Shown here piece after piece: positions 1-64,000 of a stretch of 64,000 nt of DNA (positions within the stretch are counted from its first letter, which is position 1; each line of letters opens with the position of its first letter). The DNA is from a virus. The stretch lies in the UHGV virus genome UHGV-0209617; one strand, given 5' to 3'. The notes beneath the pieces are model-generated. The model was not told the origin of the DNA. It saw only the letters and a list, made by a program, of their open reading frames with translations, and did not search any database. The translations under genes and the position numbers were made by a program.

Positions 1-9288: not shown

Positions 9289-9830
9289 GAAGCAGATGAT
9301 ATTGGTGTTAGTTGGTTCCAATGGCTCTGGAAAAAGTACTATTACCAAATTCTTTGATGTTGTTGGCGAATATACTAATGCTGATGATATTGTAGCAGCC
9401 ACTGGAATGGATAATCTTGCTGCAGCACGAATGGCTGATGAAAAATGTATTCTGCTATAAAAGAAAAACGGGATTTTACCTTTGAAACGGTACTATCTTC
9501 AGAGTATAAGTTTGATATATTAAATAAGGCTAAAGCAGAGGGTATTTTATTAAGTGTGTATTTGTATTGACCGTGAATCCCTACATAAATGTAGCTAGAG
9601 TGCAGATGCGTGTAGCTAATGGTGGTCATTTTGTGGAAAAAGATAAGATTTTATCAAGATACTATAAATCATTGACAAATATAAAGAAACTGTTAGAAAT
9701 ATGTGATATTATGCATGTTTATGATAATACCGTTACCCCAACGCGTATCATACGAAAGCATAAGGATGATATTTCTACTTTTGCTAGTGAAATATGGAGC
9801 GAAGAGCAGATTCTAAAACTTATGTATTAA
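9278..9830 (+). pseudogene. Zeta-toxin-like P-loop kinase, disrupted by two frameshifts
   Basis: Walker A VLVGSNGSGKST in frame 2 (ORF 9257-9460); middle segment EKRDFTFETVLSSEYKFDILNKAKAEG only in frame 1; C-terminal RVANGGHFVEKDKILSRYYKSL in frame 0 (ORF 9567-9830); together about 190 aa. Confidence 0.5.
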
Positions 9831-9872
9831 GATGGTTTATGTGTTTGTATTTGTGTAAAAATAAGTGAGGAT

Positions 9873-10142
9873 ATGATTTATCCATTTATGACATTGGAAG
9901 ATGATACAGAAATTACTAATTCTGAAATGCAGGCAAATGGTGAGGTAAAGGTGTATGTTGAAACACCAGATGAAAAGGATTGTTTCCATAGTATGATATG
10001 TTATCTTCCTGATTATCGTGTTGAAAAGGTAGAGGGGTATTCAGAAGAAGTGGAAAAGTATCTTGATTTTATTCGCAAGGCTGCGAATCTTATCCTTGAA
10101 TTTTCTCAGGAAGGTGGATTTAACCATGCCAAAGCTGTTTAA
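9873..10142 (+). CDS. Hypothetical small acidic protein
   Basis: 89 aa ORF, no motif recognised. Confidence 0.3.
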   Translation: MIYPFMTLEDDTEITNSEMQANGEVKVYVETPDEKDCFHSMICYLPDYRVEKVEGYSEEVEKYLDFIRKAANLILEFSQEGGFNHAKAV

Positions 10143-10470
10143 GATTGGTTGCCTCATATTCCAGATACATTAAGAAACATTATGCGTATTTTTAGCAATG
10201 GGGCAGAATAGGGCATAACGGGGCATTTTAGAGCATTTCAGGAAAGGAAAATGGCATGAATAAGATTTTGTTTATCTGCCACGGCAGCGTATAAGGATAG
10301 AGTCGATAAACCGCATGGCTACGGGACTTTTGCAACGGTTAAATGATATTCATATACTGAAAGCATACCGTTTATGCTGGGTCTTGTATATTCTATTGTG
10401 AAACGGTTACATTGAATTATTAAACGATACATATACATTAACGATTTAATCGTTAAATAATACCTTTGAG

Positions 10471-10496
10471 ACTCCCGGCTGTGCCTGGGAGTTTTT
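10471..10496 (+). terminator. Intrinsic terminator
   Basis: Hairpin ACTCCCGG..CCTGGGAGT followed by TTTTT. Confidence 0.5.
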
Positions 10497-10565
10497 CAAT
10501 ATAGGAGAAGGCGAATTTACTTCATAGGAAATGTTCTTATAGCTGTTGCCGTTGTACTATTGACT

Positions 10566-10574
10566 TGCTATAAT
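10566..10574 (+). promoter_or_regulatory. Extended -10 element (TGcTATAAT) upstream of Sel1/DUF6273-like gene
   Basis: TGCTATAAT at 10566-10574; only a weak -35 (TTGCCG) about 19 nt upstream. Confidence 0.3.
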
Positions 10575-10622
10575 TTAATAAATGACAATATTAATTTAAT
10601 GAAGATACGGAGATTTGAGCAT

Positions 10623-11441
10623 ATGGAAAAGAATCTTGATGAGGCTGTTAAATGGTTGCGTAAGGCAGCAGAGCTTGGGCATAAGGATGCAATGGTAAAG
10701 CTGGGCGAGCTACTCAGTGGTACAGAGGAGCCATTGACAAAACTATTGGAAAAATCATATATGGAAGGCTATGCAGATGGCAAAAATGGCAAGGCTAATA
10801 AATATTTCAAGGAAGCATATATTAAATCTACTATGGATAGAGCAGGTTTTGTTAATGTTAAGGTTGGAGATATAATCACATTTGGCAATTATTGGCAGGA
10901 TAAAGATAAGTCAGCTGGTAAGCAGCCAGTAGAGTGGCAGGTGCTTGATGTCAAGGATGGCAAGGCATTAGTTATTAGTAAATATGGTTTAATAAATCAT
11001 AAATATAATAAAGAATGGACGGATGTTACATGGGAAACATGTACCTTGAGAAAATGGCTGAATGATACCTTTATTAAGGATATTTTCTCCGCAGAGGAAA
11101 TGAAGGCTGTTATGTTATCAGATGTTAGTGCAGATAAAAATCCTAATTATAACACAAATCAGGGAAATGACACTAAGGATAAATTGTTCCTGCTGAGTAT
11201 AAAGGAAGTGGAGCAATATTTTGTTAGTGATGAAAAAAGACTGTGTAAGCCAACAGAATATGCAGTTAACAACGGAGCTTATGAGAATAACCGTGGGCAT
11301 AGTTGGTGGTGGCTACGCTCTGCTGGTGGCTATAGTAGCGATGCGGCGTATGTGGTCAGTTATGGCTGCGTCTACTACAGTGGCCGTAGTGTGTTCAGCG
11401 ACGATGGTTCTGTGCGCCCAGCTTTTTGGCTAAATCTTTAG
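10623..11441 (+). CDS. Sel1-like repeat plus DUF6273-like C-terminal domain protein
   Basis: ATG 10623 preceded by GGAG; N-terminus AVKWLRKAAELGHKDAMVKLGELL is Sel1/TPR-like; C-terminus WWWLRSAGGYSSDAAYVVSYGCVYYSGRSVFSDDGSVRPAFWL resembles DUF6273. Confidence 0.5.
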   Translation: MEKNLDEAVKWLRKAAELGHKDAMVKLGELLSGTEEPLTKLLEKSYMEGYADGKNGKANKYFKEAYIKSTMDRAGFVNVKVGDIITFGNYWQDKDKSAGKQPVEWQVLDVKDGKALVISKYGLINHKYNKEWTDVTWETCTLRKWLNDTFIKDIFSAEEMKAVMLSDVSADKNPNYNTNQGNDTKDKLFLLSIKEVEQYFVSDEKRLCKPTEYAVNNGAYENNRGHSWWWLRSAGGYSSDAAYVVSYGCVYYSGRSVFSDDGSVRPAFWLNL

Positions 11442-12350
11442 TCTAAAATCTTCAAATCTATGAATACGATAAGTGAAAAGTAGAAAAATAAAACAGGTAA
11501 TTTACCTGCGAAGCAGGGGTGAAATTTTTTAGGAGTATAGGCTGTGAAAAAAAGGTTAGCGAAACTTTTGTAAGCAGATTGCAGAATTTAAGTTTATCAG
11601 CCATAGAAAATCTGTATAGAGCCAATGATATATTTGTGCAGCGTGGCAATTTGAGTGCCTTGGAACTGACAGGCACTTTTAATGATAAATAGTAATGTTA
11701 AATAGCTGTATTATAAAGACAGCTAGAAACAATTTTTCAGCGGGGTAACATACTCAATAGGAAGCAAGAGTATGTTGCTCCGCTGATTTTTTAGTTTAGG
11801 TTGAGTATGTAGAACTGCTATTGGCAGGGGTGGGTATGTAGGGACAATGTGGTTCTGAAATAGTGAACATATCGAAGCTGAAAGGTACGTGGATATTGAG
11901 GTTAGGTAGATATGTTCAGTGCGAGCAGGTTGAATAGATATGAAAAGAAAATGCCCCAGACCGTGGTATTCCACTTCCTACAATAATTCAGTATGGCAGT
12001 GCCGTAACCGCTATTCAGCCGTGAAATGCAAGACCATGAATATCTATGACAAGCTGCTGTTTATGTCCTGCACGATGTGGCAAAGGACATACGGACAGCA
12101 ATAGTGGAATTCGCAGCAGATGTGGTCAGTGCTGACAGGCTGGCAGCCATTGAACGCTACATAGAGAACTTTGAAAGCATGAGTGCCTGGAAGATGCTTT
12201 CCAATGCAGATGACCTGTAATTCGTGATGAACATGGTTCTGGTCAAAACGGATAGGCGCATTGAGGTGATATGGTTGGACGGTGGTGTGGATGGATATGA
12301 AATTCCGAGGTATACACCGAAGGGGGGATAGAATGATTAGGTGTCTTTTT
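11442..12350. other. About 0.9 kb with no convincing gene; probable decayed coding remnants
   Basis: Only short, frame-switching ORFs; one 52-codon stretch (..VLHDVAKDIRTAIVEFAADVVSADRLAAIERYIENFESMSAWKML) looks protein-like but lacks a start. Confidence 0.3.
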
Positions 12351-12382
12351 AGCATTGTAAAAGTAATTACATTTACAATGCT
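12351..12382. repeat. 32 bp near-perfect palindrome, candidate operator
   Basis: AGCATTGTAAAAGTAATTACATTTACAATGCT has 11 bp perfect arms around a palindromic core; TTGTAAT and GTAATTACA recur at 12403-12425, overlapping the predicted -35. Confidence 0.7.
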
Positions 12383-12414
12383 AAAAAGATGTAGAAAATA
12401 TTTTGTAATAGGGA

Positions 12415-12443
12415 TTGTAATTACAGCTTAAATATGCTAAAAT
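12415..12443 (+). promoter_or_regulatory. Predicted sigma-A promoter of the RM operon
   Basis: -35 TTGTAA (12415-12420), 17 nt spacer, extended -10 TGcTAAAAT (12435-12443). Confidence 0.5.
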
Positions 12444-12688
12444 ATAAGATGAAAGACTATATGGAAATGGAGGAACTACAGTTGAGCGAAATGAAAAGAA
12501 AAATGCCTATGGAACATTTGAATATTGGTGAGTTCAACCGTGGGCAATCTTCAAAACTAATCCGTAACTTGGTGGAAAAAGATAATGCTGCATTTATACA
12601 AAAAAATGGGAAGCCAATAGCCGTTGTTATCTCCTATGAACGATACGAGAGACTGCTTGAGTCTGGCATTGATATCAATGAGTTCTGA
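12434..12688 (+). CDS. Phd/YefM-like small protein (antitoxin fold), putative regulator; start codon uncertain
   Basis: IGEFNRGQSSKLIRNLVEKDNAAFIQKNGKPIAVVISYERYERLLE matches the Phd/YefM pattern; no toxin gene follows; the listed ATG at 12434 overlaps the predicted -10, so the real start is probably TTG 12482 (GGAGG 8 nt upstream) or ATG 12491. Confidence 0.55.
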   Translation: MLKYKMKDYMEMEELQLSEMKRKMPMEHLNIGEFNRGQSSKLIRNLVEKDNAAFIQKNGKPIAVVISYERYERLLESGIDINEF

Positions 12689-12720
12689 GTATTCAAAACA
12701 TGATTAAGGAGGTAACGGAG

Positions 12721-14355
12721 ATGGTTGCGAAAAATTATGGTGTTGTTTACACACCGAATAGACTGGCTGAGTTCGCAGCAGAACTTTTATATAGAGAGGC
12801 AGCAGAAACTAATACAGAAATAAAGTCGGTATTGGATCCTGCGTGTGGCGAATGCGCATTGCTATGTGCTGCAAAGAAATATTTGAATGGTAATGTGAAA
12901 TATTTGGGAATTGATGTCGATAAAGAAGCAATAATGAATGTTGAGGATGATTTTGAAATTCTTTATAATGATTCAATTCTTCCGCGAAATGTAAAAAAAC
13001 AGACGGCAGAATATTGGAAGAGCAAGATGCCAGTAATATCTGCTATAATTGCAAATCCACCGTGGAGTTCCGAAAAAATATATGTGCGAGAAGAATTGCA
13101 GAGTGCCGGTTTCTCGTTGACCACAGGACAATATGATAGCTTTGTGCTATTTATTGAGTTGGCATATAATCTGCTTGATGATGGAGGATACTTTTCGTTT
13201 ATTATCCCCGATTCGTTATTTGATGCACAAAACGAAAAACTAAGAAGATTTTTGACTGAAAAGATGCAAATCAAAGTGATTGCCAGACTTGGAGAGAAGA
13301 TTTTTGAAGAAGTGAATAGAGCAACTACTGTTATTGTTTGCAGAAAAGAAAAGCCAGTCAAAGATTCTGTCACCCACTGTTTCAGACTTACTACGGAAGA
13401 AAGAAGAAAGTTTTTGAATTCGAATCAGAGTTTGTTAAACTTTTACAACGAAGATGTGCATGATGTGTTGCAGGGGCGATTTGCTGAAAACGCTGCCTGT
13501 AACTTTGACGTTGATACGCGCACTGATGAAGAGGCATTGTTGGCTAAAATTAAGAAGCAGTCTATAAGTTGGGAGGATATATTCATTTTTGGTCGAGGTG
13601 TTGAGATATCCAAAACAGGAAAGGTCGTATTTTGTCCTTCGTGTGGTTATGCCCAAGGGTATAAAAAATCACAAATGGCTGAAGGAAAAAAAGAATGTAC
13701 GAACTGTGGCAGTGAGATATCGGTTACTACGGCAAGTGTTCAAAATGTTATTTCACAAAGTCAAACGCCACAGACTGTTCAGATATATGTTGGAGAGAAT
13801 GTTCGGAGATATGGAATAACAGGAGAATGCTATATCAAACCCAACATTCCCGGAATCAATTATAAAAATCGTGCGATGTACAACCCACCAAAACTGTTGG
13901 TGAGAAAGACTGGACTTGGAATATATGCATCGATTGATTATACGGGAAGCATGACAAGTCAGGCTGTATATATTTTGAAATTTAAAAACAGTCAACATAA
14001 GGCTCCGTTGGAATATTATCTGGCATTGCTTAACTCACGAGTGGTCTACTATTTTTATTTGAAAGTATATGGAGAAAATGAATGGAAGTCCCATCCGTAC
14101 TTTACGAAACAGATTATTTATTCTCTGCCTATTAGAGAATATGAGGATAGTGAGTTAGATAAACAGATCATTAAAGTGGCATCGGAATTGGCGCATAAAT
14201 ATGAATATGTCAAGGATGTTCAGCTTGAGAAGTTGGTAATGAAAAAGTATGGTCTGTCAGAGACCGAAAGCAATATGGTTTATGGTGAGATGAATCGTCT
14301 GCCTGACTTGAGTGCGATTAACAATATGAAAGTTGAGGTGGAAGCGAATGTATAG
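12721..14355 (+). CDS. N6-adenine DNA methyltransferase, gamma class (Eco57I-like), with TaqI-like C-terminal target-recognition region and internal C4 zinc ribbon
   Basis: ATG 12721 with AAGGAGG 8 nt upstream; motifs GVVYTP, LDPACGECALL (AdoMet binding), IIANPPWSS (NPPW catalytic); internal CPSCGY..CTNCG. Confidence 0.85.
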   Translation: MVAKNYGVVYTPNRLAEFAAELLYREAAETNTEIKSVLDPACGECALLCAAKKYLNGNVKYLGIDVDKEAIMNVEDDFEILYNDSILPRNVKKQTAEYWKSKMPVISAIIANPPWSSEKIYVREELQSAGFSLTTGQYDSFVLFIELAYNLLDDGGYFSFIIPDSLFDAQNEKLRRFLTEKMQIKVIARLGEKIFEEVNRATTVIVCRKEKPVKDSVTHCFRLTTEERRKFLNSNQSLLNFYNEDVHDVLQGRFAENAACNFDVDTRTDEEALLAKIKKQSISWEDIFIFGRGVEISKTGKVVFCPSCGYAQGYKKSQMAEGKKECTNCGSEISVTTASVQNVISQSQTPQTVQIYVGENVRRYGITGECYIKPNIPGINYKNRAMYNPPKLLVRKTGLGIYASIDYTGSMTSQAVYILKFKNSQHKAPLEYYLALLNSRVVYYFYLKVYGENEWKSHPYFTKQIIYSLPIREYEDSELDKQIIKVASELAHKYEYVKDVQLEKLVMKKYGLSETESNMVYGEMNRLPDLSAINNMKVEVEANV

Positions 14356-15406
14356 ATATATAGGAAACAAATCAAAGCTGACTCCATACATTCTTGATAG
14401 GGTGGAACAGCTTATTGGAAAAACAGGAATTGTTGCTGACATTATGGCTGGAACAGGAACTGTGGCATTAGAATTGAGAAAAGCAGGTTATTCGGTTATC
14501 GCATCTGATGTAATGACCTATTCGTACCATCATTTGATGGTTAATCTTTGCTTAGATTCAGCTCCTTCTTTTTCTGGGCTTGTGAATCATGGAGCAATAG
14601 GCAAGAATGAGGTGGATGCATATGGTGCAATCCTGACTTATTTAAATTGCATTGAACCCAAAGAAGGTTTTTTCTTCAAGGAATTTTCTCCGGGTGGAAC
14701 ACCGCAGAATGGTTGCGACCCGAGAAAATATTTCACTACGGAAAATGCAAAGAAAATTGATGCGATTAGAGAAAAAATAAATGAGTGGATTGATAATGGA
14801 TATGTGAGCAAAGCTGAAGAATCGCTTTTAAAACATACTCTTATTATGGCAGTAAACGAGGTTGCCAATATATCTGGAACTTACGGATATTTTTTGGCTG
14901 ATTTCAAAAAGAATGCCAATGCACAGATTGATTTAAAACCTGTGGAATTTTGTTCTGTGAATTCAACTGGTCACATGGTAAAATTGGGATTTGCTGAAAA
15001 TTTAGCTGCAACAATTACAGTTGATTTGTGCTACATCGACCCTCCGTATATGAAGAGACAGTATGCTGCGAATTATCATATTCTGGAAACCATTGCACGA
15101 GGAGATTTCCCTGATGCTGTTGGTAAAAGTGGCTTGCGTGACTGGTGGGAGCAGCACTCTAAATTGTGTACCAAAACACGAGGATTACAATCGTTTGAAA
15201 AGATATTAGGTGATATGCATTGCCCGAAATTTCTGATTAGCTACAGTGAGGATGGTTTGTTTACGCTGGGGCAATTAGAAGAATGTTTTAGCAAGTTTGG
15301 AACTGTTGACGTTCAAGAAATTGATTACAATCGATTTAGAAGCAATGATAGCAAGTTGCCTAAAAAACTGAAGGAATATTTGATTTCTATAGAAAGGCAG
15401 GTATAA
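14348..15406 (+). CDS. DNA adenine methyltransferase, Dam-like (D12 class)
   Basis: ATG 14348 with AGGTGG upstream, overlapping the preceding stop by 8 nt; motifs RYIGNKSKL and DPPY. Confidence 0.8.
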   Translation: MYRYIGNKSKLTPYILDRVEQLIGKTGIVADIMAGTGTVALELRKAGYSVIASDVMTYSYHHLMVNLCLDSAPSFSGLVNHGAIGKNEVDAYGAILTYLNCIEPKEGFFFKEFSPGGTPQNGCDPRKYFTTENAKKIDAIREKINEWIDNGYVSKAEESLLKHTLIMAVNEVANISGTYGYFLADFKKNANAQIDLKPVEFCSVNSTGHMVKLGFAENLAATITVDLCYIDPPYMKRQYAANYHILETIARGDFPDAVGKSGLRDWWEQHSKLCTKTRGLQSFEKILGDMHCPKFLISYSEDGLFTLGQLEECFSKFGTVDVQEIDYNRFRSNDSKLPKKLKEYLISIERQV

Positions 15407-15410
15407 GTGA

Positions 15411-17081
15411 ATGGAGTGCATTGAAAGAATATTTTACAGAAAGATTAATCCTTCTGATTTCAAAAAGTTGTATGATATTGACAAACCAGAAGGTGGCGGT
15501 GGTCAGACATACTTGGAAGCCGCTGGTATTTCAAATGAAAAAATCGTTGATTTCCTTTCCTATGCGGAGGTTACAAACAGTCCTTTGCCAGATGAAACAA
15601 GGTCTGTTTATACATTCAATGCCTATGTTTTGGGCGATTCAAAGGGTAAATGTTCGTTTGTAGAATTTGCACCTCGCAAAGGAAGAAATAACTATCGTAT
15701 AAGCCGTCAGAACATGAAATATAAACATCCGGCATGGAGTTTGGATAATGGATTTCCCGAACCATCAAAAGGTGATGATGGCGAATACACATCTGCAGGC
15801 GATTTTGTGGGAATCATTGATAATCTTGTTATTCTTATCATAAGAACTACAAATCGGCGTTATTATGCAGGTTTTGTAAATATAGCGACAATGCCAGAGA
15901 ACTGGCCACACAATATTGGCTTAGAGGGCATTTTTAGTGGTGAACGCAGAGATGTACTAAAAATGGATGCGTATAAACTACAGTTTGTTAATGATGCCTG
16001 TAATCCATTCGGTGATTATGTCCCAACAATCGAAGAATGTAATCGAGCGACTACTGGTTGCAATGTGCTTTTGTACGGAGTTCCCGGAGCAGGAAAGAGT
16101 TGGACAATTGAACACGAATATTGTGCCGATGAAGGGTGTATGGAGCGATTGGTTTTCCATCCGGATTATATGTATTCGGATTTCGTTGGACAAATTTTGC
16201 CTGTAGTAAGGGACGATGACAAGGTTCGTTATGAGTTTACGCCGGGTCCGTTTACCAAATTATTAAAAAAAGCATATTGGAATACAGAACAGTCTTTTTA
16301 CCTTATAATAGAAGAAATAAATCGTGGTAATGCACCAGCGATATTCGGTGAAATATTTCAGCTTTTGGATAGAAAAGATGAAGACGAAATAGATGAAAAT
16401 AGGGAGATTCTCTACAAAAAAGGCACAAGTGAGTATGGAATAACAAATGCCAATATTGCACGAATCGTTTATGGCGATGAAAACCATAAGGTTCGAATTC
16501 CTGCAAATATGTCTATTTTGGGTACAATGAATACTTCTGACCAAAATGTTTTTACATTAGACACAGCATTTCAGAGAAGATGGATTATGAGAATGATTCC
16601 GAATTCATTTGATAACCATAAGTTCGCAGACAAGAAGATTTTGGATACTGATATTTCCTGGAGACAGTTCTGTGAAGCAATTAATGAGGAAATTTTGCGT
16701 AGAAACAACATCACATCTTCTGAGGATAAGCGACTTGGGGCATATTTTATCTCGGCTTCGGATTTGGAGATGAAACCAATCACAGACGGGATGAGCGAAA
16801 AAGAAAAAATCCAAGTGGAGCATAGCAACAGCAGATTTGCAGAAAAAGTATTGAAATATTTATGGGATGATGCTTTCAAATTTTCCCATCAAGATACATT
16901 TAACACAAGACAGTTTGGTAGTCTTGAAAAAGTTATCGAAGGCTTTATGAATCCTGCCAAGCCTAAAAATGAGCGTTTTCGTGTATTCAATGAGAACCTT
17001 CGTAAAATGATTTTGGATGGAGTAACAGCAGAATCAAACGAGGTTTCTGATGATGACAGCGAAGGCTCACAGGAATCTTAA
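15411..17081 (+). CDS. McrB-like GTPase subunit (LlaJI R1-like) with N-terminal DNA-recognition domain
   Basis: Walker A LLYGVPGAGKSW; McrB signature IIEEINRGNAPAIFGEIFQLLDR; TMNTSDQNVFTLDTAFQRRW; starts 4 nt after the second methyltransferase. Confidence 0.85.
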   Translation: MECIERIFYRKINPSDFKKLYDIDKPEGGGGQTYLEAAGISNEKIVDFLSYAEVTNSPLPDETRSVYTFNAYVLGDSKGKCSFVEFAPRKGRNNYRISRQNMKYKHPAWSLDNGFPEPSKGDDGEYTSAGDFVGIIDNLVILIIRTTNRRYYAGFVNIATMPENWPHNIGLEGIFSGERRDVLKMDAYKLQFVNDACNPFGDYVPTIEECNRATTGCNVLLYGVPGAGKSWTIEHEYCADEGCMERLVFHPDYMYSDFVGQILPVVRDDDKVRYEFTPGPFTKLLKKAYWNTEQSFYLIIEEINRGNAPAIFGEIFQLLDRKDEDEIDENREILYKKGTSEYGITNANIARIVYGDENHKVRIPANMSILGTMNTSDQNVFTLDTAFQRRWIMRMIPNSFDNHKFADKKILDTDISWRQFCEAINEEILRRNNITSSEDKRLGAYFISASDLEMKPITDGMSEKEKIQVEHSNSRFAEKVLKYLWDDAFKFSHQDTFNTRQFGSLEKVIEGFMNPAKPKNERFRVFNENLRKMILDGVTAESNEVSDDDSEGSQES

Positions 17082-17097
17082 AGCGAGGTGAGCGACA

Positions 17098-18378
17098 TTG
17101 GATTTAGGCTTAAACTTAAAAGTTAAATGTCATGTGAATAAAAATGGTGATGGCGATAGGTTTGTCGGGATTAAGGCTGATGCTAATCAAGCAATGGTCT
17201 ATTTTCCAATGGGGTATCGCCTGCCAGACAATGAAGAAGATATTAGGGATGATATTCTAAAATTGATTTCTGTATTAGCTGAGTTTACGGATTCAAAAGA
17301 CAAGGTATTGGCTATGCAGAAATTTGAAGCACCACAGTCTGTGAATTTTCCAATCAATGCCTATATGAATATTATCCGATACTATTTGGAACAACGTTCA
17401 TATTACACAGAAAAGGATCCTATTCTAAAGACGAGTGACAGAGGAAAAATCGACTTTGCAGCATCTTTGCGTAGAAATGTTAGCTTTTTTCAAGAAGATG
17501 GAACTCCGTTTTTTGATAAATATACAGTAAAAGGGTCAACTCCTAATGATAAAAATTTAATAACTATGATTCACAAATACTGTGTGCATGAAAGTTTTGC
17601 TCAGATGGGTTGGCTGTTTATGCCGGATGTCCCACAAGATCCACATATTGAACGAAACATTCCGCTTTTCCTCAGTGTACTGAAGAAAAAATTGGCAGTC
17701 ACGCATCTTGAAAAGGATATTCTGCTATTTGAAGCAATGATTTCTATGCTGGAATATTTGGATGAGAAAAGTGACGATAAACAATACTATTTTGGAACAG
17801 ATAGATTTGAATATGTGTGGGAAAAACTGATAGATGCAGTGTTTGGCATAAAAGAAAAGAATGATTATTTTCCACGAACCTCTTGGAAACTAAACTATGG
17901 TGACCAACGAAGAAATTATGCATTAGAGCCGGACACCATAATGCTTTGTAATGGAAAAATCTATGTCATTGATGCAAAGTATTATAGATACGGTGTAACC
18001 GGTACACCTTCGCATTTGCCGGAATCATCATCTATCAACAAGCAGATTACATATGGTGAGTACATATATAATCATAAGAAATTTAAGGATGTATATGGTG
18101 ATGATGTTCCTGTGTATAACGCATTCCTTATGCCGTATAACAAACAGGATAATCCATTTCATATCAATGAGTATTTCGCCAATATTGGTGAGGCTGATAG
18201 TGACTGGAAATATGGCAATCATAATTATGAACGGGTGCAAGGAATTGTAGTTGATATTCGTTTCTTGATGAACAATTACTATGGTTCGCACAAGAGTAAA
18301 ATTATTAAGATGGCGAAGCTCATCGAGGAAGCCCTGCAGGAAAATGCAGATACGCTTCCAGAAGAAAAGACTGAATAA
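17098..18378 (+). CDS. McrC-like PD-(D/E)xK nuclease subunit (LlaJI R2-like)
   Basis: TTG start with GAGGTG 7 nt upstream, 16 nt after the McrB-like gene; IYVIDAKYY matches the McrC-type nuclease motif. Confidence 0.7.
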   Translation: MDLGLNLKVKCHVNKNGDGDRFVGIKADANQAMVYFPMGYRLPDNEEDIRDDILKLISVLAEFTDSKDKVLAMQKFEAPQSVNFPINAYMNIIRYYLEQRSYYTEKDPILKTSDRGKIDFAASLRRNVSFFQEDGTPFFDKYTVKGSTPNDKNLITMIHKYCVHESFAQMGWLFMPDVPQDPHIERNIPLFLSVLKKKLAVTHLEKDILLFEAMISMLEYLDEKSDDKQYYFGTDRFEYVWEKLIDAVFGIKEKNDYFPRTSWKLNYGDQRRNYALEPDTIMLCNGKIYVIDAKYYRYGVTGTPSHLPESSSINKQITYGEYIYNHKKFKDVYGDDVPVYNAFLMPYNKQDNPFHINEYFANIGEADSDWKYGNHNYERVQGIVVDIRFLMNNYYGSHKSKIIKMAKLIEEALQENADTLPEEKTE

Positions 18379-18418
18379 AAAATCCGCAAGCAGTGATTAT
18401 GCTGTTTGCGGATTTTTT
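18377..18418. terminator. Bidirectional intrinsic terminator between convergent genes
   Basis: AAAAAATCCGCAAGCAG..CTGTTTGCGGATTTTTT, about 15 bp stem with one mismatch, A-run and T-run on either side. Confidence 0.6.
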
Positions 18419-19601
18419 ATTTGCCCTTTTGAACTTTGATGCGATGGGAACGTTGATTATTTGCGTTTCTACAGTTACTGCAACAATATTTATTTCTACT
18501 ATTGGATGTCTTTACTAAGAAATATTTATGGCAAGAAGGATTGGCACACTTTCTATATATTTCAGATCCGGGTTTCATGTAGAAAATAGAAAAATATAAT
18601 GCAGAAAGCAATGATGGTGCCTTCCACGACGGTTCCAGTGAATTGGGACTGTAGAAAGGTTTTATACTTCTGGTATTATGATTTATTTCCCCACTTAAAA
18701 CGAGTCGTGCGATAAGAGTAGCAGCCTCTTTTAATGGACTGTTAAATTTGCTGAAATCTGGACTACTATAGTATTCAATGCCGCCCTCGAAAGTTACAGC
18801 TTTTATTACACCAACAGAATGCATATAGTGAAACAGGAATTCAACCATTAGTCGGAGCTTCTTGGATTGAATATTGTTATTCTTGTAAGCAATAGTAACC
18901 TGGCGATACAGCGTATCATTAATTCCAGGATAATCGTATGTAAATGTTTCTCCGTTTGAAATATCATCATATTCATCAGCATTTAATTCATATGAAGGAG
19001 CATAAATCATGTCTTTTACGGTAATAGATTCTGTTTCAGAGGATTGCTGTAGTGAATCGATAGAGGCTTGATTTCTGATGCTATCATGAAATGGATGCCG
19101 ATAGGTTGAATAAGTAATTCGTGCAGTGCCATTAAGCGTAACTTGTGTCCCAAGAAGCAAATACAAAGTTAAATGTAGAATCTGTTCATAATCAAGTGAT
19201 GGTTTTTCCACTGCGGCCATAAGGAGAACTGTAGCCTTTATTCGATTCAAGACTTCTACAAGCGCTACTATATCAATTTCCGTTCCTTCGGGCGAAATAG
19301 GAAGTAGATAACCATGTTCCTCGAAAAAACCAAGGACCTTTTTTACATTGGTTGCCGGAAGCGATATCAGAGAACCGAGAACATTTTTATTTTGAAGTGA
19401 ACCGTGTGGAGTCGTTAAACATAAACCTCGGCTTCCGCTAAAGGCATAATTTATAATTTCATCATTCACGGGATAGACTGTTAATATTTTATGCGCCTGC
19501 CCGTCCGTCTTTAAGACTTCTTCTATTCTAAATGTACATTTTTTGCAACTCAAAGAAAAATAATCGTTGCTAAGATTGAAAAAATTGTCTAACTCAGTCA
19601 T
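18417..19601 (-). CDS. Hypothetical protein with C-terminal CGNR-type zinc finger
   Basis: 394 aa; C-terminus CANPSCHKYFLVKTSNSRNKYCCSNCRNANNQRSHR fits the CGNR zinc-finger pattern; N-terminal 330 aa unrecognised. Confidence 0.5.
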   Translation of the reverse strand: MTELDNFFNLSNDYFSLSCKKCTFRIEEVLKTDGQAHKILTVYPVNDEIINYAFSGSRGLCLTTPHGSLQNKNVLGSLISLPATNVKKVLGFFEEHGYLLPISPEGTEIDIVALVEVLNRIKATVLLMAAVEKPSLDYEQILHLTLYLLLGTQVTLNGTARITYSTYRHPFHDSIRNQASIDSLQQSSETESITVKDMIYAPSYELNADEYDDISNGETFTYDYPGINDTLYRQVTIAYKNNNIQSKKLRLMVEFLFHYMHSVGVIKAVTFEGGIEYYSSPDFSKFNSPLKEAATLIARLVLSGEINHNTRSIKPFYSPNSLEPSWKAPSLLSALYFSIFYMKPGSEIYRKCANPSCHKYFLVKTSNSRNKYCCSNCRNANNQRSHRIKVQKGK

Positions 19602-19639
19602 AAAAAACTACTCCATATTTCCTTGCCCCTCGTAGAAGG

Positions 19640-19800
19640 GTCTTTTTTTATGTCGAAAAGTAAGTGATTACATAAGTAATAATGTAATTATAACGCTTAC
19701 TATTGCTTGTTTCAAGCTAGTATAGTAATGAAATACACAGAAAGTAAGTGATTATATCAGAAATTTACTTACTATACTGAAATTCTTATACTTAAAGACA
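19640..19800. repeat. AT-rich repeat cluster at cargo/prophage boundary
   Basis: AGTAAGTGATTA at 19663 and 19745; CTTACTAT at 19707 and 19770; short inverted matches between them. Confidence 0.4.
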
Positions 19801-20035
19801 GTGAAGGACAACCAAACTTTATATACAGCGGAGGTGTTTTTCACATCCCTGTTTCAATGTTCATCGCCTGATCAGCGATGCCCAGAGCGGAGAAACGGAC
19901 ACAAGTAAATATCAGTCAACCCACTGGGACGGTTGGCCAGCTAAGAAATGAGGATTTCATTCTTATGGCCAATTATTATGGGAAGTTCAGTGTGGGTCCT
20001 CATTTCGGTTTTCAGACCGAAGGAGGGTCTACACG

Positions 20036-20545
20036 ATGGACAAATTTGAAAATCTACAGACAAGCAACGAGAAGCAGTATTACATTCCTTTGGAAGTAAC
20101 CGCAGAAACTATCAGAGATTTTGGCATCAACCCTAAAGATGTGGTATGGACGAGAATCGGGAACAAGCCTAAAAAGGTTGTTATGATTCCCGTAACCGAG
20201 GAGCAGTACAAAACATTTATGCGTCCTCTGTGGCGTGAGGACAAGCGTCAGCAAAGACAGGAGCCGATGGCATCGCTGGATAAGATGTACGAAAAAACCG
20301 AGTACGAAGCGGCTGATACCGACTCTGACCTTGAAGCGAATATTATGAAGAAAATGCTGATTGATGAGCTTCACAAGGCACTGGATGAACTGGAAGAAAT
20401 CGACCGCACCATTATGAAGATGTACAGCAATAACCATAGCGAAGCCGAAATCGGACAGACTATCGGTATGAGCCAGAAGGGTGTTAATAAACGTAAGCAC
20501 AAGGTGCTGCTGAAACTTAACACCAGATTGAAAGACTTCAGATAA
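20036..20545 (+). CDS. Sigma-70 family (region 4 HTH) regulator
   Basis: AAGGAGGG 9 nt upstream; C-terminal SEAEIGQTIGMSQKGVNKRKHKVLLKL is a sigma-70 region 4-type HTH. Confidence 0.6.
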   Translation: MDKFENLQTSNEKQYYIPLEVTAETIRDFGINPKDVVWTRIGNKPKKVVMIPVTEEQYKTFMRPLWREDKRQQRQEPMASLDKMYEKTEYEAADTDSDLEANIMKKMLIDELHKALDELEEIDRTIMKMYSNNHSEAEIGQTIGMSQKGVNKRKHKVLLKLNTRLKDFR

Positions 20546-20619
20546 GGGATAATACCCTGCCTGCTCTGCCACAGCATTATCCGGTGGAGCAGGTTTTTAT
20601 ATTGTTTTCAAAAAATAGT

Positions 20620-20665
20620 GGTTCTTAAAACAACCGTATATGTCCTTTCACTCTCAGAGGGGCAA
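20620..20665 (+). promoter_or_regulatory. Conserved bipartite element, copy 1 (candidate phage promoter or operator)
   Basis: GGTTCTTAAAAC, 9 nt, TGTCCTTTCACTCTCAGAGGGGCAA; second copy at 25564-25608 with the same spacing. Confidence 0.4.
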
Positions 20666-20864
20666 ACAAGGCACCTCGGAAAGGACGGTGTCAAACGATG
20701 ACAACCAGATGTAGAACAGGCACGAGGGGCTGCGGCAGTCAGGAACTCGACCGAGAGTTATCTGATGCGCTTATCGCAATCAGTGTCGTGTCAAAAAGAA
20801 TCGCTGACCGTATTACAGCAGTCAGCGGCAGAGAAAAAAAAGAATATGGAAGGAGGAAGCCTAA

Positions 20865-21227
20865 ATGGGAAAGATGAACGAGTTGTCTATGCTCACAGAG
20901 GAACTTCGCAAATGTGGTGAAACGCTTATCAGCATTTCAGAGGAATTGGCGGGTATGTTCAGCGGCTCTGCGGAAGAAAAGCAGCCTGTCAAAAAGAGTG
21001 CTGCTAAGAATAAAGCCGCCGAGGCGACGAAGCCAGAAGCGCCGAAGAAAAAGGCTCTCACGCTGGAAGATGTCCGTGCCGTGTGTGCAGACAAATCCCG
21101 CAGTGGTTTTACGGCAGAAGTCAAAGCAATCCTGAATAAGCACGGTGTGGAAAAGCTGTCGGAGGTTAATCCAGCAGAATATAAGGCACTGCTTGCTGAA
21201 GTGGAGGTGCTGGGAAATGCCGGATAA
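20865..21227 (+). CDS. Hypothetical phage protein (Lys/Ala-rich)
   Basis: 120 aa; strong GGAGG upstream; first gene of the replication module. Confidence 0.45.
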   Translation: MGKMNELSMLTEELRKCGETLISISEELAGMFSGSAEEKQPVKKSAAKNKAAEATKPEAPKKKALTLEDVRAVCADKSRSGFTAEVKAILNKHGVEKLSEVNPAEYKALLAEVEVLGNAG

Positions 21228-22389
21228 ACAGAAGGTGAATTGCACCGCAGGTGCAAGAGAGGCTGGCCTGGGCCACGCAGTTTTATCAGCATCATCCAGT
21301 CACCGCTGGCTTGCCTGCCCTCCTTCGGCTTTGCTTTGTGCGAAAGTCGGAGATACCATAAGCGAGTTTGCTATGCAGGGTACCGATGCCCACAGCCTTT
21401 GCGAACATAAGGTGAAAACAGCATTGGGGCAGCAGTCGAAAGACCCTACAGAGAATTTAACGTTCTTTGACGAGGAGATGGCAGACTGTTCCGATATGTA
21501 TGCTCAGTATGTGATGGAGCAGCTTGGGGCGGCAAAGGAAAAGTGCAAAGACCCAATCGTTCTGATTGAACAGCGTCTTGATTTTTCCAAGTGGGTACCG
21601 CAGGGGTTCGGCACCGGGGACTGTGTCATTGTAGCTGATGAAACGCTGACAATCATTGACATGAAATACGGAGTCGGGATTCTTGTTTACGCAGAGAAAA
21701 ATCCGCAAATGATGTGTTACGCATTGGGAGCTTTGGCGCTGTTTGATGGGATTTACGATATAACACAGGTATCAATGACAATCTTCCAGCCGCGAAGAGA
21801 CAATGTCAGCACATACACCATTTCTAAAGTAGAACTTCTGAAATGGGCGGATGAGGTGCTTGCTCCGACCGCACAGCTTGCAGCCAAGGGAGAAGGAGAA
21901 TACAAGGCCGGAGACCACTGCCAGTTCTGCAAGGTCAAAGCCAAGTGTCGCAAAAGAGCCGAATACAACCTGGAACTTGCCCGTTATGATTTTGAAATGC
22001 CTTCCACCCTTGAAGACGATGAGATTGAGGCCATTTTAGAAAAAGCAGACGCGCTGGTATCCTGGGCGGGCGATGTCAAGGAATATGCATTGCAGCAGGC
22101 AGTCAGCGGCAAGCAGTGGAAAGACTGGAAGATTGTCGAAGGACGCTCCAACAGGAAGTATGTAAATGAAACAGCCGTGGCAGATACGGTCAAGGATGCA
22201 GGTTATGACCCGTTTGAACATAAGGTTCTGGGGATTACCGCAATGACCAAACTACTCGGCAAGGCAAAATTTGAAGAATTGCTCTCCGGGTTTATTGAAA
22301 AAACACAGGGCAAGCCAACATTGGTACCTATGTCGGACAAACGTCCGGCAATGAATACAGCAGCTAACGATTTTAAGGAGGACAACTAA
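21217..22389 (+). CDS. PD-(D/E)xK nuclease family protein, DUF2800-like
   Basis: ATG 21217 (MPDKQKVN); N-terminal SASSSHRWLACPPSAL; sits upstream of DUF2815-like and polymerase A genes as in related phage replication modules. Confidence 0.65.
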   Translation: MPDKQKVNCTAGAREAGLGHAVLSASSSHRWLACPPSALLCAKVGDTISEFAMQGTDAHSLCEHKVKTALGQQSKDPTENLTFFDEEMADCSDMYAQYVMEQLGAAKEKCKDPIVLIEQRLDFSKWVPQGFGTGDCVIVADETLTIIDMKYGVGILVYAEKNPQMMCYALGALALFDGIYDITQVSMTIFQPRRDNVSTYTISKVELLKWADEVLAPTAQLAAKGEGEYKAGDHCQFCKVKAKCRKRAEYNLELARYDFEMPSTLEDDEIEAILEKADALVSWAGDVKEYALQQAVSGKQWKDWKIVEGRSNRKYVNETAVADTVKDAGYDPFEHKVLGITAMTKLLGKAKFEELLSGFIEKTQGKPTLVPMSDKRPAMNTAANDFKEDN

Positions 22390-22390
22390 T

Positions 22391-22957
22391 ATGTCAAAGA
22401 ATTACACAAATCCTACCAAGGTAATCACAGGAGTCAATACTCGTTGGTCTTACGCAAATGTGTGGGATCCGAAATCCATCAACGGCGGTGCACCGAAGTA
22501 CAGCGTGAGCCTTATCATTCCGAAGTCTGATACCGCAACGGTAAACAAGATAAAGGCAGCTATCCAGTCTGCTTATGAAGAGGGCGAATCCAAGCTGAAG
22601 GGCAATGGCAAGAGTGTACCTGCTCTTTCCATTATTAAGACCCCTCTTCGTGATGGTGATTTGGAGCGTCCGGATGATGTAGCGTATGCAGGCTGTTACT
22701 TCGTCAATGCCAACTCTGCAACTGCTCCCGGTATTGTTGACGCAGAACGTCAGCCGATTCTTGACCGCAGTGAGGTATACAGCGGTGTGTATGGCCGTGC
22801 ATCCATCAACTTCTATGCCTTCAATTCCAATGGGAATAAGGGTATCGCCTGCGGTCTTAATAACCTGCAGAAGATCCGTGATGGTGAGCCTCTTGGTGGA
22901 AAGAGCCGTGCCGAGGACGATTTTGCTACCGATGCAGATGAAGATTTTCTCGCATAA
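22391..22957 (+). CDS. DUF2815-like phage protein (putative ssDNA-binding)
   Basis: 188 aa between the DUF2800-like gene and the polymerase. Confidence 0.55.
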   Translation: MSKNYTNPTKVITGVNTRWSYANVWDPKSINGGAPKYSVSLIIPKSDTATVNKIKAAIQSAYEEGESKLKGNGKSVPALSIIKTPLRDGDLERPDDVAYAGCYFVNANSATAPGIVDAERQPILDRSEVYSGVYGRASINFYAFNSNGNKGIACGLNNLQKIRDGEPLGGKSRAEDDFATDADEDFLA

Positions 22958-23184
22958 GGAGGACGGCTTATTATGACAACCATTCAGAGTATGATGCTGT
23001 GTGTTTCGGTGCCGTGATGGGAACTTTCATTGCAGATGTGGGGTTTCTCATCAAGTGTGTCATTGACAAGCACAAGGAGAAAAAGAGTAAGAAAAAAGAA
23101 GAGTCTGCTGATAAGGCAGAGTAAATGACAGCGGGCGGCGTAGGTGTATTCTTCGCCGCCTTGCTTATATGAAGGAGTGACAAT

Positions 23185-25176
23185 ATGGGAAAAATACAAA
23201 CATTGTCCTTGGACTTGGAGACTTATTCTGATGTGGATTTGCAGAAGTGCGGGGTCTATAAATATGCCCAGTCTCCTAATTTTGAAATTCTGCTATTTGG
23301 TGTATCCGTAAATGGCGGTGCGGTTGTGGTCTATGACCTGGCACAGGGCGATACCGTGCCGATTGAAATTATCAAAGCACTGACCGATGAAACCGTAACC
23401 AAATGGGCATATAATGCGGCTTTCGAGAGAATCTGTTTGTCAGTGTGGCTGCAGAGAAACTACCCGGAATATTTTTGCAGTTACAGCATCAATGAGGATA
23501 CTGTCGGGGATTATCTGGATCCTTCTGCCTGGAAATGCTCCATGATATGGGCGGCATACATGGGACTGCCGTTATCCCTTGCGGGAGCCGGCACGGTGTT
23601 GGGATTGGAGGAACAGAAACTCAAGGAGGGCAAAGACCTTATAAGGTATTTCTGTGTTCCCTGCAAGCCGACCAAAGTGAACGGCGGCAGGACACGCAAT
23701 CTGCCGGAGCATGATATGGAGAAATGGAATACCTTCGTTTTATATAACAAGCGAGATGTGGAAGTGGAGACGTCCATACAGGACAAACTAAAAAAATTCC
23801 CTGTGCCGGATTTTGTGTGGGATGAGTACCACCTCGACCAGGAAATCAACGACCGTGGGATTGCTCTTGATATGGCGGTAGTGGAGAATGCCATTGCTTT
23901 TGATGCAAAATCCAAGGCGGAACTGGCAGAGAAAATGCAGGAACTGACTGACCTTGATAACCCAAACTCCGTGGTACAGATGAAGCAGTGGCTATTGGAT
24001 AACGGTTTGGAGATGGACAGCCTTGGAAAAAAGAAAGTAGCACAGGCGATAAAAACTGCTCCGAAGGAACTGGCGGAGGTTCTGCAGCTGCGACAACAAT
24101 TATCCAAGTCCTCCGTAAAAAAGTATCAGGCAATGCAGAATGCTGTCTGTGAGGATGGCAGAGCCAGAGGGATGTTTCAGTTTTACGGGGCAAACAGAAG
24201 CGGCAGATGGGCAGGCAGAATGATACAGCTGCAAAATCTGCCTCAGAACCATATGCCGGATTTGGAACAGGCACGAGGACTGGTGAAGTCTGGTAATTAC
24301 GCAGCGATGGAACTCTTATATGATGATATCCCCGATACTCTATCGCAGCTTATCCGCACTGCCTTTGTGCCGAGACCGGGTATGAAATTTGTCGTGGCGG
24401 ACTTCTCGGCAATTGAAGCAAGGGTGCTGTCGCATCTTGCAAAAGAAAACTGGCGAACAGAAGTCTTTGCAAATAACAGGGATATTTATTGTGCATCGGC
24501 ATCAGCCATGTTCGGTGTTCCTGTGGAAAAACATGGTGTCAACGGAAACCTCCGTCAAAAGGGCAAAATTGCTGAATTGGCTCTGGGCTACGGCGGTTCA
24601 GTCGGTGCTTTGAAAGCAATGGGTGCCATTGATATGGGACTTTCCGAAGAGGAATTACAGCCACTGGTGGATTCTTGGAGAGCCGCCAACCCTAACATTG
24701 TGAAGTTCTGGTGGGAGGTTGACCGATGTGTCAAGGAAACTGTGAAAAAGAGAGTGCCGACCGAAACGCATGGCATCCGTTTTATCTATCAGAGCGGGAT
24801 GCTTTTTATCAAGCTCCCTTCCGGCAGACAGCTTTCCTATGTGAAGCCTCGCATGGGAGAAAACCGTTTTGGCGGTGAGTCCGTAACCTATGAAGGTGTC
24901 GGAGGTACAAAGAAATGGGAACGCATCGAAAGTTATGGTCCAAAGTTTGTGGAAAATATCGTGCAGGCAATCAGCAGGGACATTTTGGCGCATTCCATGA
25001 GAACCTTGTCGCACTGCTTTATCTGCGGTCATGTGCATGATGAATTGATTATTGAGTGTAGTATGGGAGTTTCCCTTGATGCCGTGTGTGAACAGATGGG
25101 CAGGACTCCGGCCTGGATACCGGGTCTGCTTCTCCGTGCAGATGGGTACGAATGCAGCTTCTATAAAAAAGATTAA
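23185..25176 (+). CDS. Family A DNA polymerase (3'-5' exonuclease plus polymerase domains)
   Basis: Exonuclease motif LSLDLETYS; polymerase motif A VVADFSAIEARVLSHLA; motif B KIAELALGYGGSVGALKAM; motif C HVHDELIIE. Confidence 0.85.
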   Translation: MGKIQTLSLDLETYSDVDLQKCGVYKYAQSPNFEILLFGVSVNGGAVVVYDLAQGDTVPIEIIKALTDETVTKWAYNAAFERICLSVWLQRNYPEYFCSYSINEDTVGDYLDPSAWKCSMIWAAYMGLPLSLAGAGTVLGLEEQKLKEGKDLIRYFCVPCKPTKVNGGRTRNLPEHDMEKWNTFVLYNKRDVEVETSIQDKLKKFPVPDFVWDEYHLDQEINDRGIALDMAVVENAIAFDAKSKAELAEKMQELTDLDNPNSVVQMKQWLLDNGLEMDSLGKKKVAQAIKTAPKELAEVLQLRQQLSKSSVKKYQAMQNAVCEDGRARGMFQFYGANRSGRWAGRMIQLQNLPQNHMPDLEQARGLVKSGNYAAMELLYDDIPDTLSQLIRTAFVPRPGMKFVVADFSAIEARVLSHLAKENWRTEVFANNRDIYCASASAMFGVPVEKHGVNGNLRQKGKIAELALGYGGSVGALKAMGAIDMGLSEEELQPLVDSWRAANPNIVKFWWEVDRCVKETVKKRVPTETHGIRFIYQSGMLFIKLPSGRQLSYVKPRMGENRFGGESVTYEGVGGTKKWERIESYGPKFVENIVQAISRDILAHSMRTLSHCFICGHVHDELIIECSMGVSLDAVCEQMGRTPAWIPGLLLRADGYECSFYKKD

Positions 25177-25188
25177 AGCATAAAAAAT

Positions 25189-25214
25189 GGAGAGACGAAA
25201 TAAATCGTCTCTCC
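25189..25214. terminator. Hairpin after polymerase gene (possible terminator)
   Basis: GGAGAGACG, 8 nt loop, CGTCTCTCC (9 bp stem); A-run upstream but no clear T-run downstream. Confidence 0.35.
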
Positions 25215-25563
25215 TGAAAGTCCAATCGGTTTGAGCATCTGTGAGAGGCTTGATTGGTTCTGTCAAATCCCAAAATGCAAGGAGAGCCGGATTTCTCTGA
25301 CTCTCTCAAGTATGTATCCTTGAATACATACCCCAATTAGTGTCCATATTATACAGCTTCCGTTCGAAATATGCAAGACCTAAATGAAATTTTTCAAGGC
25401 AGACATTCGTGCTGATAAATCCGGATGAATGACGATTGCTGCTACTGCGGGATTGACGGATATTTTATAGTCATCTGTGATTTTCTCAAATTCTCGAATG
25501 AAGGCCTTTATTTCGGTTTTGGCATATGTAGCAATTTTAAGAGCAAAAAAAGATTAAAAATAC

Positions 25564-25608
25564 GGTTCTTAAAACGCAGGGTTTTGTCCTTTCACTATCA
25601 GAGGGCAA
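25564..25608 (+). promoter_or_regulatory. Conserved bipartite element, copy 2
   Basis: GGTTCTTAAAAC, 9 nt, TGTCCTTTCACTATCAGAGGGCAA, about 30 bp upstream of the Rha-like gene. Confidence 0.4.
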
Positions 25609-25638
25609 GACCCTACTTTTATGAAAGGCGGTATTTTT

Positions 25639-26304
25639 ATGAAAGAATTGATACCCAAAGACGAATACGGCATCTTTGCCGATGCACATGACACCGCAAG
25701 AGTAGACAGCTTGTTTGTAGCGGAGTTTTTTGAGAAGAACCATAAAGAGGTGCTGCGAGATATCCGCAAAATCACTGACCCCACATCCGGGTTAAGTGAA
25801 GAATTCCGACAGCGCAATTTTGCGCCGTCCTCATACACCAACAACCAGAATAAAAAGCAGCCGTGCTACTGCATGACTCGTGATGGATTCACAATGTTGG
25901 CAATGGGATATACCGGGCAAAAGGCAATGAAGTTCAAAGAACTGTACATTCACAGATTTAATGAGATGGATGCTTTTATTAAGAACCTGGTATCTGCAAG
26001 ACAGGAGTTTCCTCTTCTGACTGAAAATATCAAACTGCTCCATGACAAGCCGAAGCCTTACCACTTCAGCAATGAGTGCGATATGTTAAACCGCATCGTG
26101 CTTGGTATGACGGCAAAGCAGTTCAGACTTGCCAATAACATCGAAAAAGGCAAAAGTATCAGACCGTATCTGACCAAAGAACAAATTGAGATGCTGGAAA
26201 TCCTGCAGAAAGTTGATGTGGGTCTGCTCGTAGCATTCCCTGCTTACGAAGACAGAAAACGCCATCTTGAATGGTACAAAACCAAATTAGAGGAGGACAA
26301 ATAA
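25639..26304 (+). CDS. Rha family phage regulatory protein
   Basis: VDSLFVAEFFEKNHKEVLRDIRKI and CYCMTRDGFTMLAMGYTGQKAMKFKELYIHRFNEM resemble the Rha N-terminal domain. Confidence 0.65.
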   Translation: MKELIPKDEYGIFADAHDTARVDSLFVAEFFEKNHKEVLRDIRKITDPTSGLSEEFRQRNFAPSSYTNNQNKKQPCYCMTRDGFTMLAMGYTGQKAMKFKELYIHRFNEMDAFIKNLVSARQEFPLLTENIKLLHDKPKPYHFSNECDMLNRIVLGMTAKQFRLANNIEKGKSIRPYLTKEQIEMLEILQKVDVGLLVAFPAYEDRKRHLEWYKTKLEEDK

Positions 26305-26306
26305 AG

Positions 26307-26531
26307 ATGTTTTATGTGAAAGAACAGCTGAATGATGCGATGGAGGTTTCCATTGAAATTAACGATGAGAATGTATTCTGCCGCTGCCCGTCCTGCGGGT
26401 CTGAGGTACAGGTTGACCTGGCAAAGGTATTTTCCGATGGTGACGGTGATCTGTTTGGCACATCGGTACTTTGCGACAGCTGCAGCAGAAAAATGATGGG
26501 AGGAAAGCCTTGTGGGAGTGAACAGGTATAA
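26307..26531 (+). CDS. Small zinc-ribbon protein
   Basis: ATG 26307 with GAGGAGGA upstream; two CxxC pairs (CRCPSCG, CDSCS). Confidence 0.45.
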   Translation: MFYVKEQLNDAMEVSIEINDENVFCRCPSCGSEVQVDLAKVFSDGDGDLFGTSVLCDSCSRKMMGGKPCGSEQV

Positions 26532-26943
26532 CAGCGAGGGTTATCCTGCTCCGACCACCTATGTGGCACTCACTTCCATCGAAAAAGAAACGAAAGCGGC
26601 AAGAGCGTACAGACCGATTGTGTATGTATGCTCTCCGTTTTCCGGAGATATTGCCGGGAACATTGCAAATGCACGAAAGTACAGTCGATTTGCTGTAGAG
26701 CAGGGGTATATCCCCATTGCTCCGCATTTGCTGTTTCCGCAGTTTCTTAATGATAACGATTTAAGGTCACGTGAGCTGGGGCTTCATTTTGGAAATGTGC
26801 TGATGAGCCATTGCAGCGAGGTTTGGGTGTTCGGAGAAATTGTATCAGCCGGAATGGATGCTGAAATCAGGAGAGCCAAAAGAAAAAATTACAGGCTGCG
26901 CTACTTTGGCAGTGATTTGAAGGAGGTTACAGAAAATGCGTGA
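26512..26943 (+). CDS. DUF4406-like protein (nucleoside 2-deoxyribosyltransferase-like fold)
   Basis: GTG start after GGGAGGAAAG; pattern VYVCSPFSGD..IAPHLLFP..HCSEVWVFGE..AGMDAEIRRAK matches the family as remembered. Confidence 0.4.
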   Translation: MGVNRYNSEGYPAPTTYVALTSIEKETKAARAYRPIVYVCSPFSGDIAGNIANARKYSRFAVEQGYIPIAPHLLFPQFLNDNDLRSRELGLHFGNVLMSHCSEVWVFGEIVSAGMDAEIRRAKRKNYRLRYFGSDLKEVTENA

Positions 26944-29266
26944 TTTGAGTATTGCCTATGGGAACGGCAGGACGGCAAAATTCTGGTCGAATAAAACGAT
27001 TCGATTTGATGAATTATGTGACCGCCTGCGCAGTCCTATTTATACTTCGGAAACGGCAGAGGAATATCCGAAACTGCCCAAAGGTCAGCGTGATGATATC
27101 AAGGACAAAGGCGGATTTGTTGCCGGACATTTGCGTGATAACCGCAGACAGGCAAATAAAGTGGTGTGCCGTTCTATGTTGGTGTATGACCTTGACAGCA
27201 TCGAAGCAGAGTTTTTGAAGGACATCGGCAGCAAAATTTCCAACAAGGGATGCTATTACACTACCCACAGCCATACCCCGGAGCATCCGAGGGCGAGAAT
27301 GATTATTCCGGTCAGCCGTGATATGTCTCCGGATGAGTTCAATGCGGCTGCAAGATATTATGCCCAAGATAACGGCTTTATCAGTATGCTTGATCCGTGT
27401 TCGTTTTCTCCACATCAGCTGATGTATTGGCCGACCTGTTCGTCCAATGGAGAATACCTCTTTGACACAATAGACGGTGGCTGGCTTGACCCAGATACGA
27501 TTTTTGCGAAGCATCCTAATTGGAGAGATTGTTCGCTGCTTCCTACCACACCGAAGGAGAGTAAGGCATCCGACCATAATGTAAAACAGCAGAAAGACCC
27601 GCTTGAAAAAGAGGGGGTGGTCGGTCTGTTCAACCGTGTTTATTTCCCTATCAGCACGGCAATTGATGAGTTCCTTCAAGGTGTATATGAGCCGACCGCA
27701 GATACCTCCGGCAGATATGATTTTATCCCCGGCGAGGGTTCTGCGGGTGTTGTAATTTATGATGATAAATTCTCCTACAGCCACCATGCAACTGACCCTG
27801 CAGGCGGTAAACTGTGCAATGCCTTTGACCTTGTCCGCCTTCATAAATTCAGTGAGGACGATGAGAAAAAATCCTATAAGCAGATGTGCGAGTTTGCCAT
27901 GACCCTTGATAAAGTCAAACTGCAGGATCTTGAGGAAAAGAAACAAAGGGCAGCAGATGATTTTTCGGAGAATGCCAACTGGCAGACCAAACTTCGCTAT
28001 ATGCCAAGAAGCAAGTGCCTGGAAAACAGCGTGTGGAATCTGATGCTGATATTAAACAATGACCCGGATTTTGCAAATATTGCCTTCAATGAACTGGTAG
28101 GCAGAGTGCAGATTACGGGTGCCATTCCGTGGACAAGACCCAGTGACAATAAGTTCTGGAGGGATGCGGATACAGCACAGCTGAAGGCACTCATTGACAT
28201 TCGTTATGAAACTTTCTCAAGCAGAAACCATGATGTGGCTTTTACTAAGGTGGTTGAGGACAGACATTTCAATCCCCTTCGTGATTGGCTTGACGCATTG
28301 CCAGAATGGGATGGTGTGGTAAGGCTTGAAAATCTGTATATCGATTTTCTTGGTGCGAATAACACGGTATATGTTAAGGCTGCGACCAGAAAATCCTTTG
28401 TGGCGGCTGTAGCGAGAATTTACGAGCCGGGTACAAAGTTTGATTCGGTTGTTGTATTGGTGGGTCCGCAGGGCTGTGGTAAGTCTACGATTTTTGCAAG
28501 GATGGGAAATGAGTATTATTCCGACAGCTTGAATCTGACGGATATGAAGGACAAGAGCGGTGCGGAGAAACTGCAGGGATACTGGATTTTGGAACTAGGC
28601 GAACTGGCAGGACTCAAAAAAGCGGATGTTGAGGTAGTGAAAGCCTTTGTCAGCCGTACCGATGATATTTACCGCCCTTCCTATGGTAGAACGATTGAAA
28701 GCCACCCAAGGCAGTGCATTATTGTGGGGACAACAAACTCGGAGTCCGGCTTTCTGCGTGATATTACGGGAAACCGCAGATTCTGGCCTATTAAGGTCAC
28801 AGGTGTCAGCAAAAGAAAATCATGGGATATGACTGATGAAGAAGTCCTGCAAATGTGGGCGGAGGCAAAGTACCTGTATGGGCAGGGCGAGCCTTTGTAT
28901 CTGAATTCGCAGGAAAGCAGTGAAGCATTGAGCGAACAGATTGATGCAATGGAAAGCGATGAGCGCCAGGGCATAGTCGAGGAGTACTTAAATACACTTC
29001 TGCCGGATAACTGGAACAGCATGGATCTGTATGAGAGAAGGAATTTTCTGACAGACAGCGCTTCGGCAAAGGGTACGGTACAAAGAAAGACCGTAAGCAA
29101 TGCGGAAATATGGAGCGAGTGTTTTTGCAGAAACTTGTCCGACCTCAAGCCCTCTGACTCCTATGCGATAGCTGCCCTTATGACCAAAGTGGACGGTTGG
29201 CAGAGAACCGACAAAATCAGAAAGCTTGCCATCTATGGAAGGCAGAGGATTTACGAGAGGTTGTGA
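26936..29266 (+). CDS. Primase/helicase-like protein, VirE family (P-loop NTPase)
   Basis: 776 aa; Walker A VVLVGPQGCGKST in the C-terminal half; N-terminal half resembles phage/plasmid primase domains. Confidence 0.7.
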   Translation: MRDLSIAYGNGRTAKFWSNKTIRFDELCDRLRSPIYTSETAEEYPKLPKGQRDDIKDKGGFVAGHLRDNRRQANKVVCRSMLVYDLDSIEAEFLKDIGSKISNKGCYYTTHSHTPEHPRARMIIPVSRDMSPDEFNAAARYYAQDNGFISMLDPCSFSPHQLMYWPTCSSNGEYLFDTIDGGWLDPDTIFAKHPNWRDCSLLPTTPKESKASDHNVKQQKDPLEKEGVVGLFNRVYFPISTAIDEFLQGVYEPTADTSGRYDFIPGEGSAGVVIYDDKFSYSHHATDPAGGKLCNAFDLVRLHKFSEDDEKKSYKQMCEFAMTLDKVKLQDLEEKKQRAADDFSENANWQTKLRYMPRSKCLENSVWNLMLILNNDPDFANIAFNELVGRVQITGAIPWTRPSDNKFWRDADTAQLKALIDIRYETFSSRNHDVAFTKVVEDRHFNPLRDWLDALPEWDGVVRLENLYIDFLGANNTVYVKAATRKSFVAAVARIYEPGTKFDSVVVLVGPQGCGKSTIFARMGNEYYSDSLNLTDMKDKSGAEKLQGYWILELGELAGLKKADVEVVKAFVSRTDDIYRPSYGRTIESHPRQCIIVGTTNSESGFLRDITGNRRFWPIKVTGVSKRKSWDMTDEEVLQMWAEAKYLYGQGEPLYLNSQESSEALSEQIDAMESDERQGIVEEYLNTLLPDNWNSMDLYERRNFLTDSASAKGTVQRKTVSNAEIWSECFCRNLSDLKPSDSYAIAALMTKVDGWQRTDKIRKLAIYGRQRIYERL

Positions 29267-29487
29267 TTCTATCCTCTTGTGTTTCCAGCAGAAGTTGTGA
29301 ACCGTAAAAAAGCCATTAAAACAGGCACTTCCAAGCACCAACTGACACAAGTATCACAAGAATTTCTATATTAAATGAAATCTATTATATAGAGAATATC
29401 GTAAGCGTGTATACGCACATACACACGTATAGGATTTTTCCGAAACTGTTGTGTCAGTTGTGTCTTGTGAATTTTAGGAGGAATGGA

Positions 29488-29772
29488 ATGCGAGAAAAAA
29501 CGATTGAACAGAAACTTGTAACGGCAGTAAAAAAGCATGGCGGGATTTGTCCGAAGTTTGTATCTCCCGGCTTCGATGGAATGCCAGACCGTTTATTGCT
29601 TTTACCACATGGCAGGTTTGCCTTTGTGGAAGTCAAAGCACCGGGAGAAAAACCAAGACCACTGCAATTGGCAAGACACCGACTCCTTCACCGTTTGGGA
29701 CTTATGGTATATGTCCTGGACAGCGAAGGACAGATTGGGGGGATAATAGATGAAATTATCAATTCAATGTGA
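29488..29772 (+). CDS. VRR-NUC domain nuclease
   Basis: ATG 29488 with GGAGG upstream; GMPDRLLLLPHGRFAFVEVKAPGEKPRPLQ matches the VRR-NUC pattern. Confidence 0.55.
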   Translation: MREKTIEQKLVTAVKKHGGICPKFVSPGFDGMPDRLLLLPHGRFAFVEVKAPGEKPRPLQLARHRLLHRLGLMVYVLDSEGQIGGIIDEIINSM

Positions 29773-30259
29773 TTGGTGCGGGAAAGAATTTGTAAGAGAT
29801 TCTTCCAAATTGAAAGGTAAAAAGCATCACTTTTGTTGCAGACAGTGTCTTGCCGATTTTAGCAATAAGGCAAAGAATCCTAGTGGGTATGCCTCCTTGA
29901 AGGACTTTACAAATATCAGCAAAAATATGACACAGATTAATGAGCGTATGAATCCAAGCAGGATGATGAAGAAAACGAGAAAAAAACTGAGAGAGGCTCA
30001 TCTTGGAAAAGGAGAATGCACTGGGTATTCAAAAATCTACAGTAGGCTTGCACATCGTGTAATTGCAGAGAAAATGTTAGGCAGACCACTTAAACCAGAG
30101 GAAGTAGTGCATCACAGGGATGGAAACAGGTATAACAATATTCCAGAAAACTTGGTCGTGTTCCCTTCGGTTAGTGAGCATTCAAGATTTCATAACGAGT
30201 TTAGATGGTTTCTGCGAGAGTTGGAGAGATTGGAGATGGAGAATGTTGAAACGAAGTGA
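29750..30259 (+). CDS. HNH endonuclease
   Basis: N-terminal zinc-binding CDWCG..CCRQC; HNH core VVHHRDGNRYNNIPENLVVFPSVSEHSRFH. Confidence 0.7.
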   Translation: MKLSIQCDWCGKEFVRDSSKLKGKKHHFCCRQCLADFSNKAKNPSGYASLKDFTNISKNMTQINERMNPSRMMKKTRKKLREAHLGKGECTGYSKIYSRLAHRVIAEKMLGRPLKPEEVVHHRDGNRYNNIPENLVVFPSVSEHSRFHNEFRWFLRELERLEMENVETK

Positions 30260-31625
30260 CCTGCATTATTATCAATCATATTGTGTGGAATACATTAAGC
30301 AAAATCACACTGCTGCAGTTTTATTGGATTGTGGATTAGGAAAAACTTCAATAACTTTGACGGCTCTTGCCGATTTGCTGTTTGACAGCTTCGAGATTCA
30401 TAAGGTTTTGGTTATCGCACCTCTTCGAGTGGCTTCTGTAACATGGAGCGCGGAGATTGAAAAATGGGAGCATTTGAAAATTCTAAAGTATTCCGTGGCA
30501 GTGGGTACCGAAGCAGAAAGGCTGGCGGCACTGAATGCACAGGCAGATATTTATATCATAAACCGAGAAAACGTGCAGTGGCTGATTGAGAAAAGTGGTA
30601 TTCCCTTTGATTTTGATATGCTTGTTGTCGATGAACTGTCAAGTTTCAAGAACCACCAGTCCAAGCGATTCAAGGCACTGATGAAGGTAAGACCAAAAGT
30701 AAAAAGAGCCGTGGGTCTGACAGGTACTCCTTTCAGCAACGGTTTAATGGATTTATTCGCAGAATTTAAACTGCTGGATATGGGAGCAAGGCTTGGCAGA
30801 TTTATCGGTCAATACCGAAATGCCTACTTCTCCCCGGATAAGCGAAACGGTCAGATTATTTACAGTTATAAGCCACTGCCGGATGCTGAACAGCAGATTT
30901 ATGAGAAAATCTCCGATATTACGATTTCCATGAAATCCACGGACCATTTGAAAATGCCGGAGCTGATCAACACGCAGTATGAAGTGGTGCTTTCCAACAA
31001 GGAGCAGGAAAAGTACGAGGAGCTTAAAAAGGATCTGGTGCTGCAGCTTCCAAACGGAGAAATCACAGCCGCCAATGCTGCAAGTCTTACCGGAAAACTG
31101 TCACAGATGGCAAATGGTGCGGTGTATGGGGATGATGAGAAAGTTCTGGAGATACACGAAAAGAAGCTGGATGCTTTGGAGGATATCATTGAAGCCGCAA
31201 ATGGGAAACCGATACTGGTGGCATATTGGTTTAAGCACGATTTGGAACGCATCTGCAGACGGCTGGAGGAACTGAAGGTGGAGTATGCCAGAATATCTTC
31301 TCCCGGCAGTATCGAAATGTGGAACAGAGGTGAGTTTGCAGTAGGTCTTATCCATCCCGCATCAGCTGGTCACGGCTTGAATTTGCAGGCTGGAGGAAGT
31401 ACACTGATATGGTATGGCTTAACCTGGAGCCTTGAACTTTACCAGCAGACCAATGCGAGGCTCTATCGCCAGGGACAGAAGGATACGGTGGTCATTCAGC
31501 ACATCGTGGCTGAAGGCACCATTGATGAAAGAGTCCTTGCTGCTCTTGAAGCAAAGGATAAAACACAGTCAGCACTCATGGATGCCGTGAAAGCTGAACT
31601 TGGAGGTGATGGCTGTGTCGGATAA
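30243..31625 (+). CDS. SNF2/DEAD-like helicase
   Basis: ATG 30243 after GGAGATGGAGA; motif I LDCGLGKTSITL; motif II MLVVDELSSFKN; helicase C-terminal motifs. Confidence 0.8.
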   Translation: MLKRSDLHYYQSYCVEYIKQNHTAAVLLDCGLGKTSITLTALADLLFDSFEIHKVLVIAPLRVASVTWSAEIEKWEHLKILKYSVAVGTEAERLAALNAQADIYIINRENVQWLIEKSGIPFDFDMLVVDELSSFKNHQSKRFKALMKVRPKVKRAVGLTGTPFSNGLMDLFAEFKLLDMGARLGRFIGQYRNAYFSPDKRNGQIIYSYKPLPDAEQQIYEKISDITISMKSTDHLKMPELINTQYEVVLSNKEQEKYEELKKDLVLQLPNGEITAANAASLTGKLSQMANGAVYGDDEKVLEIHEKKLDALEDIIEAANGKPILVAYWFKHDLERICRRLEELKVEYARISSPGSIEMWNRGEFAVGLIHPASAGHGLNLQAGGSTLIWYGLTWSLELYQQTNARLYRQGQKDTVVIQHIVAEGTIDERVLAALEAKDKTQSALMDAVKAELGGDGCVG

Positions 31626-31839
31626 AGGTATAGAAAATCTCCGTAATGCTATCATCCTTCAGGCAGTAAATGATTTGAAGAGAGCGTACAGAAACCTAAA
31701 GAGGAATCCAGACAGCGTACAGCTGAAGGCTGCTGCAGAATACGAGGAGAGGTTCTTCAGTTCCAAATGGTACAAGACCCTTACCACGATTGATGGCAGT
31801 ATGGTGGTAGCCCATGTAAGAGAGGAGGCAGGCTTATGA
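31609..31839 (+). CDS. Hypothetical small protein
   Basis: Tightly packed between helicase and the next gene; no motif. Confidence 0.3.
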   Translation: MAVSDKGIENLRNAIILQAVNDLKRAYRNLKRNPDSVQLKAAAEYEERFFSSKWYKTLTTIDGSMVVAHVREEAGL

Positions 31840-32279
31840 CAGCAAAAGAATACTTGAGTCAGGCATTCCTGCTGAACGAACAGATAAACACAAAGCTTGA
31901 GCAGGTCAGTGCCTTGAGGCATCTTGCCACAAAGACCTGCACACCTATAAACGATATGCCGGGTTCTCCAACAAAGCGTGTTGATGGAATGGAGGAAACC
32001 ATAATCAAGATGGTTACCTTAGAGAATGAAATCAATGCAGACATCGATAAGCTGGTGGATTTGAAGGTTGAAATAACACGGCTCATCAACAAGGTGAGCA
32101 AGGTTGAATGCAGACTGCTCCTGGAGAAAAGATATCTCTGCATGGAAGCATGGGAGGTTATAGCAGCGGGGCTTAATTACAACCTGAGGTATATCCACAA
32201 ACTGCACAGCAAAGCATTATCTTCTTTTGATGAAGTCATGGCAGAATATAAAGTAGACACCAAAGGGCACTATTTGTGA
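31836..32279 (+). CDS. Putative phage late transcriptional activator (ArpU/DUF1492-like, sigma region 4-like)
   Basis: 147 aa; C-terminal RYLCMEAWEVIAAGLNYNLRYIHKLHSKAL is HTH-like; position just upstream of the packaging genes. Confidence 0.45.
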   Translation: MTAKEYLSQAFLLNEQINTKLEQVSALRHLATKTCTPINDMPGSPTKRVDGMEETIIKMVTLENEINADIDKLVDLKVEITRLINKVSKVECRLLLEKRYLCMEAWEVIAAGLNYNLRYIHKLHSKALSSFDEVMAEYKVDTKGHYL

Positions 32280-32382
32280 CTGCCAAACTATAGTATAATG
32301 TAAACTGTGAAAAGAATATAATCATAGAGCCATTGGAGAGCAATCTTCGATGGCTTTTCTTATGCCCGAAAGAGGTGAAGCC

Positions 32383-32754
32383 ATGCCAAGGAAACCAAAG
32401 CGTCCCTGCAGATACAGCGGATGCCCGAAGCTGACAGAAGGATACTATTGCGATGAACATCAGAAGCTAATGGACAGGCAGTACGATAAATACCGCCGCC
32501 CGGCTGAAGCCAAGAAAAGGTATGGCTATCAGTGGAGAAAGATAAGAGCTGCGGTACTGGCAAGAGAGCCGTTCTGTCTGGAGTGCCGAAAGGCTGGAAG
32601 AATAACCAAGGCCACAGAGGTGCATCATGCTGTGCCATTAGACCACGGCGGTACCAACGAGGATAGTAATTTGATACCGCTCTGCAAGCCGTGTCACTCC
32701 CGCATAACTGTGGAGATGGGGGATAGATGGCATAAGAAAAAGCTGCCCATATGA
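32383..32754 (+). CDS. HNH endonuclease (packaging-associated)
   Basis: ATG 32383 with AGAGGTGA upstream; HNH core EVHHAVPLDHGGTNEDSNLIPLCKPCHSRI. Confidence 0.7.
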   Translation: MPRKPKRPCRYSGCPKLTEGYYCDEHQKLMDRQYDKYRRPAEAKKRYGYQWRKIRAAVLAREPFCLECRKAGRITKATEVHHAVPLDHGGTNEDSNLIPLCKPCHSRITVEMGDRWHKKKLPI

Positions 32755-32835
32755 GCAGCTTAAAATAAATCGGAATGGCTTCCTGTGCGAGATAGAAAGA
32801 GCATTAAATCATTACCATCAATTCGATAGATGATA

Positions 32836-33117
32836 TTAAGCATCACCTAATACCTCGTTGCGTAATTCCTTGAATGAAGAATAACGTTTATACTTTTCCG
32901 GATTAGCTTTCATTGTATAGTATTCATTCATGGCATCGAGTGTTTCCGGATTAGGTACTGAACGCTTGATGTCGAAGGGAATGCGCTGTTCACGAACAGC
33001 CTGCCGAAGGAATATTGTGACAGCTGTAGTCAAATCCATACCAAGGTCTGAAAAAAGACTTTGTGCATTGAGCTTCAACTGAGGGTCTAATGCTATGTTT
33101 GTACTTACTTTAGCCAT
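32836..33117 (-). CDS. RelB/DinJ family antitoxin-like protein (orphan)
   Basis: ATG at 33117 with TAGGAGGTG upstream; MAKVSTNIALDPQLKLNAQSLFSDLGMDLTTAVTIFLRQAVREQRIPF is the RelB/DinJ ribbon-helix-helix signature; no toxin ORF in the 80 bp downstream. Confidence 0.65.
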   Translation of the reverse strand: MAKVSTNIALDPQLKLNAQSLFSDLGMDLTTAVTIFLRQAVREQRIPFDIKRSVPNPETLDAMNEYYTMKANPEKYKRYSSFKELRNEVLGDA

Positions 33118-33309
33118 ATCTATGCACCTCCTATTAAGGTTAATTGTAGCATAATATGTGCAAAAAGAAAGCATGACATGCGCATGATAAGCATAAAAAT
33201 AACGGGAGGGGGTGTCTGATTCTCTACAGATGTACAAATGTAGACCGGGGGGCTCCCTTCACGCGCAAAAAAGGCGATTTCAAAAGGGTAAAAGAAGGGA
33301 GGAGTTGGA

Positions 33310-33861
33310 TTGCCAACAAAATCCAACAACACCGGCGGCCGTGGAGGTAAAAGACTAGGTGCCGGACGCAAGAAAAAAGCACTGGCAGACAAGCTGGAAA
33401 CAAATAATCCAGGTGGCCGCCCGCTGGTGGTTTTAGACATACCAGAATTTGAAGGAATGGATATGCCACCGCCCAGGGAATTTCTATCCGCCCAGCAGCG
33501 TGATGGAAGTGACCTGCAAGCAAATGAGATATATGAGGAAACATGGGAGTGGCTGAAGAAAATCGGCATGGCAGGAAAGGTAAGCAAGCAGCTTCTTGAA
33601 CGCTATGCAATGTGCGCTGCCCGCTGGGTGCAGTGCGAGGAAATGACCAGCCGAATGGGTATGCTTTCTAAGCACCCTACAACGGGAAAACCTATCCCAA
33701 GTCCATTCATAAACATCGGGATAAACTACATGAATCAGGCTAACAGGCTGTGGGGAGAAATCTTCCAGCTTGTTAAGGAGAACTGCTCGACAGGCTATGA
33801 GGGAGCCAATCCAACAGACGATGTGATGGAGCGGCTGCTCAGAGCAAGGAGCGGAAGGTAA
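33310..33861 (+). CDS. Terminase small subunit (P27-like)
   Basis: TTG start after GGGAGGAG; Gly/Arg/Lys-rich N-terminus GGRGGKRLGAGRKKK; precedes the packaging region. Confidence 0.55.
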   Translation: MPTKSNNTGGRGGKRLGAGRKKKALADKLETNNPGGRPLVVLDIPEFEGMDMPPPREFLSAQQRDGSDLQANEIYEETWEWLKKIGMAGKVSKQLLERYAMCAARWVQCEEMTSRMGMLSKHPTTGKPIPSPFINIGINYMNQANRLWGEIFQLVKENCSTGYEGANPTDDVMERLLRARSGR

Positions 33862-33906
33862 TATGCTAGTGCAGAATTGTACTGGCTATTTTTTATGGAG
33901 GCAGCA

Positions 33907-35184
33907 ATGGCGAATACAGAACGATTTGAAAAAGTACATATAGACAAGCTGGTGCCCTATGCCAGAAATGCCAGGACACACAGCAAGGAGCAGGTCATGG
34001 AACTGAGAGCGTCCTTAAGGGAGTTCGGATTCGTTACTCCCGTCCTGGTAGATGAAAACTATACAATCCTCGCGGGGCACGGACGTGTCAGGGCTGCAAA
34101 GGAAGAAGGCATTACCGAGGTGCCATGTGTATTTGCGAACCAGCTGACGGATGCACAGAAGAAAGCCTATATCCTAGCAGATAACCGTCTTGCGCTTAAT
34201 GCGGGATGGGATAACGAGATGCTGGCAGTTGAACTGGCTGATCTGCAGGGCGAGGCTTTTGATATCGGCCTTTTGGGATTTGATGACAAGGAGCTGGAGA
34301 AGCTCCTTGGCAATAACGATGAGGCAGAGGATGATGATTTCGATGTTGATGCCGAACTTCAAAAACCATGCTTCAGCCGCCCAGGAGATATCTGGAAACT
34401 CGGCAGGCACAAGGTTATCTGTGGTGACAGCACTGACCCGAATGTTTACACTTCTCTTCTTGGAGATGTGAAAGTAAACCTAGTCTGCACTGACCCGCCG
34501 TATTTTGTAGCCTTCGAGAATAAATCAGGGAAAATCCAGAATGACAATCTGGGTGATGAGGAAGGATATAAATTCCTCAAATCCGCTATGGATAATTTCC
34601 ATAATGCTATGGCAAAGGATGCCAGCATTTATGTGTTTTATGCTACATCCAAAGCCAGGGTATTCCATGATGCTTTTGAGGATGCAGGGTTTAAGGTTGG
34701 AGCAGGACTTGTCTGGAAGAAGGATCGCCTGGTGCTGACCCGCACGGATTGGAAGTACATCCATGAGCCAATTATCTTCGGCTGGCGTAAGGACGGAAAG
34801 CATATCTGGTACGGAGATCAGAAGCAGACTACTGTATTTGAGTTTTCCCGTATCAAGGATTCTGGCAAGGATGGATACGGTCATCCTACCAGCAAGCCTG
34901 TACCTCTCATTGCTTATCTCATTAAGCAGTGCACCCAGACTAACGGTATTGTGCTGGATGGCTTCTTGGGTTCTGCCAGCACCCTTATTGCCTGTGAGCA
35001 GCTTGAAAGAAACTGTTATGGCGTAGAGCTTGAGCCGAAGTTCGTGGATGTGGCTGTAAACAGATACATCGCAGCCCATGATGGCTCCGCCCAGGATGTT
35101 GTCCTTATCCGAGATGGAAAAGAATACAGCTACGAAGAGTCCCAAGCGATGATGGAGGATAGTGCTGAAAATGACGAACAATAA
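33907..35184 (+). CDS. ParB-like nuclease domain fused to DNA methyltransferase (beta class, N4/N6)
   Basis: ATG 33907 with GGAGG upstream; ParB-like N-terminus ILAGHGRVRAAKEEG; methyltransferase motifs CTDPPY and GHPTSKP. Confidence 0.8.
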   Translation: MANTERFEKVHIDKLVPYARNARTHSKEQVMELRASLREFGFVTPVLVDENYTILAGHGRVRAAKEEGITEVPCVFANQLTDAQKKAYILADNRLALNAGWDNEMLAVELADLQGEAFDIGLLGFDDKELEKLLGNNDEAEDDDFDVDAELQKPCFSRPGDIWKLGRHKVICGDSTDPNVYTSLLGDVKVNLVCTDPPYFVAFENKSGKIQNDNLGDEEGYKFLKSAMDNFHNAMAKDASIYVFYATSKARVFHDAFEDAGFKVGAGLVWKKDRLVLTRTDWKYIHEPIIFGWRKDGKHIWYGDQKQTTVFEFSRIKDSGKDGYGHPTSKPVPLIAYLIKQCTQTNGIVLDGFLGSASTLIACEQLERNCYGVELEPKFVDVAVNRYIAAHDGSAQDVVLIRDGKEYSYEESQAMMEDSAENDEQ

Positions 35185-35261
35185 CGGAGTCGATACTTTA
35201 ATCGTTTAAAGTCGAGCCACTAGCTGGTGTGAAAGTCAAAGTATACAGTATCTTCTGCCCT

Positions 35262-35289
35262 AAGAGAGAAAAAGCCGCCCGCAGGCGGC
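35262..35289 (-). terminator. Intrinsic terminator for the minus-strand gene at 35304-35477
   Basis: GCCGCC..GGCGGC hairpin followed on the minus strand by TTTTTCTCTCT. Confidence 0.5.
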
Positions 35290-35303
35290 AGGGAGAAGAT
35301 GAG

Positions 35304-35477
35304 TTATTCTCCGTAGAGAATGAACTTCACATAAGCGGCACGGTCTTCCTCAATGAAGCATACCAGCTCGTAGTAGTGGCTTTCAAAGGCCAGCCGCTGT
35401 ACATAATTGGTATCAAGCATATTGGTCTTGCCGGTGTCCCTGATTGCCAGAATCTGTTCCTTGATTTTCTCTGTCAT
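35304..35477 (-). CDS. Small conserved phage protein (DUF5049-like)
   Basis: 57 aa from ATG 35477 with AAAGGAGG upstream (MTEKIKEQILAIRDTGKTNMLDTNYVQRLAF..); preferred over the overlapping plus-strand ORF 35229-35480. Confidence 0.45.
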   Translation of the reverse strand: MTEKIKEQILAIRDTGKTNMLDTNYVQRLAFESHYYELVCFIEEDRAAYVKFILYGE

Positions 35478-35653
35478 TGAAATGACCTCCTTTGTTTTTG
35501 GTATGTACATATATCACTCTAAAGAGGACAAATAGCAAGTCATTTCTTTGGAATATGTAATAAATATTTTTACAAAAAATATCTACAAAACCCTTGCTAT
35601 TACTGGCGTTTAGAGTGATTAATGTAGTACCGAAATTAAAGGAGGCAAACAAA

Positions 35654-36355
35654 ATGATTTACAAGCTGAAAATGGAAAACGGCACCCGCAAGGAGCTGGC
35701 AAAGGAAATCGGAAAGATTATCGCCCAGGAAGCAAAGTACATGGGAGTTCCAAGCTGCGGCTACAGGATCGGGGACATGGTCTTGGATAAGGATTGGAAC
35801 CTTGAGGTTCCGGATGGCATGGATGCGCGGGAGCTTCTGATGGCACTAACAGACCTTGGCTTCTACGAGCCGAAGGAAGAAATACCCGCAAAGACAGAAG
35901 AAGAGCCAACACAGGCGGCCACAGCCCCTCTTACGGGTCTTGTGGTAAAGATTCCGCTGAGTGCCATGACCACGGAAGCAATCATAAACCTTACGGATTT
36001 GCTTATCGCAAAGGACAAGCTGCTCTGCCACGCATTTGGCATAGAAAGCCTTGACCTTATCCGAAACGAGGAGAACATAGAGTTCAGATGGTTTGAAGGG
36101 ATGGATATCGGAGCGGAGGAAGCCAATGCTTACATGACCTTTATTTCCAAGCTCTGCGATTTGGCAAGAACCCTCAAGAGGGTAAACGGTAAGGAAAAAG
36201 AAGTGCCGAATGAGAAATACGCCTTCAGATGTTTCCTGCTGAGACTTGGCTTTGTCGGCAAGGAATACAAGGAGCAGAGAAAAATCCTTTTAAGTAAGCT
36301 CAGCGGTTCATCCGCATTCAGGGATGGGAGGAAAAAAGATGAAGTATCCGAATAA
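35654..36355 (+). CDS. Hypothetical protein sharing a ~40 aa C-terminal module with the amidoligase
   Basis: ATG 35654 with GGAGG upstream; C-terminus NEKYAFRCFLLRLGFVGKEYKEQRKILLSKLSGSSAFR aligns with amidoligase C-terminus [38 protein letters not shown]. Confidence 0.5.
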   Translation: MIYKLKMENGTRKELAKEIGKIIAQEAKYMGVPSCGYRIGDMVLDKDWNLEVPDGMDARELLMALTDLGFYEPKEEIPAKTEEEPTQAATAPLTGLVVKIPLSAMTTEAIINLTDLLIAKDKLLCHAFGIESLDLIRNEENIEFRWFEGMDIGAEEANAYMTFISKLCDLARTLKRVNGKEKEVPNEKYAFRCFLLRLGFVGKEYKEQRKILLSKLSGSSAFRDGRKKDEVSE

Positions 36356-36557
36356 GGAATTGCTGGAAAGTCTCAGAAAGGAATACCCAAATGGGTGCAG
36401 GGTGGAGCTGGTGCAGATGGATGATGCACAGGCACCGCCGCCCGGCACGAAGGGAACGGTAAAGCACGTGGATGATATCGGCACCATCCATATCAGCTGG
36501 GATACCGGCTCAGGACTTGGGGCGGTTTACGGTGAAGATATCATCAGAAAGGTCTAA
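36339..36557 (+). CDS. Small phage protein (DUF4314-like)
   Basis: 72 aa from ATG 36339 with GGGAGG upstream; pattern GTKGTVKHVDDIGTIHISWDTGSGL. Confidence 0.4.
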   Translation: MKYPNKELLESLRKEYPNGCRVELVQMDDAQAPPPGTKGTVKHVDDIGTIHISWDTGSGLGAVYGEDIIRKV

Positions 36558-36632
36558 TGGAAAGGCGGGGATAAAACCCCGCCAGCCCAGTAAAATAGTG
36601 TAAAAATAATCCATAAATCTCGCATAAATGAC

Positions 36633-36661
36633 TTGATAATAATACAGATGTACGGTAATAT
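36633..36661 (+). promoter_or_regulatory. Consensus-like sigma-A promoter, copy 1 of a duplicated ~48 bp element
   Basis: -35 TTGATA, 17 nt spacer, -10 TAATAT, then ACACACAAC(A/G)AAAGGG; near-identical copy at 38201-38229. Confidence 0.5.
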
Positions 36662-36710
36662 ACACACAACAAAAGGGAACACCCCACCAAGAGAAAGCGA
36701 GGAAAACAAA

Positions 36711-37598
36711 ATGGATTTAAGAGCACAGACCTTCGGAGTAGAGATTGAGATGACCGGCCTTACAAGAAACAGGGCCGCAAAGGTAATCGCCGCATACTTC
36801 GGAACGGAGGCAACCTACTTCGGAGGCGGATACGATGAGCACCACGCAAAGGACAGCAAGGGCAGAATCTGGAAGGCCATGAGCGATTCAAGCATCAGGG
36901 CAGAAAAGAAGGACGGCTCCTACGCAAGCGACCTTTACAAGACCGAGGTGGTAACCCCAATCCTCAGATACGAGGACATTGAAGACCTACAGGAAATCCT
37001 GAGAAAGCTCAGAAAGGCAGGGGCGATGGTAAACAGCAGCACAGGGATTCACATCCACATCGGAGCGGAGAATTTCACCCCGGCTACCCTTTGCAACCTT
37101 CTGAAGAACATCCGAAGCAAGGAGGACATTCTTTACAGAGCCATTCAGGTCAAGGAAAACCGCGCAAGGTACTGCAGAAAAACAAACCAGAAGCTCATCG
37201 AGATGATTGAGGCACACCGCCCCAAGACAAAGGAGCAGCTTGCAGACCTTTGGTATGCAGAAGCACCATACGGAAGAAACAGGCATTACAACGACAGCAG
37301 ATACCACGGACTTAACCTCCACGCATACTTCACTAAGGGAACGGTCGAGTTCAGGCTTTTCAACAGCACCCTCCACGCAGGCGAATTGAAAGCCTACATA
37401 CAGTTCTGCATGGCGGTTACAGCAAAGGCCATAAACACCAAGAAGGCAAGCGCGAAGCCAAGCATCAGCGACAACGAAAAATACACTTTCAGATGCTGGC
37501 TCCTCCGCCTGGGCCTTAACGGAGAAGAATTCAAGACCTGCAGAACCCACCTTTTGAAGCACCTCGAAGGAAACAGCGCCTGGAGGCACCTTTCCTAA
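36711..37598 (+). CDS. Amidoligase (Amidoligase_2 / glutamine synthetase-like)
   Basis: 295 aa from ATG 36711; motifs FGVEIEMTG, GIHIHIG, VEFRLFNSTLH. Confidence 0.6.
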   Translation: MDLRAQTFGVEIEMTGLTRNRAAKVIAAYFGTEATYFGGGYDEHHAKDSKGRIWKAMSDSSIRAEKKDGSYASDLYKTEVVTPILRYEDIEDLQEILRKLRKAGAMVNSSTGIHIHIGAENFTPATLCNLLKNIRSKEDILYRAIQVKENRARYCRKTNQKLIEMIEAHRPKTKEQLADLWYAEAPYGRNRHYNDSRYHGLNLHAYFTKGTVEFRLFNSTLHAGELKAYIQFCMAVTAKAINTKKASAKPSISDNEKYTFRCWLLRLGLNGEEFKTCRTHLLKHLEGNSAWRHLS

Positions 37599-37610
37599 AA
37601 CAAACCGGCC

Positions 37611-37643
37611 TACCAGCCCCGAAAGGGGCCTTTCGGTGGTAGA
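37611..37643 (+). other. GC-rich hairpin element after amidoligase gene
   Basis: CTACCAGCCCCGAAAGGGGCCTTTCGGTGGTAG; related element at 38467-38506; no U-tract. Confidence 0.35.
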
Positions 37644-37695
37644 AGCACCTAGCTTCTGAATAAACCGATTTGCTTTAGGAAGGGAGTCTTCAACA

Positions 37696-38154
37696 ATGAA
37701 AAGAAAAATCTATCTGGCCTACGGAAGCAACATGAGCCTTTTGCAGATGTACCACCGTTGCCCTGATGCAGAACCGATTGGCAAGGGCATCATCAAGGAT
37801 TACCGCCTGATGTTTAAGGGAAGTAAGAGTGGCAACTATGCGACCATCGAATACGAGGAAGGACGGCAGGTGCCTGTGGTAGCCTGGGCAATCAGTGAAA
37901 GGGATGAAAAATGCCTTGACCGCTATGAAGGATTTCCGAGCTTTTATGTGAAGGACACCATCGCATTTGAATATATCGGTGATCGCCCAGGAAGAAGGAT
38001 GAAGGATGAGGGCATGGTTTATGTGATGCCGCCAGATGAGACTGTTCTGGGGCTTCCAAGTGGTCACTACATGGATGTCCTTCTTGAAGGCTACCATCGC
38101 TTCGGATTTAATTCCAGAATCCTTTGGGAAGCCTACGAATACAGCGATGAGTGA
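37696..38154 (+). CDS. Gamma-glutamyl cyclotransferase-like protein (GGCT/AIG2 fold)
   Basis: N-terminal IYLAYGSNMSLLQM (YGSNM signature); 152 aa; directly follows the amidoligase. Confidence 0.6.
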   Translation: MKRKIYLAYGSNMSLLQMYHRCPDAEPIGKGIIKDYRLMFKGSKSGNYATIEYEEGRQVPVVAWAISERDEKCLDRYEGFPSFYVKDTIAFEYIGDRPGRRMKDEGMVYVMPPDETVLGLPSGHYMDVLLEGYHRFGFNSRILWEAYEYSDE

Positions 38155-38200
38155 GCCGATAAAGTATACAAAAATATCCTCCGAATGTGTGAAGTATAAC

Positions 38201-38229
38201 TTGATATAAGTACGAATGTACGGTAATAT
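38201..38229 (+). promoter_or_regulatory. Consensus-like sigma-A promoter, copy 2 of duplicated element
   Basis: -35 TTGATA, 17 nt spacer, -10 TAATAT; same downstream leader as copy 1. Confidence 0.5.
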
Positions 38230-38277
38230 ACACACAACGAAAGGGGAACAGCCCTAAAGCAAAAGGAGGAAACCACA

Positions 38278-38457
38278 ATGACAAAGAAGGAAAGCGCAAG
38301 GATTTTAGAGATTGCAAAGAAGTACATTTACGCAATCGAAGTGAGAGGGAGCCTTGAGATGATGCAGTCCGACAGCGATGACTTCATCGAAACCTCGGTC
38401 GGCAGCATCGAGGCAGCCCTTGAAGCGGCCTACAGAGCAGGCAAGGCCGCAAGATAA
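38278..38457 (+). CDS. Small hypothetical protein (59 aa, not in ORF track)
   Basis: ATG 38278 preceded by AAAAGGAGGAAA; MTKKESARILEIAKKYIYAIEVRGSLEMMQSDSDDFIETSVGSIEAALEAAYRAGKAAR; driven by promoter copy 2. Confidence 0.4.
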   Translation: MTKKESARILEIAKKYIYAIEVRGSLEMMQSDSDDFIETSVGSIEAALEAAYRAGKAAR

Positions 38458-38466
38458 CAAAGAAAA

Positions 38467-38506
38467 GCCGGAAGGACCTCGGAAGGGGGCCTTTTGGTCG
38501 TGGTAG
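38467..38506 (+). other. GC-rich hairpin element after small gene (relative of 37611-37643)
   Basis: GCCGGAAGGACCTCGGAAGGGGGCCTTTTGGTCGTGGTAG. Confidence 0.3.
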
Positions 38507-38578
38507 CATAAATAGACTTTACAAGTTCCCAACTACACCATGTTAAAGTATCGGCTCCGATGGGAGCTTCATATCTAA

Positions 38579-38600
38579 CCGCCTCTGGGCGGATTTTTTT
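38579..38600 (+). terminator. Short hairpin plus T-run just upstream of terminase large subunit
   Basis: CCGCC TCTG GGCGG followed by ATTTTTTT. Confidence 0.4.
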
Positions 38601-38619
38601 ATGTCTGGAAGTGAGAGAA

Positions 38620-40227
38620 ATGGCAATAAGGAAACTGAAAAAATACATACCGACAAAATTCATGTCTGAAGACAGCCATTATGATAAGGGGGCGGCTGAC
38701 TATGCCGTAGCATTTATTGAAGCCTTATGCCATACCAAGGGAACTTGGGCAGGTAAGCCTTTTGAGCTAATCGATTGGCAGGAACAGATTATTCGTGACC
38801 TTTTTGGTATCCTAAAGCCAAATGGATATAGGCAGTTTAATACAGCCTATGTTGAAATACCCAAAAAGCAAGGAAAATCTGAGCTGGCAGCGGCCGTTGC
38901 AATCCTTTTAACCTGCGGTGATGGTGAGGAACGTGCGGAGGTTTATGGCTGTGCTGCAGACCGGCAACAGGCATCCATTGTTTTTGATGTTGCTGCGGAT
39001 ATGGTCAGTATGTGTCCTGCTTTAGCCAAGCGCGTAAAAATACAGAAATCTATGAAGCGCATGATATATCTTCCTACGAACAGCTTCTACCAGGTGCTTT
39101 CGGCAGAGGCCTATTCAAAGCATGGCTTCAATATCCATGGTGTTATCTTTGATGAGCTTCATACCCAGCCAGACCGCAAGCTGTATGATGTAATGACCAA
39201 AGGCTCCGGCGATGCAAGAATGCAGCCGATGTATTTTAATATAACTACAGCAGGGACGGATACTCATTCCATATGCTACGAAATACATCAGAAGGCAAAG
39301 GATATTATTGCTGGGCGGAAGATTGATACAACCTTCTATCCTGTGATTTATGGTGCGGATGAAGGAGAGGATTGGACTTCTCCAGAAGTGTGGAAGAAGG
39401 CAAATCCGTCTCTTGGCATTACTGTTGGCATGGATAAGGTTGAAGTTGCTTGTGAGTCTGCAAGGCAGAATCCAGGGGAAGAAAATGCTTTTCGCCAACT
39501 TCGTCTTAACCAATGGGTAAAGCAGTCGGTTCGTTGGATGCCTATGGAAAAATGGGATGAGTGCAGCTTCAAAGTTAACCCTGATGACCTAGAAGGACGC
39601 GTATGCTATGGAGGTCTTGACCTATCCAGCACCACAGATATAACAGCCTTTGTATTGGTGTTTCCTCCGGAGGATGAGGAGGATAAATATCATATACTGC
39701 CTTATTTCTGGATACCGGAGGAAACAATGGATCTTCGTGTAAAGCGTGACCATGTGCCCTATGATATCTGGCATAAGCAGGGATTCCTTGAAACCACCGA
39801 AGGCAATGTAGTCCACTATGGCTACATCGAGAAATTCATTGAATCCCTCGGTGAAAAATATAATATCCGTGAGATTGCCTTTGATAGATGGGGTGCGACA
39901 CAGATGGTGCAGAATCTTGAGGGCATGGGATTTACTGTTGTTCCCTTTGGACAAGGTTACAAGGATATGAGTCCGCCAACCAAGGAGCTGATGAAGCTGA
40001 CCCTTGAAAAGAAACTGGCTCATGGCGGTCATCCAGTTCTGAGGTGGATGGCAGACAATATCTTCATCCGAAGGGATCCCGCTGGGAACATCAAGGCAGA
40101 CAAAGAAAAGTCCACAGAGAAGATTGACGGTGTCATAGCCACCATAATGGGGCTGGACAGAGCAATTCGCTGTGGATTGAATTCTGGAGATTCCGTTTAT
40201 GATGGGCGAGGAATTTTGTTAATATAA
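38620..40227 (+). CDS. Phage terminase large subunit
   Basis: 535 aa from ATG 38620; ATPase region AYVEIPKKQGKSELAAA and VIFDELH (Walker B-like); C-terminal nuclease half. Confidence 0.9.
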   Translation: MAIRKLKKYIPTKFMSEDSHYDKGAADYAVAFIEALCHTKGTWAGKPFELIDWQEQIIRDLFGILKPNGYRQFNTAYVEIPKKQGKSELAAAVAILLTCGDGEERAEVYGCAADRQQASIVFDVAADMVSMCPALAKRVKIQKSMKRMIYLPTNSFYQVLSAEAYSKHGFNIHGVIFDELHTQPDRKLYDVMTKGSGDARMQPMYFNITTAGTDTHSICYEIHQKAKDIIAGRKIDTTFYPVIYGADEGEDWTSPEVWKKANPSLGITVGMDKVEVACESARQNPGEENAFRQLRLNQWVKQSVRWMPMEKWDECSFKVNPDDLEGRVCYGGLDLSSTTDITAFVLVFPPEDEEDKYHILPYFWIPEETMDLRVKRDHVPYDIWHKQGFLETTEGNVVHYGYIEKFIESLGEKYNIREIAFDRWGATQMVQNLEGMGFTVVPFGQGYKDMSPPTKELMKLTLEKKLAHGGHPVLRWMADNIFIRRDPAGNIKADKEKSTEKIDGVIATIMGLDRAIRCGLNSGDSVYDGRGILLI

Positions 40228-40287
40228 ATTATAGGTTGAATATATCCTAGAGATGGTATATAATAGCCATGAAAGGAGATGATACCT

Positions 40288-40530
40288 ATGATGGTTGATA
40301 CTAATAATCTTGTTTCAATAACTGAGGCAAACCAGAATTTTTCAAAGGTCGCTCGTATGGTAGATGAGTCAGGTTCTGTTGTAATCCTAAAAAATAATGT
40401 ACCTAAATATTTAGTAGTTAATTTTGATGTGGCTGATAGCGTGGATTATACTTCAGATGAAGAGCTGCTCATGGTATCAGATAAATTTATGAAGAAAAAT
40501 AAAAAGGCGTATGAGGTATTGGCAAAATGA
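40288..40530 (+). CDS. phd: Phd/YefM family antitoxin
   Basis: ATG 40288 with AAAGGAG 9 nt upstream; VSITEANQNFSKVARMVDESGSVVILKNNVPKYLVV; stop overlaps the doc start (ATGA). Confidence 0.7.
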   Translation: MMVDTNNLVSITEANQNFSKVARMVDESGSVVILKNNVPKYLVVNFDVADSVDYTSDEELLMVSDKFMKKNKKAYEVLAK

Positions 40531-40901
40531 AGCGAATATCTAAACGTCAGGTATTATTGCTGCATAATAAGCTGATAGAGGAAAGTGGCGGCTCTGATGG
40601 TATCAGGGAAGATGGACTCTTGGAATCAGCTTTGAATGCGCCTTACCATGAGTTTGCAGGTTTTTCAAACTATCCCACGATAGAAGAAAAAGCTGCCAGG
40701 CTCGGTTATGGTATAATCAAGAACCATCCATTTGTTGATGGGAATAAAAGAATTGGTACCCATATTATGCTTCTGCTTTTGTATATCAATGGTGTTGAGT
40801 TGGTATATGAACAGGAGGAGCTGATAGACATAATTCTACAAGTTGCATCAGGACAAGCTGATTATGAAGAGTTATATGCTTGGGTTTTAGATCATGAATA
40901 A
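40527..40901 (+). CDS. doc: Doc (death-on-curing) toxin, Fic family
   Basis: Fic/Doc active-site motif HPFVDGNKRIG; 124 aa; coupled to upstream phd. Confidence 0.8.
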   Translation: MKRISKRQVLLLHNKLIEESGGSDGIREDGLLESALNAPYHEFAGFSNYPTIEEKAARLGYGIIKNHPFVDGNKRIGTHIMLLLLYINGVELVYEQEELIDIILQVASGQADYEELYAWVLDHE

Positions 40902-40946
40902 CAAGGGTGTTGCCGTAATGGTAACGCCTATTTTTATGGAGGAAAA

Positions 40947-42224
40947 ATGAATATATTTACAAAACTTTTCAAGTCGAGGGATAAGCCGACCAACTATCTG
41001 GGCGGTTTATCCTTTTTATTTGGTCAGACTGCAGCCGGTAAGCCGGTTAATGAGAAGTCTGCCATGCAGGTAACAGCAGTTTATGCCTGTGTCAGAATTT
41101 TGGCAGAATCCATAGCAGGGCTGCCGCTTCATGTGTATAGGTACAATTCGGGTGGCGGCAAGGAAATGGTGACAGACCATAATCTGTACCGCATCCTGCA
41201 TGATGAGCCTAATCCGGATATGACAAGCTTCATATTTAGGGAAACACTGATGAGCCATCTTCTCTTGTGGGGTAATGCCTATGCACAGATTATTCGTGAT
41301 CATGCTGGCAGGATGATAGGGCTGTATCCTTTACTTCCAGATAAGGTAGAGGTAGATAGGGACAGCAGCACCGGTGAAATCTTCTATACCTATACCAAAA
41401 GCACAGACGAAAATCCGAACTTCAAGCAGGGCGGACAGATAAGGCTTAACAAGAATGCTGTACTTCATATTCCAGGTCTTGGCTTTGATGGACTTGTAGG
41501 ATATAGTCCTATTGCCATGGCGAAAAATGCTGTAGGTATTGCTCTTGCCACCGAAGAATATGGTGCTACCTTCTTTGCTAACGGTGCAACACCGGGCGGT
41601 ATCTTAGAGCACCCTGGTGTGGTAAAAGACCCAGAACGTCTACGTCAGAGCTGGCAGAGTCAGTTTGGGCAGAAGAACAGCCACAGGGTAGCTGTGCTGG
41701 AAGAAGGCATGACCTTTCACCAGATGACCATACCGCCAGAAGAAGCACAGTTCCTGGAAACAAGGAAGTTTCAGATTGATGAGATTGCCCGTATTTTCAG
41801 GGTACCGCCACACATGGTAGGTGACCTTGAAAAATCCAGCTTCTCTAATATTGAGCAGCAGAGCCTTGAGTTTGTGAAATACACACTGAACCCTTGGGTT
41901 ATCCGCTGGGAGCAGGCCCTTCAGAAAGCACTCCTTACAGATAAGGAAAAGGGCGAGTATTTCGTAAAGTTCAACGTGGATGGACTTCTCCGTGGTGACT
42001 ACCAGAGCCGTATGAACGGCTACGCCATTGGGCGGCAGAATGGCTGGTTTTCAGCCAATGACATCAGGGAAATGGAGAACCTAAATCCAATACCTGATGA
42101 AGAAGGTGGAAATCTCTATCTTATTAATGGCAATATGACAAAATTAAAGGATGCTGGCCTTTTTGCCGGTCAGCAGAAAGGAAAAGAAAATGAAGAGAAA
42201 GTTTTGGAACTGGGTGCGAAATGA
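40947..42224 (+). CDS. Phage portal protein
   Basis: 425 aa; conserved QVTAVYACVRILAESIAGLPL, FIFRETLMSHLLLWGNAYAQII; position after terminase. Confidence 0.9.
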   Translation: MNIFTKLFKSRDKPTNYLGGLSFLFGQTAAGKPVNEKSAMQVTAVYACVRILAESIAGLPLHVYRYNSGGGKEMVTDHNLYRILHDEPNPDMTSFIFRETLMSHLLLWGNAYAQIIRDHAGRMIGLYPLLPDKVEVDRDSSTGEIFYTYTKSTDENPNFKQGGQIRLNKNAVLHIPGLGFDGLVGYSPIAMAKNAVGIALATEEYGATFFANGATPGGILEHPGVVKDPERLRQSWQSQFGQKNSHRVAVLEEGMTFHQMTIPPEEAQFLETRKFQIDEIARIFRVPPHMVGDLEKSSFSNIEQQSLEFVKYTLNPWVIRWEQALQKALLTDKEKGEYFVKFNVDGLLRGDYQSRMNGYAIGRQNGWFSANDIREMENLNPIPDEEGGNLYLINGNMTKLKDAGLFAGQQKGKENEEKVLELGAK

Positions 42225-42903
42225 TGAAACCCAGGAGCGTATTCTTATGTTAAACGGTCAGATTTCCGATGAGACCTGGTTTGGTGACGAGGTAACTCCG
42301 GGACTGTTTCGTGATGAGCTTAATGCTGGTGATGGTGATGTTACTGTATGGATTAACAGTCCAGGTGGTGACTGCTTTGCAGCCGCCCAGATTTACAATA
42401 TGCTTATGAATTACAAGGGCAATGTAAATGTAAAGATTGATGGTCTTGCAGCGTCAGCGGCTTCCGTCATTGCCATGGCAGGCACTACCGTAGAAATGAG
42501 TCCTGTGGCCATGATGATGATTCATAATCCTATGACAGCAGCTATCGGTGACAGCAGGGAAATGCAGAAAGCCATCGAGATGCTGAGTGAGGTTAAGGAA
42601 AGTATTATCAATGCCTATAACCTTAAATCTGGTATGTCCAGAAATAAGCTATCTAAACTGATGGATGCCGAAACTTGGATGAATGCCAAAAAGGCAGTGG
42701 AGCTAGGCCTAGCAGATAGTATCATGTTTTCAGATAAAGAAGCAGATGAAGATGATGAAAGGATAGAAGCTATGCTGTTTAGTCGGGCGGCGGTAAATAA
42801 CTCGCTGATGGATAAGCTCAGAAGCAAGTTTACAGAAAACAAAATTGAAAATAAAGTTGATGCAGGGCAGCTTCAAAAGAGGCTGTCTTTAATTATGCAC
42901 TGA
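42190..42903 (+). CDS. Prohead maturation protease (ClpP-like)
   Basis: ATG 42190 (MKRKFWNW) overlapping the portal 3' end; ClpP-like segment INSPGGDCFAAAQIYNMLMNYKGNVNVKIDGLAASAASVIAMAG. Confidence 0.8.
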   Translation: MKRKFWNWVRNDETQERILMLNGQISDETWFGDEVTPGLFRDELNAGDGDVTVWINSPGGDCFAAAQIYNMLMNYKGNVNVKIDGLAASAASVIAMAGTTVEMSPVAMMMIHNPMTAAIGDSREMQKAIEMLSEVKESIINAYNLKSGMSRNKLSKLMDAETWMNAKKAVELGLADSIMFSDKEADEDDERIEAMLFSRAAVNNSLMDKLRSKFTENKIENKVDAGQLQKRLSLIMH

Positions 42904-42916
42904 GGAGGAATTTACA

Positions 42917-44113
42917 ATGGATAAGATTACAGAACTTCGTGAAAAAAGAGTAAAGGCATGGGAGGATGCCAAGGCATTTCTTGATTCCCATACCGATGCA
43001 GATGGCAAGATGTCTGTTGAAGATGCAGCCGCCTATGACAAGATGGAAGCAGATATGGTGGAGCTGGGTAAGTCCATCGAGCGCTTTGAAAAGCAGGCGG
43101 CTATGGATAAGGCCATGGCTCAGCCTGTGGCAAAGCCTATAATGAATCAACCTACTAAGGATACTGCCGTAAAGATTGGCAGAGCTAGTGATGAGTATCG
43201 GGAAGCTATGCTGGCAGCTCTCCGTTCCAACTTTCAGAAGGTAAGCAATGTGCTTATGGAGGGAACTGACACAGCTGGCGGTTATCTTGTTCCTGTGGAA
43301 TATGACCGCCGCCTGGTGGATGTGCTGACTGAGGAGAACATTATGCGTGGCCTTGCTACCAAGATTACTACCTCTGGTGAGCACAAAATTAATATCGCAG
43401 CTACTAAGCCTGCTGCCTCCTGGATTGAGGAAGGGGCGGCTATCAGCTTTGGTGATGCAACCTTTGACCAGATCATGATGGATGCCTATAAGCTGCATAT
43501 CGCCATCAAGATTACCGAGGAGCTTCTTTATGATAATGCTTTTAATCTTGAAAGCTACATTATTGAGCAGTTTGGTAAGGCTATGGCAAATGCCGAGGAG
43601 GATGCCTTCTTAAATGGTGATGGTAAGGGTAAGCCTACCGGTCTTTTTCATGCTACCCTGGGCGGTCAGTATAACTGCACTACAGCAACTGCAAATATTT
43701 CAGCTGATGATGTGATTAACCTTATCTACACCTTGAAGCGACCATACCGCCGTAACGCTTCCTTCATTACTAATGACCAGACCATTGCGGCCCTTCGTAA
43801 GCTGAAGGACAATAATGGTGCGTATATCTGGCAGCCAGCACTTACAGCAGGTGAGCCTGACCGTATCTTTGGCTATGCCATTCATACCTCGCAGTTTGCA
43901 CCGGTGGCAGCTGCTGGAAAGCCTGTCATGTCTTTCGGTGATTACAGCTACTACAATATCGGTGATCGCGGTCCTCGTTCCCTGCAGCAGCTCCGTGAGC
44001 TCTTTGCGGGCAACGGCATGGTGGGTTATCTCATGAAGGAGCGTGTGGATGGCCGTCTGATTCTGCCGGAGGCAGTTCAGATTCTGAAAATGAAGGGGAC
44101 AGCCTCTTCTTGA
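42917..44113 (+). CDS. Major capsid protein (HK97-like)
   Basis: 398 aa; typical segments GTDTAGGYLVPVEYDRRLV, AFLNGDGKGKPTGLF; follows the protease. Confidence 0.85.
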   Translation: MDKITELREKRVKAWEDAKAFLDSHTDADGKMSVEDAAAYDKMEADMVELGKSIERFEKQAAMDKAMAQPVAKPIMNQPTKDTAVKIGRASDEYREAMLAALRSNFQKVSNVLMEGTDTAGGYLVPVEYDRRLVDVLTEENIMRGLATKITTSGEHKINIAATKPAASWIEEGAAISFGDATFDQIMMDAYKLHIAIKITEELLYDNAFNLESYIIEQFGKAMANAEEDAFLNGDGKGKPTGLFHATLGGQYNCTTATANISADDVINLIYTLKRPYRRNASFITNDQTIAALRKLKDNNGAYIWQPALTAGEPDRIFGYAIHTSQFAPVAAAGKPVMSFGDYSYYNIGDRGPRSLQQLRELFAGNGMVGYLMKERVDGRLILPEAVQILKMKGTASS

Positions 44114-44126
44114 TGGGGTGATGTAA

Positions 44127-44405
44127 ATGCTGGTAACACTTGAGGAAATGAAGAACTACCTACGGGTAGATTCGGAGGAGGACGATGTGCTTATTACCAG
44201 CCTTCTCATGACAGCGGAAAGCCTGTGCAGGGATATACTGAGGATTCAGGATGTGGCAGTCTTGGCGGATTCAGCTGAAACGCTAAAGACTGCCATTTTA
44301 TATGCTGTGAGCTATATGTATGAGCATAGGGAAGAGGCAGACCATAAGGAGCTGGTGCTTACCCTGCGCTCACTGCTGTTTGGTATAAGAGAGGAGCAGT
44401 TCTAA
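44127..44405 (+). CDS. Head-tail connector protein (gp6-like)
   Basis: MLVTLEEMKNYLRVDSEEDDVLITSLLMTAESLCRDIL is the typical N-terminus of this family. Confidence 0.6.
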   Translation: MLVTLEEMKNYLRVDSEEDDVLITSLLMTAESLCRDILRIQDVAVLADSAETLKTAILYAVSYMYEHREEADHKELVLTLRSLLFGIREEQF

Positions 44406-44719
44406 TGAGGGTTTCAAGGCTTGATAAAAGAGTCGGCATCTATAAGCCTGTGTCAGAAGCTGATGAGTATGGCGGCAGGAACGAGTCCTTTGAGCTGGAA
44501 TGTTACCGCTGGGCGGAGTTCCTGCGGCCTAACTTCTCCAGCCGTACCCTTGAAGGTGACGGAAGGGCGGAGATTATTACTCAGGGTATAAGGCTTAGAA
44601 ACACAGATGCTGAGACCGGATGGCAGGTTCATCACAAGGGTCACATCTATGAGGTGCTTCATGTTGATGAGTCAGCCAAGGGTGAAATAATCCTTACTAC
44701 ATCGGAGGTGAACCGCTGA
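44405..44719 (+). CDS. Head closure / head-tail adaptor protein
   Basis: 104 aa; size and position in head module; overlapping start/stop. Confidence 0.5.
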   Translation: MRVSRLDKRVGIYKPVSEADEYGGRNESFELECYRWAEFLRPNFSSRTLEGDGRAEIITQGIRLRNTDAETGWQVHHKGHIYEVLHVDESAKGEIILTTSEVNR

Positions 44720-45165
44720 TGGCCAGAAGTTTCTGGGTAAATACCAATAAGAGCCAGGCTATAAGCTCTGCTATACGGGATATAGATAAGTTTCAGGATA
44801 AGACACAGCGGAATATAAAGGATGCCATAGCAGACAGCACTAGAGCTGTAAAGGATGCGGCTGTATCAAGGGTCAGGGTGCATAGCGGTAAGCTTAAGAA
44901 ATCTATCGGTATGAAGCTGAGTGAAAAGGAAACCACAGGCTTTGTATCAGCCAATGCTCCCCATGCCCATCTGGTAGAGTTTGGGGTATCTGCTGCTCTC
45001 GTCATGCCGAAGAATAAGAAGGCCATAAAGATTGGTGACAGGCTAGTGCATCATGCCATTGTGCCTGAGCGAAAGGCCAAGCCTTTCATGAGGCCTGCTG
45101 CTGACAGTGAAAAAGCAAACCTTGAGAAAAGGATTGTGGAGGCGATAAAGGATGAGCGTCATTAA
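44719..45165 (+). CDS. HK97 gp10-like head-tail joining protein
   Basis: 148 aa; size and position; overlapping start/stop. Confidence 0.5.
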   Translation: MARSFWVNTNKSQAISSAIRDIDKFQDKTQRNIKDAIADSTRAVKDAAVSRVRVHSGKLKKSIGMKLSEKETTGFVSANAPHAHLVEFGVSAALVMPKNKKAIKIGDRLVHHAIVPERKAKPFMRPAADSEKANLEKRIVEAIKDERH

Positions 45166-45568
45166 GACCAGGGTTCCTATACTGGCTTTTCATAAGGCGG
45201 TATATAAGCTTTTGTCTGAAGGGCAGACCACATCCGTATATGATGATGTGCTGCCTAAATCAAAGCCGCCCTATGTGACAATAGGAGCCATAAACATAAA
45301 GCCCAACGGCAGCAAGGACAAAGCAATATATGATGCAAGCGTACAGCTTCATATATGGTCCAGCTACCAGGGCAAGCGTGAAATAAACAGTATCATGAAT
45401 GACATTTCTACAGTGCTCTCTTATGCGAAACTGAGCCTGGAGGATGGATTCCAGCTTATTTCACAGGATGTAGATTTCTATGAGGTCTATTCCGAGGAGG
45501 AATACGGCTATCATGGAGTAATAACAGTGATTGCAAGAATACAGGATATGGAGTGTGAAAGACTATGA
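45152..45568 (+). CDS. Tail completion / tail terminator-like protein
   Basis: 138 aa, position before the major tail protein. Confidence 0.4.
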   Translation: MSVIKTRVPILAFHKAVYKLLSEGQTTSVYDDVLPKSKPPYVTIGAINIKPNGSKDKAIYDASVQLHIWSSYQGKREINSIMNDISTVLSYAKLSLEDGFQLISQDVDFYEVYSEEEYGYHGVITVIARIQDMECERL

Positions 45569-46047
45569 GTACTACTTTAGATAACATTACCCTTCCGCAG
45601 AATCCAGATGTAAGTGCGGCAGAGGTAGGCAAGGATTTTCTTTTGTATATAAATACTGGGACTGAGGCAGTTCCTGAGTGGCAGATGATTGGCGGTCAGC
45701 GAAACAGCGGTCTTACCCGTCAGGCTGAAACTATTGATGTGTCCCACAAGACCAGTGGTGGCTGGAGTGCTACCAAGGCAGGTCTTCGCTCCTGGAGCAT
45801 CTCTCTTGATGGGCTGGTGCTTCTGCAGGACATCGGTGTCCGAGCAGTATCCCTTGCTTTTGAGGATGGCAAGGATGTTCATATCAAGCTGGAATATCCG
45901 GATAGCTCCTACCGAACCGGTTGGGCATCTGTGACAGAATTCAGCCTGGATAATCCGCATGATGGTGCGGCCACTATTTCTGGCACTTTATCTGGTAATG
46001 GTGCGCTTTCTGCACTTACAAAAGATAGTATTGGAGGTGGCATCTGA
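45565..46047 (+). CDS. Major tail protein
   Basis: 160 aa, Ser/Thr/Gly-rich, immediately upstream of chaperone and tape measure genes. Confidence 0.6.
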   Translation: MSTTLDNITLPQNPDVSAAEVGKDFLLYINTGTEAVPEWQMIGGQRNSGLTRQAETIDVSHKTSGGWSATKAGLRSWSISLDGLVLLQDIGVRAVSLAFEDGKDVHIKLEYPDSSYRTGWASVTEFSLDNPHDGAATISGTLSGNGALSALTKDSIGGGI

Positions 46048-46385
46048 TGATTAAGTCAGTGACTGTAACAATAAATGGAAAGCCTCAGAGCATGGCTTTC
46101 AACATCAAGCGTCTGGCAAGGTTTGAGCAGTATATCGGTAAGAGTCTGTTTTTTGTAATGAGTAGTGGCGGTATCCTAAAATCCATGGATATCAACTTTA
46201 CCGTAGCTGGCATTGCAACCGCCCTGGATAAGGAAATGACTATGGAGGAGGCAGCTGATCTGGTGCAGGCTCACTGCGATGGCGGCGGTCTTTTGGATGA
46301 CCTTAATGATGGCATCTACAGAGCTATCATTGCATCCGGTCTATTCGTGAAGAATGAGGATTCAGCCAGCCAGGGAAACGACTGA
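46047..46385 (+). CDS. Tail assembly chaperone (short product)
   Basis: 112 aa ORF between major tail and tape measure genes; contains a slippery heptamer near its 3' end. Confidence 0.55.
   Translation: MIKSVTVTINGKPQSMAFNIKRLARFEQYIGKSLFFVMSSGGILKSMDINFTVAGIATALDKEMTMEEAADLVQAHCDGGGLLDDLNDGIYRAIIASGLFVKNEDSASQGND
46373..46379 (+). other. Programmed -1 ribosomal frameshift slippery site (G GGA AAC)
   Basis: GGGAAAC read as G_GGA_AAC in the chaperone frame, 2 codons before its stop; the -1 frame is open from here to 46705. Confidence 0.5.
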
Positions 46386-46705
46386 ACTCCTTTGCTGAGT
46401 GGGTAGAGTATGCCGAAGGTTATGCTTACGGCATACTCGCACTTAAGCCAAGGGAGCTTGATGAAATAACGCCTGGAGAGTTTTATAAGATGCTGAAGGG
46501 CTACGAGGAACGGCAGGAAGTACACAATACTACCACAGCCTATTTCGTGACTAATCTTATGAACCTCTTTGGTAAATCACTTAAATCCAGTATGACAGTA
46601 GAGAAGCTCATGAAGCCGCTTCTCGGAACAAAGAAGAAATCCCCATCAGACAGGAAAGCTGATGAGGAATATCTACGGACATTATTCAACTTGGCGAAGA
46701 AGTAA
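46376..46705 (+). CDS. Tail assembly chaperone frameshift extension
   Basis: -1 frame ORF (..KRLNSFAEWVEYAEGYAYGILALKPRELDEITPGEFYKMLKGYEERQEV..) with no independent start or RBS; ORF 46490-46705 is its 3' part. Confidence 0.5.
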   Translation, partial: KRLNSFAEWVEYAEGYAYGILALKPRELDEITPGEFYKMLKGYEERQEVHNTTTAYFVTNLMNLFGKSLKSSMTVEKLMKPLLGTKKKSPSDRKADEEYLRTLFNLAKK

Positions 46706-46928
46706 TATCTTCTTTTGGTGGTGCAGGTTGTACGGTGGTTTTACGGATACCTTCGACAACCTGTTCTTTAGCATCCATAAGGGCTTCGTTTAACCCTTCG
46801 AGAATGGCTTCTGCAGGTGCAGATATTTTTTAACCCATAATTCTCGGCCTCCTTTATGGTAAGCACTGCTGATATAGATATTATGCTTGGTTAATTGTAG
46901 TAAGTCAACAAATTATGGAGGGATTAGT

Positions 46929-49900
46929 GTGTCGGTAATTTCAAATTTAATGGTTAAGATCGGTGCAGATTCCTCCGGTCTTAAAAAAGGGCTGGCAGAA
47001 GCCGGCAATCAGATAAAAACATCATTCAATACGGCGCCCGTTGAAGCATTCAGCACCCAGGTGGATGCTTCAAGGAAAACTGTCGAGGGTCTTATCGGAA
47101 AGATGAAAGGCTTTGCCGTTCTTGCTGCCGGCGGTTTTGGTATGACTGCCATGATTAAGGGCATTGCTGAAGCAGGAGATAACTCCTATCGCCTCGCACA
47201 GCGTATGCACATAACTGCAGCAGAGGCAGGTGCCTTATCCAGAATCATGAGCATAACGGGCGGTGATGTAAACTCCCTCTCCGGTGCCATGATGCGTCTA
47301 GATAAATCCTTTTCGTCTGCATCCACGGATGGAGAGCAGACAAGGGCAATCCTTGATGCGGTTGGAGTAAGCCTTACCAATCAGAAGGGACAGCTTCTTC
47401 CGATAAACGAACAGCTGAAGAACTTGGCGGCTGGATATAAGAAAGCAACGGATGCTGGCTACGGTCAGGAGTTTATCATGAACACCCTGGGCGTAAAGGG
47501 TATGGCTCTTGTATCTACCCTGGAGCAGTACAATGAGGCTGCTGAAGCTGCAGGAAAGGTAAAGACTGTAGGCCTTGACCCGAAGGCTATGCATGAGCTT
47601 AATATGCAGCTGAAGATCATGCAGATGGAAAGCGGTCAGATACAGAATGCCCTTGTGATGGGATTTGCACCCGTGGTGCAGGAGTTTCTGCCAGGAATTA
47701 TGACAGGGCTTCAGACAACGGCCTTATTCCTTCGTGAAAATAAGACTGAGATTGCTGCCCTTACCAAGGCGGCAGTTGAGTTCTACCTTACCATGAAGGC
47801 AATAAGCCTTGTTACTACAGCTGGTGCCAATGTACTGAATTTCTGGAAATCCATAAGCATGGCTGCCAAGGAAAGTGCGGTCGTTCAGGAAGCAGTATCA
47901 GCAGAACTTACAGCAAAGCAGATATCCCAGATAAACAAGGTGGTGGCAAAGTCCAATCAGGGCTATGCCAAGATGCAGGTTGATGCAATTAAGGCCGCCC
48001 AGAAGCAAGGGATGGCTTCTGAAGAAGCAAGGGCTAAGCTTGAAAAAGACCTGCTTGCAATTCAACTTGAGGCAGAAAAGACTGCAGCCTTCATAACAAG
48101 AAGCTTTACGGCACACTTTATGGAGGTAAATGCAGCGGCTAATGCCATGGCTGCGGGAACTGCTGAATCCATGACTGCTATGGGGGCGGCTGGGGTTAAG
48201 GCAACTACTGCCCAGACCATGGCAACAGCAGAGCTTACGGCAGCTCATGCAGCAGAAGGAGCTGCGGCATTAAGGGCTGGCGAGAGCAATGTGGCTGCCA
48301 GTGCTATGGCAACAAAGGCCACTGTATCACAGACTGTTGCAACAGGTGAGCTTACCGTTGCTACGGTAGCGTCTGGAAATGCTGCAGCCGTGGCAGGAGC
48401 AAAGACAGTTTCCTTTACAGCAGGGGCATTGAAGGGAATCAAGGCACTGCAGGCAGGAGTTCTTGCTCTGACTGGCGGCTGGCTTGGCCTTGCAGCTGCC
48501 ATTGCCTATGCCGGATACTGCCTTTATGAGTATCAGAGCGAGAAGATCGCAGAGGAAAAAGCACATACCTATACTGTTGATGGCCAGCAGTATGAAGAAA
48601 AGAATGGCTATTTCTATACCAAGGACAGGGTGAATCCTGATTGGGAGCCAAGCCCTTATGATGAGTTTGATGATACTGCCATCATCAAGGGCGGTGAGCT
48701 GGTAACAGACAATGACCTCAATGAAAAGCTACAGGCAGCATGGTGGGAACGCCATAAGGATGACCCGGATTATAAGGCACATCTTGAGCAGGAGGCTGCC
48801 GAGACAAAGATGCGTGAGGCAGACAGCAAGCTGGCCGAACTAATGCAGAACCTTAATGTAGGAACAGAAAGCGGCTCTAAGGCTCCAGTAAAGGAGCCTG
48901 TTACTTATGAGGTGGCTGTGCCAGTAGGTGAGGATGTTGTTGCGGCCGCTATGTATCATGTTGGAGAGTCCTGGGGTGAAAATACCTGCTCCATCTTTGC
49001 GTCCAAGATGCTGGAAGAGGCAGGTATAACAGGACTATCAGATCCAAACGGGGATAATATGGCAGCAAAAGCAGGAGCAGCCTATCACGATGTGAATGAT
49101 GGTTACCAGCCGAAAGCTGGTGATGTCATTGAGTGGGGCGGTCATGTCGGTATTTATGATGGAAATGGCGGATATATTGCATCCAACACAAAGACAGGAG
49201 TTCATCATGGCTCCATGGATGAAGCTGAAAGCTGGTTCGGACCGGTGCAGGGTTATATCAGCACAGCAGAGTACACTGGGAACAAGACGGTGCTCAAGAA
49301 CATGGATAGTGAAGCCAAGGCTGTGGAAGATGCCACCGCCAAGCTGAATAAGGCTAAAGAGGATGCCAAGAAATTATTCTCATCCATGGAATCCGAGATT
49401 CAGCGTGAGACAGGCACAGAATACAGCTATGGCATGAACCAGATTGAAGCCAATATCCGCAAAAAGCAGGTGGAAATTAATCAGCTGAAGGAGTCTGGGG
49501 TAGATACCGGTATGCTTGAAAAGGAGCTTCAGGACTATGAGACAGTGCTTAAATCCAAGATTATAGATAACTGGGAAAAAGCAAACGAGGAAATAAAGGG
49601 TTCTACCGCTGTAACCCTGGCAGAGGTAAAGAAAAACTACATCCAGGCAGCAGACGAAGAGTACAAGGTTACTCTTCAGAAGCTTGCCAGGGAGAGGGAG
49701 GAAAAGGAAAAAGAGCTGCTTCGGGATAAGGAGGATGCAGAAAGCCGCCTTGCTATAGATGAGTGGTATGCAGCTGAATCCTTGAAAGCTATGGAAACAA
49801 GGAATAAGAACATACGGGCAAGCTACAGCAAACTGATTTCAGATCTGGAAGAGACTGGTGATATAGATGCCCTGCAGGATTTTCTAGGTTCTAATGATGC

Positions 49901-50636
49901 GCAGGATATGATGTATCTTGAAGGACAGCAGAATCTTGCCAGAGCCTATGTGGATATTTGGAAGGAAGCCCATAAAACCACCGAGGATATGGTGGCTGAC
50001 CTTGCTGTAAGCGTCAACAGCTCAATGGCTGACAGCCTTAAAAGCTTCATTACTGGCTCAAAGACTGCAATGGATGTGGTGCATGACCTTGGCAGAACCA
50101 TCATGAACACAATAGCTGAAATCGTAGCCAAGAAAGCTGCCACCCAGATTGTTACCTCCATGTTTGGAGGATTCTTCAAGGATGGCGGTGAGCTGCCAGG
50201 ATTTGCTTCGGGAGGCTCTATTGCCGGCGGATATATCAGCGGTGCGGGGACGGGTAAAAGCGACAGCATAGTTGCGTATCTTGAGAGAAGCGGTCAGTTC
50301 GTAAGGCTCTCTGATGGAGAGTTCGTCATGACTGCCGAGGCTACAAGGAAGAACCGCCCAATGCTTGAAGCCATGAACGCAGGTGCCTATGCTAATGGTG
50401 GCTTCATAACAGCTCCGGGAGTAAGACCAGCCTATGCCGGTTCATATTCTGTTGGAAGCAATCAGCCGGCTGGTGGTGTCATAGTAAACATTACAAATAA
50501 CTCCGACAGCAGGGTTGAAGCAAGACAGGCAGGATTTGACTCGCAGGCCCAGCGTTATATTTTGGATATTGTGATAGACGGAGCACAGAGAAATGTAAAC
50601 GGTTTTGGAAATAATCTTAAAGCAGTGATGGGGTGA
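46929..50636 (+). CDS. Tail tape measure protein with embedded CHAP/NlpC-P60-like peptidase domain
   Basis: GTG 46929 with GGAGGG 5 nt upstream; long Ala/Gln-rich helical regions; Cys/His segment WGENTCSIFASKML..GDVIEWGGHVGIYDG around 48950-49270. Confidence 0.85.
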   Translation: MSVISNLMVKIGADSSGLKKGLAEAGNQIKTSFNTAPVEAFSTQVDASRKTVEGLIGKMKGFAVLAAGGFGMTAMIKGIAEAGDNSYRLAQRMHITAAEAGALSRIMSITGGDVNSLSGAMMRLDKSFSSASTDGEQTRAILDAVGVSLTNQKGQLLPINEQLKNLAAGYKKATDAGYGQEFIMNTLGVKGMALVSTLEQYNEAAEAAGKVKTVGLDPKAMHELNMQLKIMQMESGQIQNALVMGFAPVVQEFLPGIMTGLQTTALFLRENKTEIAALTKAAVEFYLTMKAISLVTTAGANVLNFWKSISMAAKESAVVQEAVSAELTAKQISQINKVVAKSNQGYAKMQVDAIKAAQKQGMASEEARAKLEKDLLAIQLEAEKTAAFITRSFTAHFMEVNAAANAMAAGTAESMTAMGAAGVKATTAQTMATAELTAAHAAEGAAALRAGESNVAASAMATKATVSQTVATGELTVATVASGNAAAVAGAKTVSFTAGALKGIKALQAGVLALTGGWLGLAAAIAYAGYCLYEYQSEKIAEEKAHTYTVDGQQYEEKNGYFYTKDRVNPDWEPSPYDEFDDTAIIKGGELVTDNDLNEKLQAAWWERHKDDPDYKAHLEQEAAETKMREADSKLAELMQNLNVGTESGSKAPVKEPVTYEVAVPVGEDVVAAAMYHVGESWGENTCSIFASKMLEEAGITGLSDPNGDNMAAKAGAAYHDVNDGYQPKAGDVIEWGGHVGIYDGNGGYIASNTKTGVHHGSMDEAESWFGPVQGYISTAEYTGNKTVLKNMDSEAKAVEDATAKLNKAKEDAKKLFSSMESEIQRETGTEYSYGMNQIEANIRKKQVEINQLKESGVDTGMLEKELQDYETVLKSKIIDNWEKANEEIKGSTAVTLAEVKKNYIQAADEEYKVTLQKLAREREEKEKELLRDKEDAESRLAIDEWYAAESLKAMETRNKNIRASYSKLISDLEETGDIDALQDFLGSNDAQDMMYLEGQQNLARAYVDIWKEAHKTTEDMVADLAVSVNSSMADSLKSFITGSKTAMDVVHDLGRTIMNTIAEIVAKKAATQIVTSMFGGFFKDGGELPGFASGGSIAGGYISGAGTGKSDSIVAYLERSGQFVRLSDGEFVMTAEATRKNRPMLEAMNAGAYANGGFITAPGVRPAYAGSYSVGSNQPAGGVIVNITNNSDSRVEARQAGFDSQAQRYILDIVIDGAQRNVNGFGNNLKAVMG

Positions 50637-50640
50637 TTGT

Positions 50641-51000
50641 ATGCTTGTTTTTCCGGATATTGAACCTAATATATCCTCTGCCAATGGCTGCGGAGACAGC
50701 TATAAGATGTCTATAAAAGACAGTACCGTTTCAACGGTGACAGATGGAAACTATAAAATGACCAGACCACGCACGACCAGGATGCTGGCTGCGTGGTCTT
50801 TTTCCTGGGTGGCCTTATCTGAGGATGAGTTCAGGAAAATAGAGGACTTCTTCCGAAAGGTGGGTACCTTCCAGAAGTTCCTCTTTAATAATCCCATGGA
50901 TGGCAAGGAATACACTGTGAGATTTTCCGAGCCACTTACAGATTGGCAGTATGTTCATCCCTATGGCTGGCAGGGAAAGCTCAGTTTTGAGGAGGTGTAA
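50641..51000 (+). CDS. Tail protein (hypothetical)
   Basis: 119 aa immediately after tape measure gene. Confidence 0.4.
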   Translation: MLVFPDIEPNISSANGCGDSYKMSIKDSTVSTVTDGNYKMTRPRTTRMLAAWSFSWVALSEDEFRKIEDFFRKVGTFQKFLFNNPMDGKEYTVRFSEPLTDWQYVHPYGWQGKLSFEEV

Positions 51001-51003
51001 GCC

Positions 51004-51588
51004 ATGCAGGTATGGTCACAGGCGGCAACCCTTGAAAAGAACAGCCTATCTTCGGATACACCGTTTCTTCTTCTGGTTGAGGTCATATCCAAGGAGATGT
51101 CAGAGCCGATATATCTGGTCAGAAATACAGAGAATATCGTATGGCGTGGAAAGGAATGGACGGCCTTTCCCATAGAGGTGGAATCATCCTCCGAGGATGG
51201 AAAGACAATACCGTACATAAACATCAAGGTCAGCAACTGCGGAGGCATGATAGGTGCCTACCTTCAAAGGTATAACGGCCTTGTGGATTCCGAGATAAGG
51301 ATTTATGTGGTACTTGCTAGCAATCTGCGATCTGAGTCAGCTGAGTTTGAGCTGGACTTTCTTATAACCGAGGCAAAGTACACCGAGGACTGGATAACCT
51401 TTGTCCTGGGGGCAAGTGCAGAGCTGGTATCAAGATTTCCCACATTCCGCTATAACAAGAATTTCTGTCCTTTTATCTGCGGAGATGTGCGGTGCGGCTA
51501 TGTGGGAAATGAAAGCTGTGTTAATACCCTGGATTCATGTAAGATTCCAGGAAGATTTGGCGGGGAGCCAGGGATGGTGAGTGCATGA
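51004..51588 (+). CDS. Tail protein, DUF1833-like
   Basis: 194 aa; position between tape measure and gpK-like peptidase, as in lambda-like tail modules. Confidence 0.45.
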   Translation: MQVWSQAATLEKNSLSSDTPFLLLVEVISKEMSEPIYLVRNTENIVWRGKEWTAFPIEVESSSEDGKTIPYINIKVSNCGGMIGAYLQRYNGLVDSEIRIYVVLASNLRSESAEFELDFLITEAKYTEDWITFVLGASAELVSRFPTFRYNKNFCPFICGDVRCGYVGNESCVNTLDSCKIPGRFGGEPGMVSA

Positions 51589-51968
51589 TGTACAGTGATT
51601 TGATTGGTGTGCCATTTGAAGATGGCGGCAGGAACAAAAATGGTATGGACTGCTGGGGTCTTGTGATGGAGTGCTTTTTCCGTAAGGGAATAGTTCTGCC
51701 GGAATATGGTATATCTGCAGAGGAGCTTCTAAGAATTTCAGACAAAATGGCATCTGAAGAATCCAAATGGGAAAAGCTCACTGAACCGACAGACGGATGC
51801 CTTGTGCTTATCCGCACTGCTGAAGGTGCATGGGCAAACCATGTGGGAATCTATATCGGGGATGGCAGGTTCATCCATGCATATCCCGCAGCAGGGGTAT
51901 GCATTTCTAAAATCTCTCGCTGGAAGAGTCACATTGTAGGTTTTTATTATCCGAAGGAGGGCGGCTGA
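51585..51968 (+). CDS. NlpC/P60 family tail peptidase (gpK-like)
   Basis: Catalytic Cys GMDCWGLV and His ANHVGIYIGDGRFIHA. Confidence 0.7.
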   Translation: MMYSDLIGVPFEDGGRNKNGMDCWGLVMECFFRKGIVLPEYGISAEELLRISDKMASEESKWEKLTEPTDGCLVLIRTAEGAWANHVGIYIGDGRFIHAYPAAGVCISKISRWKSHIVGFYYPKEGG

Positions 51969-54900
51969 TGGTAAAGGTCATAATAATTGAAAATCCATTC
52001 GAGCCGCATATCCATGATGCATATGAGGTTCTATATACCGGTAAATCCTTGGAAAGCTACACATCCCTTGAAAGCAGGGATGTGTTCATCAACGGTCATA
52101 AGGCTGAAGATATAGCTATTCCAGCAGACGAGGACTGTATCATTTCCATTCCACACATAGCAGGAGGCGGTGTAGGAAAGATTCTAGGCTTTGTGGCTAT
52201 GGTAGCACTTACTGTGGTTACAGGTGGTATTGCTGCTAATGGTCTTACTGGCTTTCTTGGGCTTACCGTAAAGGGAGCGACCCTTGCCAGCTGTCTTATC
52301 TCAGGCGCTGTGATGTATCTGGGCGGCAGGCTCATAAATGCAGTGTTTCCGCAGGGGGCAGCTACCCAAAGTATTGGAGGATACAGCGAAGGACAGAAGA
52401 CTCAGACCTATGGCTGGGATCTTCCGACAGTAGCAACAAGAGAAGGCGGCATCATAGGAGAAACCTATGGCACCTGCATTCCACAGCCCCAGCTCTTGGA
52501 GGAGCACGTTGAAACAATCGGTGGAAAGCAGTACCTTAATCTTCTATATTGCGGCGGTTATGGTGAAGTGGACAACATAACGGATATGCGGATTGATTCT
52601 ACTCCCATTGACTGCTTTTCAAATGTACAGATAGAAAAGAGGTTTGGCACCAATGACCAGAAGCCAATCTCCTTCTTTGACGATACTCCGACCGACCAGG
52701 GCGTGAGCCTTCTATTAGACCTCAATAAGCCAATCATCCGTACCACGGATTCCATCAAGGCATCAGCTCTTGAGGTAACTTTGGAGTGGCCTAATGGACT
52801 ATACCATCTGAACAATGATGGCAACTATGAAAGTGCCAGCATCGTATGCAGGATAGATTACAGGCTTCGCGGGGATGAAGCATGGATTTACCATAATTCC
52901 TATACGGTCAGCAACTCATCAGCGGATGCCTTCAGGCGTTCCTTCAAGTGGAAGGTATCAAAGGCAGGGCAGTATGATGTAAAGCTGGTGCTTACAACAA
53001 AGCCATCTGGCTCAAGGTATATGACCTACACCAGCTGGTCTATCCTGACCTCATATAATTCTGGCATTTACAGCAGGCCCAATAAGGTGCTTATTGGCCT
53101 TCGCATCCTGGCAACGAATCAGCTGTCGGGCGGAGTTCCTAACCTTACCTGGAAACAGACACGAAGCAGGGTGTATGTCTATAATCCGCATCTTAAATGC
53201 TATGAGATTAAGCCTGCCGACAATCCAATCTGGGCGGCATATGATATCCTTCATGGCTGCAGGTATCTGAAGAATATCAACACAGGAAGCTTTGAGTATG
53301 TGGTGGACGGATGTGCTCATGAGAGACTTGATGCCTATTACGATGAGTGGCTAAGTGCAGCAGCTTATGCTGATGAAGAAATAGTAAACCATGATGGCGA
53401 AAAGGAAAGACGCTTCAAGTTTGATGCGTTCTATGATACCGCCCAGAAACGCTATGATGCAGCAGTCAAGGCTGCGGCAGTAGGACACAGTAACATAATA
53501 ATCCATGGCTGTAACTACGGCATCACAGTGGATAGGCCGGGTATCATAACCCAGGTGTTCAGCGAAGGGAGAACCACAAAATCCTCTGTGATAGGCTCAT
53601 TCTTAAGCAGGAGCGAAAGAGCCAGGTCTGTAGAGATTACCTATAATGATGAAAACAATGACTACAAGAATACTCAGTTCACCCTGAGAAGTGCCTTGTA
53701 TGACAGGGATATGGAGCAGGATAATACCGCTCAGCTTACTCTCTTTGGTGTGAGCCGAAGAAGCCAGGCATACCGTGAGGGTATCATGGCCCTGGCTGCA
53801 TCAGAAAGACAGCTACAGACAATCGAGCTATCTACGGACATAAATGGCATTACGGCAGAATACGGGGATATCGTTGGTTACTCACACAGTATCAGCAGAA
53901 TTGGCATCGCATCCGGCAGGATCGTAAGTGCCACTAAAAACACAGTGAAGCTGGATAAGAGCGTAACCATGGATGAGGGCAGAACCTATGAAATCTATCT
54001 TCAGACACGGAAGGATGAGCTTATACATAGGCTGGTCAAGACCGAGGAGGGCACAACTGACCTTCTTACTGTGATGCTGCCGTTTGACACTGCTGTATCT
54101 GAATACGACTGCTATTCCTTTGGTGAGGCTGAAAGGGCAGTAAAGCCTTTCCGCATTGTGGGAGCAGAGCGTGACGGAGATTTTCTGGTGAAGCTGAAGC
54201 TCATAGAATATGACGAGGCAGTCTATGCTACCGAAATGGACTATAGTAAATATCCAAGGATTGACTACACATCATCCGATAGCTTTACCACAGATAACAT
54301 AACCCTTACGGAAGATACCTATGTGCAAAAAGACGGTACTGTGGTATCTGCTATAGATATCGAGTGGGAAAGCCAGTCGGTGTATCAGTCCTCCTTGGAT
54401 GGCTACAGCGTTGAGATAACGGATATGGAGACTGATACCACAGAGGAGTTCATCGTAAGCGGTCTGTCTTACAGATACTCTGGGGTAAAGGCAGGAAATA
54501 CCTATAAGGTAAGGGTGCGGCCTGTGGTTCATGGCAACCGCATCAACGGAAGGTCAGCATCCATAACCATCACGGGAAAGGTTACGCCACCAGGGGATGT
54601 GGCTTATATGTCACTTGTAGAGGTGGATGGCAAAATCCTCGTAACAATCCAGCAGGTGGCAGAGCCGGATATTGACCACTATGAGCTTAGGCTTGGCAGC
54701 AGCTGGGATAATTCCTTTAAGGTATGTGATTTTTCAGGAAGTCCTGTAACTGTCCAGCCAAGTATGAACGGCACCTGCACATACTTTGTAAAGGCAGTGG
54801 ATACCTCTGGTAATAAGTCGGAAAATGCCTGCAGGCAGATCATAAACATCAGCAGCATCACGGCAAACAATGTAATCCTTGAAAGAAACTTTGATATTCA

Positions 54901-55660
54901 TGACTTTGCTGACTGGGACAATTTTTATGAGCATAGGGGAGCTTTGCTGATGGCAAGCAGAGAAAGAATCACTGACTTTGAGTATTTCTGGGAAATCTTC
55001 GACCAGCTTACCTATCTTGATGGTTCGGTGTATCTTCCGCTTATTGATTTAGGGGAAAACATCATAGATACTGACTGCTACTACATAGACAGCAAGGGAA
55101 TCATCCATCAGCAGAATCTACGGCGCATAAGGGATTTTAAGTATTTTTCCGAGCTATTCGAGAAGGATGACCGCCTTGCGGCTCCCGTATCCCTGGACAG
55201 TACATTCTTAAGGATTGCCATTGATGGTGATAACAGCAGTGATGTACTGAAGGCAGTGGAGTATCGGACAAGCATTGATGGATATACCTTCAGCAATTGG
55301 ATAGCCGCATCCCAGACAGCCTTCAAGGGAAGGTTCGTGCAGATAAGGATTAATCTCAGCAGCATATCCGGTCATACCCAAGGATACATTAAATCAGTAT
55401 GTGTCAGCATAGATGTGCCAGATACGGAGGTAATCCTTGAAAATGTACTCCTTAATGCGGGAGATAACTACATTCGGTATAATCACCGCTTCATGGAAAA
55501 GCCATCCTCGGTTGCCGTTTTTACGGCAGATGATAACGGCATGGCTGCAACATGGCAGATTACGGATTATGACAGGGATGGAGTACACCTTACCATATTC
55601 AATGCAAAAGGTGAAAGCTGTAGTGGTAAATTAATAAGAGCCATGGTTCGTGGCTACTAA
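51968..55660 (+). CDS. Tail host-specificity protein (gpI/gpJ-like fusion)
   Basis: 1230 aa; Gly-rich hydrophobic N-terminus like gpI; long beta-rich body; follows gpK-like gene. Confidence 0.7.
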   Translation: MVKVIIIENPFEPHIHDAYEVLYTGKSLESYTSLESRDVFINGHKAEDIAIPADEDCIISIPHIAGGGVGKILGFVAMVALTVVTGGIAANGLTGFLGLTVKGATLASCLISGAVMYLGGRLINAVFPQGAATQSIGGYSEGQKTQTYGWDLPTVATREGGIIGETYGTCIPQPQLLEEHVETIGGKQYLNLLYCGGYGEVDNITDMRIDSTPIDCFSNVQIEKRFGTNDQKPISFFDDTPTDQGVSLLLDLNKPIIRTTDSIKASALEVTLEWPNGLYHLNNDGNYESASIVCRIDYRLRGDEAWIYHNSYTVSNSSADAFRRSFKWKVSKAGQYDVKLVLTTKPSGSRYMTYTSWSILTSYNSGIYSRPNKVLIGLRILATNQLSGGVPNLTWKQTRSRVYVYNPHLKCYEIKPADNPIWAAYDILHGCRYLKNINTGSFEYVVDGCAHERLDAYYDEWLSAAAYADEEIVNHDGEKERRFKFDAFYDTAQKRYDAAVKAAAVGHSNIIIHGCNYGITVDRPGIITQVFSEGRTTKSSVIGSFLSRSERARSVEITYNDENNDYKNTQFTLRSALYDRDMEQDNTAQLTLFGVSRRSQAYREGIMALAASERQLQTIELSTDINGITAEYGDIVGYSHSISRIGIASGRIVSATKNTVKLDKSVTMDEGRTYEIYLQTRKDELIHRLVKTEEGTTDLLTVMLPFDTAVSEYDCYSFGEAERAVKPFRIVGAERDGDFLVKLKLIEYDEAVYATEMDYSKYPRIDYTSSDSFTTDNITLTEDTYVQKDGTVVSAIDIEWESQSVYQSSLDGYSVEITDMETDTTEEFIVSGLSYRYSGVKAGNTYKVRVRPVVHGNRINGRSASITITGKVTPPGDVAYMSLVEVDGKILVTIQQVAEPDIDHYELRLGSSWDNSFKVCDFSGSPVTVQPSMNGTCTYFVKAVDTSGNKSENACRQIINISSITANNVILERNFDIHDFADWDNFYEHRGALLMASRERITDFEYFWEIFDQLTYLDGSVYLPLIDLGENIIDTDCYYIDSKGIIHQQNLRRIRDFKYFSELFEKDDRLAAPVSLDSTFLRIAIDGDNSSDVLKAVEYRTSIDGYTFSNWIAASQTAFKGRFVQIRINLSSISGHTQGYIKSVCVSIDVPDTEVILENVLLNAGDNYIRYNHRFMEKPSSVAVFTADDNGMAATWQITDYDRDGVHLTIFNAKGESCSGKLIRAMVRGY

Positions 55661-55674
55661 GGAGGTAGAGATGA

Positions 55675-58029
55675 ATGATAAAGTTTTACGATAGCATGGG
55701 AGCCGCCCAGGGCATATCCGTCCTGTCGGACCTGGTGGATGCCTGTGACTTCTGGCAAAATGGCAAAGAGATTAAGTCGGGCAGTATTGCAAGAAGCTCA
55801 ACGGACAGCCTTATTTATGCTGAGTGCATTGCAGGAGGCATAACAGGTGATGCAGAACCCATCTGGGGGATAACAGATGGAACAGAGATAAACGATGGCA
55901 GCGTTAAATGGAAGGTGCATGATTTAAGAAAGGCACTTACTGCAGAAACGACTGACAGGTTCTCAGTTCCAAGGAAAATAAACGGCATAGAATTTGATGG
56001 CAGCAAGGATATAATCCTTCCGGCAGATTCCGTAGACGAGTCCACCTACATTGCAAAGGGACTGAAGGTTGGCGGTTTCTCTGGGAAGGATTTATTTATT
56101 TCCAGCGGTACGGCAAAGGTCAATGGCCGTACTGTAAACTTTGATGGTGGCAGCATTGAATTAGGGGAAAGGGAAACAGCCCTTGTTCATGTCACGGCAG
56201 AGGGGAAGCTGGGCAAGCGAAAGGCGGCATATCCAACGGAGTGGATTGATGACAATACCATTGGCTTTTGGATTTTCAACAAGACAATAGCTGGTGATGC
56301 CGTGCCTAACATTGCTGTTGGAAAGTCAGCTGTAGCACAGAAAAATGACTTCATTCCATACGGTGGCATTACATCGGTTGATGGTTGGGCGGATTATTCC
56401 CTGCAGACTGATGTGGCAACAGGTTATTTTGAGCTTCAGAATAACCTTGGCTTTATGACGGGTGTTGTGCCATTTGAGTACAACATCCTTATAACACCAG
56501 ATAAGATTGATGGCTCTACAGACTTCATTTTCAATTATGCAGGAAATGTTACGACCATATACATCAACAGCAACGGCCTTCTTTACTGCGGTGGTCAGAA
56601 CACTGGCTATATCTGCGAGACAGGGAGAACCTTCTTCCTGACCTATCAGTATGATGGCAGGATTGCCTATGTGTATATTGACGGAAGGCTTGTATTCCAG
56701 GTTACAGTAAATATCTCTCTTTCTCTGAATACCAGCCAGAACACAAGAATTGGCTGTGCCTATGATAAGTCGGATATGTTTCCGGCCACATTCCATTTCG
56801 TGGAGATCAGAAAAGCAATCCGTAAGCCGGAGGAGATTGCACATATATCAAATGAACTGCTTTTGCCATGCTTCTATGAAAAGGGCAGTTCTACTTATCC
56901 TGTCATTCCATCTGAGTATACCAATTATGCCGAGTGGAAATTCGATGATGAGACACCGGATACTTTGAAGGAAACCAACGGTATCAATAGCGGTGTGGTC
57001 GGCAGTACTGTTACTCCCACACAGGAAGAAAGCCAGCTTGGACTTGGCAAGGCTATGCGTTTTACGGGAGCCAATACCTGCTATATGAGTATCGGCACCA
57101 TTACAATCCCAGAGGAGTTTACCATCATAGCTGTAGCTAATCCATTCCAGCTCACTGGACTGAACCGAATCTTTGGCAACAAGATTGGTGCAAGCCAAAC
57201 CTTCATGTTCTGCTCCTCACAGGATGGAACGCTTGGAGTGTCATTTTACACGGGAAATCAGAACAGCAACTCATGGATTAACTCTGGCCTTAAGCCGAAT
57301 GTGGGAATGGAAAACTTCATTGCTCTTAGGACTACCGCCAAGAATCACTATTTTAGAGTGAACAGGGAAACGGCAGTAAGGCAAAATGCTTATTGGAGAA
57401 AGCCGGTATCTACAGAATTTGCCATAGGTGCCTGCTATGACAATAACTATCCATTCAAGGGTACATTAGCCTATCTGCTCTTTGTGCCTAGAGCCTTGAC
57501 TGATGCAGAAATAGAGGAAATGTATGACTGCCTTATGGTAAAGGGCAGGAAGAACATCATTGATGATATGGTTCCCGCAGATGCCGCAGTTGTTGCCATG
57601 GCAAGGGCTGATGGGGAGTCTGTCATTGAGTATAACGATGCTGACTACAAGTTCGGCAGGCGAGAAGGCGCGGTTGGCGGCAATAGGAAGGTGTTCCTTG
57701 GCTATAAGTATTTCTCTGGCACATCGGTATTATCATGGGATAACCCATTCGGGACAAGCAGAGTGAAACGATACTTCACATGGGCATCTGATGCCAAGGG
57801 TACCAATGAGATTGAAGCCATGAAGATGGTCTATGTGTATAACACTGGCTGGGGAGGTCTGTGGCCATTCTCGGATTCTGACACAGGAAACGATGATATG
57901 AAGATTACCTGTTATGTTAGCACCGTCTATGGAGGTGTTGCTCTATACAACGGAGCATGGAAATCCTCTGGCTATATTGGCTGCTATGTGGAGGTAATGG
58001 AAGATTATACGGGGGTTGATGGCAGATGA
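55675..58029 (+). CDS. Tail fibre / receptor-binding protein (putative)
   Basis: 784 aa; last large gene of the tail module. Confidence 0.5.
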   Translation: MIKFYDSMGAAQGISVLSDLVDACDFWQNGKEIKSGSIARSSTDSLIYAECIAGGITGDAEPIWGITDGTEINDGSVKWKVHDLRKALTAETTDRFSVPRKINGIEFDGSKDIILPADSVDESTYIAKGLKVGGFSGKDLFISSGTAKVNGRTVNFDGGSIELGERETALVHVTAEGKLGKRKAAYPTEWIDDNTIGFWIFNKTIAGDAVPNIAVGKSAVAQKNDFIPYGGITSVDGWADYSLQTDVATGYFELQNNLGFMTGVVPFEYNILITPDKIDGSTDFIFNYAGNVTTIYINSNGLLYCGGQNTGYICETGRTFFLTYQYDGRIAYVYIDGRLVFQVTVNISLSLNTSQNTRIGCAYDKSDMFPATFHFVEIRKAIRKPEEIAHISNELLLPCFYEKGSSTYPVIPSEYTNYAEWKFDDETPDTLKETNGINSGVVGSTVTPTQEESQLGLGKAMRFTGANTCYMSIGTITIPEEFTIIAVANPFQLTGLNRIFGNKIGASQTFMFCSSQDGTLGVSFYTGNQNSNSWINSGLKPNVGMENFIALRTTAKNHYFRVNRETAVRQNAYWRKPVSTEFAIGACYDNNYPFKGTLAYLLFVPRALTDAEIEEMYDCLMVKGRKNIIDDMVPADAAVVAMARADGESVIEYNDADYKFGRREGAVGGNRKVFLGYKYFSGTSVLSWDNPFGTSRVKRYFTWASDAKGTNEIEAMKMVYVYNTGWGGLWPFSDSDTGNDDMKITCYVSTVYGGVALYNGAWKSSGYIGCYVEVMEDYTGVDGR

Positions 58030-58259
58030 TGTATTACAACAGAAAAACAGGAGACTTGAGCAGTGTTCCACCATGGGGCGCTGCTTTTTTACTGCCCAAA
58101 ATCAGGAAGGCAAGATTTCCAGATTGGGAAGAAGTGGATGATGGCTTTGTTCCAAAGAATAAGAAGGTTGAGCTATCTGAGCCTGAAACCAGCAAGGCTG
58201 ACATCGAGCTTGCTGAGGCTTTAATAGAAATCTACAGCATATTGGAGGAGAGAAAATGA
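58026..58259 (+). CDS. Hypothetical small phage protein
   Basis: 77 aa, overlapping starts/stops with neighbours. Confidence 0.3.
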   Translation: MMYYNRKTGDLSSVPPWGAAFLLPKIRKARFPDWEEVDDGFVPKNKKVELSEPETSKADIELAEALIEIYSILEERK

Positions 58260-58414
58260 AGATTTACAAGTACAAGGCAAAGGCCTACGCAGTGCTGGTA
58301 AAGGCAGGAAGGTACATACTGTCTGAAGATCAGAGGGAGAACAAGAAGCAGGAGCTTGTACCAGAGGAGTATGCAGATCTTGTGGCAGAGATTCTTCTTG
58401 GAGGCGATAGCTGA
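58256..58414 (+). CDS. XkdX-like small phage protein (52 aa, not in ORF track)
   Basis: ATG 58256 overlaps the preceding stop; MKIYKYKAKAYAVLVKAGRYILSEDQRENKKQELVPEEYADLVAEILLGGDS; stop at 58412-58414 overlaps the next start. Confidence 0.4.
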   Translation: MKIYKYKAKAYAVLVKAGRYILSEDQRENKKQELVPEEYADLVAEILLGGDS

Positions 58415-58782
58415 TGGATGAGAGGGATGTAGTCATGCTTTACATCCAGGTTGGTGGTGCGTTACTTGTCAGTGCCATCACAGGCGTAATGGGTGCTCTG
58501 GTACGTGAGGTATGGGCGCTTAGAAAGGAACGACAGGAAAAAGCCATAGAGGAAGAAGCTGAACGGGGAAAACGCAGAAAGGCATTAAAGGCACTCTTGA
58601 AGTTTCAGCTTCATCGCTCCTGGCAGTATCACACCAGCAATGGCTTCATGCCAGCCAACGAGATGAGCCTTCAGACAGAGCTGTATGAGGCTTATCACGA
58701 TATGGGAGGTAACGGCACCGGGACAAAGCTCTATAACGAGATGATGGAGCTGCCACATATCAAGCACACGGAGGTAAAGTAA
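58414..58782 (+). CDS. Hypothetical membrane protein (one predicted transmembrane helix), lysis-module associated
   Basis: Hydrophobic N-terminus LYIQVGGALLVSAITGVMGALV; precedes the holin. Confidence 0.35.
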   Translation: MDERDVVMLYIQVGGALLVSAITGVMGALVREVWALRKERQEKAIEEEAERGKRRKALKALLKFQLHRSWQYHTSNGFMPANEMSLQTELYEAYHDMGGNGTGTKLYNEMMELPHIKHTEVK

Positions 58783-59087
58783 TGAAGAACTTAATAGTAC
58801 AGTTTTCTGCATGGGCGCAGGCCAACTGGCTTGCGCTTGTTATTTTTATGATTTTTTCCATGATGGCATTCCTGTGCATGGTCATGGGAAGCTGGCTTTA
58901 TGGCTACTGGTCAAATGCTCTCTGCGGCACGAAGTTTGAACTTGGTAGCTGCTGGCAGGGAATCACTGTTGTTATCACGGGCCTTGGCGGTGTTGCAGCA
59001 CTGGCCAAGGCTGCATGGACCAAGTATTCAACGGACAGCCAGTATAACAGCATGATGGGGAGTCATCCATACGAAAGGGGTAAGTGA
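58782..59087 (+). CDS. Holin (putative)
   Basis: 101 aa with 2-3 hydrophobic helices; immediately upstream of and overlapping the endolysin start. Confidence 0.5.
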   Translation: MKNLIVQFSAWAQANWLALVIFMIFSMMAFLCMVMGSWLYGYWSNALCGTKFELGSCWQGITVVITGLGGVAALAKAAWTKYSTDSQYNSMMGSHPYERGK

Positions 59088-59659
59088 TTATGATTAAGGG
59101 TATTGATGTATCGGAGAACAACGGCACTGTAGATTGGCAGGCAGTAAAGAATGCCGGGATTGAGTTTGCTATTGTAAGAAGCTCCTATGGTAAGACGGGA
59201 GTGGATGAGAAGTTCCTGGAAAATGTAAATGGTGCTCATGCAGTGGGGCTGAAGGTTGGTGCTTACCATTATGGCTATGGCCTGACTCCGGCTGATGCAG
59301 TGCTTGAAGCAAGGAACTGCCGTGAGGTAATTGATGAGGCAGGAGTGCTTCTGGAGCTTCCTGTTTTCTATGACATGGAAGATGCTGATGGCTATAAAGA
59401 AAGACACGGATTTTGGTTTGACCCAGAGAATGCCACAGGTATCTGCAGGGCATTCCTGGATAACATTGGCCTGAACTGTGGTGTATACGCATCATACAGC
59501 TGGCTTTGTGATTTGATTGACTGGCGCAGTCTCGGCTGCTCAGTCTGGAACGCAGAATGGGGAGGTAGCGATGATATTGAAGGATATATGTGGCAGTTTA
59601 CGGAAAAGCTTTATATCTCTGGTAAGCAGTTTGATGGAAACTATCTCTACAACTGGTAA
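59084..59659 (+). CDS. Endolysin, glycoside hydrolase family 25 muramidase
   Basis: N-terminal KGIDVSENNGTVDWQAVKNAGIEFAIVRSSYGKTGVDEKF and GAYHYG match the GH25 pattern. Confidence 0.8.
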   Translation: MIMIKGIDVSENNGTVDWQAVKNAGIEFAIVRSSYGKTGVDEKFLENVNGAHAVGLKVGAYHYGYGLTPADAVLEARNCREVIDEAGVLLELPVFYDMEDADGYKERHGFWFDPENATGICRAFLDNIGLNCGVYASYSWLCDLIDWRSLGCSVWNAEWGGSDDIEGYMWQFTEKLYISGKQFDGNYLYNW

Positions 59660-59673
59660 GGCGGTGATGGGGC

Positions 59674-60093
59674 ATGAGAAAATCATTCTGGTTTGTGCTG
59701 CTGTTATTGCTCTTGTGTGTGCCGCAGCTTTCCTTTGCTGCAGAGAGGACATACCAAGTGACGGAGACAGAGCTGACGAGGTTAGAACAGAACTTGACGG
59801 AGCTATCCGAAATGAACAGCAAGCAATCAATGAACTTAGAACAGCAGAAGATACAGCTTCAGAACTCGGATTTGCAGTTGAAGCAGGCCGAAGAGAAGTA
59901 CAGTCTGCTATCCAGTCAAATGAAGAACTTGGAGAAGGAAATGCTAGAGCAGCAGGACTCATTAGAGAATGCCAGGAAATCCTTCGAACAGTTCGCCAAA
60001 GAGGAACAATTGAAGAGAGATAAGCTGAAGCGTGAAAAGAATATAGGATACTGGCTTGCAGGGATACTAGCTGTAGTATGTATTGCCAGATAA
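59674..60093 (+). CDS. Signal-peptide coiled-coil protein with C-terminal transmembrane anchor
   Basis: MRKSFWFVLLLLLLCVPQLSFA signal peptide; Gln/Glu/Lys-rich coiled coil; C-terminal IGYWLAGILAVVCIA. Confidence 0.4.
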   Translation: MRKSFWFVLLLLLLCVPQLSFAAERTYQVTETELTRLEQNLTELSEMNSKQSMNLEQQKIQLQNSDLQLKQAEEKYSLLSSQMKNLEKEMLEQQDSLENARKSFEQFAKEEQLKRDKLKREKNIGYWLAGILAVVCIAR

Positions 60094-60100
60094 GTGAAAA

Positions 60101-60140
60101 GCCCGATGTGGAGAAAAAATTTCTCTGCATCGGGCTTTTT
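60101..60140 (+). terminator. Intrinsic terminator after lysis module
   Basis: GCCCGATG..CATCGGGC hairpin followed by TTTTT. Confidence 0.6.
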
Positions 60141-60285
60141 CAGTTATTGGTCATATACATAACGAGTAGCAAACGGCGCTAATAAACGTGCGTATATAAA
60201 TTATAAAATAAGCACGAATGTTAAAATTATCTTTACAACTGTGCTTATTTAATTTATAATATAAGCACGGTTGGAGGTGATTGCC

Positions 60286-60867
60286 ATGAATGACATTGAA
60301 AAGCTTGTTGATGAGTCAGGAATGATTACAACTAGAGATATAGTGAAAAATAATCAGTCAAAAGTAGAATTTTACAATTACCTGAGAAAAAATGATTTTG
60401 AACAAGTATCGCGTGGTATATATGCTTCTAAGGATGCGTGGGTAGACCCATTATTGATTGCGCATATGAGATGTCCTAAAGCGGTGATCTCTCATGATGT
60501 GGCACTTCATTATTATGGCTTGGTTGATAGAGAGCCTTCAGCTCCAACGCTTACTATTTATTCTGGATACAACACAAGCAGGTTAAAAGAAGCAGGGTAC
60601 AAGGTGTTTTTCGTGAAGAAGGAATACCTTGATGCTGGCAAAGAAGAGGTTGTAAATTTTGATGGCAACATCATTCCTATGTATAACCTTGAAAGAACGA
60701 TGTGTGACCTTGTCAGAAACAGAAGCAGCTTTGAGATTCAAGATTTCAATGCAGCTATAAAAGCGTATGCCAGAAAAAAGGAAAAGAATCTTACAAGGCT
60801 ATTTGAATATGCGAAAATGCTTAGGGTGGAAAAATTGATGCGGTCATATATGGAGGTGCTTTTGTAA
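60286..60867 (+). CDS. abiEi: AbiEi-like antitoxin/transcriptional regulator
   Basis: ATG 60286 with GGAGGTGA 5 nt upstream; ~190 aa directly upstream of a nucleotidyltransferase-fold toxin gene; called from size, position and fold resemblance. Confidence 0.65.
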   Translation: MNDIEKLVDESGMITTRDIVKNNQSKVEFYNYLRKNDFEQVSRGIYASKDAWVDPLLIAHMRCPKAVISHDVALHYYGLVDREPSAPTLTIYSGYNTSRLKEAGYKVFFVKKEYLDAGKEEVVNFDGNIIPMYNLERTMCDLVRNRSSFEIQDFNAAIKAYARKKEKNLTRLFEYAKMLRVEKLMRSYMEVLL

Positions 60868-61721
60868 TGATCTTATCAGCTGCACAGGCAAGAGGCAGGA
60901 TTAAGAATATTGTGGCAAAAAATGGTGCGGACCCAAGACTGCTTATGAGAATTTATATGATGGAGAGATTTTTGGAACGAGTATCCCTTTCTGCATACAA
61001 GGATAATTTCATCATTAAGGGCGGAATGCTTATAACATCATTGGTTGGTATTTCCATGCGGTCAACTATGGATATTGACACAACTGTAAAAGGCCAGGAT
61101 GTAAGCATGGAAAATGCACAGCGTATTGTTAAAGAAATTGCTGACATTCAGATTGATGATGGGGTTTCTTTTGTGATTAAAGATGTAGAAAACATAATGG
61201 ATGAGATGGAATATCCAGGAATCAAATTTCACTTGGAAGTGTTATTAGACAAAATGGTTACGCCAATAAAGATTGATGTTTCTACGGGCGATGCAATTAC
61301 ACCCAGAGCGATTGAATATAATTACAAGCTTATGCTTGAAGATAGAGAAATCGGGCTGTGGAGCTATAATCTGGAAACAATCCTTGGGGAAAAATTACAG
61401 ACGATACTTGTACGTGAACGTGCAAACACCAGAATGAGAGATTTCTATGATATATGTGTATTGGTAGAAATGTATGACAGTAAGATAAATACTGTCAATT
61501 TCAAAGCAGCATATGAGGCGACCTGTAGAAAAAGAGGGTCATTACACTTATTTGGTAATGAAGGAAAAATACTGGATATAATAGCTGGTGAAAGTAAAAT
61601 GATTGATAGATGGACAAATTATCAGAAGAAGTTTTCTTATGCATCTGATATCAGTTTTGAGAAAGCTATTCAGTGTGCAAAGGGGTTAATTTCATTCTTG
61701 AAAAATAGTACCGGAAAATAA
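60867..61721 (+). CDS. abiEii: AbiEii-like nucleotidyltransferase toxin
   Basis: 284 aa; resembles AbiEii/AbiGii as remembered; start overlaps the AbiEi stop. Confidence 0.7.
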   Translation: MILSAAQARGRIKNIVAKNGADPRLLMRIYMMERFLERVSLSAYKDNFIIKGGMLITSLVGISMRSTMDIDTTVKGQDVSMENAQRIVKEIADIQIDDGVSFVIKDVENIMDEMEYPGIKFHLEVLLDKMVTPIKIDVSTGDAITPRAIEYNYKLMLEDREIGLWSYNLETILGEKLQTILVRERANTRMRDFYDICVLVEMYDSKINTVNFKAAYEATCRKRGSLHLFGNEGKILDIIAGESKMIDRWTNYQKKFSYASDISFEKAIQCAKGLISFLKNSTGK

Positions 61722-61754
61722 TATGTCAGCTTAATAGTATATGGAAATGTACGT

Positions 61755-61793
61755 CCCTATGTGGAACTTGAGGTTCTGCATAGGGTATTTTTT
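61755..61793 (+). terminator. Intrinsic terminator after AbiEii
   Basis: CCCTATG..CATAGGG hairpin followed by TATTTTTT. Confidence 0.55.
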
Positions 61794-61949
61794 GTTATCG
61801 CTGGTTCTAAAAATGGTTCTTGTTGTCCTTGTACTGTTGAGGTGAAGAATCATGACGGATTTCCGTTCAAAGAGTGCATTTCTGTCATGGGACTGTTAAA
61901 GGGGTTCGATTTGCCCTGATTTGCCGCATATAAGTAGGAGGGATGCATC

Positions 61950-62327
61950 ATGACAGAAGTAGAGAAGAAAAGAATAAAGGAGCTTCATTATCAGGGGCTG
62001 GGATATCGGAAGATTGCTGCCGAACTTGGCATGTCCCCTAATACTGTGAAATATGTAACCAAGAATCTGGTAGCTACGGATAATCATACCTGCAGGAACT
62101 GCGGCATCAAAGTTTTACAGACAGCAGGACGCAAGGAGAAGAAGTTCTGTTCAGATAAATGCCGTATGGATTGGTGGAACAGCCATCTCGATACTGTTAA
62201 TCGCAAGGGATATAAGACCTTTACCTGTAAATGCTGCAGTAAGGAATTCATGGCTTATGCCAGGACAGGCAGGAAATACTGCAGCCGGGAATGTTATTTC
62301 AAGGCTAGATATGGAGGTGCAAGATGA
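61950..62327 (+). CDS. HTH (sigma region 4-like) plus Cys-rich zinc-finger regulator of recombination module
   Basis: N-terminal KRIKELHYQGLGYRKIAAELGMSPNTVKY; C-terminal cysteine pairs CRNCG, CSDKC, CKCC, CSREC. Confidence 0.5.
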   Translation: MTEVEKKRIKELHYQGLGYRKIAAELGMSPNTVKYVTKNLVATDNHTCRNCGIKVLQTAGRKEKKFCSDKCRMDWWNSHLDTVNRKGYKTFTCKCCSKEFMAYARTGRKYCSRECYFKARYGGAR

Positions 62328-62515
62328 GTACGCCGTTGAATGAAAAGTACACACTTAGTATAAAGGAATCCGCCAAGTATTTCGGTATTGGCATGAAAAG
62401 GCTGCGGCGGCTTGCAGAAGAACATATGGACACCTTTGCTATCCGCTGTGGCAACAAGTATCTCATCATCCGCACTGAGTTTGAAGCCTTTCTGAAGGAT
62501 TCAGAAGAAATATAG
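62324..62515 (+). CDS. xis: Excisionase-like HTH protein
   Basis: 63 aa; LSIKESAKYFGIGMKRLRRLAEE is a MerR/Xis-type HTH; directly upstream of the integrase. Confidence 0.5.
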   Translation: MSTPLNEKYTLSIKESAKYFGIGMKRLRRLAEEHMDTFAIRCGNKYLIIRTEFEAFLKDSEEI

Positions 62516-62583
62516 CTTATATGCCAAATAGTAGTTGAATAATATCGCAAACAGAGTGATATATAGTGTCGGAGGTGATGAGC

Positions 62584-62808
62584 ATGCAGAAATCAGATCT
62601 TGGGGAACGGGAATACCTTAGCAAGAAGTATACTGCCGTCTTCTTCGGACTCAGTCCCAGGCGGCTTGAGCGATTCCTCAAAGCAGATGACTATGATTTT
62701 GTTGTGTATTATAAGAAAAGAACACTGATATTAAGGGAGGCCTTCAACAGATATCTCTGGAGGAATCCTGATGTAAGGGAGATGTTGAAACGTGGCAAGA
62801 CGAGGTGA
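62584..62808 (+). CDS. Second excisionase-like HTH protein
   Basis: ATG 62584 with GGAGG 8 nt upstream; YTAVFFGLSPRRLERFLK; 3' end overlaps the integrase start. Confidence 0.45.
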   Translation: MQKSDLGEREYLSKKYTAVFFGLSPRRLERFLKADDYDFVVYYKKRTLILREAFNRYLWRNPDVREMLKRGKTR

Positions 62809-64000
62809 AGTAAGAAGGGATTCAAGGAACAGGCTGTTAAGGATAGGTGAATCCCAGCGTAAAGATGGCAAGTACATGTTCAAATACCATGTGGATGGCA
62901 GACCGTATTTCGTCACCAGCTGGAGACTGCTGCCTTCAGATAGGCAGCCAAAAGGTACAAAGCCTACCCTTTCACTGAGGGAATTGGAAAAGAAGGTAGG
63001 AAGGGAAATCGACCTGCAGATGAGCCTTGAACTCAGGAACTGCACGGTTAAGGATTTGGTTGAGCGGTATTTGGCTACCAGGATTAATGCAAAGCCGAAT
63101 ACCAAGATGGGGTATAATACTGTAAAGAATGTACTGGAAAGTGAGCCCTTTTATCATAGGAAGATAAAAACAATCAAGGTATCTGATGCAAAGATATTCC
63201 TCATCAAGTTGCAGGAAAATGGCAGGAAGGCCAGCACGGTGAAATGCATCAGAGGGGTTCTCCGCCCGGCTTTTCAGATGGCTGTAGATGATGATATGCT
63301 GGTCAAGAATCCTTTTGCTTTCGAGCTGGCAGGTGTCCTGGTAAATGACTCAGTCACAAGGGAGGCTGTCAGCAGGAGGGAAATGAAAAAGTTCTTGCAG
63401 TTTGTCAGGAACGATGATTGCTACTGCAAATACTATGAGGCAGTACATATACTGTTCCATACGGGAATGCGAATATCTGAATTCTGCGGTCTGACGATAA
63501 ATGACCTTGATATGGAGAACAGAATCATAGATATAAACCATCAGCTGGTGCGTGTGGGAATGAAGCTGATAATACAGACCACAAAGACCAACGCAGGCAC
63601 CAGAAGGATTCCGATGTCTGAGGATGTATATGAAATGTTCAAGAGCATATTGGCTAACAGGCCAACAGGCATAGATGAGAAAGCCGTTGATGGGTATAAG
63701 GGGTTCCTCTACCTTGATAATGCCGGACTGCCACTTGTGGCAATGCACTGGTCAAACAGGTTCAGGCATATGGTCGGGCGCTACAATGACATTTACAAAG
63801 AACAGATGCCTAAAATCACTCCTCACGTCTGCCGCCATACCTACTGCAGCAACATGGCAAAATCGGGAATGCATCCAAAGATCCTGCAGTACCTTATGGG
63901 GCATTCGGACATTGGTGTGACGCTCAATACATATACCCACTTAGGGCTTGAGGACGCCCAGGGCGAGATGGACAGACTGAAGGATGCCCAACAGGAGATT
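62792..64000 (+). CDS. int: Tyrosine recombinase/integrase, Tn916-family-like (3' end beyond window)
   Basis: Open frame from GTG 62792 to the window edge; N-terminus RRDSRNRLLRIGESQRKDGKYMFKY resembles Tn916 Int as recalled; catalytic region HVCRHTY and LMGHSDIGVTLNTYTHL. Confidence 0.8.
   Translation, partial: MARRGEVRRDSRNRLLRIGESQRKDGKYMFKYHVDGRPYFVTSWRLLPSDRQPKGTKPTLSLRELEKKVGREIDLQMSLELRNCTVKDLVERYLATRINAKPNTKMGYNTVKNVLESEPFYHRKIKTIKVSDAKIFLIKLQENGRKASTVKCIRGVLRPAFQMAVDDDMLVKNPFAFELAGVLVNDSVTREAVSRREMKKFLQFVRNDDCYCKYYEAVHILFHTGMRISEFCGLTINDLDMENRIIDINHQLVRVGMKLIIQTTKTNAGTRRIPMSEDVYEMFKSILANRPTGIDEKAVDGYKGFLYLDNAGLPLVAMHWSNRFRHMVGRYNDIYKEQMPKITPHVCRHTYCSNMAKSGMHPKILQYLMGHSDIGVTLNTYTHLGLEDAQGEMDRLKDAQQEI

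Follow-up and report, generated by a model that had tools for sequence, protein, structure and literature searches.

The small and large terminase genes (TerS and TerL) of virus UHGV-0209617 lie 4758 bp apart, TerS stop to TerL start, in the 64,000-nucleotide stretch analyzed here (the window). We consider it probable that this split arose once, through replacement or relocation of TerS across an older DNA-modification island, and that the window carries a Ca. Heliusvirales-type prophage with the layout of the clade carrying a divergent small terminase, TerS_A. The original prediction had put the separation at ~4.7 kb, which agrees with our measurement, and all of the intervening genes that it named are present, at the given coordinates or at most a few tens of bases away from them. 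The region is organized as follows.

31836–32279, plus strand: 147-aa transcriptional-regulator-like protein, two genes 5′ of TerS (phrog_36 "transcriptional regulator," E = 6.8e-18)
32350–32754, plus strand: HNH endonuclease of the packaging-associated type (Pfam HNH, E = 2.2e-12; phrog_144, E = 6e-37)
32836–33117, minus strand: RelB/DinJ-like orphan antitoxin gene between HNH and TerS (PF04221 RelB; phrog_2737)
33204–33291, plus strand: conserved noncoding element directly 5′ of TerS_A, including the 24-mer AAAAAGGCGATTTCAAAAGGGTAA (33268–33291)
33310–33861, plus strand: TerS_A, divergent P27-family small terminase (PF05119; phrog_83)
33907–35184, plus strand: ParB_N and N6_N4_Mtase fusion (PF02195 and PF01555; phrog_498, E = 5.6e-168)
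35289–35274, minus strand: terminator-like hairpin just 3′ of the DUF5049 gene on its own strand
35304–35477, minus strand: DUF5049 gene (PF16468, E = 8.9e-28)
35654–36355, plus strand: 233-aa member of a "virulence protein" family, an amidoligase-related paralogue (no match in Pfam)
36339–36557, plus strand: DUF4314 protein (PF14192, E = 2.3e-32)
36628–36677, plus strand: promoter-like 50-nt element, copy 1 (TTGATA-17-TAATAT), upstream of the Amidoligase_2 gene
36711–37598, plus strand: Amidoligase_2 enzyme (PF12224, E = 5.4e-70)
37696–38154, plus strand: GGACT/AIG2-like gamma-glutamyl cyclotransferase (PF06094, E = 7.6e-11; phrog_2520, E = 2.8e-41)
38196–38245, plus strand: promoter-like 50-nt element, copy 2, upstream of DUF6900
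38278–38457, plus strand: DUF6900 small protein (PF21841, E = 9.4e-17)
38579–38600, plus strand: GC-rich, terminator-like hairpin and T-run, 20 nt 5′ of the TerL start
38620–40227, plus strand: TerL, large terminase subunit (TerL_ATPase and TerL_nuclease, PF03354 and PF20441; phrog_9, E = 2.9e-189)
40236–40929, plus strand: Phd-Doc toxin–antitoxin cassette between TerL and portal (Phd, 40288–40530; Doc, 40527–40901)
40947–42224, plus strand: portal protein, start of the head module (PF04860 on an identical gene)

The split is common to the TerS_A lineage

Among 33 phage records carrying the TerS_A type (type A), both genes could be placed in 29, and in all 29 a distance of 3.3 to 9.5 kb separates TerS_A from a downstream TerL with 76 to 85% identity to that of the window. 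This identity is 80 to 85% for most Ca. Heliusvirales type-A records and for Streptococcus, Gardnerella, and Erysipelothrix phages, which together with NatCom_991 provide annotated examples of the split. TerS_A is likewise upstream of TerL in 82 IMG/VR and GTDB loci (gap of 0.5–9.2 kb in the IMG/VR and GTDB set, 0–9.5 kb overall). The core content of these intervals consists of the ParB-methyltransferase, the best-conserved island member (92% of 83 unique TerS_A-to-TerL intervals), the p253/amidoligase family (88%), DUF4314 (60–93%; 76 of 82 related intervals by tblastn), and GGACT (48%), with SAM synthetase, C5 methyltransferase, Nmad4, and others as optional genes. Most island genes and their order are common to more than 75 type-A loci, and a gene order identical to that of this phage recurs on at least 24 independent metagenome contigs; this recurrence, with the same architecture in >80 related loci, bears out the view that the arrangement is evidently functional. 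One locus among the 82, L139, lacks the island, and its TerS_A abuts TerL; this is more simply explained as a deletion, and the island looks dispensable for packaging if the L139 element is viable.

Sister lineages and the direction of change

Sister Heliusvirales and streptococcal phages with a canonical P27 small terminase, TerS_B (type B), include Coprococcus phage NatCom_29765 (PV036442), Blautia phage NatCom_2932, and Streptococcus phage Javan244. They resemble the window in replication-to-packaging synteny, in the island between HNH and the terminase genes, in a hairpin/T-run/RBS junction, and in a TerL that is 63 to 74% identical (tblastn), but they show no split, their TerS_B (TIGR01558, 102 bits) overlapping TerL, and the 24-mer is not found in type-B loci. 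In all five type-B loci, the island lies between HNH and the adjacent TerS_B–TerL pair, in the same order. Four of the five hold the ParB-methyltransferase (43–47% identity where present in type B), an amidoligase-family protein, the amidoligase, GGACT, and in part DUF4314; the fifth, Javan244, has a reduced island in which only methyltransferases and DUF4314 match. Since the same island occupies the same locus in type B, where TerS and TerL are still adjacent, the island predates the split.

A neighbor-joining TerL tree, calculated without bootstrap support from 70 unique type-A sequences and five type-B loci and rooted on the single outgroup Dragolir, in which TerS and TerL are adjacent, places all type-A sequences in one clade inside a paraphyletic type B. 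This rough tree would make the split type a single derived clade, and we infer the direction of change, from adjacent to split, from such sequence comparisons. The two small subunits are mutually exclusive (TerS_A in 81 loci, TerS_B in five, none with both and none with neither), and a 151-aa protein (phrog_2308) is confined to type B, where it occupies the post-HNH slot held by TerS_A in type A.

The junction in front of TerL reads hairpin, T-run, "TTATGCCA," GGAGGTGA. An equivalent junction precedes TerL in 58 of 67 unique type-A loci, its hairpin and T-run mostly 14 to 34 nt away, and TerS_B in five of five type-B loci; the junction before TerL is homologous to that before TerS_B. In the window, hairpin 38579–38600 sits at this conserved border, which separates the island from the structural operon. 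A terminator-like hairpin directly before TerL is hard to square with a simple single late operon.

Movement of TerS across the island and movement of the island across TerS give an identical end state. The two are told apart, indirectly, by the divergence of TerS_A from TerS_B (~24% identity) versus that of TerL between the two layouts (about 70%), by the exclusivity of the 151-aa protein, and by the junction homology.

Proposed serial insertion, and local additions

An unlikely alternative is that TerS and TerL were adjacent in a recent ancestor and that independent cassettes, each with its own signals, were then inserted one by one. The variable interval length and the many optional genes fit this reading, as does L139 with its TerS_A next to TerL, a single exception for which deletion is the simpler explanation. 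The amidoligase is closest to genes of differently organized phages, which points to exchange: its best matches in phage records are type-B Blautia/Faecalimonas phages (62% identity), and it is 81% identical to a gene in Anaerovibrio prophages. Most of the island genes, and their order, are nonetheless found in more than 75 type-A and four of five type-B loci, in the latter outside the TerS–TerL pair, and the homologous junctions and the apparent monophyly of type A also speak against piecemeal insertion.

Signals around the individual genes had been cited in favor of such insertion, and here the picture is divided. Terminator-like hairpins are in excess (28 found versus 13.5 ± 3.6 expected), one of them following the minus-strand DUF5049 gene, and the promoter-like 50-nt element is duplicated as direct repeat D1, its two copies being 86% identical; sigma-70-like matches, on the other hand, are at or below chance expectation (17 found versus 23 ± 4 expected). 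The transcription units drawn from these signals are predictions. Overall, repeated invasion of a normally adjacent pair in this particular phage is not supported: relatives with TerS_A share the split, an outcome of the comparison with related phages that the original prediction itself had named as counting against it, and the island is already present in type B.

The RelB-like gene, the inverted DUF5049 gene, and the Phd-Doc cassette are real local additions or rearrangements in this phage. The first, for which the PF04221 match is taken from the identical gene in L165–L169, carries a promoter-like site (33179–33151) and a terminator-like hairpin (32761–32740) on its own strand, and at the HNH–TerS position it has no match in 82 related loci, being found there, among the loci compared, only in this phage. 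DUF5049 is inverted and displaced here and is on the plus strand in the 35 related loci that have it inside the interval. The Phd-Doc cassette (PF02604/PF02661 in Pfam; Doc matches the phrog_577 Doc-like toxin, E = 1.6e-36) is preceded by the best promoter match of the region (40236–40264, 10/12), is followed by a terminator-like hairpin (40905–40929), and has a GC content of 0.37 to 0.39 versus 0.45 to 0.50 nearby. In Javan191, DinJ-Doc occupies this TerL–portal slot, and in phi1605 the gene found there encodes an aminoglycoside nucleotidyltransferase.

Identity of TerS_A and its upstream element

Profile searches agree with the original assignment of 33310–33861 as a small-terminase homologue, the sole one in the window. 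Pfam Terminase_4 (PF05119) scores 27.8 bits, above its cut-off of 24.7, the phrog_83 profile "terminase small subunit" matches with E = 1.2e-33, and hhalign pairs the protein with the canonical P27 TerS profile at 97.1% probability over 152 columns. TerS_A shares with canonical P27 TerS a basic GRK...GNPG motif at the N terminus and a D.ME.LL tail at the C terminus, and NCBI lists its relatives under the name "P27 family phage terminase small subunit." Homology and its standing as sole candidate in the window suggest that it functions as the small subunit.

That 33310–33861 is instead a paralogue that binds DNA for some other purpose, such as one within the modification island, with packaging left to TerL and HNH alone or to an unrecognized small subunit, seems to us quite improbable. 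The Pfam score clears its cut-off by little, TIGR01558, a stricter equivalog model from NCBIfam, is not matched, and no relative is detectable among solved structures; the homology to canonical P27 TerS, however, extends over the full length. Tight coupling of the gene to a methyltransferase or SAM-synthetase gene, with ~10-nt spacing in many loci, and the terminator-like boundary between it and TerL would suit a role in modification, but the presence of exactly one of TerS_A and TerS_B at each locus is the pattern of functional replacement, and no second TerS homologue or other TerS-like ORF was found in the 64-kb window. The gene also adjoins HNH and the conserved element, as TerS does in Dragolir; in HK97, TerS likewise adjoins HNH.

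HNH precedes TerS_A by ~1 kb in nearly all relatives, and the element at 33204–33291 is conserved at ≥90% across 137 unique upstream sequences. The 24-mer occurs once per TerS_A locus, 19 to 75 nt before the start codon, and among 117 viral stretches picked by the 24-mer alone, TerS_A follows immediately in 110, with no room for it in the other seven. By analogy with Paenibacillus phage Dragolir, the genome end of which falls between HNH and TerS, the element is probably a cos or TerS recognition region, here considered putative; it could alternatively be a late promoter or leader. The product of 31836–32279 is a candidate ArpU/RinA-like or sigma-like late regulator, and a Gardnerella phage gene at the same position (33% identity to the 147-aa protein) is annotated "RNA polymerase subunit sigma-70."

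Finally, it is hardly credible that the prophage is decaying or chimeric, or that misassembly joined an unrelated segment between the terminase genes: the prophage in the window is surrounded by bacterial DNA (integrase-sized ORF at 18417–19601) and has mosaic best matches for TerS, TerL, methyltransferase, and amidoligase, but every ORF is intact, GC content and GC skew are smooth across 33 to 40 kb, the at least 24 contigs with the same order come from different samples, and the architecture also occurs in isolate genomes and in records deposited as complete phage genomes.

Relation to known systems

Phage and plasmid gene neighborhoods combining Amidoligase_2 and GGACT were reportedly described by Iyer, Abhiman, Burroughs, and Aravind in Mol Biosyst in 2009. 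Prophages of Clostridium clostridioforme LM41 (PMC11318856) provide further examples, and the window, in which profile searches find two phrog_2443 amidoligase-family genes and a phrog_2520 GGACT, resembles these temperate Clostridia phages, RelB-type genes included. Such reports list these genes as accessory, metabolic, or defense genes of predicted function and, unlike the present analysis, do not locate them relative to the terminase genes.

One close match in layout is the Acutalibacteraceae phage NatCom_991 (PV036413; Ca. Heliusvirales), with TerL 83% and TerS 79% identical to those of the window and a shared order of helicase, small genes, HNH, TerS, methyltransferase(s), amidoligase-related protein, DUF4314, amidoligase, GGACT, TerL, small genes, and portal. 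Its interval, however, is 8.3 kb long and includes an additional SAM-synthetase-like gene as well as a large C5 methyltransferase. NatCom_991 has neither the RelB insertion nor the DUF5049 inversion, and its TerS is deposited as "hypothetical protein." Ca. Heliusvirales gut phages are described by de Jonge et al. (Nat Commun 2024, PMC11283538); a term search of the text of that paper returns no mention of amidoligase genes or of terminase layout.

HK97-like, HNH-dependent cos packaging (Kala et al. 2014; Quiles-Puchalt et al. 2014, as cited in PMC12967558) offers the broader frame. Modules of this kind, and Dragolir as the nearest ICTV-classified relative, share with the window an HNH beside the terminase, a P27-type TerS, a TerL with PF03354 and PF20441, and HK97-type portal, protease, and capsid. 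In those phages the two terminase genes are contiguous, whereas the window has 4.8 kb of accessory genes and a terminator-like hairpin between them, and its cos is putative.

A model for the split

In the scenario that we favor, replacement or relocation of TerS, the window carries a prophage of Ca. Heliusvirales type, an HK97-like temperate siphovirus whose terminase is HNH-dependent. The layout of its large sub-lineage is HNH, element (probable cos), TerS_A, DNA-modification island, hairpin/T-run, TerL, portal, and head genes, and the sister lineages have the island at the same place followed by TerS_B overlapping TerL, with the unrelated 151-aa protein beside HNH. The change most likely happened once, in an ancestor common to the TerS_A clade: TerS_B would have been lost from the hairpin–RBS junction before TerL, and a distantly related TerS, with its recognition DNA, would have taken over from the HNH-side position; the two genes need not be neighbors because both proteins assemble in trans. 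Island content turns over through recombination, and in this phage the three small cassettes (RelB, inverted DUF5049, and Phd-Doc) are further additions or rearrangements.

The interval can fairly be called a hot spot for accessory genes, and the gene flux is real. The split itself is an old inherited arrangement, common to a lineage of gut and streptococcal phages, rather than a recent invasion, and in this sense the layout is an ordinary yet informative finding.

Gene organization around the terminase genes

The two terminase genes of the window are separated by 4758 bp on the open reading frame (ORF) map with profile searches, so that the original prediction was accurate both on their being apart and on the cargo listed between them. 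This departs from the usual signature of a P27-family small terminase, which lies immediately upstream of or overlaps the large terminase TerL; the corresponding gap in relatives is 0 to 9.5 kb. We refer to the small terminase at 33310–33861 as TerS_A, to loci in which it is split from TerL as type A, and to the accessory genes between them as the island.

Genes from the SNF2 helicase to the portal (coordinates, strand, product and, where applicable, basis)
30120–31625, +, SNF2 helicase (ORF map and profile searches)
ending at 32279, +, two small genes after the SNF2 helicase, the second (31836–32279) a phrog_36 transcriptional-regulator-like protein
32350–32754, +, HNH endonuclease (profile searches)
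32836–33117, −, RelB/DinJ-like gene (profile searches)
33310–33861, +, P27-type small terminase, TerS_A (profile searches)
33907–35184, +, ParB_N plus N6/N4 methyltransferase (profile searches)
35304–35477, −, DUF5049 (profile searches)
35654–36355, +, 233-aa amidoligase-related protein, p253
36339–36557, +, DUF4314 (profile searches)
36711–37598, +, Amidoligase_2 (PF12224, E = 5.4e-70)
37696–38154, +, GGACT (PF06094, E = 7.6e-11)
38278–38457, +, DUF6900 (profile searches)
38620–40227, +, TerL (PF03354 and PF20441)
40288–40901, +, Phd-Doc (profile searches)
40947–42224, +, portal (PF04860), with the HK97-type head and tail module onward

The HNH gene lies 555 nt upstream of TerS_A, and TerL is followed by the portal (PF04860), CLP_protease, Phage_capsid (PF05065) and HK97-gp10_like genes. 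An HNH gene beside the terminase genes is thus combined with HK97-type TerL, portal, protease and capsid, the gene set of an HNH-dependent module of the HK97/phi12 type. Except for DUF5049, the genes between TerS_A and TerL are co-oriented, overlap or are spaced by ≈45 to 165 nt, and are conserved as a block.

TerS_A is a divergent P27-family protein

The identity of 33310–33861 as the small subunit, on which the original prediction depended, held up in profile searches. TerS_A passes Pfam PF05119 (Terminase_4) marginally (27.8 bits against a cut-off of 24.7, residues 71–149) and matches phrog_83 strongly (E = 1.2e-33); a precomputed PF05119 match is found on most of its close homologues, several of which are named "P27 family phage terminase small subunit" by NCBI. 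Alignment of the TerS_A profile with that of canonical P27 TerS in hhalign gives 97.1% probability (E = 7e-11, 152 aligned columns), and the two share an N-terminal basic GRK..GNPG.R.L motif, a central Y..ARW..E motif and a C-terminal D.ME.LL motif. The window protein has no match at E ≤ 0.01 to the stricter equivalog TIGR01558, on which the canonical TerS of the sister phage PV036442 scores 102 bits (cut-off 45.6), and it therefore represents a divergent branch rather than a typical member. Sequence and profile searches of TerS_A against solved structures returned chance matches only (E > 1), and no second TerS-like sequence is found across the 64-kb window. We conclude that TerS_A is a divergent yet genuine member of the P27 small terminase family, with its function predicted from homology.

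The split layout is shared by a large clade

Homologues of TerS_A at 45 to 79% identity occur in 33 phage records, which include Ca. Heliusvirales gut phages, Streptococcus "Javan" prophages, Gardnerella vB_Gva_AB1, Erysipelothrix phi1605 and Terrisporobacter TPDSL_ph1. TerS_A lies 3.3 to 9.5 kb upstream of TerL in all 29 of the records for which TerL coordinates are listed, with the same gene order in the annotated examples. Scans of IMG/VR and GTDB species genomes added 160 TerS_A loci, and in the 82 with enough downstream sequence for TerL the gap is 0.5 to 9.2 kb. Seven further loci extend a full 10 kb past TerS_A and show no TerL; in these, either the gap exceeds 10 kb or TerL lies elsewhere. 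The original prediction held that an ancestrally adjacent pair had been repeatedly invaded; given a split in 29 of 29 phage records and in 82 further loci, this is not the best explanation, and the layout is instead a plan inherited throughout a large clade, itself part of a described phage order. At least 24 metagenome contigs carry precisely the gene order seen here, RelB and the minus-strand DUF5049 included, so the phage is circulating and presumably viable, in agreement with the earlier view that the arrangement is functional.

The phage order concerned is Ca. Heliusvirales, whose authors base membership on a TerL within the heliusvirus clade (PMC11283538). The window TerL is 76 to 85% identical to those of the deposited type-A records and falls, in a neighbor-joining tree, among type-A Ca. 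Heliusvirales and related IMG/VR sequences; the markers seen in the window (portal, Clp-type protease, capsid and SNF2 helicase) are 56 to 74% identical to those of relatives.

A few loci stand apart. On the bacterial bin contig CAVEAL010000018.1 (locus L139, 10001–12131), TerS_A abuts TerL without an island, and upstream of TerS_A lie a 378-aa ORF on the minus strand and one of 2296 aa, with no HNH match; this may be a deletion derivative or a different element type that borrowed the terminase pair. Four TerS_A loci (L106, L145, L117 and P0028) come from bins labelled Bacteroidaceae, Succinivibrio, Collinsella and Muribaculaceae, the remaining hosts being Bacillota, and are likely mis-binned phage contigs rather than a real host range.

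Sister phages and the origin of the split

Sister loci, termed type B, are found in Ca. Heliusvirales of Coprococcus, Blautia, Agathobacter, Faecalimonas and others and in Streptococcus phage Javan244, and differ from type A in that a canonical TerS (TerS_B) overlaps TerL. A homologous island lies directly upstream of this pair, in the order ParB-methyltransferase, C5 methyltransferase, p253-like protein, DUF4314, amidoligase and GGACT, and a 151-aa phrog_2308 protein is encoded between HNH and the methyltransferase. Proteins of the TerS_B type are found in 498 phage records from many hosts, directly upstream of TerL in the loci and records examined. Each of 86 TerL-bearing loci has exactly one type of TerS (TerS_A in 81, TerS_B in five), and the 151-aa gene accompanies TerS_B only. 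Elsewhere in the window, a 125-aa ORF at 61950–62327 (+) is 33% identical (E = 8e-25) to this phrog_2308 protein, so that the phage does have a homologue, at the far right end of the prophage.

As outgroup we used the Paenibacillus phage Dragolir, which the Heliusvirales authors name as the nearest ICTV-classified relative (PMC11283538); here, TerS and TerL are contiguous at the left genome end and the HNH gene is at the right end. With Dragolir as root, type B is paraphyletic and encloses the 70 unique type-A TerL sequences as a single clade in a neighbor-joining tree that carries no support values and samples type B from five loci. Identity between TerS_A and TerS_B is ≈24%, compared with ≈70% for TerL. 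The split layout thus most likely arose by a single replacement or relocation of TerS across an island that was already in place. On the simplest reading of this tree, with its few type-B loci, and of the hairpin junction that both types share (below), TerS_B would have been lost from its position in front of TerL, and TerS_A, a distant homologue of TerS_B, would have taken over from the slot adjoining HNH.

Island content

We clustered the ORFs of 83 non-identical TerS_A–TerL intervals; the recurrent families are all on the plus strand, apart from a few DUF7698 calls.

Gene families in 83 non-identical TerS_A–TerL intervals (share of intervals)
ParB-methyltransferase, 92%
p253/amidoligase family, 88%
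DUF4314, 60% by strict clustering (76 of 82 by tblastn)
C5 cytosine methyltransferase, 57%
SAM-synthetase-like protein, 51%
GGACT, 48%
DUF7678, 29%
Nmad4, 23%
DUF5049, 22%
DUF7698, 19%
DUF6809, 14%
HNH_3 homing endonuclease, 11%
PAPS-reductase-like protein, 6%

Predicted DNA modification functions predominate in the island, namely N6/N4 and C5 methyltransferases, SAM synthetase, Nmad4 and the PAPS-reductase-like protein. With these genes placed just before the structural genes, it is plausible that progeny DNA is modified ahead of packaging. The Amidoligase_2 and GGACT domains (PF12224 and PF06094), both predicted enzymes, are encoded side by side. Over its C-terminal 83 residues, p253 shows 42% identity with the amidoligase C terminus; p253 also matches the amidoligase PHROG, and its AF2 model (pLDDT 78) only weakly resembles ligases, among them Dop and glutamate-cysteine ligase, which share a glutamine-synthetase-like fold. 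We conclude that p253 is probably a degenerate amidoligase paralogue. More than 7900 homologues are detectable for the 233-aa family to which 35654–36355 belongs, annotated as "virulence protein" (homologues P0121–P0240), and no Pfam model covers it; the family has only its C-terminal ≈85 residues in common with Amidoligase_2 proteins. These are very common, uncharacterized phage proteins.

A conserved hairpin precedes the terminase–portal block

Of 67 unique type-A loci, 58 have a GC-rich hairpin ahead of TerL, followed by a T-run, "TTATGCCA" and finally GGAGGTGA, and the same arrangement precedes TerS_B in five of five type-B loci. In both types, the hairpin and T-run lie mostly 14 to 34 nt 5′ of the first gene of the terminase–portal block; in the window they occupy 38579–38600, 20 nt before TerL. 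Stem sequences differ freely between phages while pairing is kept, as judged from hairpins detected sequence by sequence, a MAFFT alignment of the region being too gappy for a formal covariation count. Such variation is more in keeping with a structural element than with a site cleaved in a sequence-specific manner, and a cos (packaging) site at this hairpin is unlikely. A terminator at the head of a structural operon is unexpected. The arrangement suggests that the island and TerS_A belong to a gene block ending at the hairpin and that TerL heads the structural block.

The original prediction also gave each intervening gene its own promoter or terminator signals, which is borne out only in part. 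Between 29.5 and 43 kb, terminator-like hairpins number 28 against 13.5 expected, about double, whereas sigma-70-like matches are not enriched (17 against 23 in shuffled sequence).

Terminator-like hairpins following individual genes
32761–32740, −, after RelB
35289–35274, −, after DUF5049, on its own strand
36564–36583, after DUF4314
40905–40929, after Doc

A promoter-like element is duplicated before two genes, as a 50-nt direct repeat (86% identical) with a good −35/−10 pattern (TTGATA-17-TAATAT) at 36628–36677 before the amidoligase gene and 38196–38245 before DUF6900, and a Veillonellaceae prophage (L125) has a further copy 5′ of its amidoligase gene; from its sequence, the repeat may be an internal promoter giving expression independent of the late operon. 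An Rfam scan of 32.3 to 41 kb found nothing significant (the top match, OmrA-B, scored 25 bits, the gathering score being 40).

A conserved element upstream of TerS_A is a candidate packaging site

The ≈90 nt 5′ of TerS_A are conserved across 137 unique sequences, and more than 130 distinct phages, with TerS proteins just 70 to 80% identical, retain this element at the nucleotide level. Within it, the 24-mer AAAAAGGCGAnnTCAAAAGGGTAA occurs once in the window (33268–33291) and once per type-A locus, 19 to 75 nt 5′ of the start codon, and is absent from type-B loci. The exact 24-mer is found in at least 120 IMG/VR contigs; among 117 viral stretches picked solely by it, TerS_A lies directly 3′ in 110, and the other seven leave no room for the gene.

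The physical genome end of Dragolir falls 10 nt past the HNH stop and 51 nt 5′ of TerS, and by analogy the element is most likely the cos packaging region read by TerS_A. This assignment places candidate cos ends at ≈33.20 to 33.23 kb, at the junction GGGAGGGGGTGTCTG/ATTCTCTAC. A common homologous base (AAATCTC) in the HNH–TerS region is the start of two contigs; overall, contig starts 5′ of TerS are scattered over 26 to 242 nt upstream, with no pile-up between HNH and TerS, and contigs ending downstream stop within coding sequence and do not accumulate at the hairpin that precedes TerL. An alternative is that the element is a late promoter or leader.

An extension of the cos reading, which we regard as improbable, is that TerS_A and the element form a portable packaging-specificity module (cos plus reader) that displaced both the ancestral TerS beside TerL and an HTH/zinc-ribbon gene beside HNH and so switched the packaging specificity of the lineage from a non-adjacent site. 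If this were true, the start of packaging would be coupled through transcription to DNA modification rather than to head assembly, since TerS_A lies with the methyltransferase, SAM-synthetase and amidoligase genes upstream of the terminator-like boundary. Still more speculatively, the amidoligase, GGACT, p253 and DUF4314 set would modify DNA or a packaging protein.

Additions specific to this phage

The true "invasions" are RelB, the DUF5049 rearrangement and Phd-Doc, of which only DUF5049 lies between TerS and TerL, and none made the gap. The RelB-like gene, on the minus strand with promoter-like and terminator-like sites of its own, sits between HNH and the conserved element, which the HNH stop abuts in the relatives whose sequence was inspected; RelB could act against host toxin–antitoxin defenses. 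This RelB/DinJ-type antitoxin gene (32836–33117, −) is an orphan, with no toxin gene adjoining. DUF5049 is inverted and moved ahead of p253; the 35 relatives with DUF5049 inside the interval have it on the plus strand. Phd-Doc alone combines the attributes of a moron, namely its own promoter-like site (the best match of the region, 10/12, at 40236–40264), its own terminator-like hairpin (40905–40929) and deviating base composition (GC 0.37–0.39). The TerL–portal slot is a second hot spot for accessory genes, within the packaging/head module: Streptococcus phage Javan191 has DinJ-Doc there, and Erysipelothrix phage phi1605 a gene for an aminoglycoside nucleotidyltransferase.

A 17-nt inverted repeat (35185–35201/38543–38559, 16 of 17 complementary), brackets the block from DUF5049 to DUF6900, one arm following the methyltransferase stop directly and the other lying shortly ahead of the TerL region, and occurs in no related locus. 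By our own estimate, ≈0.1 such pairs would arise by chance. The repeat is not evidence of a mobile cassette.

Implications

Term searches of the Heliusvirales paper (PMC11283538) returned no mention of amidoligase genes or terminase layout, and neither the Heliusvirales papers, nor a C. clostridioforme prophage paper (PMC11318856), nor keyword searches yielded any discussion of this terminase split. TerS_A is labelled "hypothetical protein" in most deposited genomes of this widespread gut-phage lineage because it is divergent and not beside TerL, and pipelines or packaging-type predictors that expect terS next to terL will overlook it. Describing the layout is therefore of modest value, as term searches did not find it in the Heliusvirales paper and its TerS_A is mostly unannotated. 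The split is close to known biology and leaves the accepted view of how terminase works unchanged. The element 5′ of TerS becomes a candidate packaging site, and the hairpin 5′ of TerL a candidate transcription boundary. Non-adjacent terminase genes are here the mark of an old, stable genome plan, and the block between them is better seen as an accessory island built around DNA modification that ends the preceding gene block, rather than as a set of recent intruders.

Follow-up and report, generated by a model that had tools for sequence, protein, structure and literature searches.

A probable AbiE toxin-antitoxin operon with duplicated candidate operators near the right end of a temperate gut prophage

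We analysed a 64,000-nucleotide stretch of viral DNA (UHGV-0209617; hereafter the window) and propose, with a probability of roughly 85%, that positions 60286 to 61721 hold a complete and functional-looking AbiE toxin-antitoxin/abortive-infection operon. We read it as an autonomous moron of a temperate, siphovirus-like prophage of Lachnospiraceae type, close to the right end of that prophage. The proposal draws on profile and structure matches of the two proteins, on catalytic and regulatory residues that are kept among relatives, on the promoter and terminators that frame the genes, and on a pair of palindromes that are candidate binding sites for the antitoxin.

The gene pair and its family

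The first-pass annotation of this DNA had described a two-gene AbiE-like pair, and both open reading frames were found exactly where it had placed them. The first, abiEi (60286 to 60867, plus strand), begins with the ATG at 60286 and ends with the TAA at 60865-60867. It is preceded by a Shine-Dalgarno sequence, GGAGG, at 60273-60277, and its 193-residue product is the predicted antitoxin and autorepressor, with an N-terminal winged helix-turn-helix (HTH) domain and a C-terminal antitoxin domain. The second, abiEii (60867 to 61721, plus strand), has its ATG at 60867, its TAA at 61719-61721 and its own GGAGG at 60852-60856, and encodes a predicted toxin of 284 residues, a DUF1814 nucleotidyltransferase. 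The two genes share one base, in the TAATG at 60865-60869, and are translationally coupled. The layout read from the DNA is bicistronic, with overlapping genes, one promoter and one terminator, and every open reading frame on the opposite strand within the abiE region encodes 64 amino acids or fewer. The same two genes are called in the public copy of the contig, L003, a 119-kb gut-metagenome scaffold in ENA that is identical to the window across the 13,134 bases compared.

AbiE systems are defined by an AbiEi/AbiEii pair, that is, a COG5340 antitoxin with a DUF1814/COG2253 toxin. Residues 34-269 of AbiEii matched the Pfam family AbiEii (PF08843) with E = 2.8e-37 and 129.4 bits, where the gathering score is 22.5 bits, and covered profile positions 1-237 of 238; 60867-61721 is, therefore, a strong match to the AbiEii nucleotidyltransferase family. 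The PADLOC models gave 2.5e-93 for AbiEii and 6.6e-63 for AbiEi (residues 3-192), and the assignment made in the first-pass annotation is thus borne out by profile search for both members. In Pfam, AbiEi had only an N-terminal match to AbiEi_4, which lies below threshold (E = 0.0019; 18.7 bits versus 25). No NCBIfam model matched either protein, and PHROGs held no family for either. Both proteins also matched solved structures from Streptococcus agalactiae, those of AbiEi (6Y8Q) and AbiEi:AbiEii (9HLO). AbiEii residues 20-277 matched chain 9HLO_B (E = 6e-42, 33% identity), and AbiEi residues 11-192 matched 6Y8Q and 9HLO_A (E = 1.3e-18, 29% identity), the alignment extending over residues 14-194 of the 6Y8Q crystal structure. 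In every related locus examined, the AbiEi gene lies directly upstream of the AbiEii gene. All of the sequence-level features that define AbiE are present in the pair.

In S. agalactiae AbiEii, the motif I glycines, R63, D67 and D69 of motif II, K173 and R180 of motif III, and D192 of motif IV are required for toxicity (Dy et al. 2014, PMC3985639). The corresponding pattern is hGG-x15-DhD with a motif II arginine, K...R for motif III and +DxxD for motif IV, and the catalytic motifs of AbiEii are KGG at 51-53, R65-S-T67-M-D69-I-D71, K176...R183 and R191-D-F-Y-D195. Mapping through the structure alignments showed that the toxicity-essential residues all have equivalents here, the aligned set being G52, G53, R65, T67, D69, D71, K176, R183, D195 and R223. 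The last of these is the counterpart of S. agalactiae R220, which lies in the nucleotide pocket (10.64898/2026.01.19.700257). Among 99 related loci drawn from genome and viral collections, these functional positions are invariant, save for one Q at R65. Two further features concern regulation of the toxin. T67 aligns with S. agalactiae T65, the residue that is auto-phosphorylated upon AbiEi binding (Arrowsmith et al. 2026 preprint, 10.64898/2026.01.19.700257); all 99 loci have T at this position. The AbiEi loop D81-R82-E83-P84 aligns with the S. agalactiae loop D85-E86-I87, which is required for full antitoxicity (10.64898/2026.01.19.700257), and it takes the form D/E-R-E-P/Y throughout the 99 loci. 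Judged from dN/dS values against relatives (0.04-0.12 for abiEi and 0.09-0.25 for abiEii), both genes are under purifying selection.

The resemblance to the S. agalactiae system extends beyond single residues. The gene order is the same, the products are alike in size (193 and 284 residues here, 195-196 and 287 residues in the solved chains), and the genes overlap in both, by 1 nt here and 4 nt there. Both have the essential toxin motifs, the phospho-acceptor threonine and an acidic loop in the antitoxin, the loop reading D-E-I-P there and D-R-E-P here. The alignments are near full length, but the toxins are only 33% identical and the antitoxins 29%, and the carriage on a prophage is a feature of the present cassette. 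The Mycobacterium tuberculosis MenAT systems (MenT1 and MenT3 with MenA) share the DUF1814 nucleotidyltransferase fold family and are far more distant, chromosomal, and different in tRNA and NTP preferences; S. agalactiae AbiEii itself is about 16-17% identical to MenT1 and MenT3 (10.64898/2026.01.19.700257). AbiEii relatives were found in 16 deposited phage records, from Mycoplasma, Streptococcus, Listeria and human-faecal phages, none more than 43% identical, and in 22 IMG/VR contigs, where the full-length relatives are at most 59% identical. Surveys also list AbiE among prophage-borne defence systems (PMC10023795). Carriage of AbiE by phages and prophages, then, has precedent, and the pair is ordinary for its family.

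Terminators, prophage context and moron character

Intrinsic terminators lie on both sides of the pair, as had been noted in the first-pass annotation. The left boundary, at 60097-60139 on the plus strand, ends the transcript of the lysis region. It has 20-nt arms that are 90% complementary, followed by TTTTT, and folds at −34.2 kcal/mol (z = −9.0), with none of 200 shuffled sequences folding as well. The right boundary, at 61755-61795 on the plus strand, ends the abiE operon with a 14-bp stem, a 3-nt loop and a tail of TATTTTTTGT; the hairpin (61755-61785) with this tail folds at −19.9 kcal/mol (z = −5.1).

The placement between a lysis cassette and a recombination module near the prophage end is likewise confirmed by the flanking genes. 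Upstream lies a lysis region with a GH25 endolysin gene at 59084-59659 (Pfam, 9.2e-23; PHROG endolysin, 5e-34). Also upstream are tail genes, for a GpJ-like protein of 1230 residues and a 784-residue fibre, and genes for small membrane proteins and a 139-residue protein with a signal peptide and coiled coil. Downstream, the recombination module comprises an HTH/zinc-ribbon gene (61950-62327), a Tn916-type xis gene (62324-62515; 8.9e-13), a small open reading frame and a Tn916-type tyrosine integrase gene, which starts at about 62792 and runs past the end of the window. In L003, host genes come directly after the integrase gene; their products are a low-molecular-weight phosphatase, an oxaloacetate-decarboxylase-like protein, an aminotransferase, UvrD and CorA. 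These housekeeping genes mark the right end of the prophage and, therefore, place the abiE pair within its last 4 kb. At the other side, the contig ends about 214 bp before the start of the window. Attachment sites were sought by comparing the 600 bp that follow the integrase gene in L003 with the window, using exact k-mers and blastn with word size 7, and nothing above chance was obtained. The carrier prophage is temperate and siphovirus-like, its host a gut bacterium of Lachnospiraceae type, and it is in Lachnospiraceae MAGs that the cassette has its closest genomic relatives.

The cassette (60185-61721) has a GC content of 36.0%, compared with 46.4% in the structural and lysis region and 45.1% in the recombination module. 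Copies about 80% identical are found in unrelated mobile elements, from which we conclude that the cassette is a horizontally acquired moron. The nucleotide homology to these unrelated contexts runs from 60185, at the distal of the two palindromes described below, to the abiEii stop codon or just before it. One such context (L002) is an island linked to an integrase and containing Mrr, GIY-YIG and helicase genes, and others (L107-L111) contain relaxase, MobC, transposase and resolvase genes and an Abi_2 gene. Searches for near-identical DNA, by megablast of 58000-64000 against deposited phages and by blastn of the abiE pair against plasmids, returned nothing. A sister phage, L001, is 92% identical across the tail and lysis genes and keeps the cassette, with an AbiEii that is 96% identical, and it has three serine recombinase genes in place of xis and int. 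Just upstream of its cassette, L001 has a 2.2-kb insertion with two extra genes, bracketed by two copies of the distal-operator region. The insertion encodes a second AbiEi-family protein, paired with a PD-(D/E)XK-type protein (PADLOC candidate PDC-S26) where AbiE has a nucleotidyltransferase. The attributes of a moron are thus all present, namely, a promoter and terminator of its own, an atypical GC content, occurrence in non-phage contexts, and, in L001, extra genes at the same site and a different recombinase module.

The promoter and its candidate operators

The best promoter in the scanned region is a sigma-70-type site at 60232-60260 on the plus strand, with TTTACA at 60232-60237, a 17-nt spacer and TATAAT at 60255-60260, matching the consensus at 11 of 12 positions. 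The arrangement of −35 box, −10 box and Shine-Dalgarno sequence is kept in relatives. Two palindromes lie in this region, and both are candidate AbiEi-binding sites. The distal palindrome, at 60188-60215, reads GTGCGTAT-N12-ATAAGCAC. The proximal palindrome, at 60236-60273, has the core GTGCTTAT-N12-ATAAGCAC at 60241-60268 and arms that reach 13 nt; it surrounds the −10 box and abuts the −35 box. Together, the two palindromes make up a 29-nt direct repeat with a spacing of 53 bp.

A search for the best 9-nt inverted repeat in the single sequence was non-discriminating in this AT-rich DNA, as shuffled sequences reach 8-9 of 9 matches. We, therefore, relied on uniqueness in the window, positional conservation and covariation of the arms. 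The pattern GTGCNTAT-N12-ATAAGCAC has two matches in the 64-kb window, at 60188-60215 and 60241-60268, where 0.1 would be expected. The 8-mer ATAAGCAC by itself occurs nine times in the window (2.7 expected), and three of the nine are operator arms; the other six copies were considered as extra sites and rejected, being within the range of shuffled sequences. Among 57 distinct upstream regions from relatives, which extend down to about 49% AbiEi identity, the proximal palindrome is at the same distance from the start codon in 56, and a second copy is found 52-54 bp further upstream in 31.

Covariation was examined by treating the palindrome as a "helix" in 43 distinct operator sequences. Symmetric cells made up 90.9% of the total, compared with 83.7% after shuffling and 25-50% when the partner arm was slid. 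Cells with a double change numbered 38, compared with 13.7 ± 2.8 in shuffled sets, and none of 500 shuffles was as high. Six of the 13 positions change on both arms, giving matched pairs such as GTGCTTAT/ATAAGCAC, GTGCTAAT/ATTAGCAC, TTGCTAAT/ATTAGCAA and ATGCTTAT/ATAAGCAT. The sequences were anchored on the inner eight positions, which are biased for this reason; four of the six doubly changing positions are among the outer five, which played no part in the anchoring. At the level of sequence, this pattern marks a symmetric site that binds a protein and co-evolves with it.

The only AbiE operator that has been mapped experimentally offers a comparison. S. agalactiae AbiEi binds the inverted repeats TGTTGCTTTTA-N27-TAAAAGCAACA (PMC3985639). 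In both systems the inverted repeats overlap the promoter before the antitoxin gene, with similar half-site cores, GTGCTTAT here and TTGCTTTT there. The geometry differs in two ways. The S. agalactiae arms are 27 bp apart, whereas the 11-bp arms here are about 8 bp apart, that is, about two helical turns closer; and there are two half-sites there but four here, with the palindrome duplicated 53 bp upstream. This compact, duplicated operator geometry is the sole element of the cassette that we regard as mildly new.

An alternative explanation for the palindromes is that they form RNA or DNA hairpins, such as an attenuator or a recombination site, and are not protein operators. The region treated as RNA folds at −31.9 kcal/mol (z = −6.5), the covariation of the arms would be expected of a hairpin just as much as of an operator, and copies of the distal palindrome are what flank the insertion in L001. 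The position of the promoter, however, speaks against an RNA element. The proximal palindrome has the −10 box in its spacer and the −35 box next to its left arm, and a transcript from this promoter would carry the right arm only; transcription arriving from upstream is stopped by the strong terminator just before the cassette. For these two reasons, an RNA hairpin is unlikely. In addition, Rfam searches of 59500-64000 and of the region after the integrase gene gave only sub-threshold noise, and the layout parallels that of the mapped AbiEi operator, where the half-site TGTTGCTTTTA is similar to CGTGCTTATTT of the present site (PMC3985639). We consider the hairpin explanation as a whole improbable and retain the interpretation of the palindromes as candidate AbiEi operators.

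The arrangement in L001, with a different effector gene beside an AbiEi-family gene and a distal-operator copy at each edge of the insertion, allows a more speculative idea. AbiEi-family regulators and their operators might serve as exchangeable "heads" for different effectors, and the palindromes might double as recombination joints by which cassettes are shuffled at the junction between lysis and integrase genes. We regard this as rather unlikely. If it were true, the dual-operator AbiE of the window would be one of the states that a modular defence hotspot can take, and cross-regulation between cassettes through a shared distal operator would be possible.

Proposed mechanism and role

The mechanism that we propose takes S. 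agalactiae AbiE and M. tuberculosis MenAT as templates, by homology. In MenAT, the toxins modify the tRNA acceptor stem, and the antitoxin induces auto-phosphorylation of a Ser/Thr near motif II (PMC7450476, PMC11375011). By analogy, AbiEii, a nucleotidyltransferase of the pol-beta fold, would add pyrimidine nucleotides to tRNAs and so arrest translation and growth. AbiEi would bind AbiEii, and its conserved DREP loop would induce auto-phosphorylation of T67, switching the toxin off. The winged-HTH domain of AbiEi would bind the palindromes and repress the operon, with the proximal site occluding the −10 box and spacer and the distal site, 53 bp or five helical turns upstream, probably adding cooperativity. 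The lysogen would be expected to express the pair independently of the phage late genes. Infection by a phage, or loss of the prophage, might then upset the balance between AbiEi and AbiEii or the phosphorylation state of the toxin, and the released toxin would abort the infection or penalise the loss of the element. Because identity to the characterised system is only 29-33%, the substrate, meaning which tRNAs and which NTP, may differ here.

The position had also been called typical of superinfection exclusion. The location part of this claim stands, since the pair lies between the lysis genes and the Xis/Int genes at the prophage end, but in its strict sense the term does not apply to AbiE. 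Superinfection exclusion in that sense is the work of a membrane or surface protein that blocks DNA entry. Both proteins here align near full length to soluble, crystallised proteins, and for this reason "abortive infection/toxin-antitoxin" is the proper term.

Phage defence and prophage stabilisation are both plausible as the benefit to the lysogen, and the sequence does not separate them. The precedent for defence is the AbiE of Lactococcus lactis, the founding, plasmid-borne abortive-infection system. As described, it belongs to the same AbiEi/AbiEii family and, like the present pair, is found on a mobile element of a Gram-positive host; it differs in being carried by a plasmid, whereas the present pair is carried by a prophage, and in belonging to a host of a different order. 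The preprint, citing earlier work, credits it with abortive infection against 936-type phages, a real anti-phage phenotype (10.64898/2026.01.19.700257), which argues against the view that such a pair is mainly an addiction module. Under that view, which is compatible with defence, loss or excision of the element would stop AbiEi synthesis, and residual AbiEii would arrest growth and so stabilise the prophage. The cassette does adjoin the excision and integration module and is found on several kinds of mobile element. AbiE systems are also said to stabilise mobile elements such as plasmids. Moreover, S. agalactiae AbiE, the best-studied homologue, gave in E. coli no protection against 32 coliphages (10.64898/2026.01.19.700257), so that defence is not guaranteed for a given homologue. 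On the other hand, AbiEii is reported to be bacteriostatic and reversible (PMC3985639), and post-segregational killing by it would, therefore, be weak. On balance, a role mainly in addiction is possible but doubtful.

A third view would make the cassette a silent or decaying passenger that is no longer active, and the origin of the DNA in a metagenome-assembled contig might be held in its favour. Several findings speak against it. Both open reading frames are intact and have good Shine-Dalgarno sites, the catalytic and regulatory residues are all kept, dN/dS ranges from 0.04 to 0.25 against relatives, and the control elements (promoter, operators, terminators) are likewise intact and conserved. 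We consider this view very improbable and favour a functional-looking AbiE operon.

The present case leaves knowledge of how AbiE works unchanged. What it adds is a well-documented case, from uncultured gut Lachnospiraceae, of a temperate phage with an AbiE moron. A second gain is a clean comparative view of AbiE regulatory DNA, in which a palindrome with covarying arms wraps the promoter and is often duplicated five helical turns upstream, a geometry that differs from that of the sole experimentally mapped AbiE operator. This helps when the defence cargo of prophages in gut metagenomes is to be annotated, and when AbiEi/operator pairs are to be chosen for binding studies.

Insertion at the lysis-abiE junction of a sister phage

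In the sister phage contig L001 (Logan SRR25448135), an additional 2.2 kb (L001 7093-9350) lies at the junction between the lysis genes and the abiE cassette, at a point equivalent to approximately position 60224 of the window, and it is bracketed by copies of the region containing the distal operator, the farther of the two palindromes upstream of abiEi. The inserted DNA encodes a second AbiEi-family protein of 205 aa (PADLOC AbiEi, 1.3e-77), which is followed by a 347-aa protein assigned to PDDEXK_4 and to the PADLOC candidate PDC-S26. In this pair, a nuclease-like partner of the AbiEi-like head takes the place of the nucleotidyltransferase.

On the lysis side of the junction in the window, the final gene of the lysis region (59674-60093) encodes a 139-aa protein with a signal-like N-terminus, a long, coiled-coil-like middle rich in Q, E and K, and a hydrophobic C-terminal tail. 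Searches of Pfam and PHROG with this product returned weak matches alone, to DUF6746 (0.0077) and phrog_5218 (1.9e-4).

Sequences near the left end and beyond the right end of the window

Near the left end of the window, the similarity of a 163-aa ORF (1778-2269) to portal proteins of phages is limited to the N-terminal quarter of these proteins (phrog_12, E = 6.7e-50, covering positions 48-195 of 646). The surrounding ORFs (window 313-8690) gave no match in a PHROG search. The ORF looks like a remnant of another, degraded phage.

Beyond the right end, L003, a longer public copy of the same contig, carries two direct repeats of about 128 nt each (13270-13396 and 13467-13593; 81% identity), which are situated between the integrase stop codon and the first host gene, approximately 200-550 bp past the window. 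The hairpin TTCACCCCA...TGGGGTGAA is present in both. No match to the repeats was found in Rfam, and no counterpart in the window. They might be arm-type sites for the integrase; alternatively, they might represent a repeated host element.

A restriction-modification system to the left of the replication module

The phage replication module starts at about 20036 and encodes sigma-70-r4-like, PDDEXK_1/DUF2800, ssDNA-binding, DNA polymerase A and VapE-like primase proteins. Between it and a restriction-modification system lies a 394-aa gene (18417-19601) that belongs to a function-unknown family (phrog_30403, E = 1.5e-43) and is the sole sizeable minus-strand gene near the left part of the phage. 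It could indicate the site of the lysogeny switch or of the left boundary.

The restriction-modification system itself, of the LlaJI type, occupies 12700-18378, to the left of the replication module. Two of its four genes encode methyltransferases, one N6_Mtase/Eco57I-like and one of the D12 class; the other two encode a McrB-like AAA_5 protein and an RE_LlaJI protein. A small PhdYeFM-like antitoxin gene (approximately 12434-12688) is positioned directly upstream. The system gives the window a second defence locus, besides abiE.

Follow-up and report, generated by a model that had tools for sequence, protein, structure and literature searches.

A Tn916-related excisionase and integrase module at the right end of a Ca. 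Heliusvirales-type prophage

The window analysed here is a 64,000-nucleotide stretch of virus genome UHGV-0209617. The sequence to its right was taken from an identical metagenome contig, and positions beyond 64000 are given as extended coordinates. The right end of the window holds a block of four genes with terminator-like hairpins on both sides, which we call the recombination module:

61755-61785, + strand: terminator-like hairpin between the AbiE genes and the module, a 14-pair stem followed by a T-run (L001 9806-9836)
61950-62327, + strand: HTH and double zinc-knuckle protein of 125 aa that opens the module (HTH_38, E 2.5e-7)
62324-62515, + strand: Tn916-type excisionase (recombination directionality factor) of 63 aa (PF09035, Tn916-Xis, E 9e-13; phrog_16129)
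62584-62808, + strand: second Xis-like protein of 74 aa with a basic tail, a paralogue of the 63-aa Xis
62792-64000, + strand, truncated by the window end: tyrosine integrase of 421 aa (PF02920, E 1e-23; PF00589, E 2e-31)
64066-64094, extended coordinates: terminator 3' of int, found by terminator scan

The original prediction had described an HTH/zinc-finger regulator, two excisionase-like genes and an outward-reading integrase with a Tn916-like N-terminus, and all of these are present here on the + strand. They form the final gene block of the prophage and read outward toward attR. The int stop codon is at extended coordinate 64057, 57 nt past the window end, and the int start is overlapped by 17 nt by the ORF of the 74-aa protein. 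All ORFs of the module are intact and its GC content is 45%, the same as that of the phage.

The 125-aa protein contains two C-x2-C...[FY]CSxxC zinc knuckles and is matched over its full length by the phage family phrog_2308 (E 8e-37). In an AlphaFold model of this protein (pLDDT 86.5) the N-terminal three-helix HTH overlays LuxR/GerE-type domains, and a PDB fold search gave zero matches to the whole fold. As to function, PDB profile and fold searches returned generic matches (LuxR/GerE-type HTH and a weak FCS zinc-finger) and an NCBIfam search of the module genes added nothing further. The regulator had been thought to be of Tn916 type. This did not hold up, because neither the HTH/zinc protein nor the sigma-like early protein listed below shows similarity to orf7, orf8 or orf9 of Tn916. 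The 74-aa ORF had zero matches in a Pfam search and aligns without gaps to the 63-aa Xis (28% identical, E 2e-7). It constitutes a separate orthologue group found directly 5' of int in related phages.

The module is co-oriented with the other genes at the right end of a 54,411-bp element, one siphovirus-like prophage in which int is the last gene. Its remaining features are:

10277-10286, strand not applicable: attL core TGCCACGGCA (10 bp), direct repeat
10287-10560, + strand: non-coding region after the core and ahead of the cargo genes, the putative left (P) arm of the attachment site
10623-18378, + strand: low-GC (35%) cargo, identified by Pfam and composition, with a DUF6273 protein, a Phd-like antitoxin and a LlaJI-type restriction-modification system
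18417-19601, - strand: zinc-finger protein of 394 aa (weak zf-CGNR match), divergent from the early genes
20036-20545, + strand: sigma-70/ECF-like protein with region 4, the first early gene (Sigma70_r4_2, E 2e-6)
21145-32754, + strand: replication module (PHROG and Pfam matches)
33310-58029, + strand: packaging, head and siphovirus tail genes (PHROG and Pfam matches)
58414-59659, + strand: lysis genes, membrane proteins and a GH25 endolysin (Glyco_hydro_25, E 9e-23)
60271-60867, + strand: AbiEi-like antitoxin (PF13338, AbiEi_4, weak match below cutoff, E 0.002)
60867-61721, + strand: AbiEii nucleotidyltransferase (PF08843, E 3e-37)
64688-64697, extended coordinates: attR core TGCCACGGCA, direct repeat, 688 nt past the window end

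The LlaJI-type system is made up of two methyltransferases, an AAA_5 McrB-like protein and RE_LlaJI. DUF6273 paralogues occur in other samples. The first early protein scored 41.6 bits against the NCBIfam sigma70-ECF model, slightly below the cutoff. The replication genes encode a PD-(D/E)XK exonuclease, a Gp2.5-like ssDNA-binding protein, DNA polymerase A, a Rha-like regulator, a VapE primase-helicase, VRR-NUC, an SNF2 helicase and HNH. They are followed by small and large terminase, portal, ClpP protease, HK97-type capsid, tape measure and GpJ-like tip genes, with ParB-methylase, amidoligase and Phd/Fic morons among them. AbiE genes had been predicted before the module and are there as a type IV toxin-antitoxin arrangement, with AbiEii preceded by an AbiEi-like gene whose own match is weak. 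They form a low-GC moron that separates the lysis genes from the recombination module and is absent from this junction in related phages.

Consistent with the original prediction, in which no CI-like repressor was seen, there was no Cro/CI-type HTH_3 protein among the precomputed Pfam matches for the called genes of the prophage. A search of the minus-strand ORFs and the small early ORFs for a CI-like repressor yielded a RelB antitoxin and unannotated proteins only. The 394-aa zinc-finger protein is a candidate lysogeny regulator. It has homologues at the same position and orientation in NatCom_3357, NatCom_43819 and Streptococcus phage phi1207.3, and the last of these is annotated as 'DNA binding zinc finger domain protein'.

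Exactly two copies of TGCCACGGCA are present in 72 kb and these bracket the 54,411-bp element. Insertion was into the opening codons of a gene for a low-molecular-weight phosphatase (LMWPc), where the core falls on the Cys-His-Gly codons of the CX5R catalytic loop. Insertion leaves the phosphatase gene intact, since the phage brings in a replacement promoter region together with codons 1-11 of the gene. As an empty site we used the uninterrupted gene in Anaerovibrio genome L024, which is from a related species and another strain. The left flank of attL is 97% identical to this site and the right flank of attR is 84-88% identical, and the LMWPc protein is 95% identical between the host contig and the related Anaerovibrio genome. 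The host is probably Anaerovibrio, a gut member of the Selenomonadaceae (Negativicutes). In another sample the sequence to the left of the attL core differs and that to the right is identical, with the divergence exactly at the core. Of 80 genomes representing one species each, 14 have an Int homologue immediately 5' of LMWPc. A decayed relative is found 8 kb to the left.

The original prediction had also raised the possibility of conjugation genes to the right of the window. What follows int is the terminator, approximately 600 nt of non-coding DNA, and then housekeeping genes (LMWPc, DUF896, an HMGL-like gene, an aminotransferase, UvrD and CorA), and this chromosomal DNA is collinear with the related genome that has no element. 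Neither the called genes of the complete element nor those of the 8 kb rightward of it include a relaxase, coupling protein (FtsK-like) or VirB4-like domain, and no tRNA or Rfam family was found adjoining int. A prophage start at the GC jump near 20000 was considered and rejected in favour of 10277. A search for long direct repeats between the region after int and approximately 19600-20036 returned zero, and the real attL is 9.7 kb further left. A contig of 54,307 bp was rejected as a circular phage genome since it holds the host phosphatase gene and breaks within the DUF6273 gene; a 54,435-bp contig, by extrapolation, maps likewise.

To place the integrase, we compared it with structures and with other recombinases. 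The identity to Tn916 is 41% for Int and 47% for Xis. The best PDB match of Int is Tn1549 Int (6EMY, E 8e-78), to which residues 85-396 align with one gap of a single residue across the hairpin region; the RISE, HxxR, GHS and Y motifs are conserved. Residues 6-68 align to the structure of the Tn916 Int N-terminal domain (1B69, E 2e-15), and PF02920 is the arm-binding domain of Tn916 Int. Smyshlyaev et al. (2021, PMC8138268) define the IntTn916 subgroup by a beta-hairpin inserted into the catalytic domain and by an N-terminal arm-binding domain made up of three strands and one helix. Judged from alignment to the structures, our Int appears to have the arm-binding N-domain, the beta-hairpin region and the catalytic residues of this subgroup, which is already known to include many phage integrases alongside those of ICEs (PMC8138268; bioRxiv 10.1101/2023.11.06.565760). 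In a neighbor-joining tree of 21 sequences, one of them partial (Poisson distances, 300 bootstraps), the phage integrases form a clade with 100% support that joins Tn916/Tn1549 at 99%. Ordinary phage integrases such as those of T12, L54a, L5 and lambda fall outside, as does that of Javan563, and those of T12, L54a and L5 are 17-22% identical to this Int. On sequence grounds, the phage clade is sister to the Tn916/Tn1549 integrases, and the enzyme is a phage-borne sister of the integrases of conjugative transposons.

The resemblance to Tn916 and Tn1549 extends to the three-domain architecture of Int, to the order of xis and then int reading outward at the element end, and to paired TTTAC-type direct repeats adjoining int. 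By contrast, the phage element has no conjugation genes and no homologues of orf7, orf8 or orf9, and it adds a second Xis paralogue and the HTH/zinc protein. Its behaviour is also not that of a Tn916-like recombinase. Tn916 and Tn1549 insert at AT-rich sites with no strict specificity (PMC5871717, PMC8138268), whereas the phage inserts at one conserved GC-rich 10-bp core that lies inside a gene and is identical at both ends; this integrase is site-specific, not promiscuous. T12, mv4, L5 and L54a likewise use heterobivalent tyrosine recombinases of the IntTn916 subgroup and are temperate phages of Gram-positive bacteria. However, T12 and L5 have int on the strand opposite to its neighbours at one phage end, and T12 has a CI-like repressor near its int, whereas int here is co-oriented and last.

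We then looked at the non-coding arms next to the cores. The positionally conserved feature is a pair of direct repeats with 11-bp spacing, 164-176 bp from the core, at -175/-164 in this phage and -176/-165 in two relatives. Tn916 has ATTTACTACT / TATTTACCACT directly 3' of int, and other members of the clade have co-varying ATTTAC-N-AC pairs. The motif in this phage, two copies of CGTCTACTAT, deviates from the consensus ATTTACTAC. A search for partner repeats in the left arm gave no clear ones. The motif AACGGTT is enriched in the arms, with 3 of its 8 copies in 72 kb located in the two arms. We rejected the TTCACCCC hairpin repeats as arm sites because they occur in this phage only and lie upstream of the conserved pair; they are treated as an unexplained insertion. 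A left-arm hairpin at approximately 10470-10497 was rejected as a terminator by the terminator scan.

The prediction of a siphovirus-like prophage was borne out by the siphovirus tail genes, and the element also has marker genes of Ca. Heliusvirales. Using the marker list from PMC11283538 with PHROG and Pfam models rather than the authors' HMMs, we found all nine marker functions (phrog_69, phrog_112, phrog_17, VRR-NUC/HNH, phrog_62/256, phrog_9, phrog_12, CLP_protease and phrog_10). TerL has 70-71% nucleotide similarity to several Heliusvirales records. From the nine markers, we regard the prophage as being of the Ca. Heliusvirales type. Within the phage collection, the integrases nearest to this one (61% identity) come from complete genomes of that order. 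NatCom_9291 (PV036421), NatCom_3870 (PV036417) and CHVD 5762 (PV036456) have replication and head markers in common with this phage. Between these phages and ours, Int is 61% identical, Xis 47-61% and the HTH protein 42-44%. These phages resemble it in having the module after the lysis genes and defence cargo adjoining the module. They differ in that nucleotide similarity is low overall with a few genes at 70-78%, the half of our phage from tail to int has no megablast match, and our phage probably has an Anaerovibrio host and carries AbiE and LlaJI cargo.

The original prediction had viewed the module as atypical for a phage. Instead, the same four genes directly follow the lysis genes in two of the complete Heliusvirales genomes examined, a third, CHVD 5762, has Xis, its paralogue and Int with the HTH/zinc gene missing, and the module is also found in many prophages. 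In a Lachnospiraceae isolate the prophage order is holin, endolysin, HTH, Xis, ORF, Int and LMWPc. This is the usual module of a gut-phage group that is already known and widely distributed, and in this respect the finding, though real, is fairly ordinary.

Together, these data make it very likely that the four genes are the integration/excision genes of one temperate siphovirus-like prophage, which measures 54.4 kb, is of the Ca. Heliusvirales type and probably has an Anaerovibrio host. Since the arm repeats resemble those of Tn916 yet the enzyme is site-specific, the flank is housekeeping and the att repeats bracket the whole element, the module belongs to the phage and no separate element adjoins it. 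Two alternatives had been offered, and the one supported is a Tn916-type integrase used by the phage in its own right. Judging by homology to Tn916/Tn1549 and by the heterobivalent tyrosine-recombinase paradigm, Int would bind the arm repeats via its N-terminal arm-binding domain and the core via its CB/CAT domains, and would then recombine attP with attB. The predicted junctions are ...CTTTTCGTATGCCACGGCAGCGTATAAGGATAG... for attP and ...TTGTTTATCTGCCACGGCAATATTTGCCG... for attB. Xis, possibly with its paralogue, would bend the arm and bias the reaction toward excision. The HTH/zinc protein may control expression of the operon or help the intasome; for this protein and the second Xis, we infer the role.

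It is also conceivable, though unlikely, that the prophage is fixed or defective and the module a relic that no longer mediates excision; the anatomy given so far would fit this reading. Neither excised nor circular forms were found, and every contig with this phage has it integrated at the same site. Exact-pattern scans of the IMG/VR and JGI metagenome contigs for the attL/attP junction and for the int terminator returned nothing, and the decayed relative to the left also fits this idea. However, the module ORFs are intact, the catalytic motifs of Int are conserved and the structural and replication genes are full length. The look-ups were also by exact protein identity and therefore returned only near-identical lysogens.

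A second possibility is that the element is a composite, with a 44.7-kb phage (from approximately 20000 to attR) beside an unrelated, unpackaged 9-kb low-GC defence island (10287-19600). We consider this improbable. It is suggested by the sharp GC jump from 35% to 46% near 20000 and by the segment adjoining attL, which varies by sample, with L011 and L012 having other genes to the left of window position 10538. But there is no internal att copy, and the 54-kb length is typical of the complete Heliusvirales records retrieved (approximately 48-80 kb). Related phages also bear defence cargo next to int or attP, for example Pycsar in L107 and, in NatCom_3870, large genes on the reverse strand. In addition, the arrangement of a zinc-finger gene and a LlaJI-like restriction enzyme/McrB-like pair beside the early genes recurs in Heliusvirales (NatCom_43819) and in phi1207.3 (formerly Tn1207.3). 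The likeness to phi1207.3 includes the divergent orientation of the zinc-finger gene and early exonuclease, SSB and DNA polymerase genes; the zinc-finger protein itself is just 28% identical.

Very little probability remains for a small separate integrative (mobilizable) element, AbiE-HTH-xis-int, beside a prophage whose own integrase was lost or never there. The GC content of the AbiE genes (36.5% versus 46%), the hairpin that parts them from the module and a satellite-like small element that carries the same module could be read in its favour. Against it, module and phage have the same GC content, and in complete phage genomes and the isolate prophage the module is directly 3' of endolysin with no AbiE between. 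There is no third exact att core in 72 kb, the nearest copy with one mismatch being at 20567 beside the early genes rather than where lysis genes and module adjoin, and no second integrase or recombinase domain among the called genes of the element. A Tn916-like conjugative element extending to the right of the window, for which the homology of Int and Xis and the outward orientation of the Tn916 pair at one end might have argued, is refuted by the chromosomal genes in the extended sequence and the lack of conjugation domains, and has virtually no likelihood.

For the prophage reading, the annotation is settled as one prophage from 10277 to 688 nt past the window end, with no hidden conjugative element. 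The published description of the Heliusvirales does not have integrases, excisionases or Tn916 in its text. We did not find it stated there that members of this widespread gut phage order carry an Int-Xis pair closely related to that of Tn916/Tn1549, that the clade has the LMW phosphatase gene as a recurrent target, inserting at its 5' end and restoring it, or that defence cargo (AbiE, LlaJI and Pycsar) has hot spots at the junctions flanking the module. For tools that call mobile elements by integrase type, these results are a caution that a Tn916-type Int with Xis is no sure sign of a conjugative element. More tentatively, and with some doubt on our part, this integrase clade of phages and satellites may be, among phage-borne integrases, the closest sister to the promiscuous Tn916/Tn1549 Y-transposases. 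It would have the same arm-repeat architecture yet be strictly specific for a GC-rich core of 10 bp within LMW phosphatase genes, at the codons of the catalytic loop, across Clostridia and Negativicutes. If true, the two would be a natural pair for comparison on the question of how a site-specific phage integrase becomes a promiscuous conjugative transposase, and this may point to the phage lineage that exchanged its xis-int module with Tn916-type elements.

The four genes at the right end of the window are those of the original prediction, which accurately described an HTH/zinc-finger regulator, two excisionase-like genes and an integrase there, after AbiE genes. AbiEi-like and AbiEii genes (Pfam) lie upstream, and the module genes are co-oriented on the + strand within window 61950–64000:

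61950–62327, +, 125-aa HTH/zinc protein (N-terminal HTH_38, E 2.5e-7; full-length match to phrog_2308)
62324–62515, +, 63-aa excisionase (Pfam Tn916-Xis, E 9e-13)
62584–62808, +, 74-aa ORF, a paralogue of Xis (gapless alignment, 28% identity, E 2e-7)
62792 to past the window end, +, integrase (PF02920, Tn916 Int DNA-binding, E 1e-23; PF00589, catalytic, E 2e-31)

A Pfam search with the 74-aa ORF gave no match. The full-length integrase, read from an extending contig, has 421 aa. Because adjacent genes overlap (HTH and xis by 4 nt, the paralogue and int by 17 nt) and terminator-like hairpins lie 3' of AbiEii (61755–61785) and 3' of int, the module looks like one insulated operon; a search for a consensus sigma-70 promoter in front of it found none. 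The HTH/zinc protein has two zinc knuckles (C-x2-C...[FY]CSxxC) that are weakly similar to FCS-type fingers. Its structure model is confident (pLDDT 86.5), with fold likeness limited to a three-helix HTH of the LuxR/GerE type. Some of its homologues match Pfam YacG. The roles of this protein and of the second Xis are putative.

The original prediction also considered that a separate integrative element might abut the prophage, with conjugation genes to the right. A gene for the HTH protein was present on 24 public metagenome contigs. One of these, ENA ERZ28638444 scaffold_39, is 100% identical to the window's last 12,051 nt and then runs further right. There, int is followed by its terminator, then a non-coding stretch of about 600 nt, and then genes for LMWPc (a low-molecular-weight phosphatase), DUF896, an HMGL-like carboxylase subunit, an aminotransferase, UvrD and CorA. 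No conjugation genes were found in this sequence right of int, and therefore the reading as a separate conjugative element fails. The LMWPc protein shares 95% identity with its counterpart in an uncultured Anaerovibrio MAG, which is collinear with the DNA right of the element, and window 10208–10286 matches at 97% the stretch directly upstream of this MAG's LMWPc gene.

Within 72 kb there are just two exact copies of the decamer TGCCACGGCA, one at window 10277–10286 (attL) and one 688 nt beyond the window end (attR), which are 54,411 bp apart. Joining the sequence left of attL to that right of attR yields the uninterrupted LMWPc gene of the related Anaerovibrio genome. This core codes for Cys-His-Gly in the CX5R catalytic loop of LMWPc, and the gene stays whole because the element brings a replacement upstream region and first 11 codons (MSKSILFVCHG instead of MNKILFICHG). 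A contig of the same prophage from another sample (L010 1–260, Logan SRR29133932_36344) has a different LMWPc 5' end (MIKILFICHG) left of the core and is identical on the right, which places the junction exactly at the core. The DNA upstream there looks like a related phage's right arm, which suggests that the site has been occupied in tandem or in succession, with integration perhaps into a site that an earlier element had rebuilt.

Near the core, a direct-repeat pair (two copies of CGTCTACTAT with 11-bp spacing) lies 175 and 164 bp away, and two relatives from other hosts have an equivalent pair at 176 and 165 bp. Other members have ATTTAC-N-AC pairs in which the variable positions change between elements, and Tn916 has ATTTACTACT / TATTTACCACT immediately after int. 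These pairs are putative arm-type Int sites. Between the int terminator and the arm repeat pair are two 130-nt repeats that are 81% identical and 197 nt apart (64136–64262 and 64333–64459 in window numbering carried past its end; 12187–12313 and 12384–12510 of L001, an identical metagenome contig). Both copies contain a TTCACCCC(N8)GGGGTGAA hairpin; comparison with Rfam gave no match, and none of the related loci compared has these repeats.

Nearly all genes of the element share one strand. From attL to attR their order is:

low-GC cargo: DUF6273, a Phd-like antitoxin, and a LlaJI-type restriction-modification system
394-aa zinc-finger gene, divergent (18417–19601, –)
sigma-like early gene
replication: exonuclease, Gp2.5-like SSB, DNA polymerase A, VapE primase-helicase, VRR-NUC, SNF2 helicase, HNH
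packaging and head: terminase, portal, ClpP protease, HK97-type capsid
siphovirus tail and lysis genes
AbiE and the recombination module

The replication and head genes match the nine marker functions of Ca. Heliusvirales as defined in PMC11283538, and the top nucleotide matches of the element are records of this group. We rejected the GC jump near 20000 as an element boundary; the zinc-finger gene and LlaJI-like RE/McrB pair beside early genes recur in Heliusvirales NatCom_43819 and NatCom_3357 and in Streptococcus phage phi1207.3. Domain matches revealed no second recombinase elsewhere in the element, and the annotation of the whole prophage contains no Cro/CI-type protein. The 394-aa protein is conserved, and its gene is the only one divergent from the early operon, the classical repressor position. 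Its C-terminus (C-x2-C...YCCSNCR) has the same knuckle pattern as the module's HTH/zinc protein (C-x2-C...FCSDKCR and ...YCSRECY). We tentatively regard it as a candidate repressor.

Some further genes were also seen. A Phd/Fic (Doc-like) toxin-antitoxin pair lies between the terminase and portal genes (40279–40901), and a lone RelB antitoxin gene (32836–33117, –) is ahead of the small terminase gene. A ParB-N6 methyltransferase fusion (33877–35184) and an amidoligase and GGACT pair (36633–38154) are between the replication and packaging genes.

As a Tn916 reference we used the genuine copy embedded in the Streptococcus phage IPP61 record. Its Int and Xis are 41% and 47% identical to those of the element, and its orf7, orf8 and orf9 show no similarity to the element's HTH/zinc or sigma-like protein. 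The best solved-structure match of the integrase was Tn1549 Int (E 8e-78), nearly gapless and with catalytic motifs retained, followed by the Tn916 Int N-terminal domain (E 2e-15) and XerD (1e-13). Neighbour-joining with 300 bootstraps placed the phage and satellite integrases in one clade (100%) that grouped with Tn916/Tn1549 (99%) and not with the T12, L54a, L5, Javan563 and lambda integrases (17–24% identical), which fell outside. This placement fits the published picture of the IntTn916 subgroup as a mix of ICE and phage integrases in which Tn916/Tn1549 are a special promiscuous cluster (PMC8138268, PMC5871717).

Within the phage collection, the nearest integrases, at 61% identity, come from complete Ca. 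Heliusvirales genomes. NatCom_9291 and NatCom_3870 have all four module genes in the same order after lysis genes; CHVD 5762 lacks the HTH/zinc gene and has the other three. Identities to Heliusvirales counterparts are 42–44% for the HTH protein, 47–61% for Xis and 33–39% for the paralogue. More than 8000 clusters (90% identity) of integrase homologues scored at E ≤ 1e-20, the best 120 being 62–70% identical. Among three homologues sampled for genomic context, a Lachnospiraceae isolate prophage has holin, endolysin, HTH, Xis, an ORF, Int and then LMWPc. A related prophage (L107 2648–5344; L108 2011–4707) has a Pycsar defence system (PycTM and cyclase) between the integrase and the LMWPc att site; defence-cargo slots are on both sides of the module. 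An approximately 11-kb locus (L111 1–11278) with MunI restriction-modification, a DUF3987 primase-like gene, one capsid gene and Xis-Xis-ORF-Int (Int 64% identical) looks like a phage satellite using the same integrase clade. An Int homologue is immediately upstream of LMWPc in 14 of 80 species-representative genomes, with the same core in almost all.

Cargo beside attL is variable, because contigs from other samples (L011 and L012 1–540) carry extra genes left of window 10538, namely a DUF8245/Sel1 protein and a second DUF6273 paralogue. Further left, window 1–324 encodes the C-terminus of a large terminase that shares 84% aa identity with the resident phage TerL, and 1778–2269 is a portal gene cut short at residue 163 (65% identical), with unrelated reverse-strand ORFs between them; together they are what remains of another, related prophage, some 8 kb to the left of attL. 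A zeta-toxin/P-loop kinase-like ORF that appears to be frameshifted (9277–9800) and an 89-aa gene (9864–10133), whose homologue is immediately 3' of a related integrase in IMG/VR contig L021, hint that the DNA left of attL may include relics of an earlier related element. This DNA also encodes a family of small secreted paralogues whose signal peptides are nearly identical (…IFIMIIVLQALFIGVCSANSGRLADIGAEVF…; 3820–4383, 7390–8016, 8118–8690 and also 6577–7254) in a stretch of very low GC (31–34%).

The comparisons establish the element's gene content, its boundaries and target site, the homologies, and the module's conservation among phages. Judged from sequence, the phage owns a Tn916/Tn1549-like xis-int pair that is predicted to be used as an ordinary site-specific lysogeny module. 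The module is presumably active at present; no excised form of the prophage was seen. Because this arrangement is already standard in a known phage order, the finding adds one more member to a kind already known.
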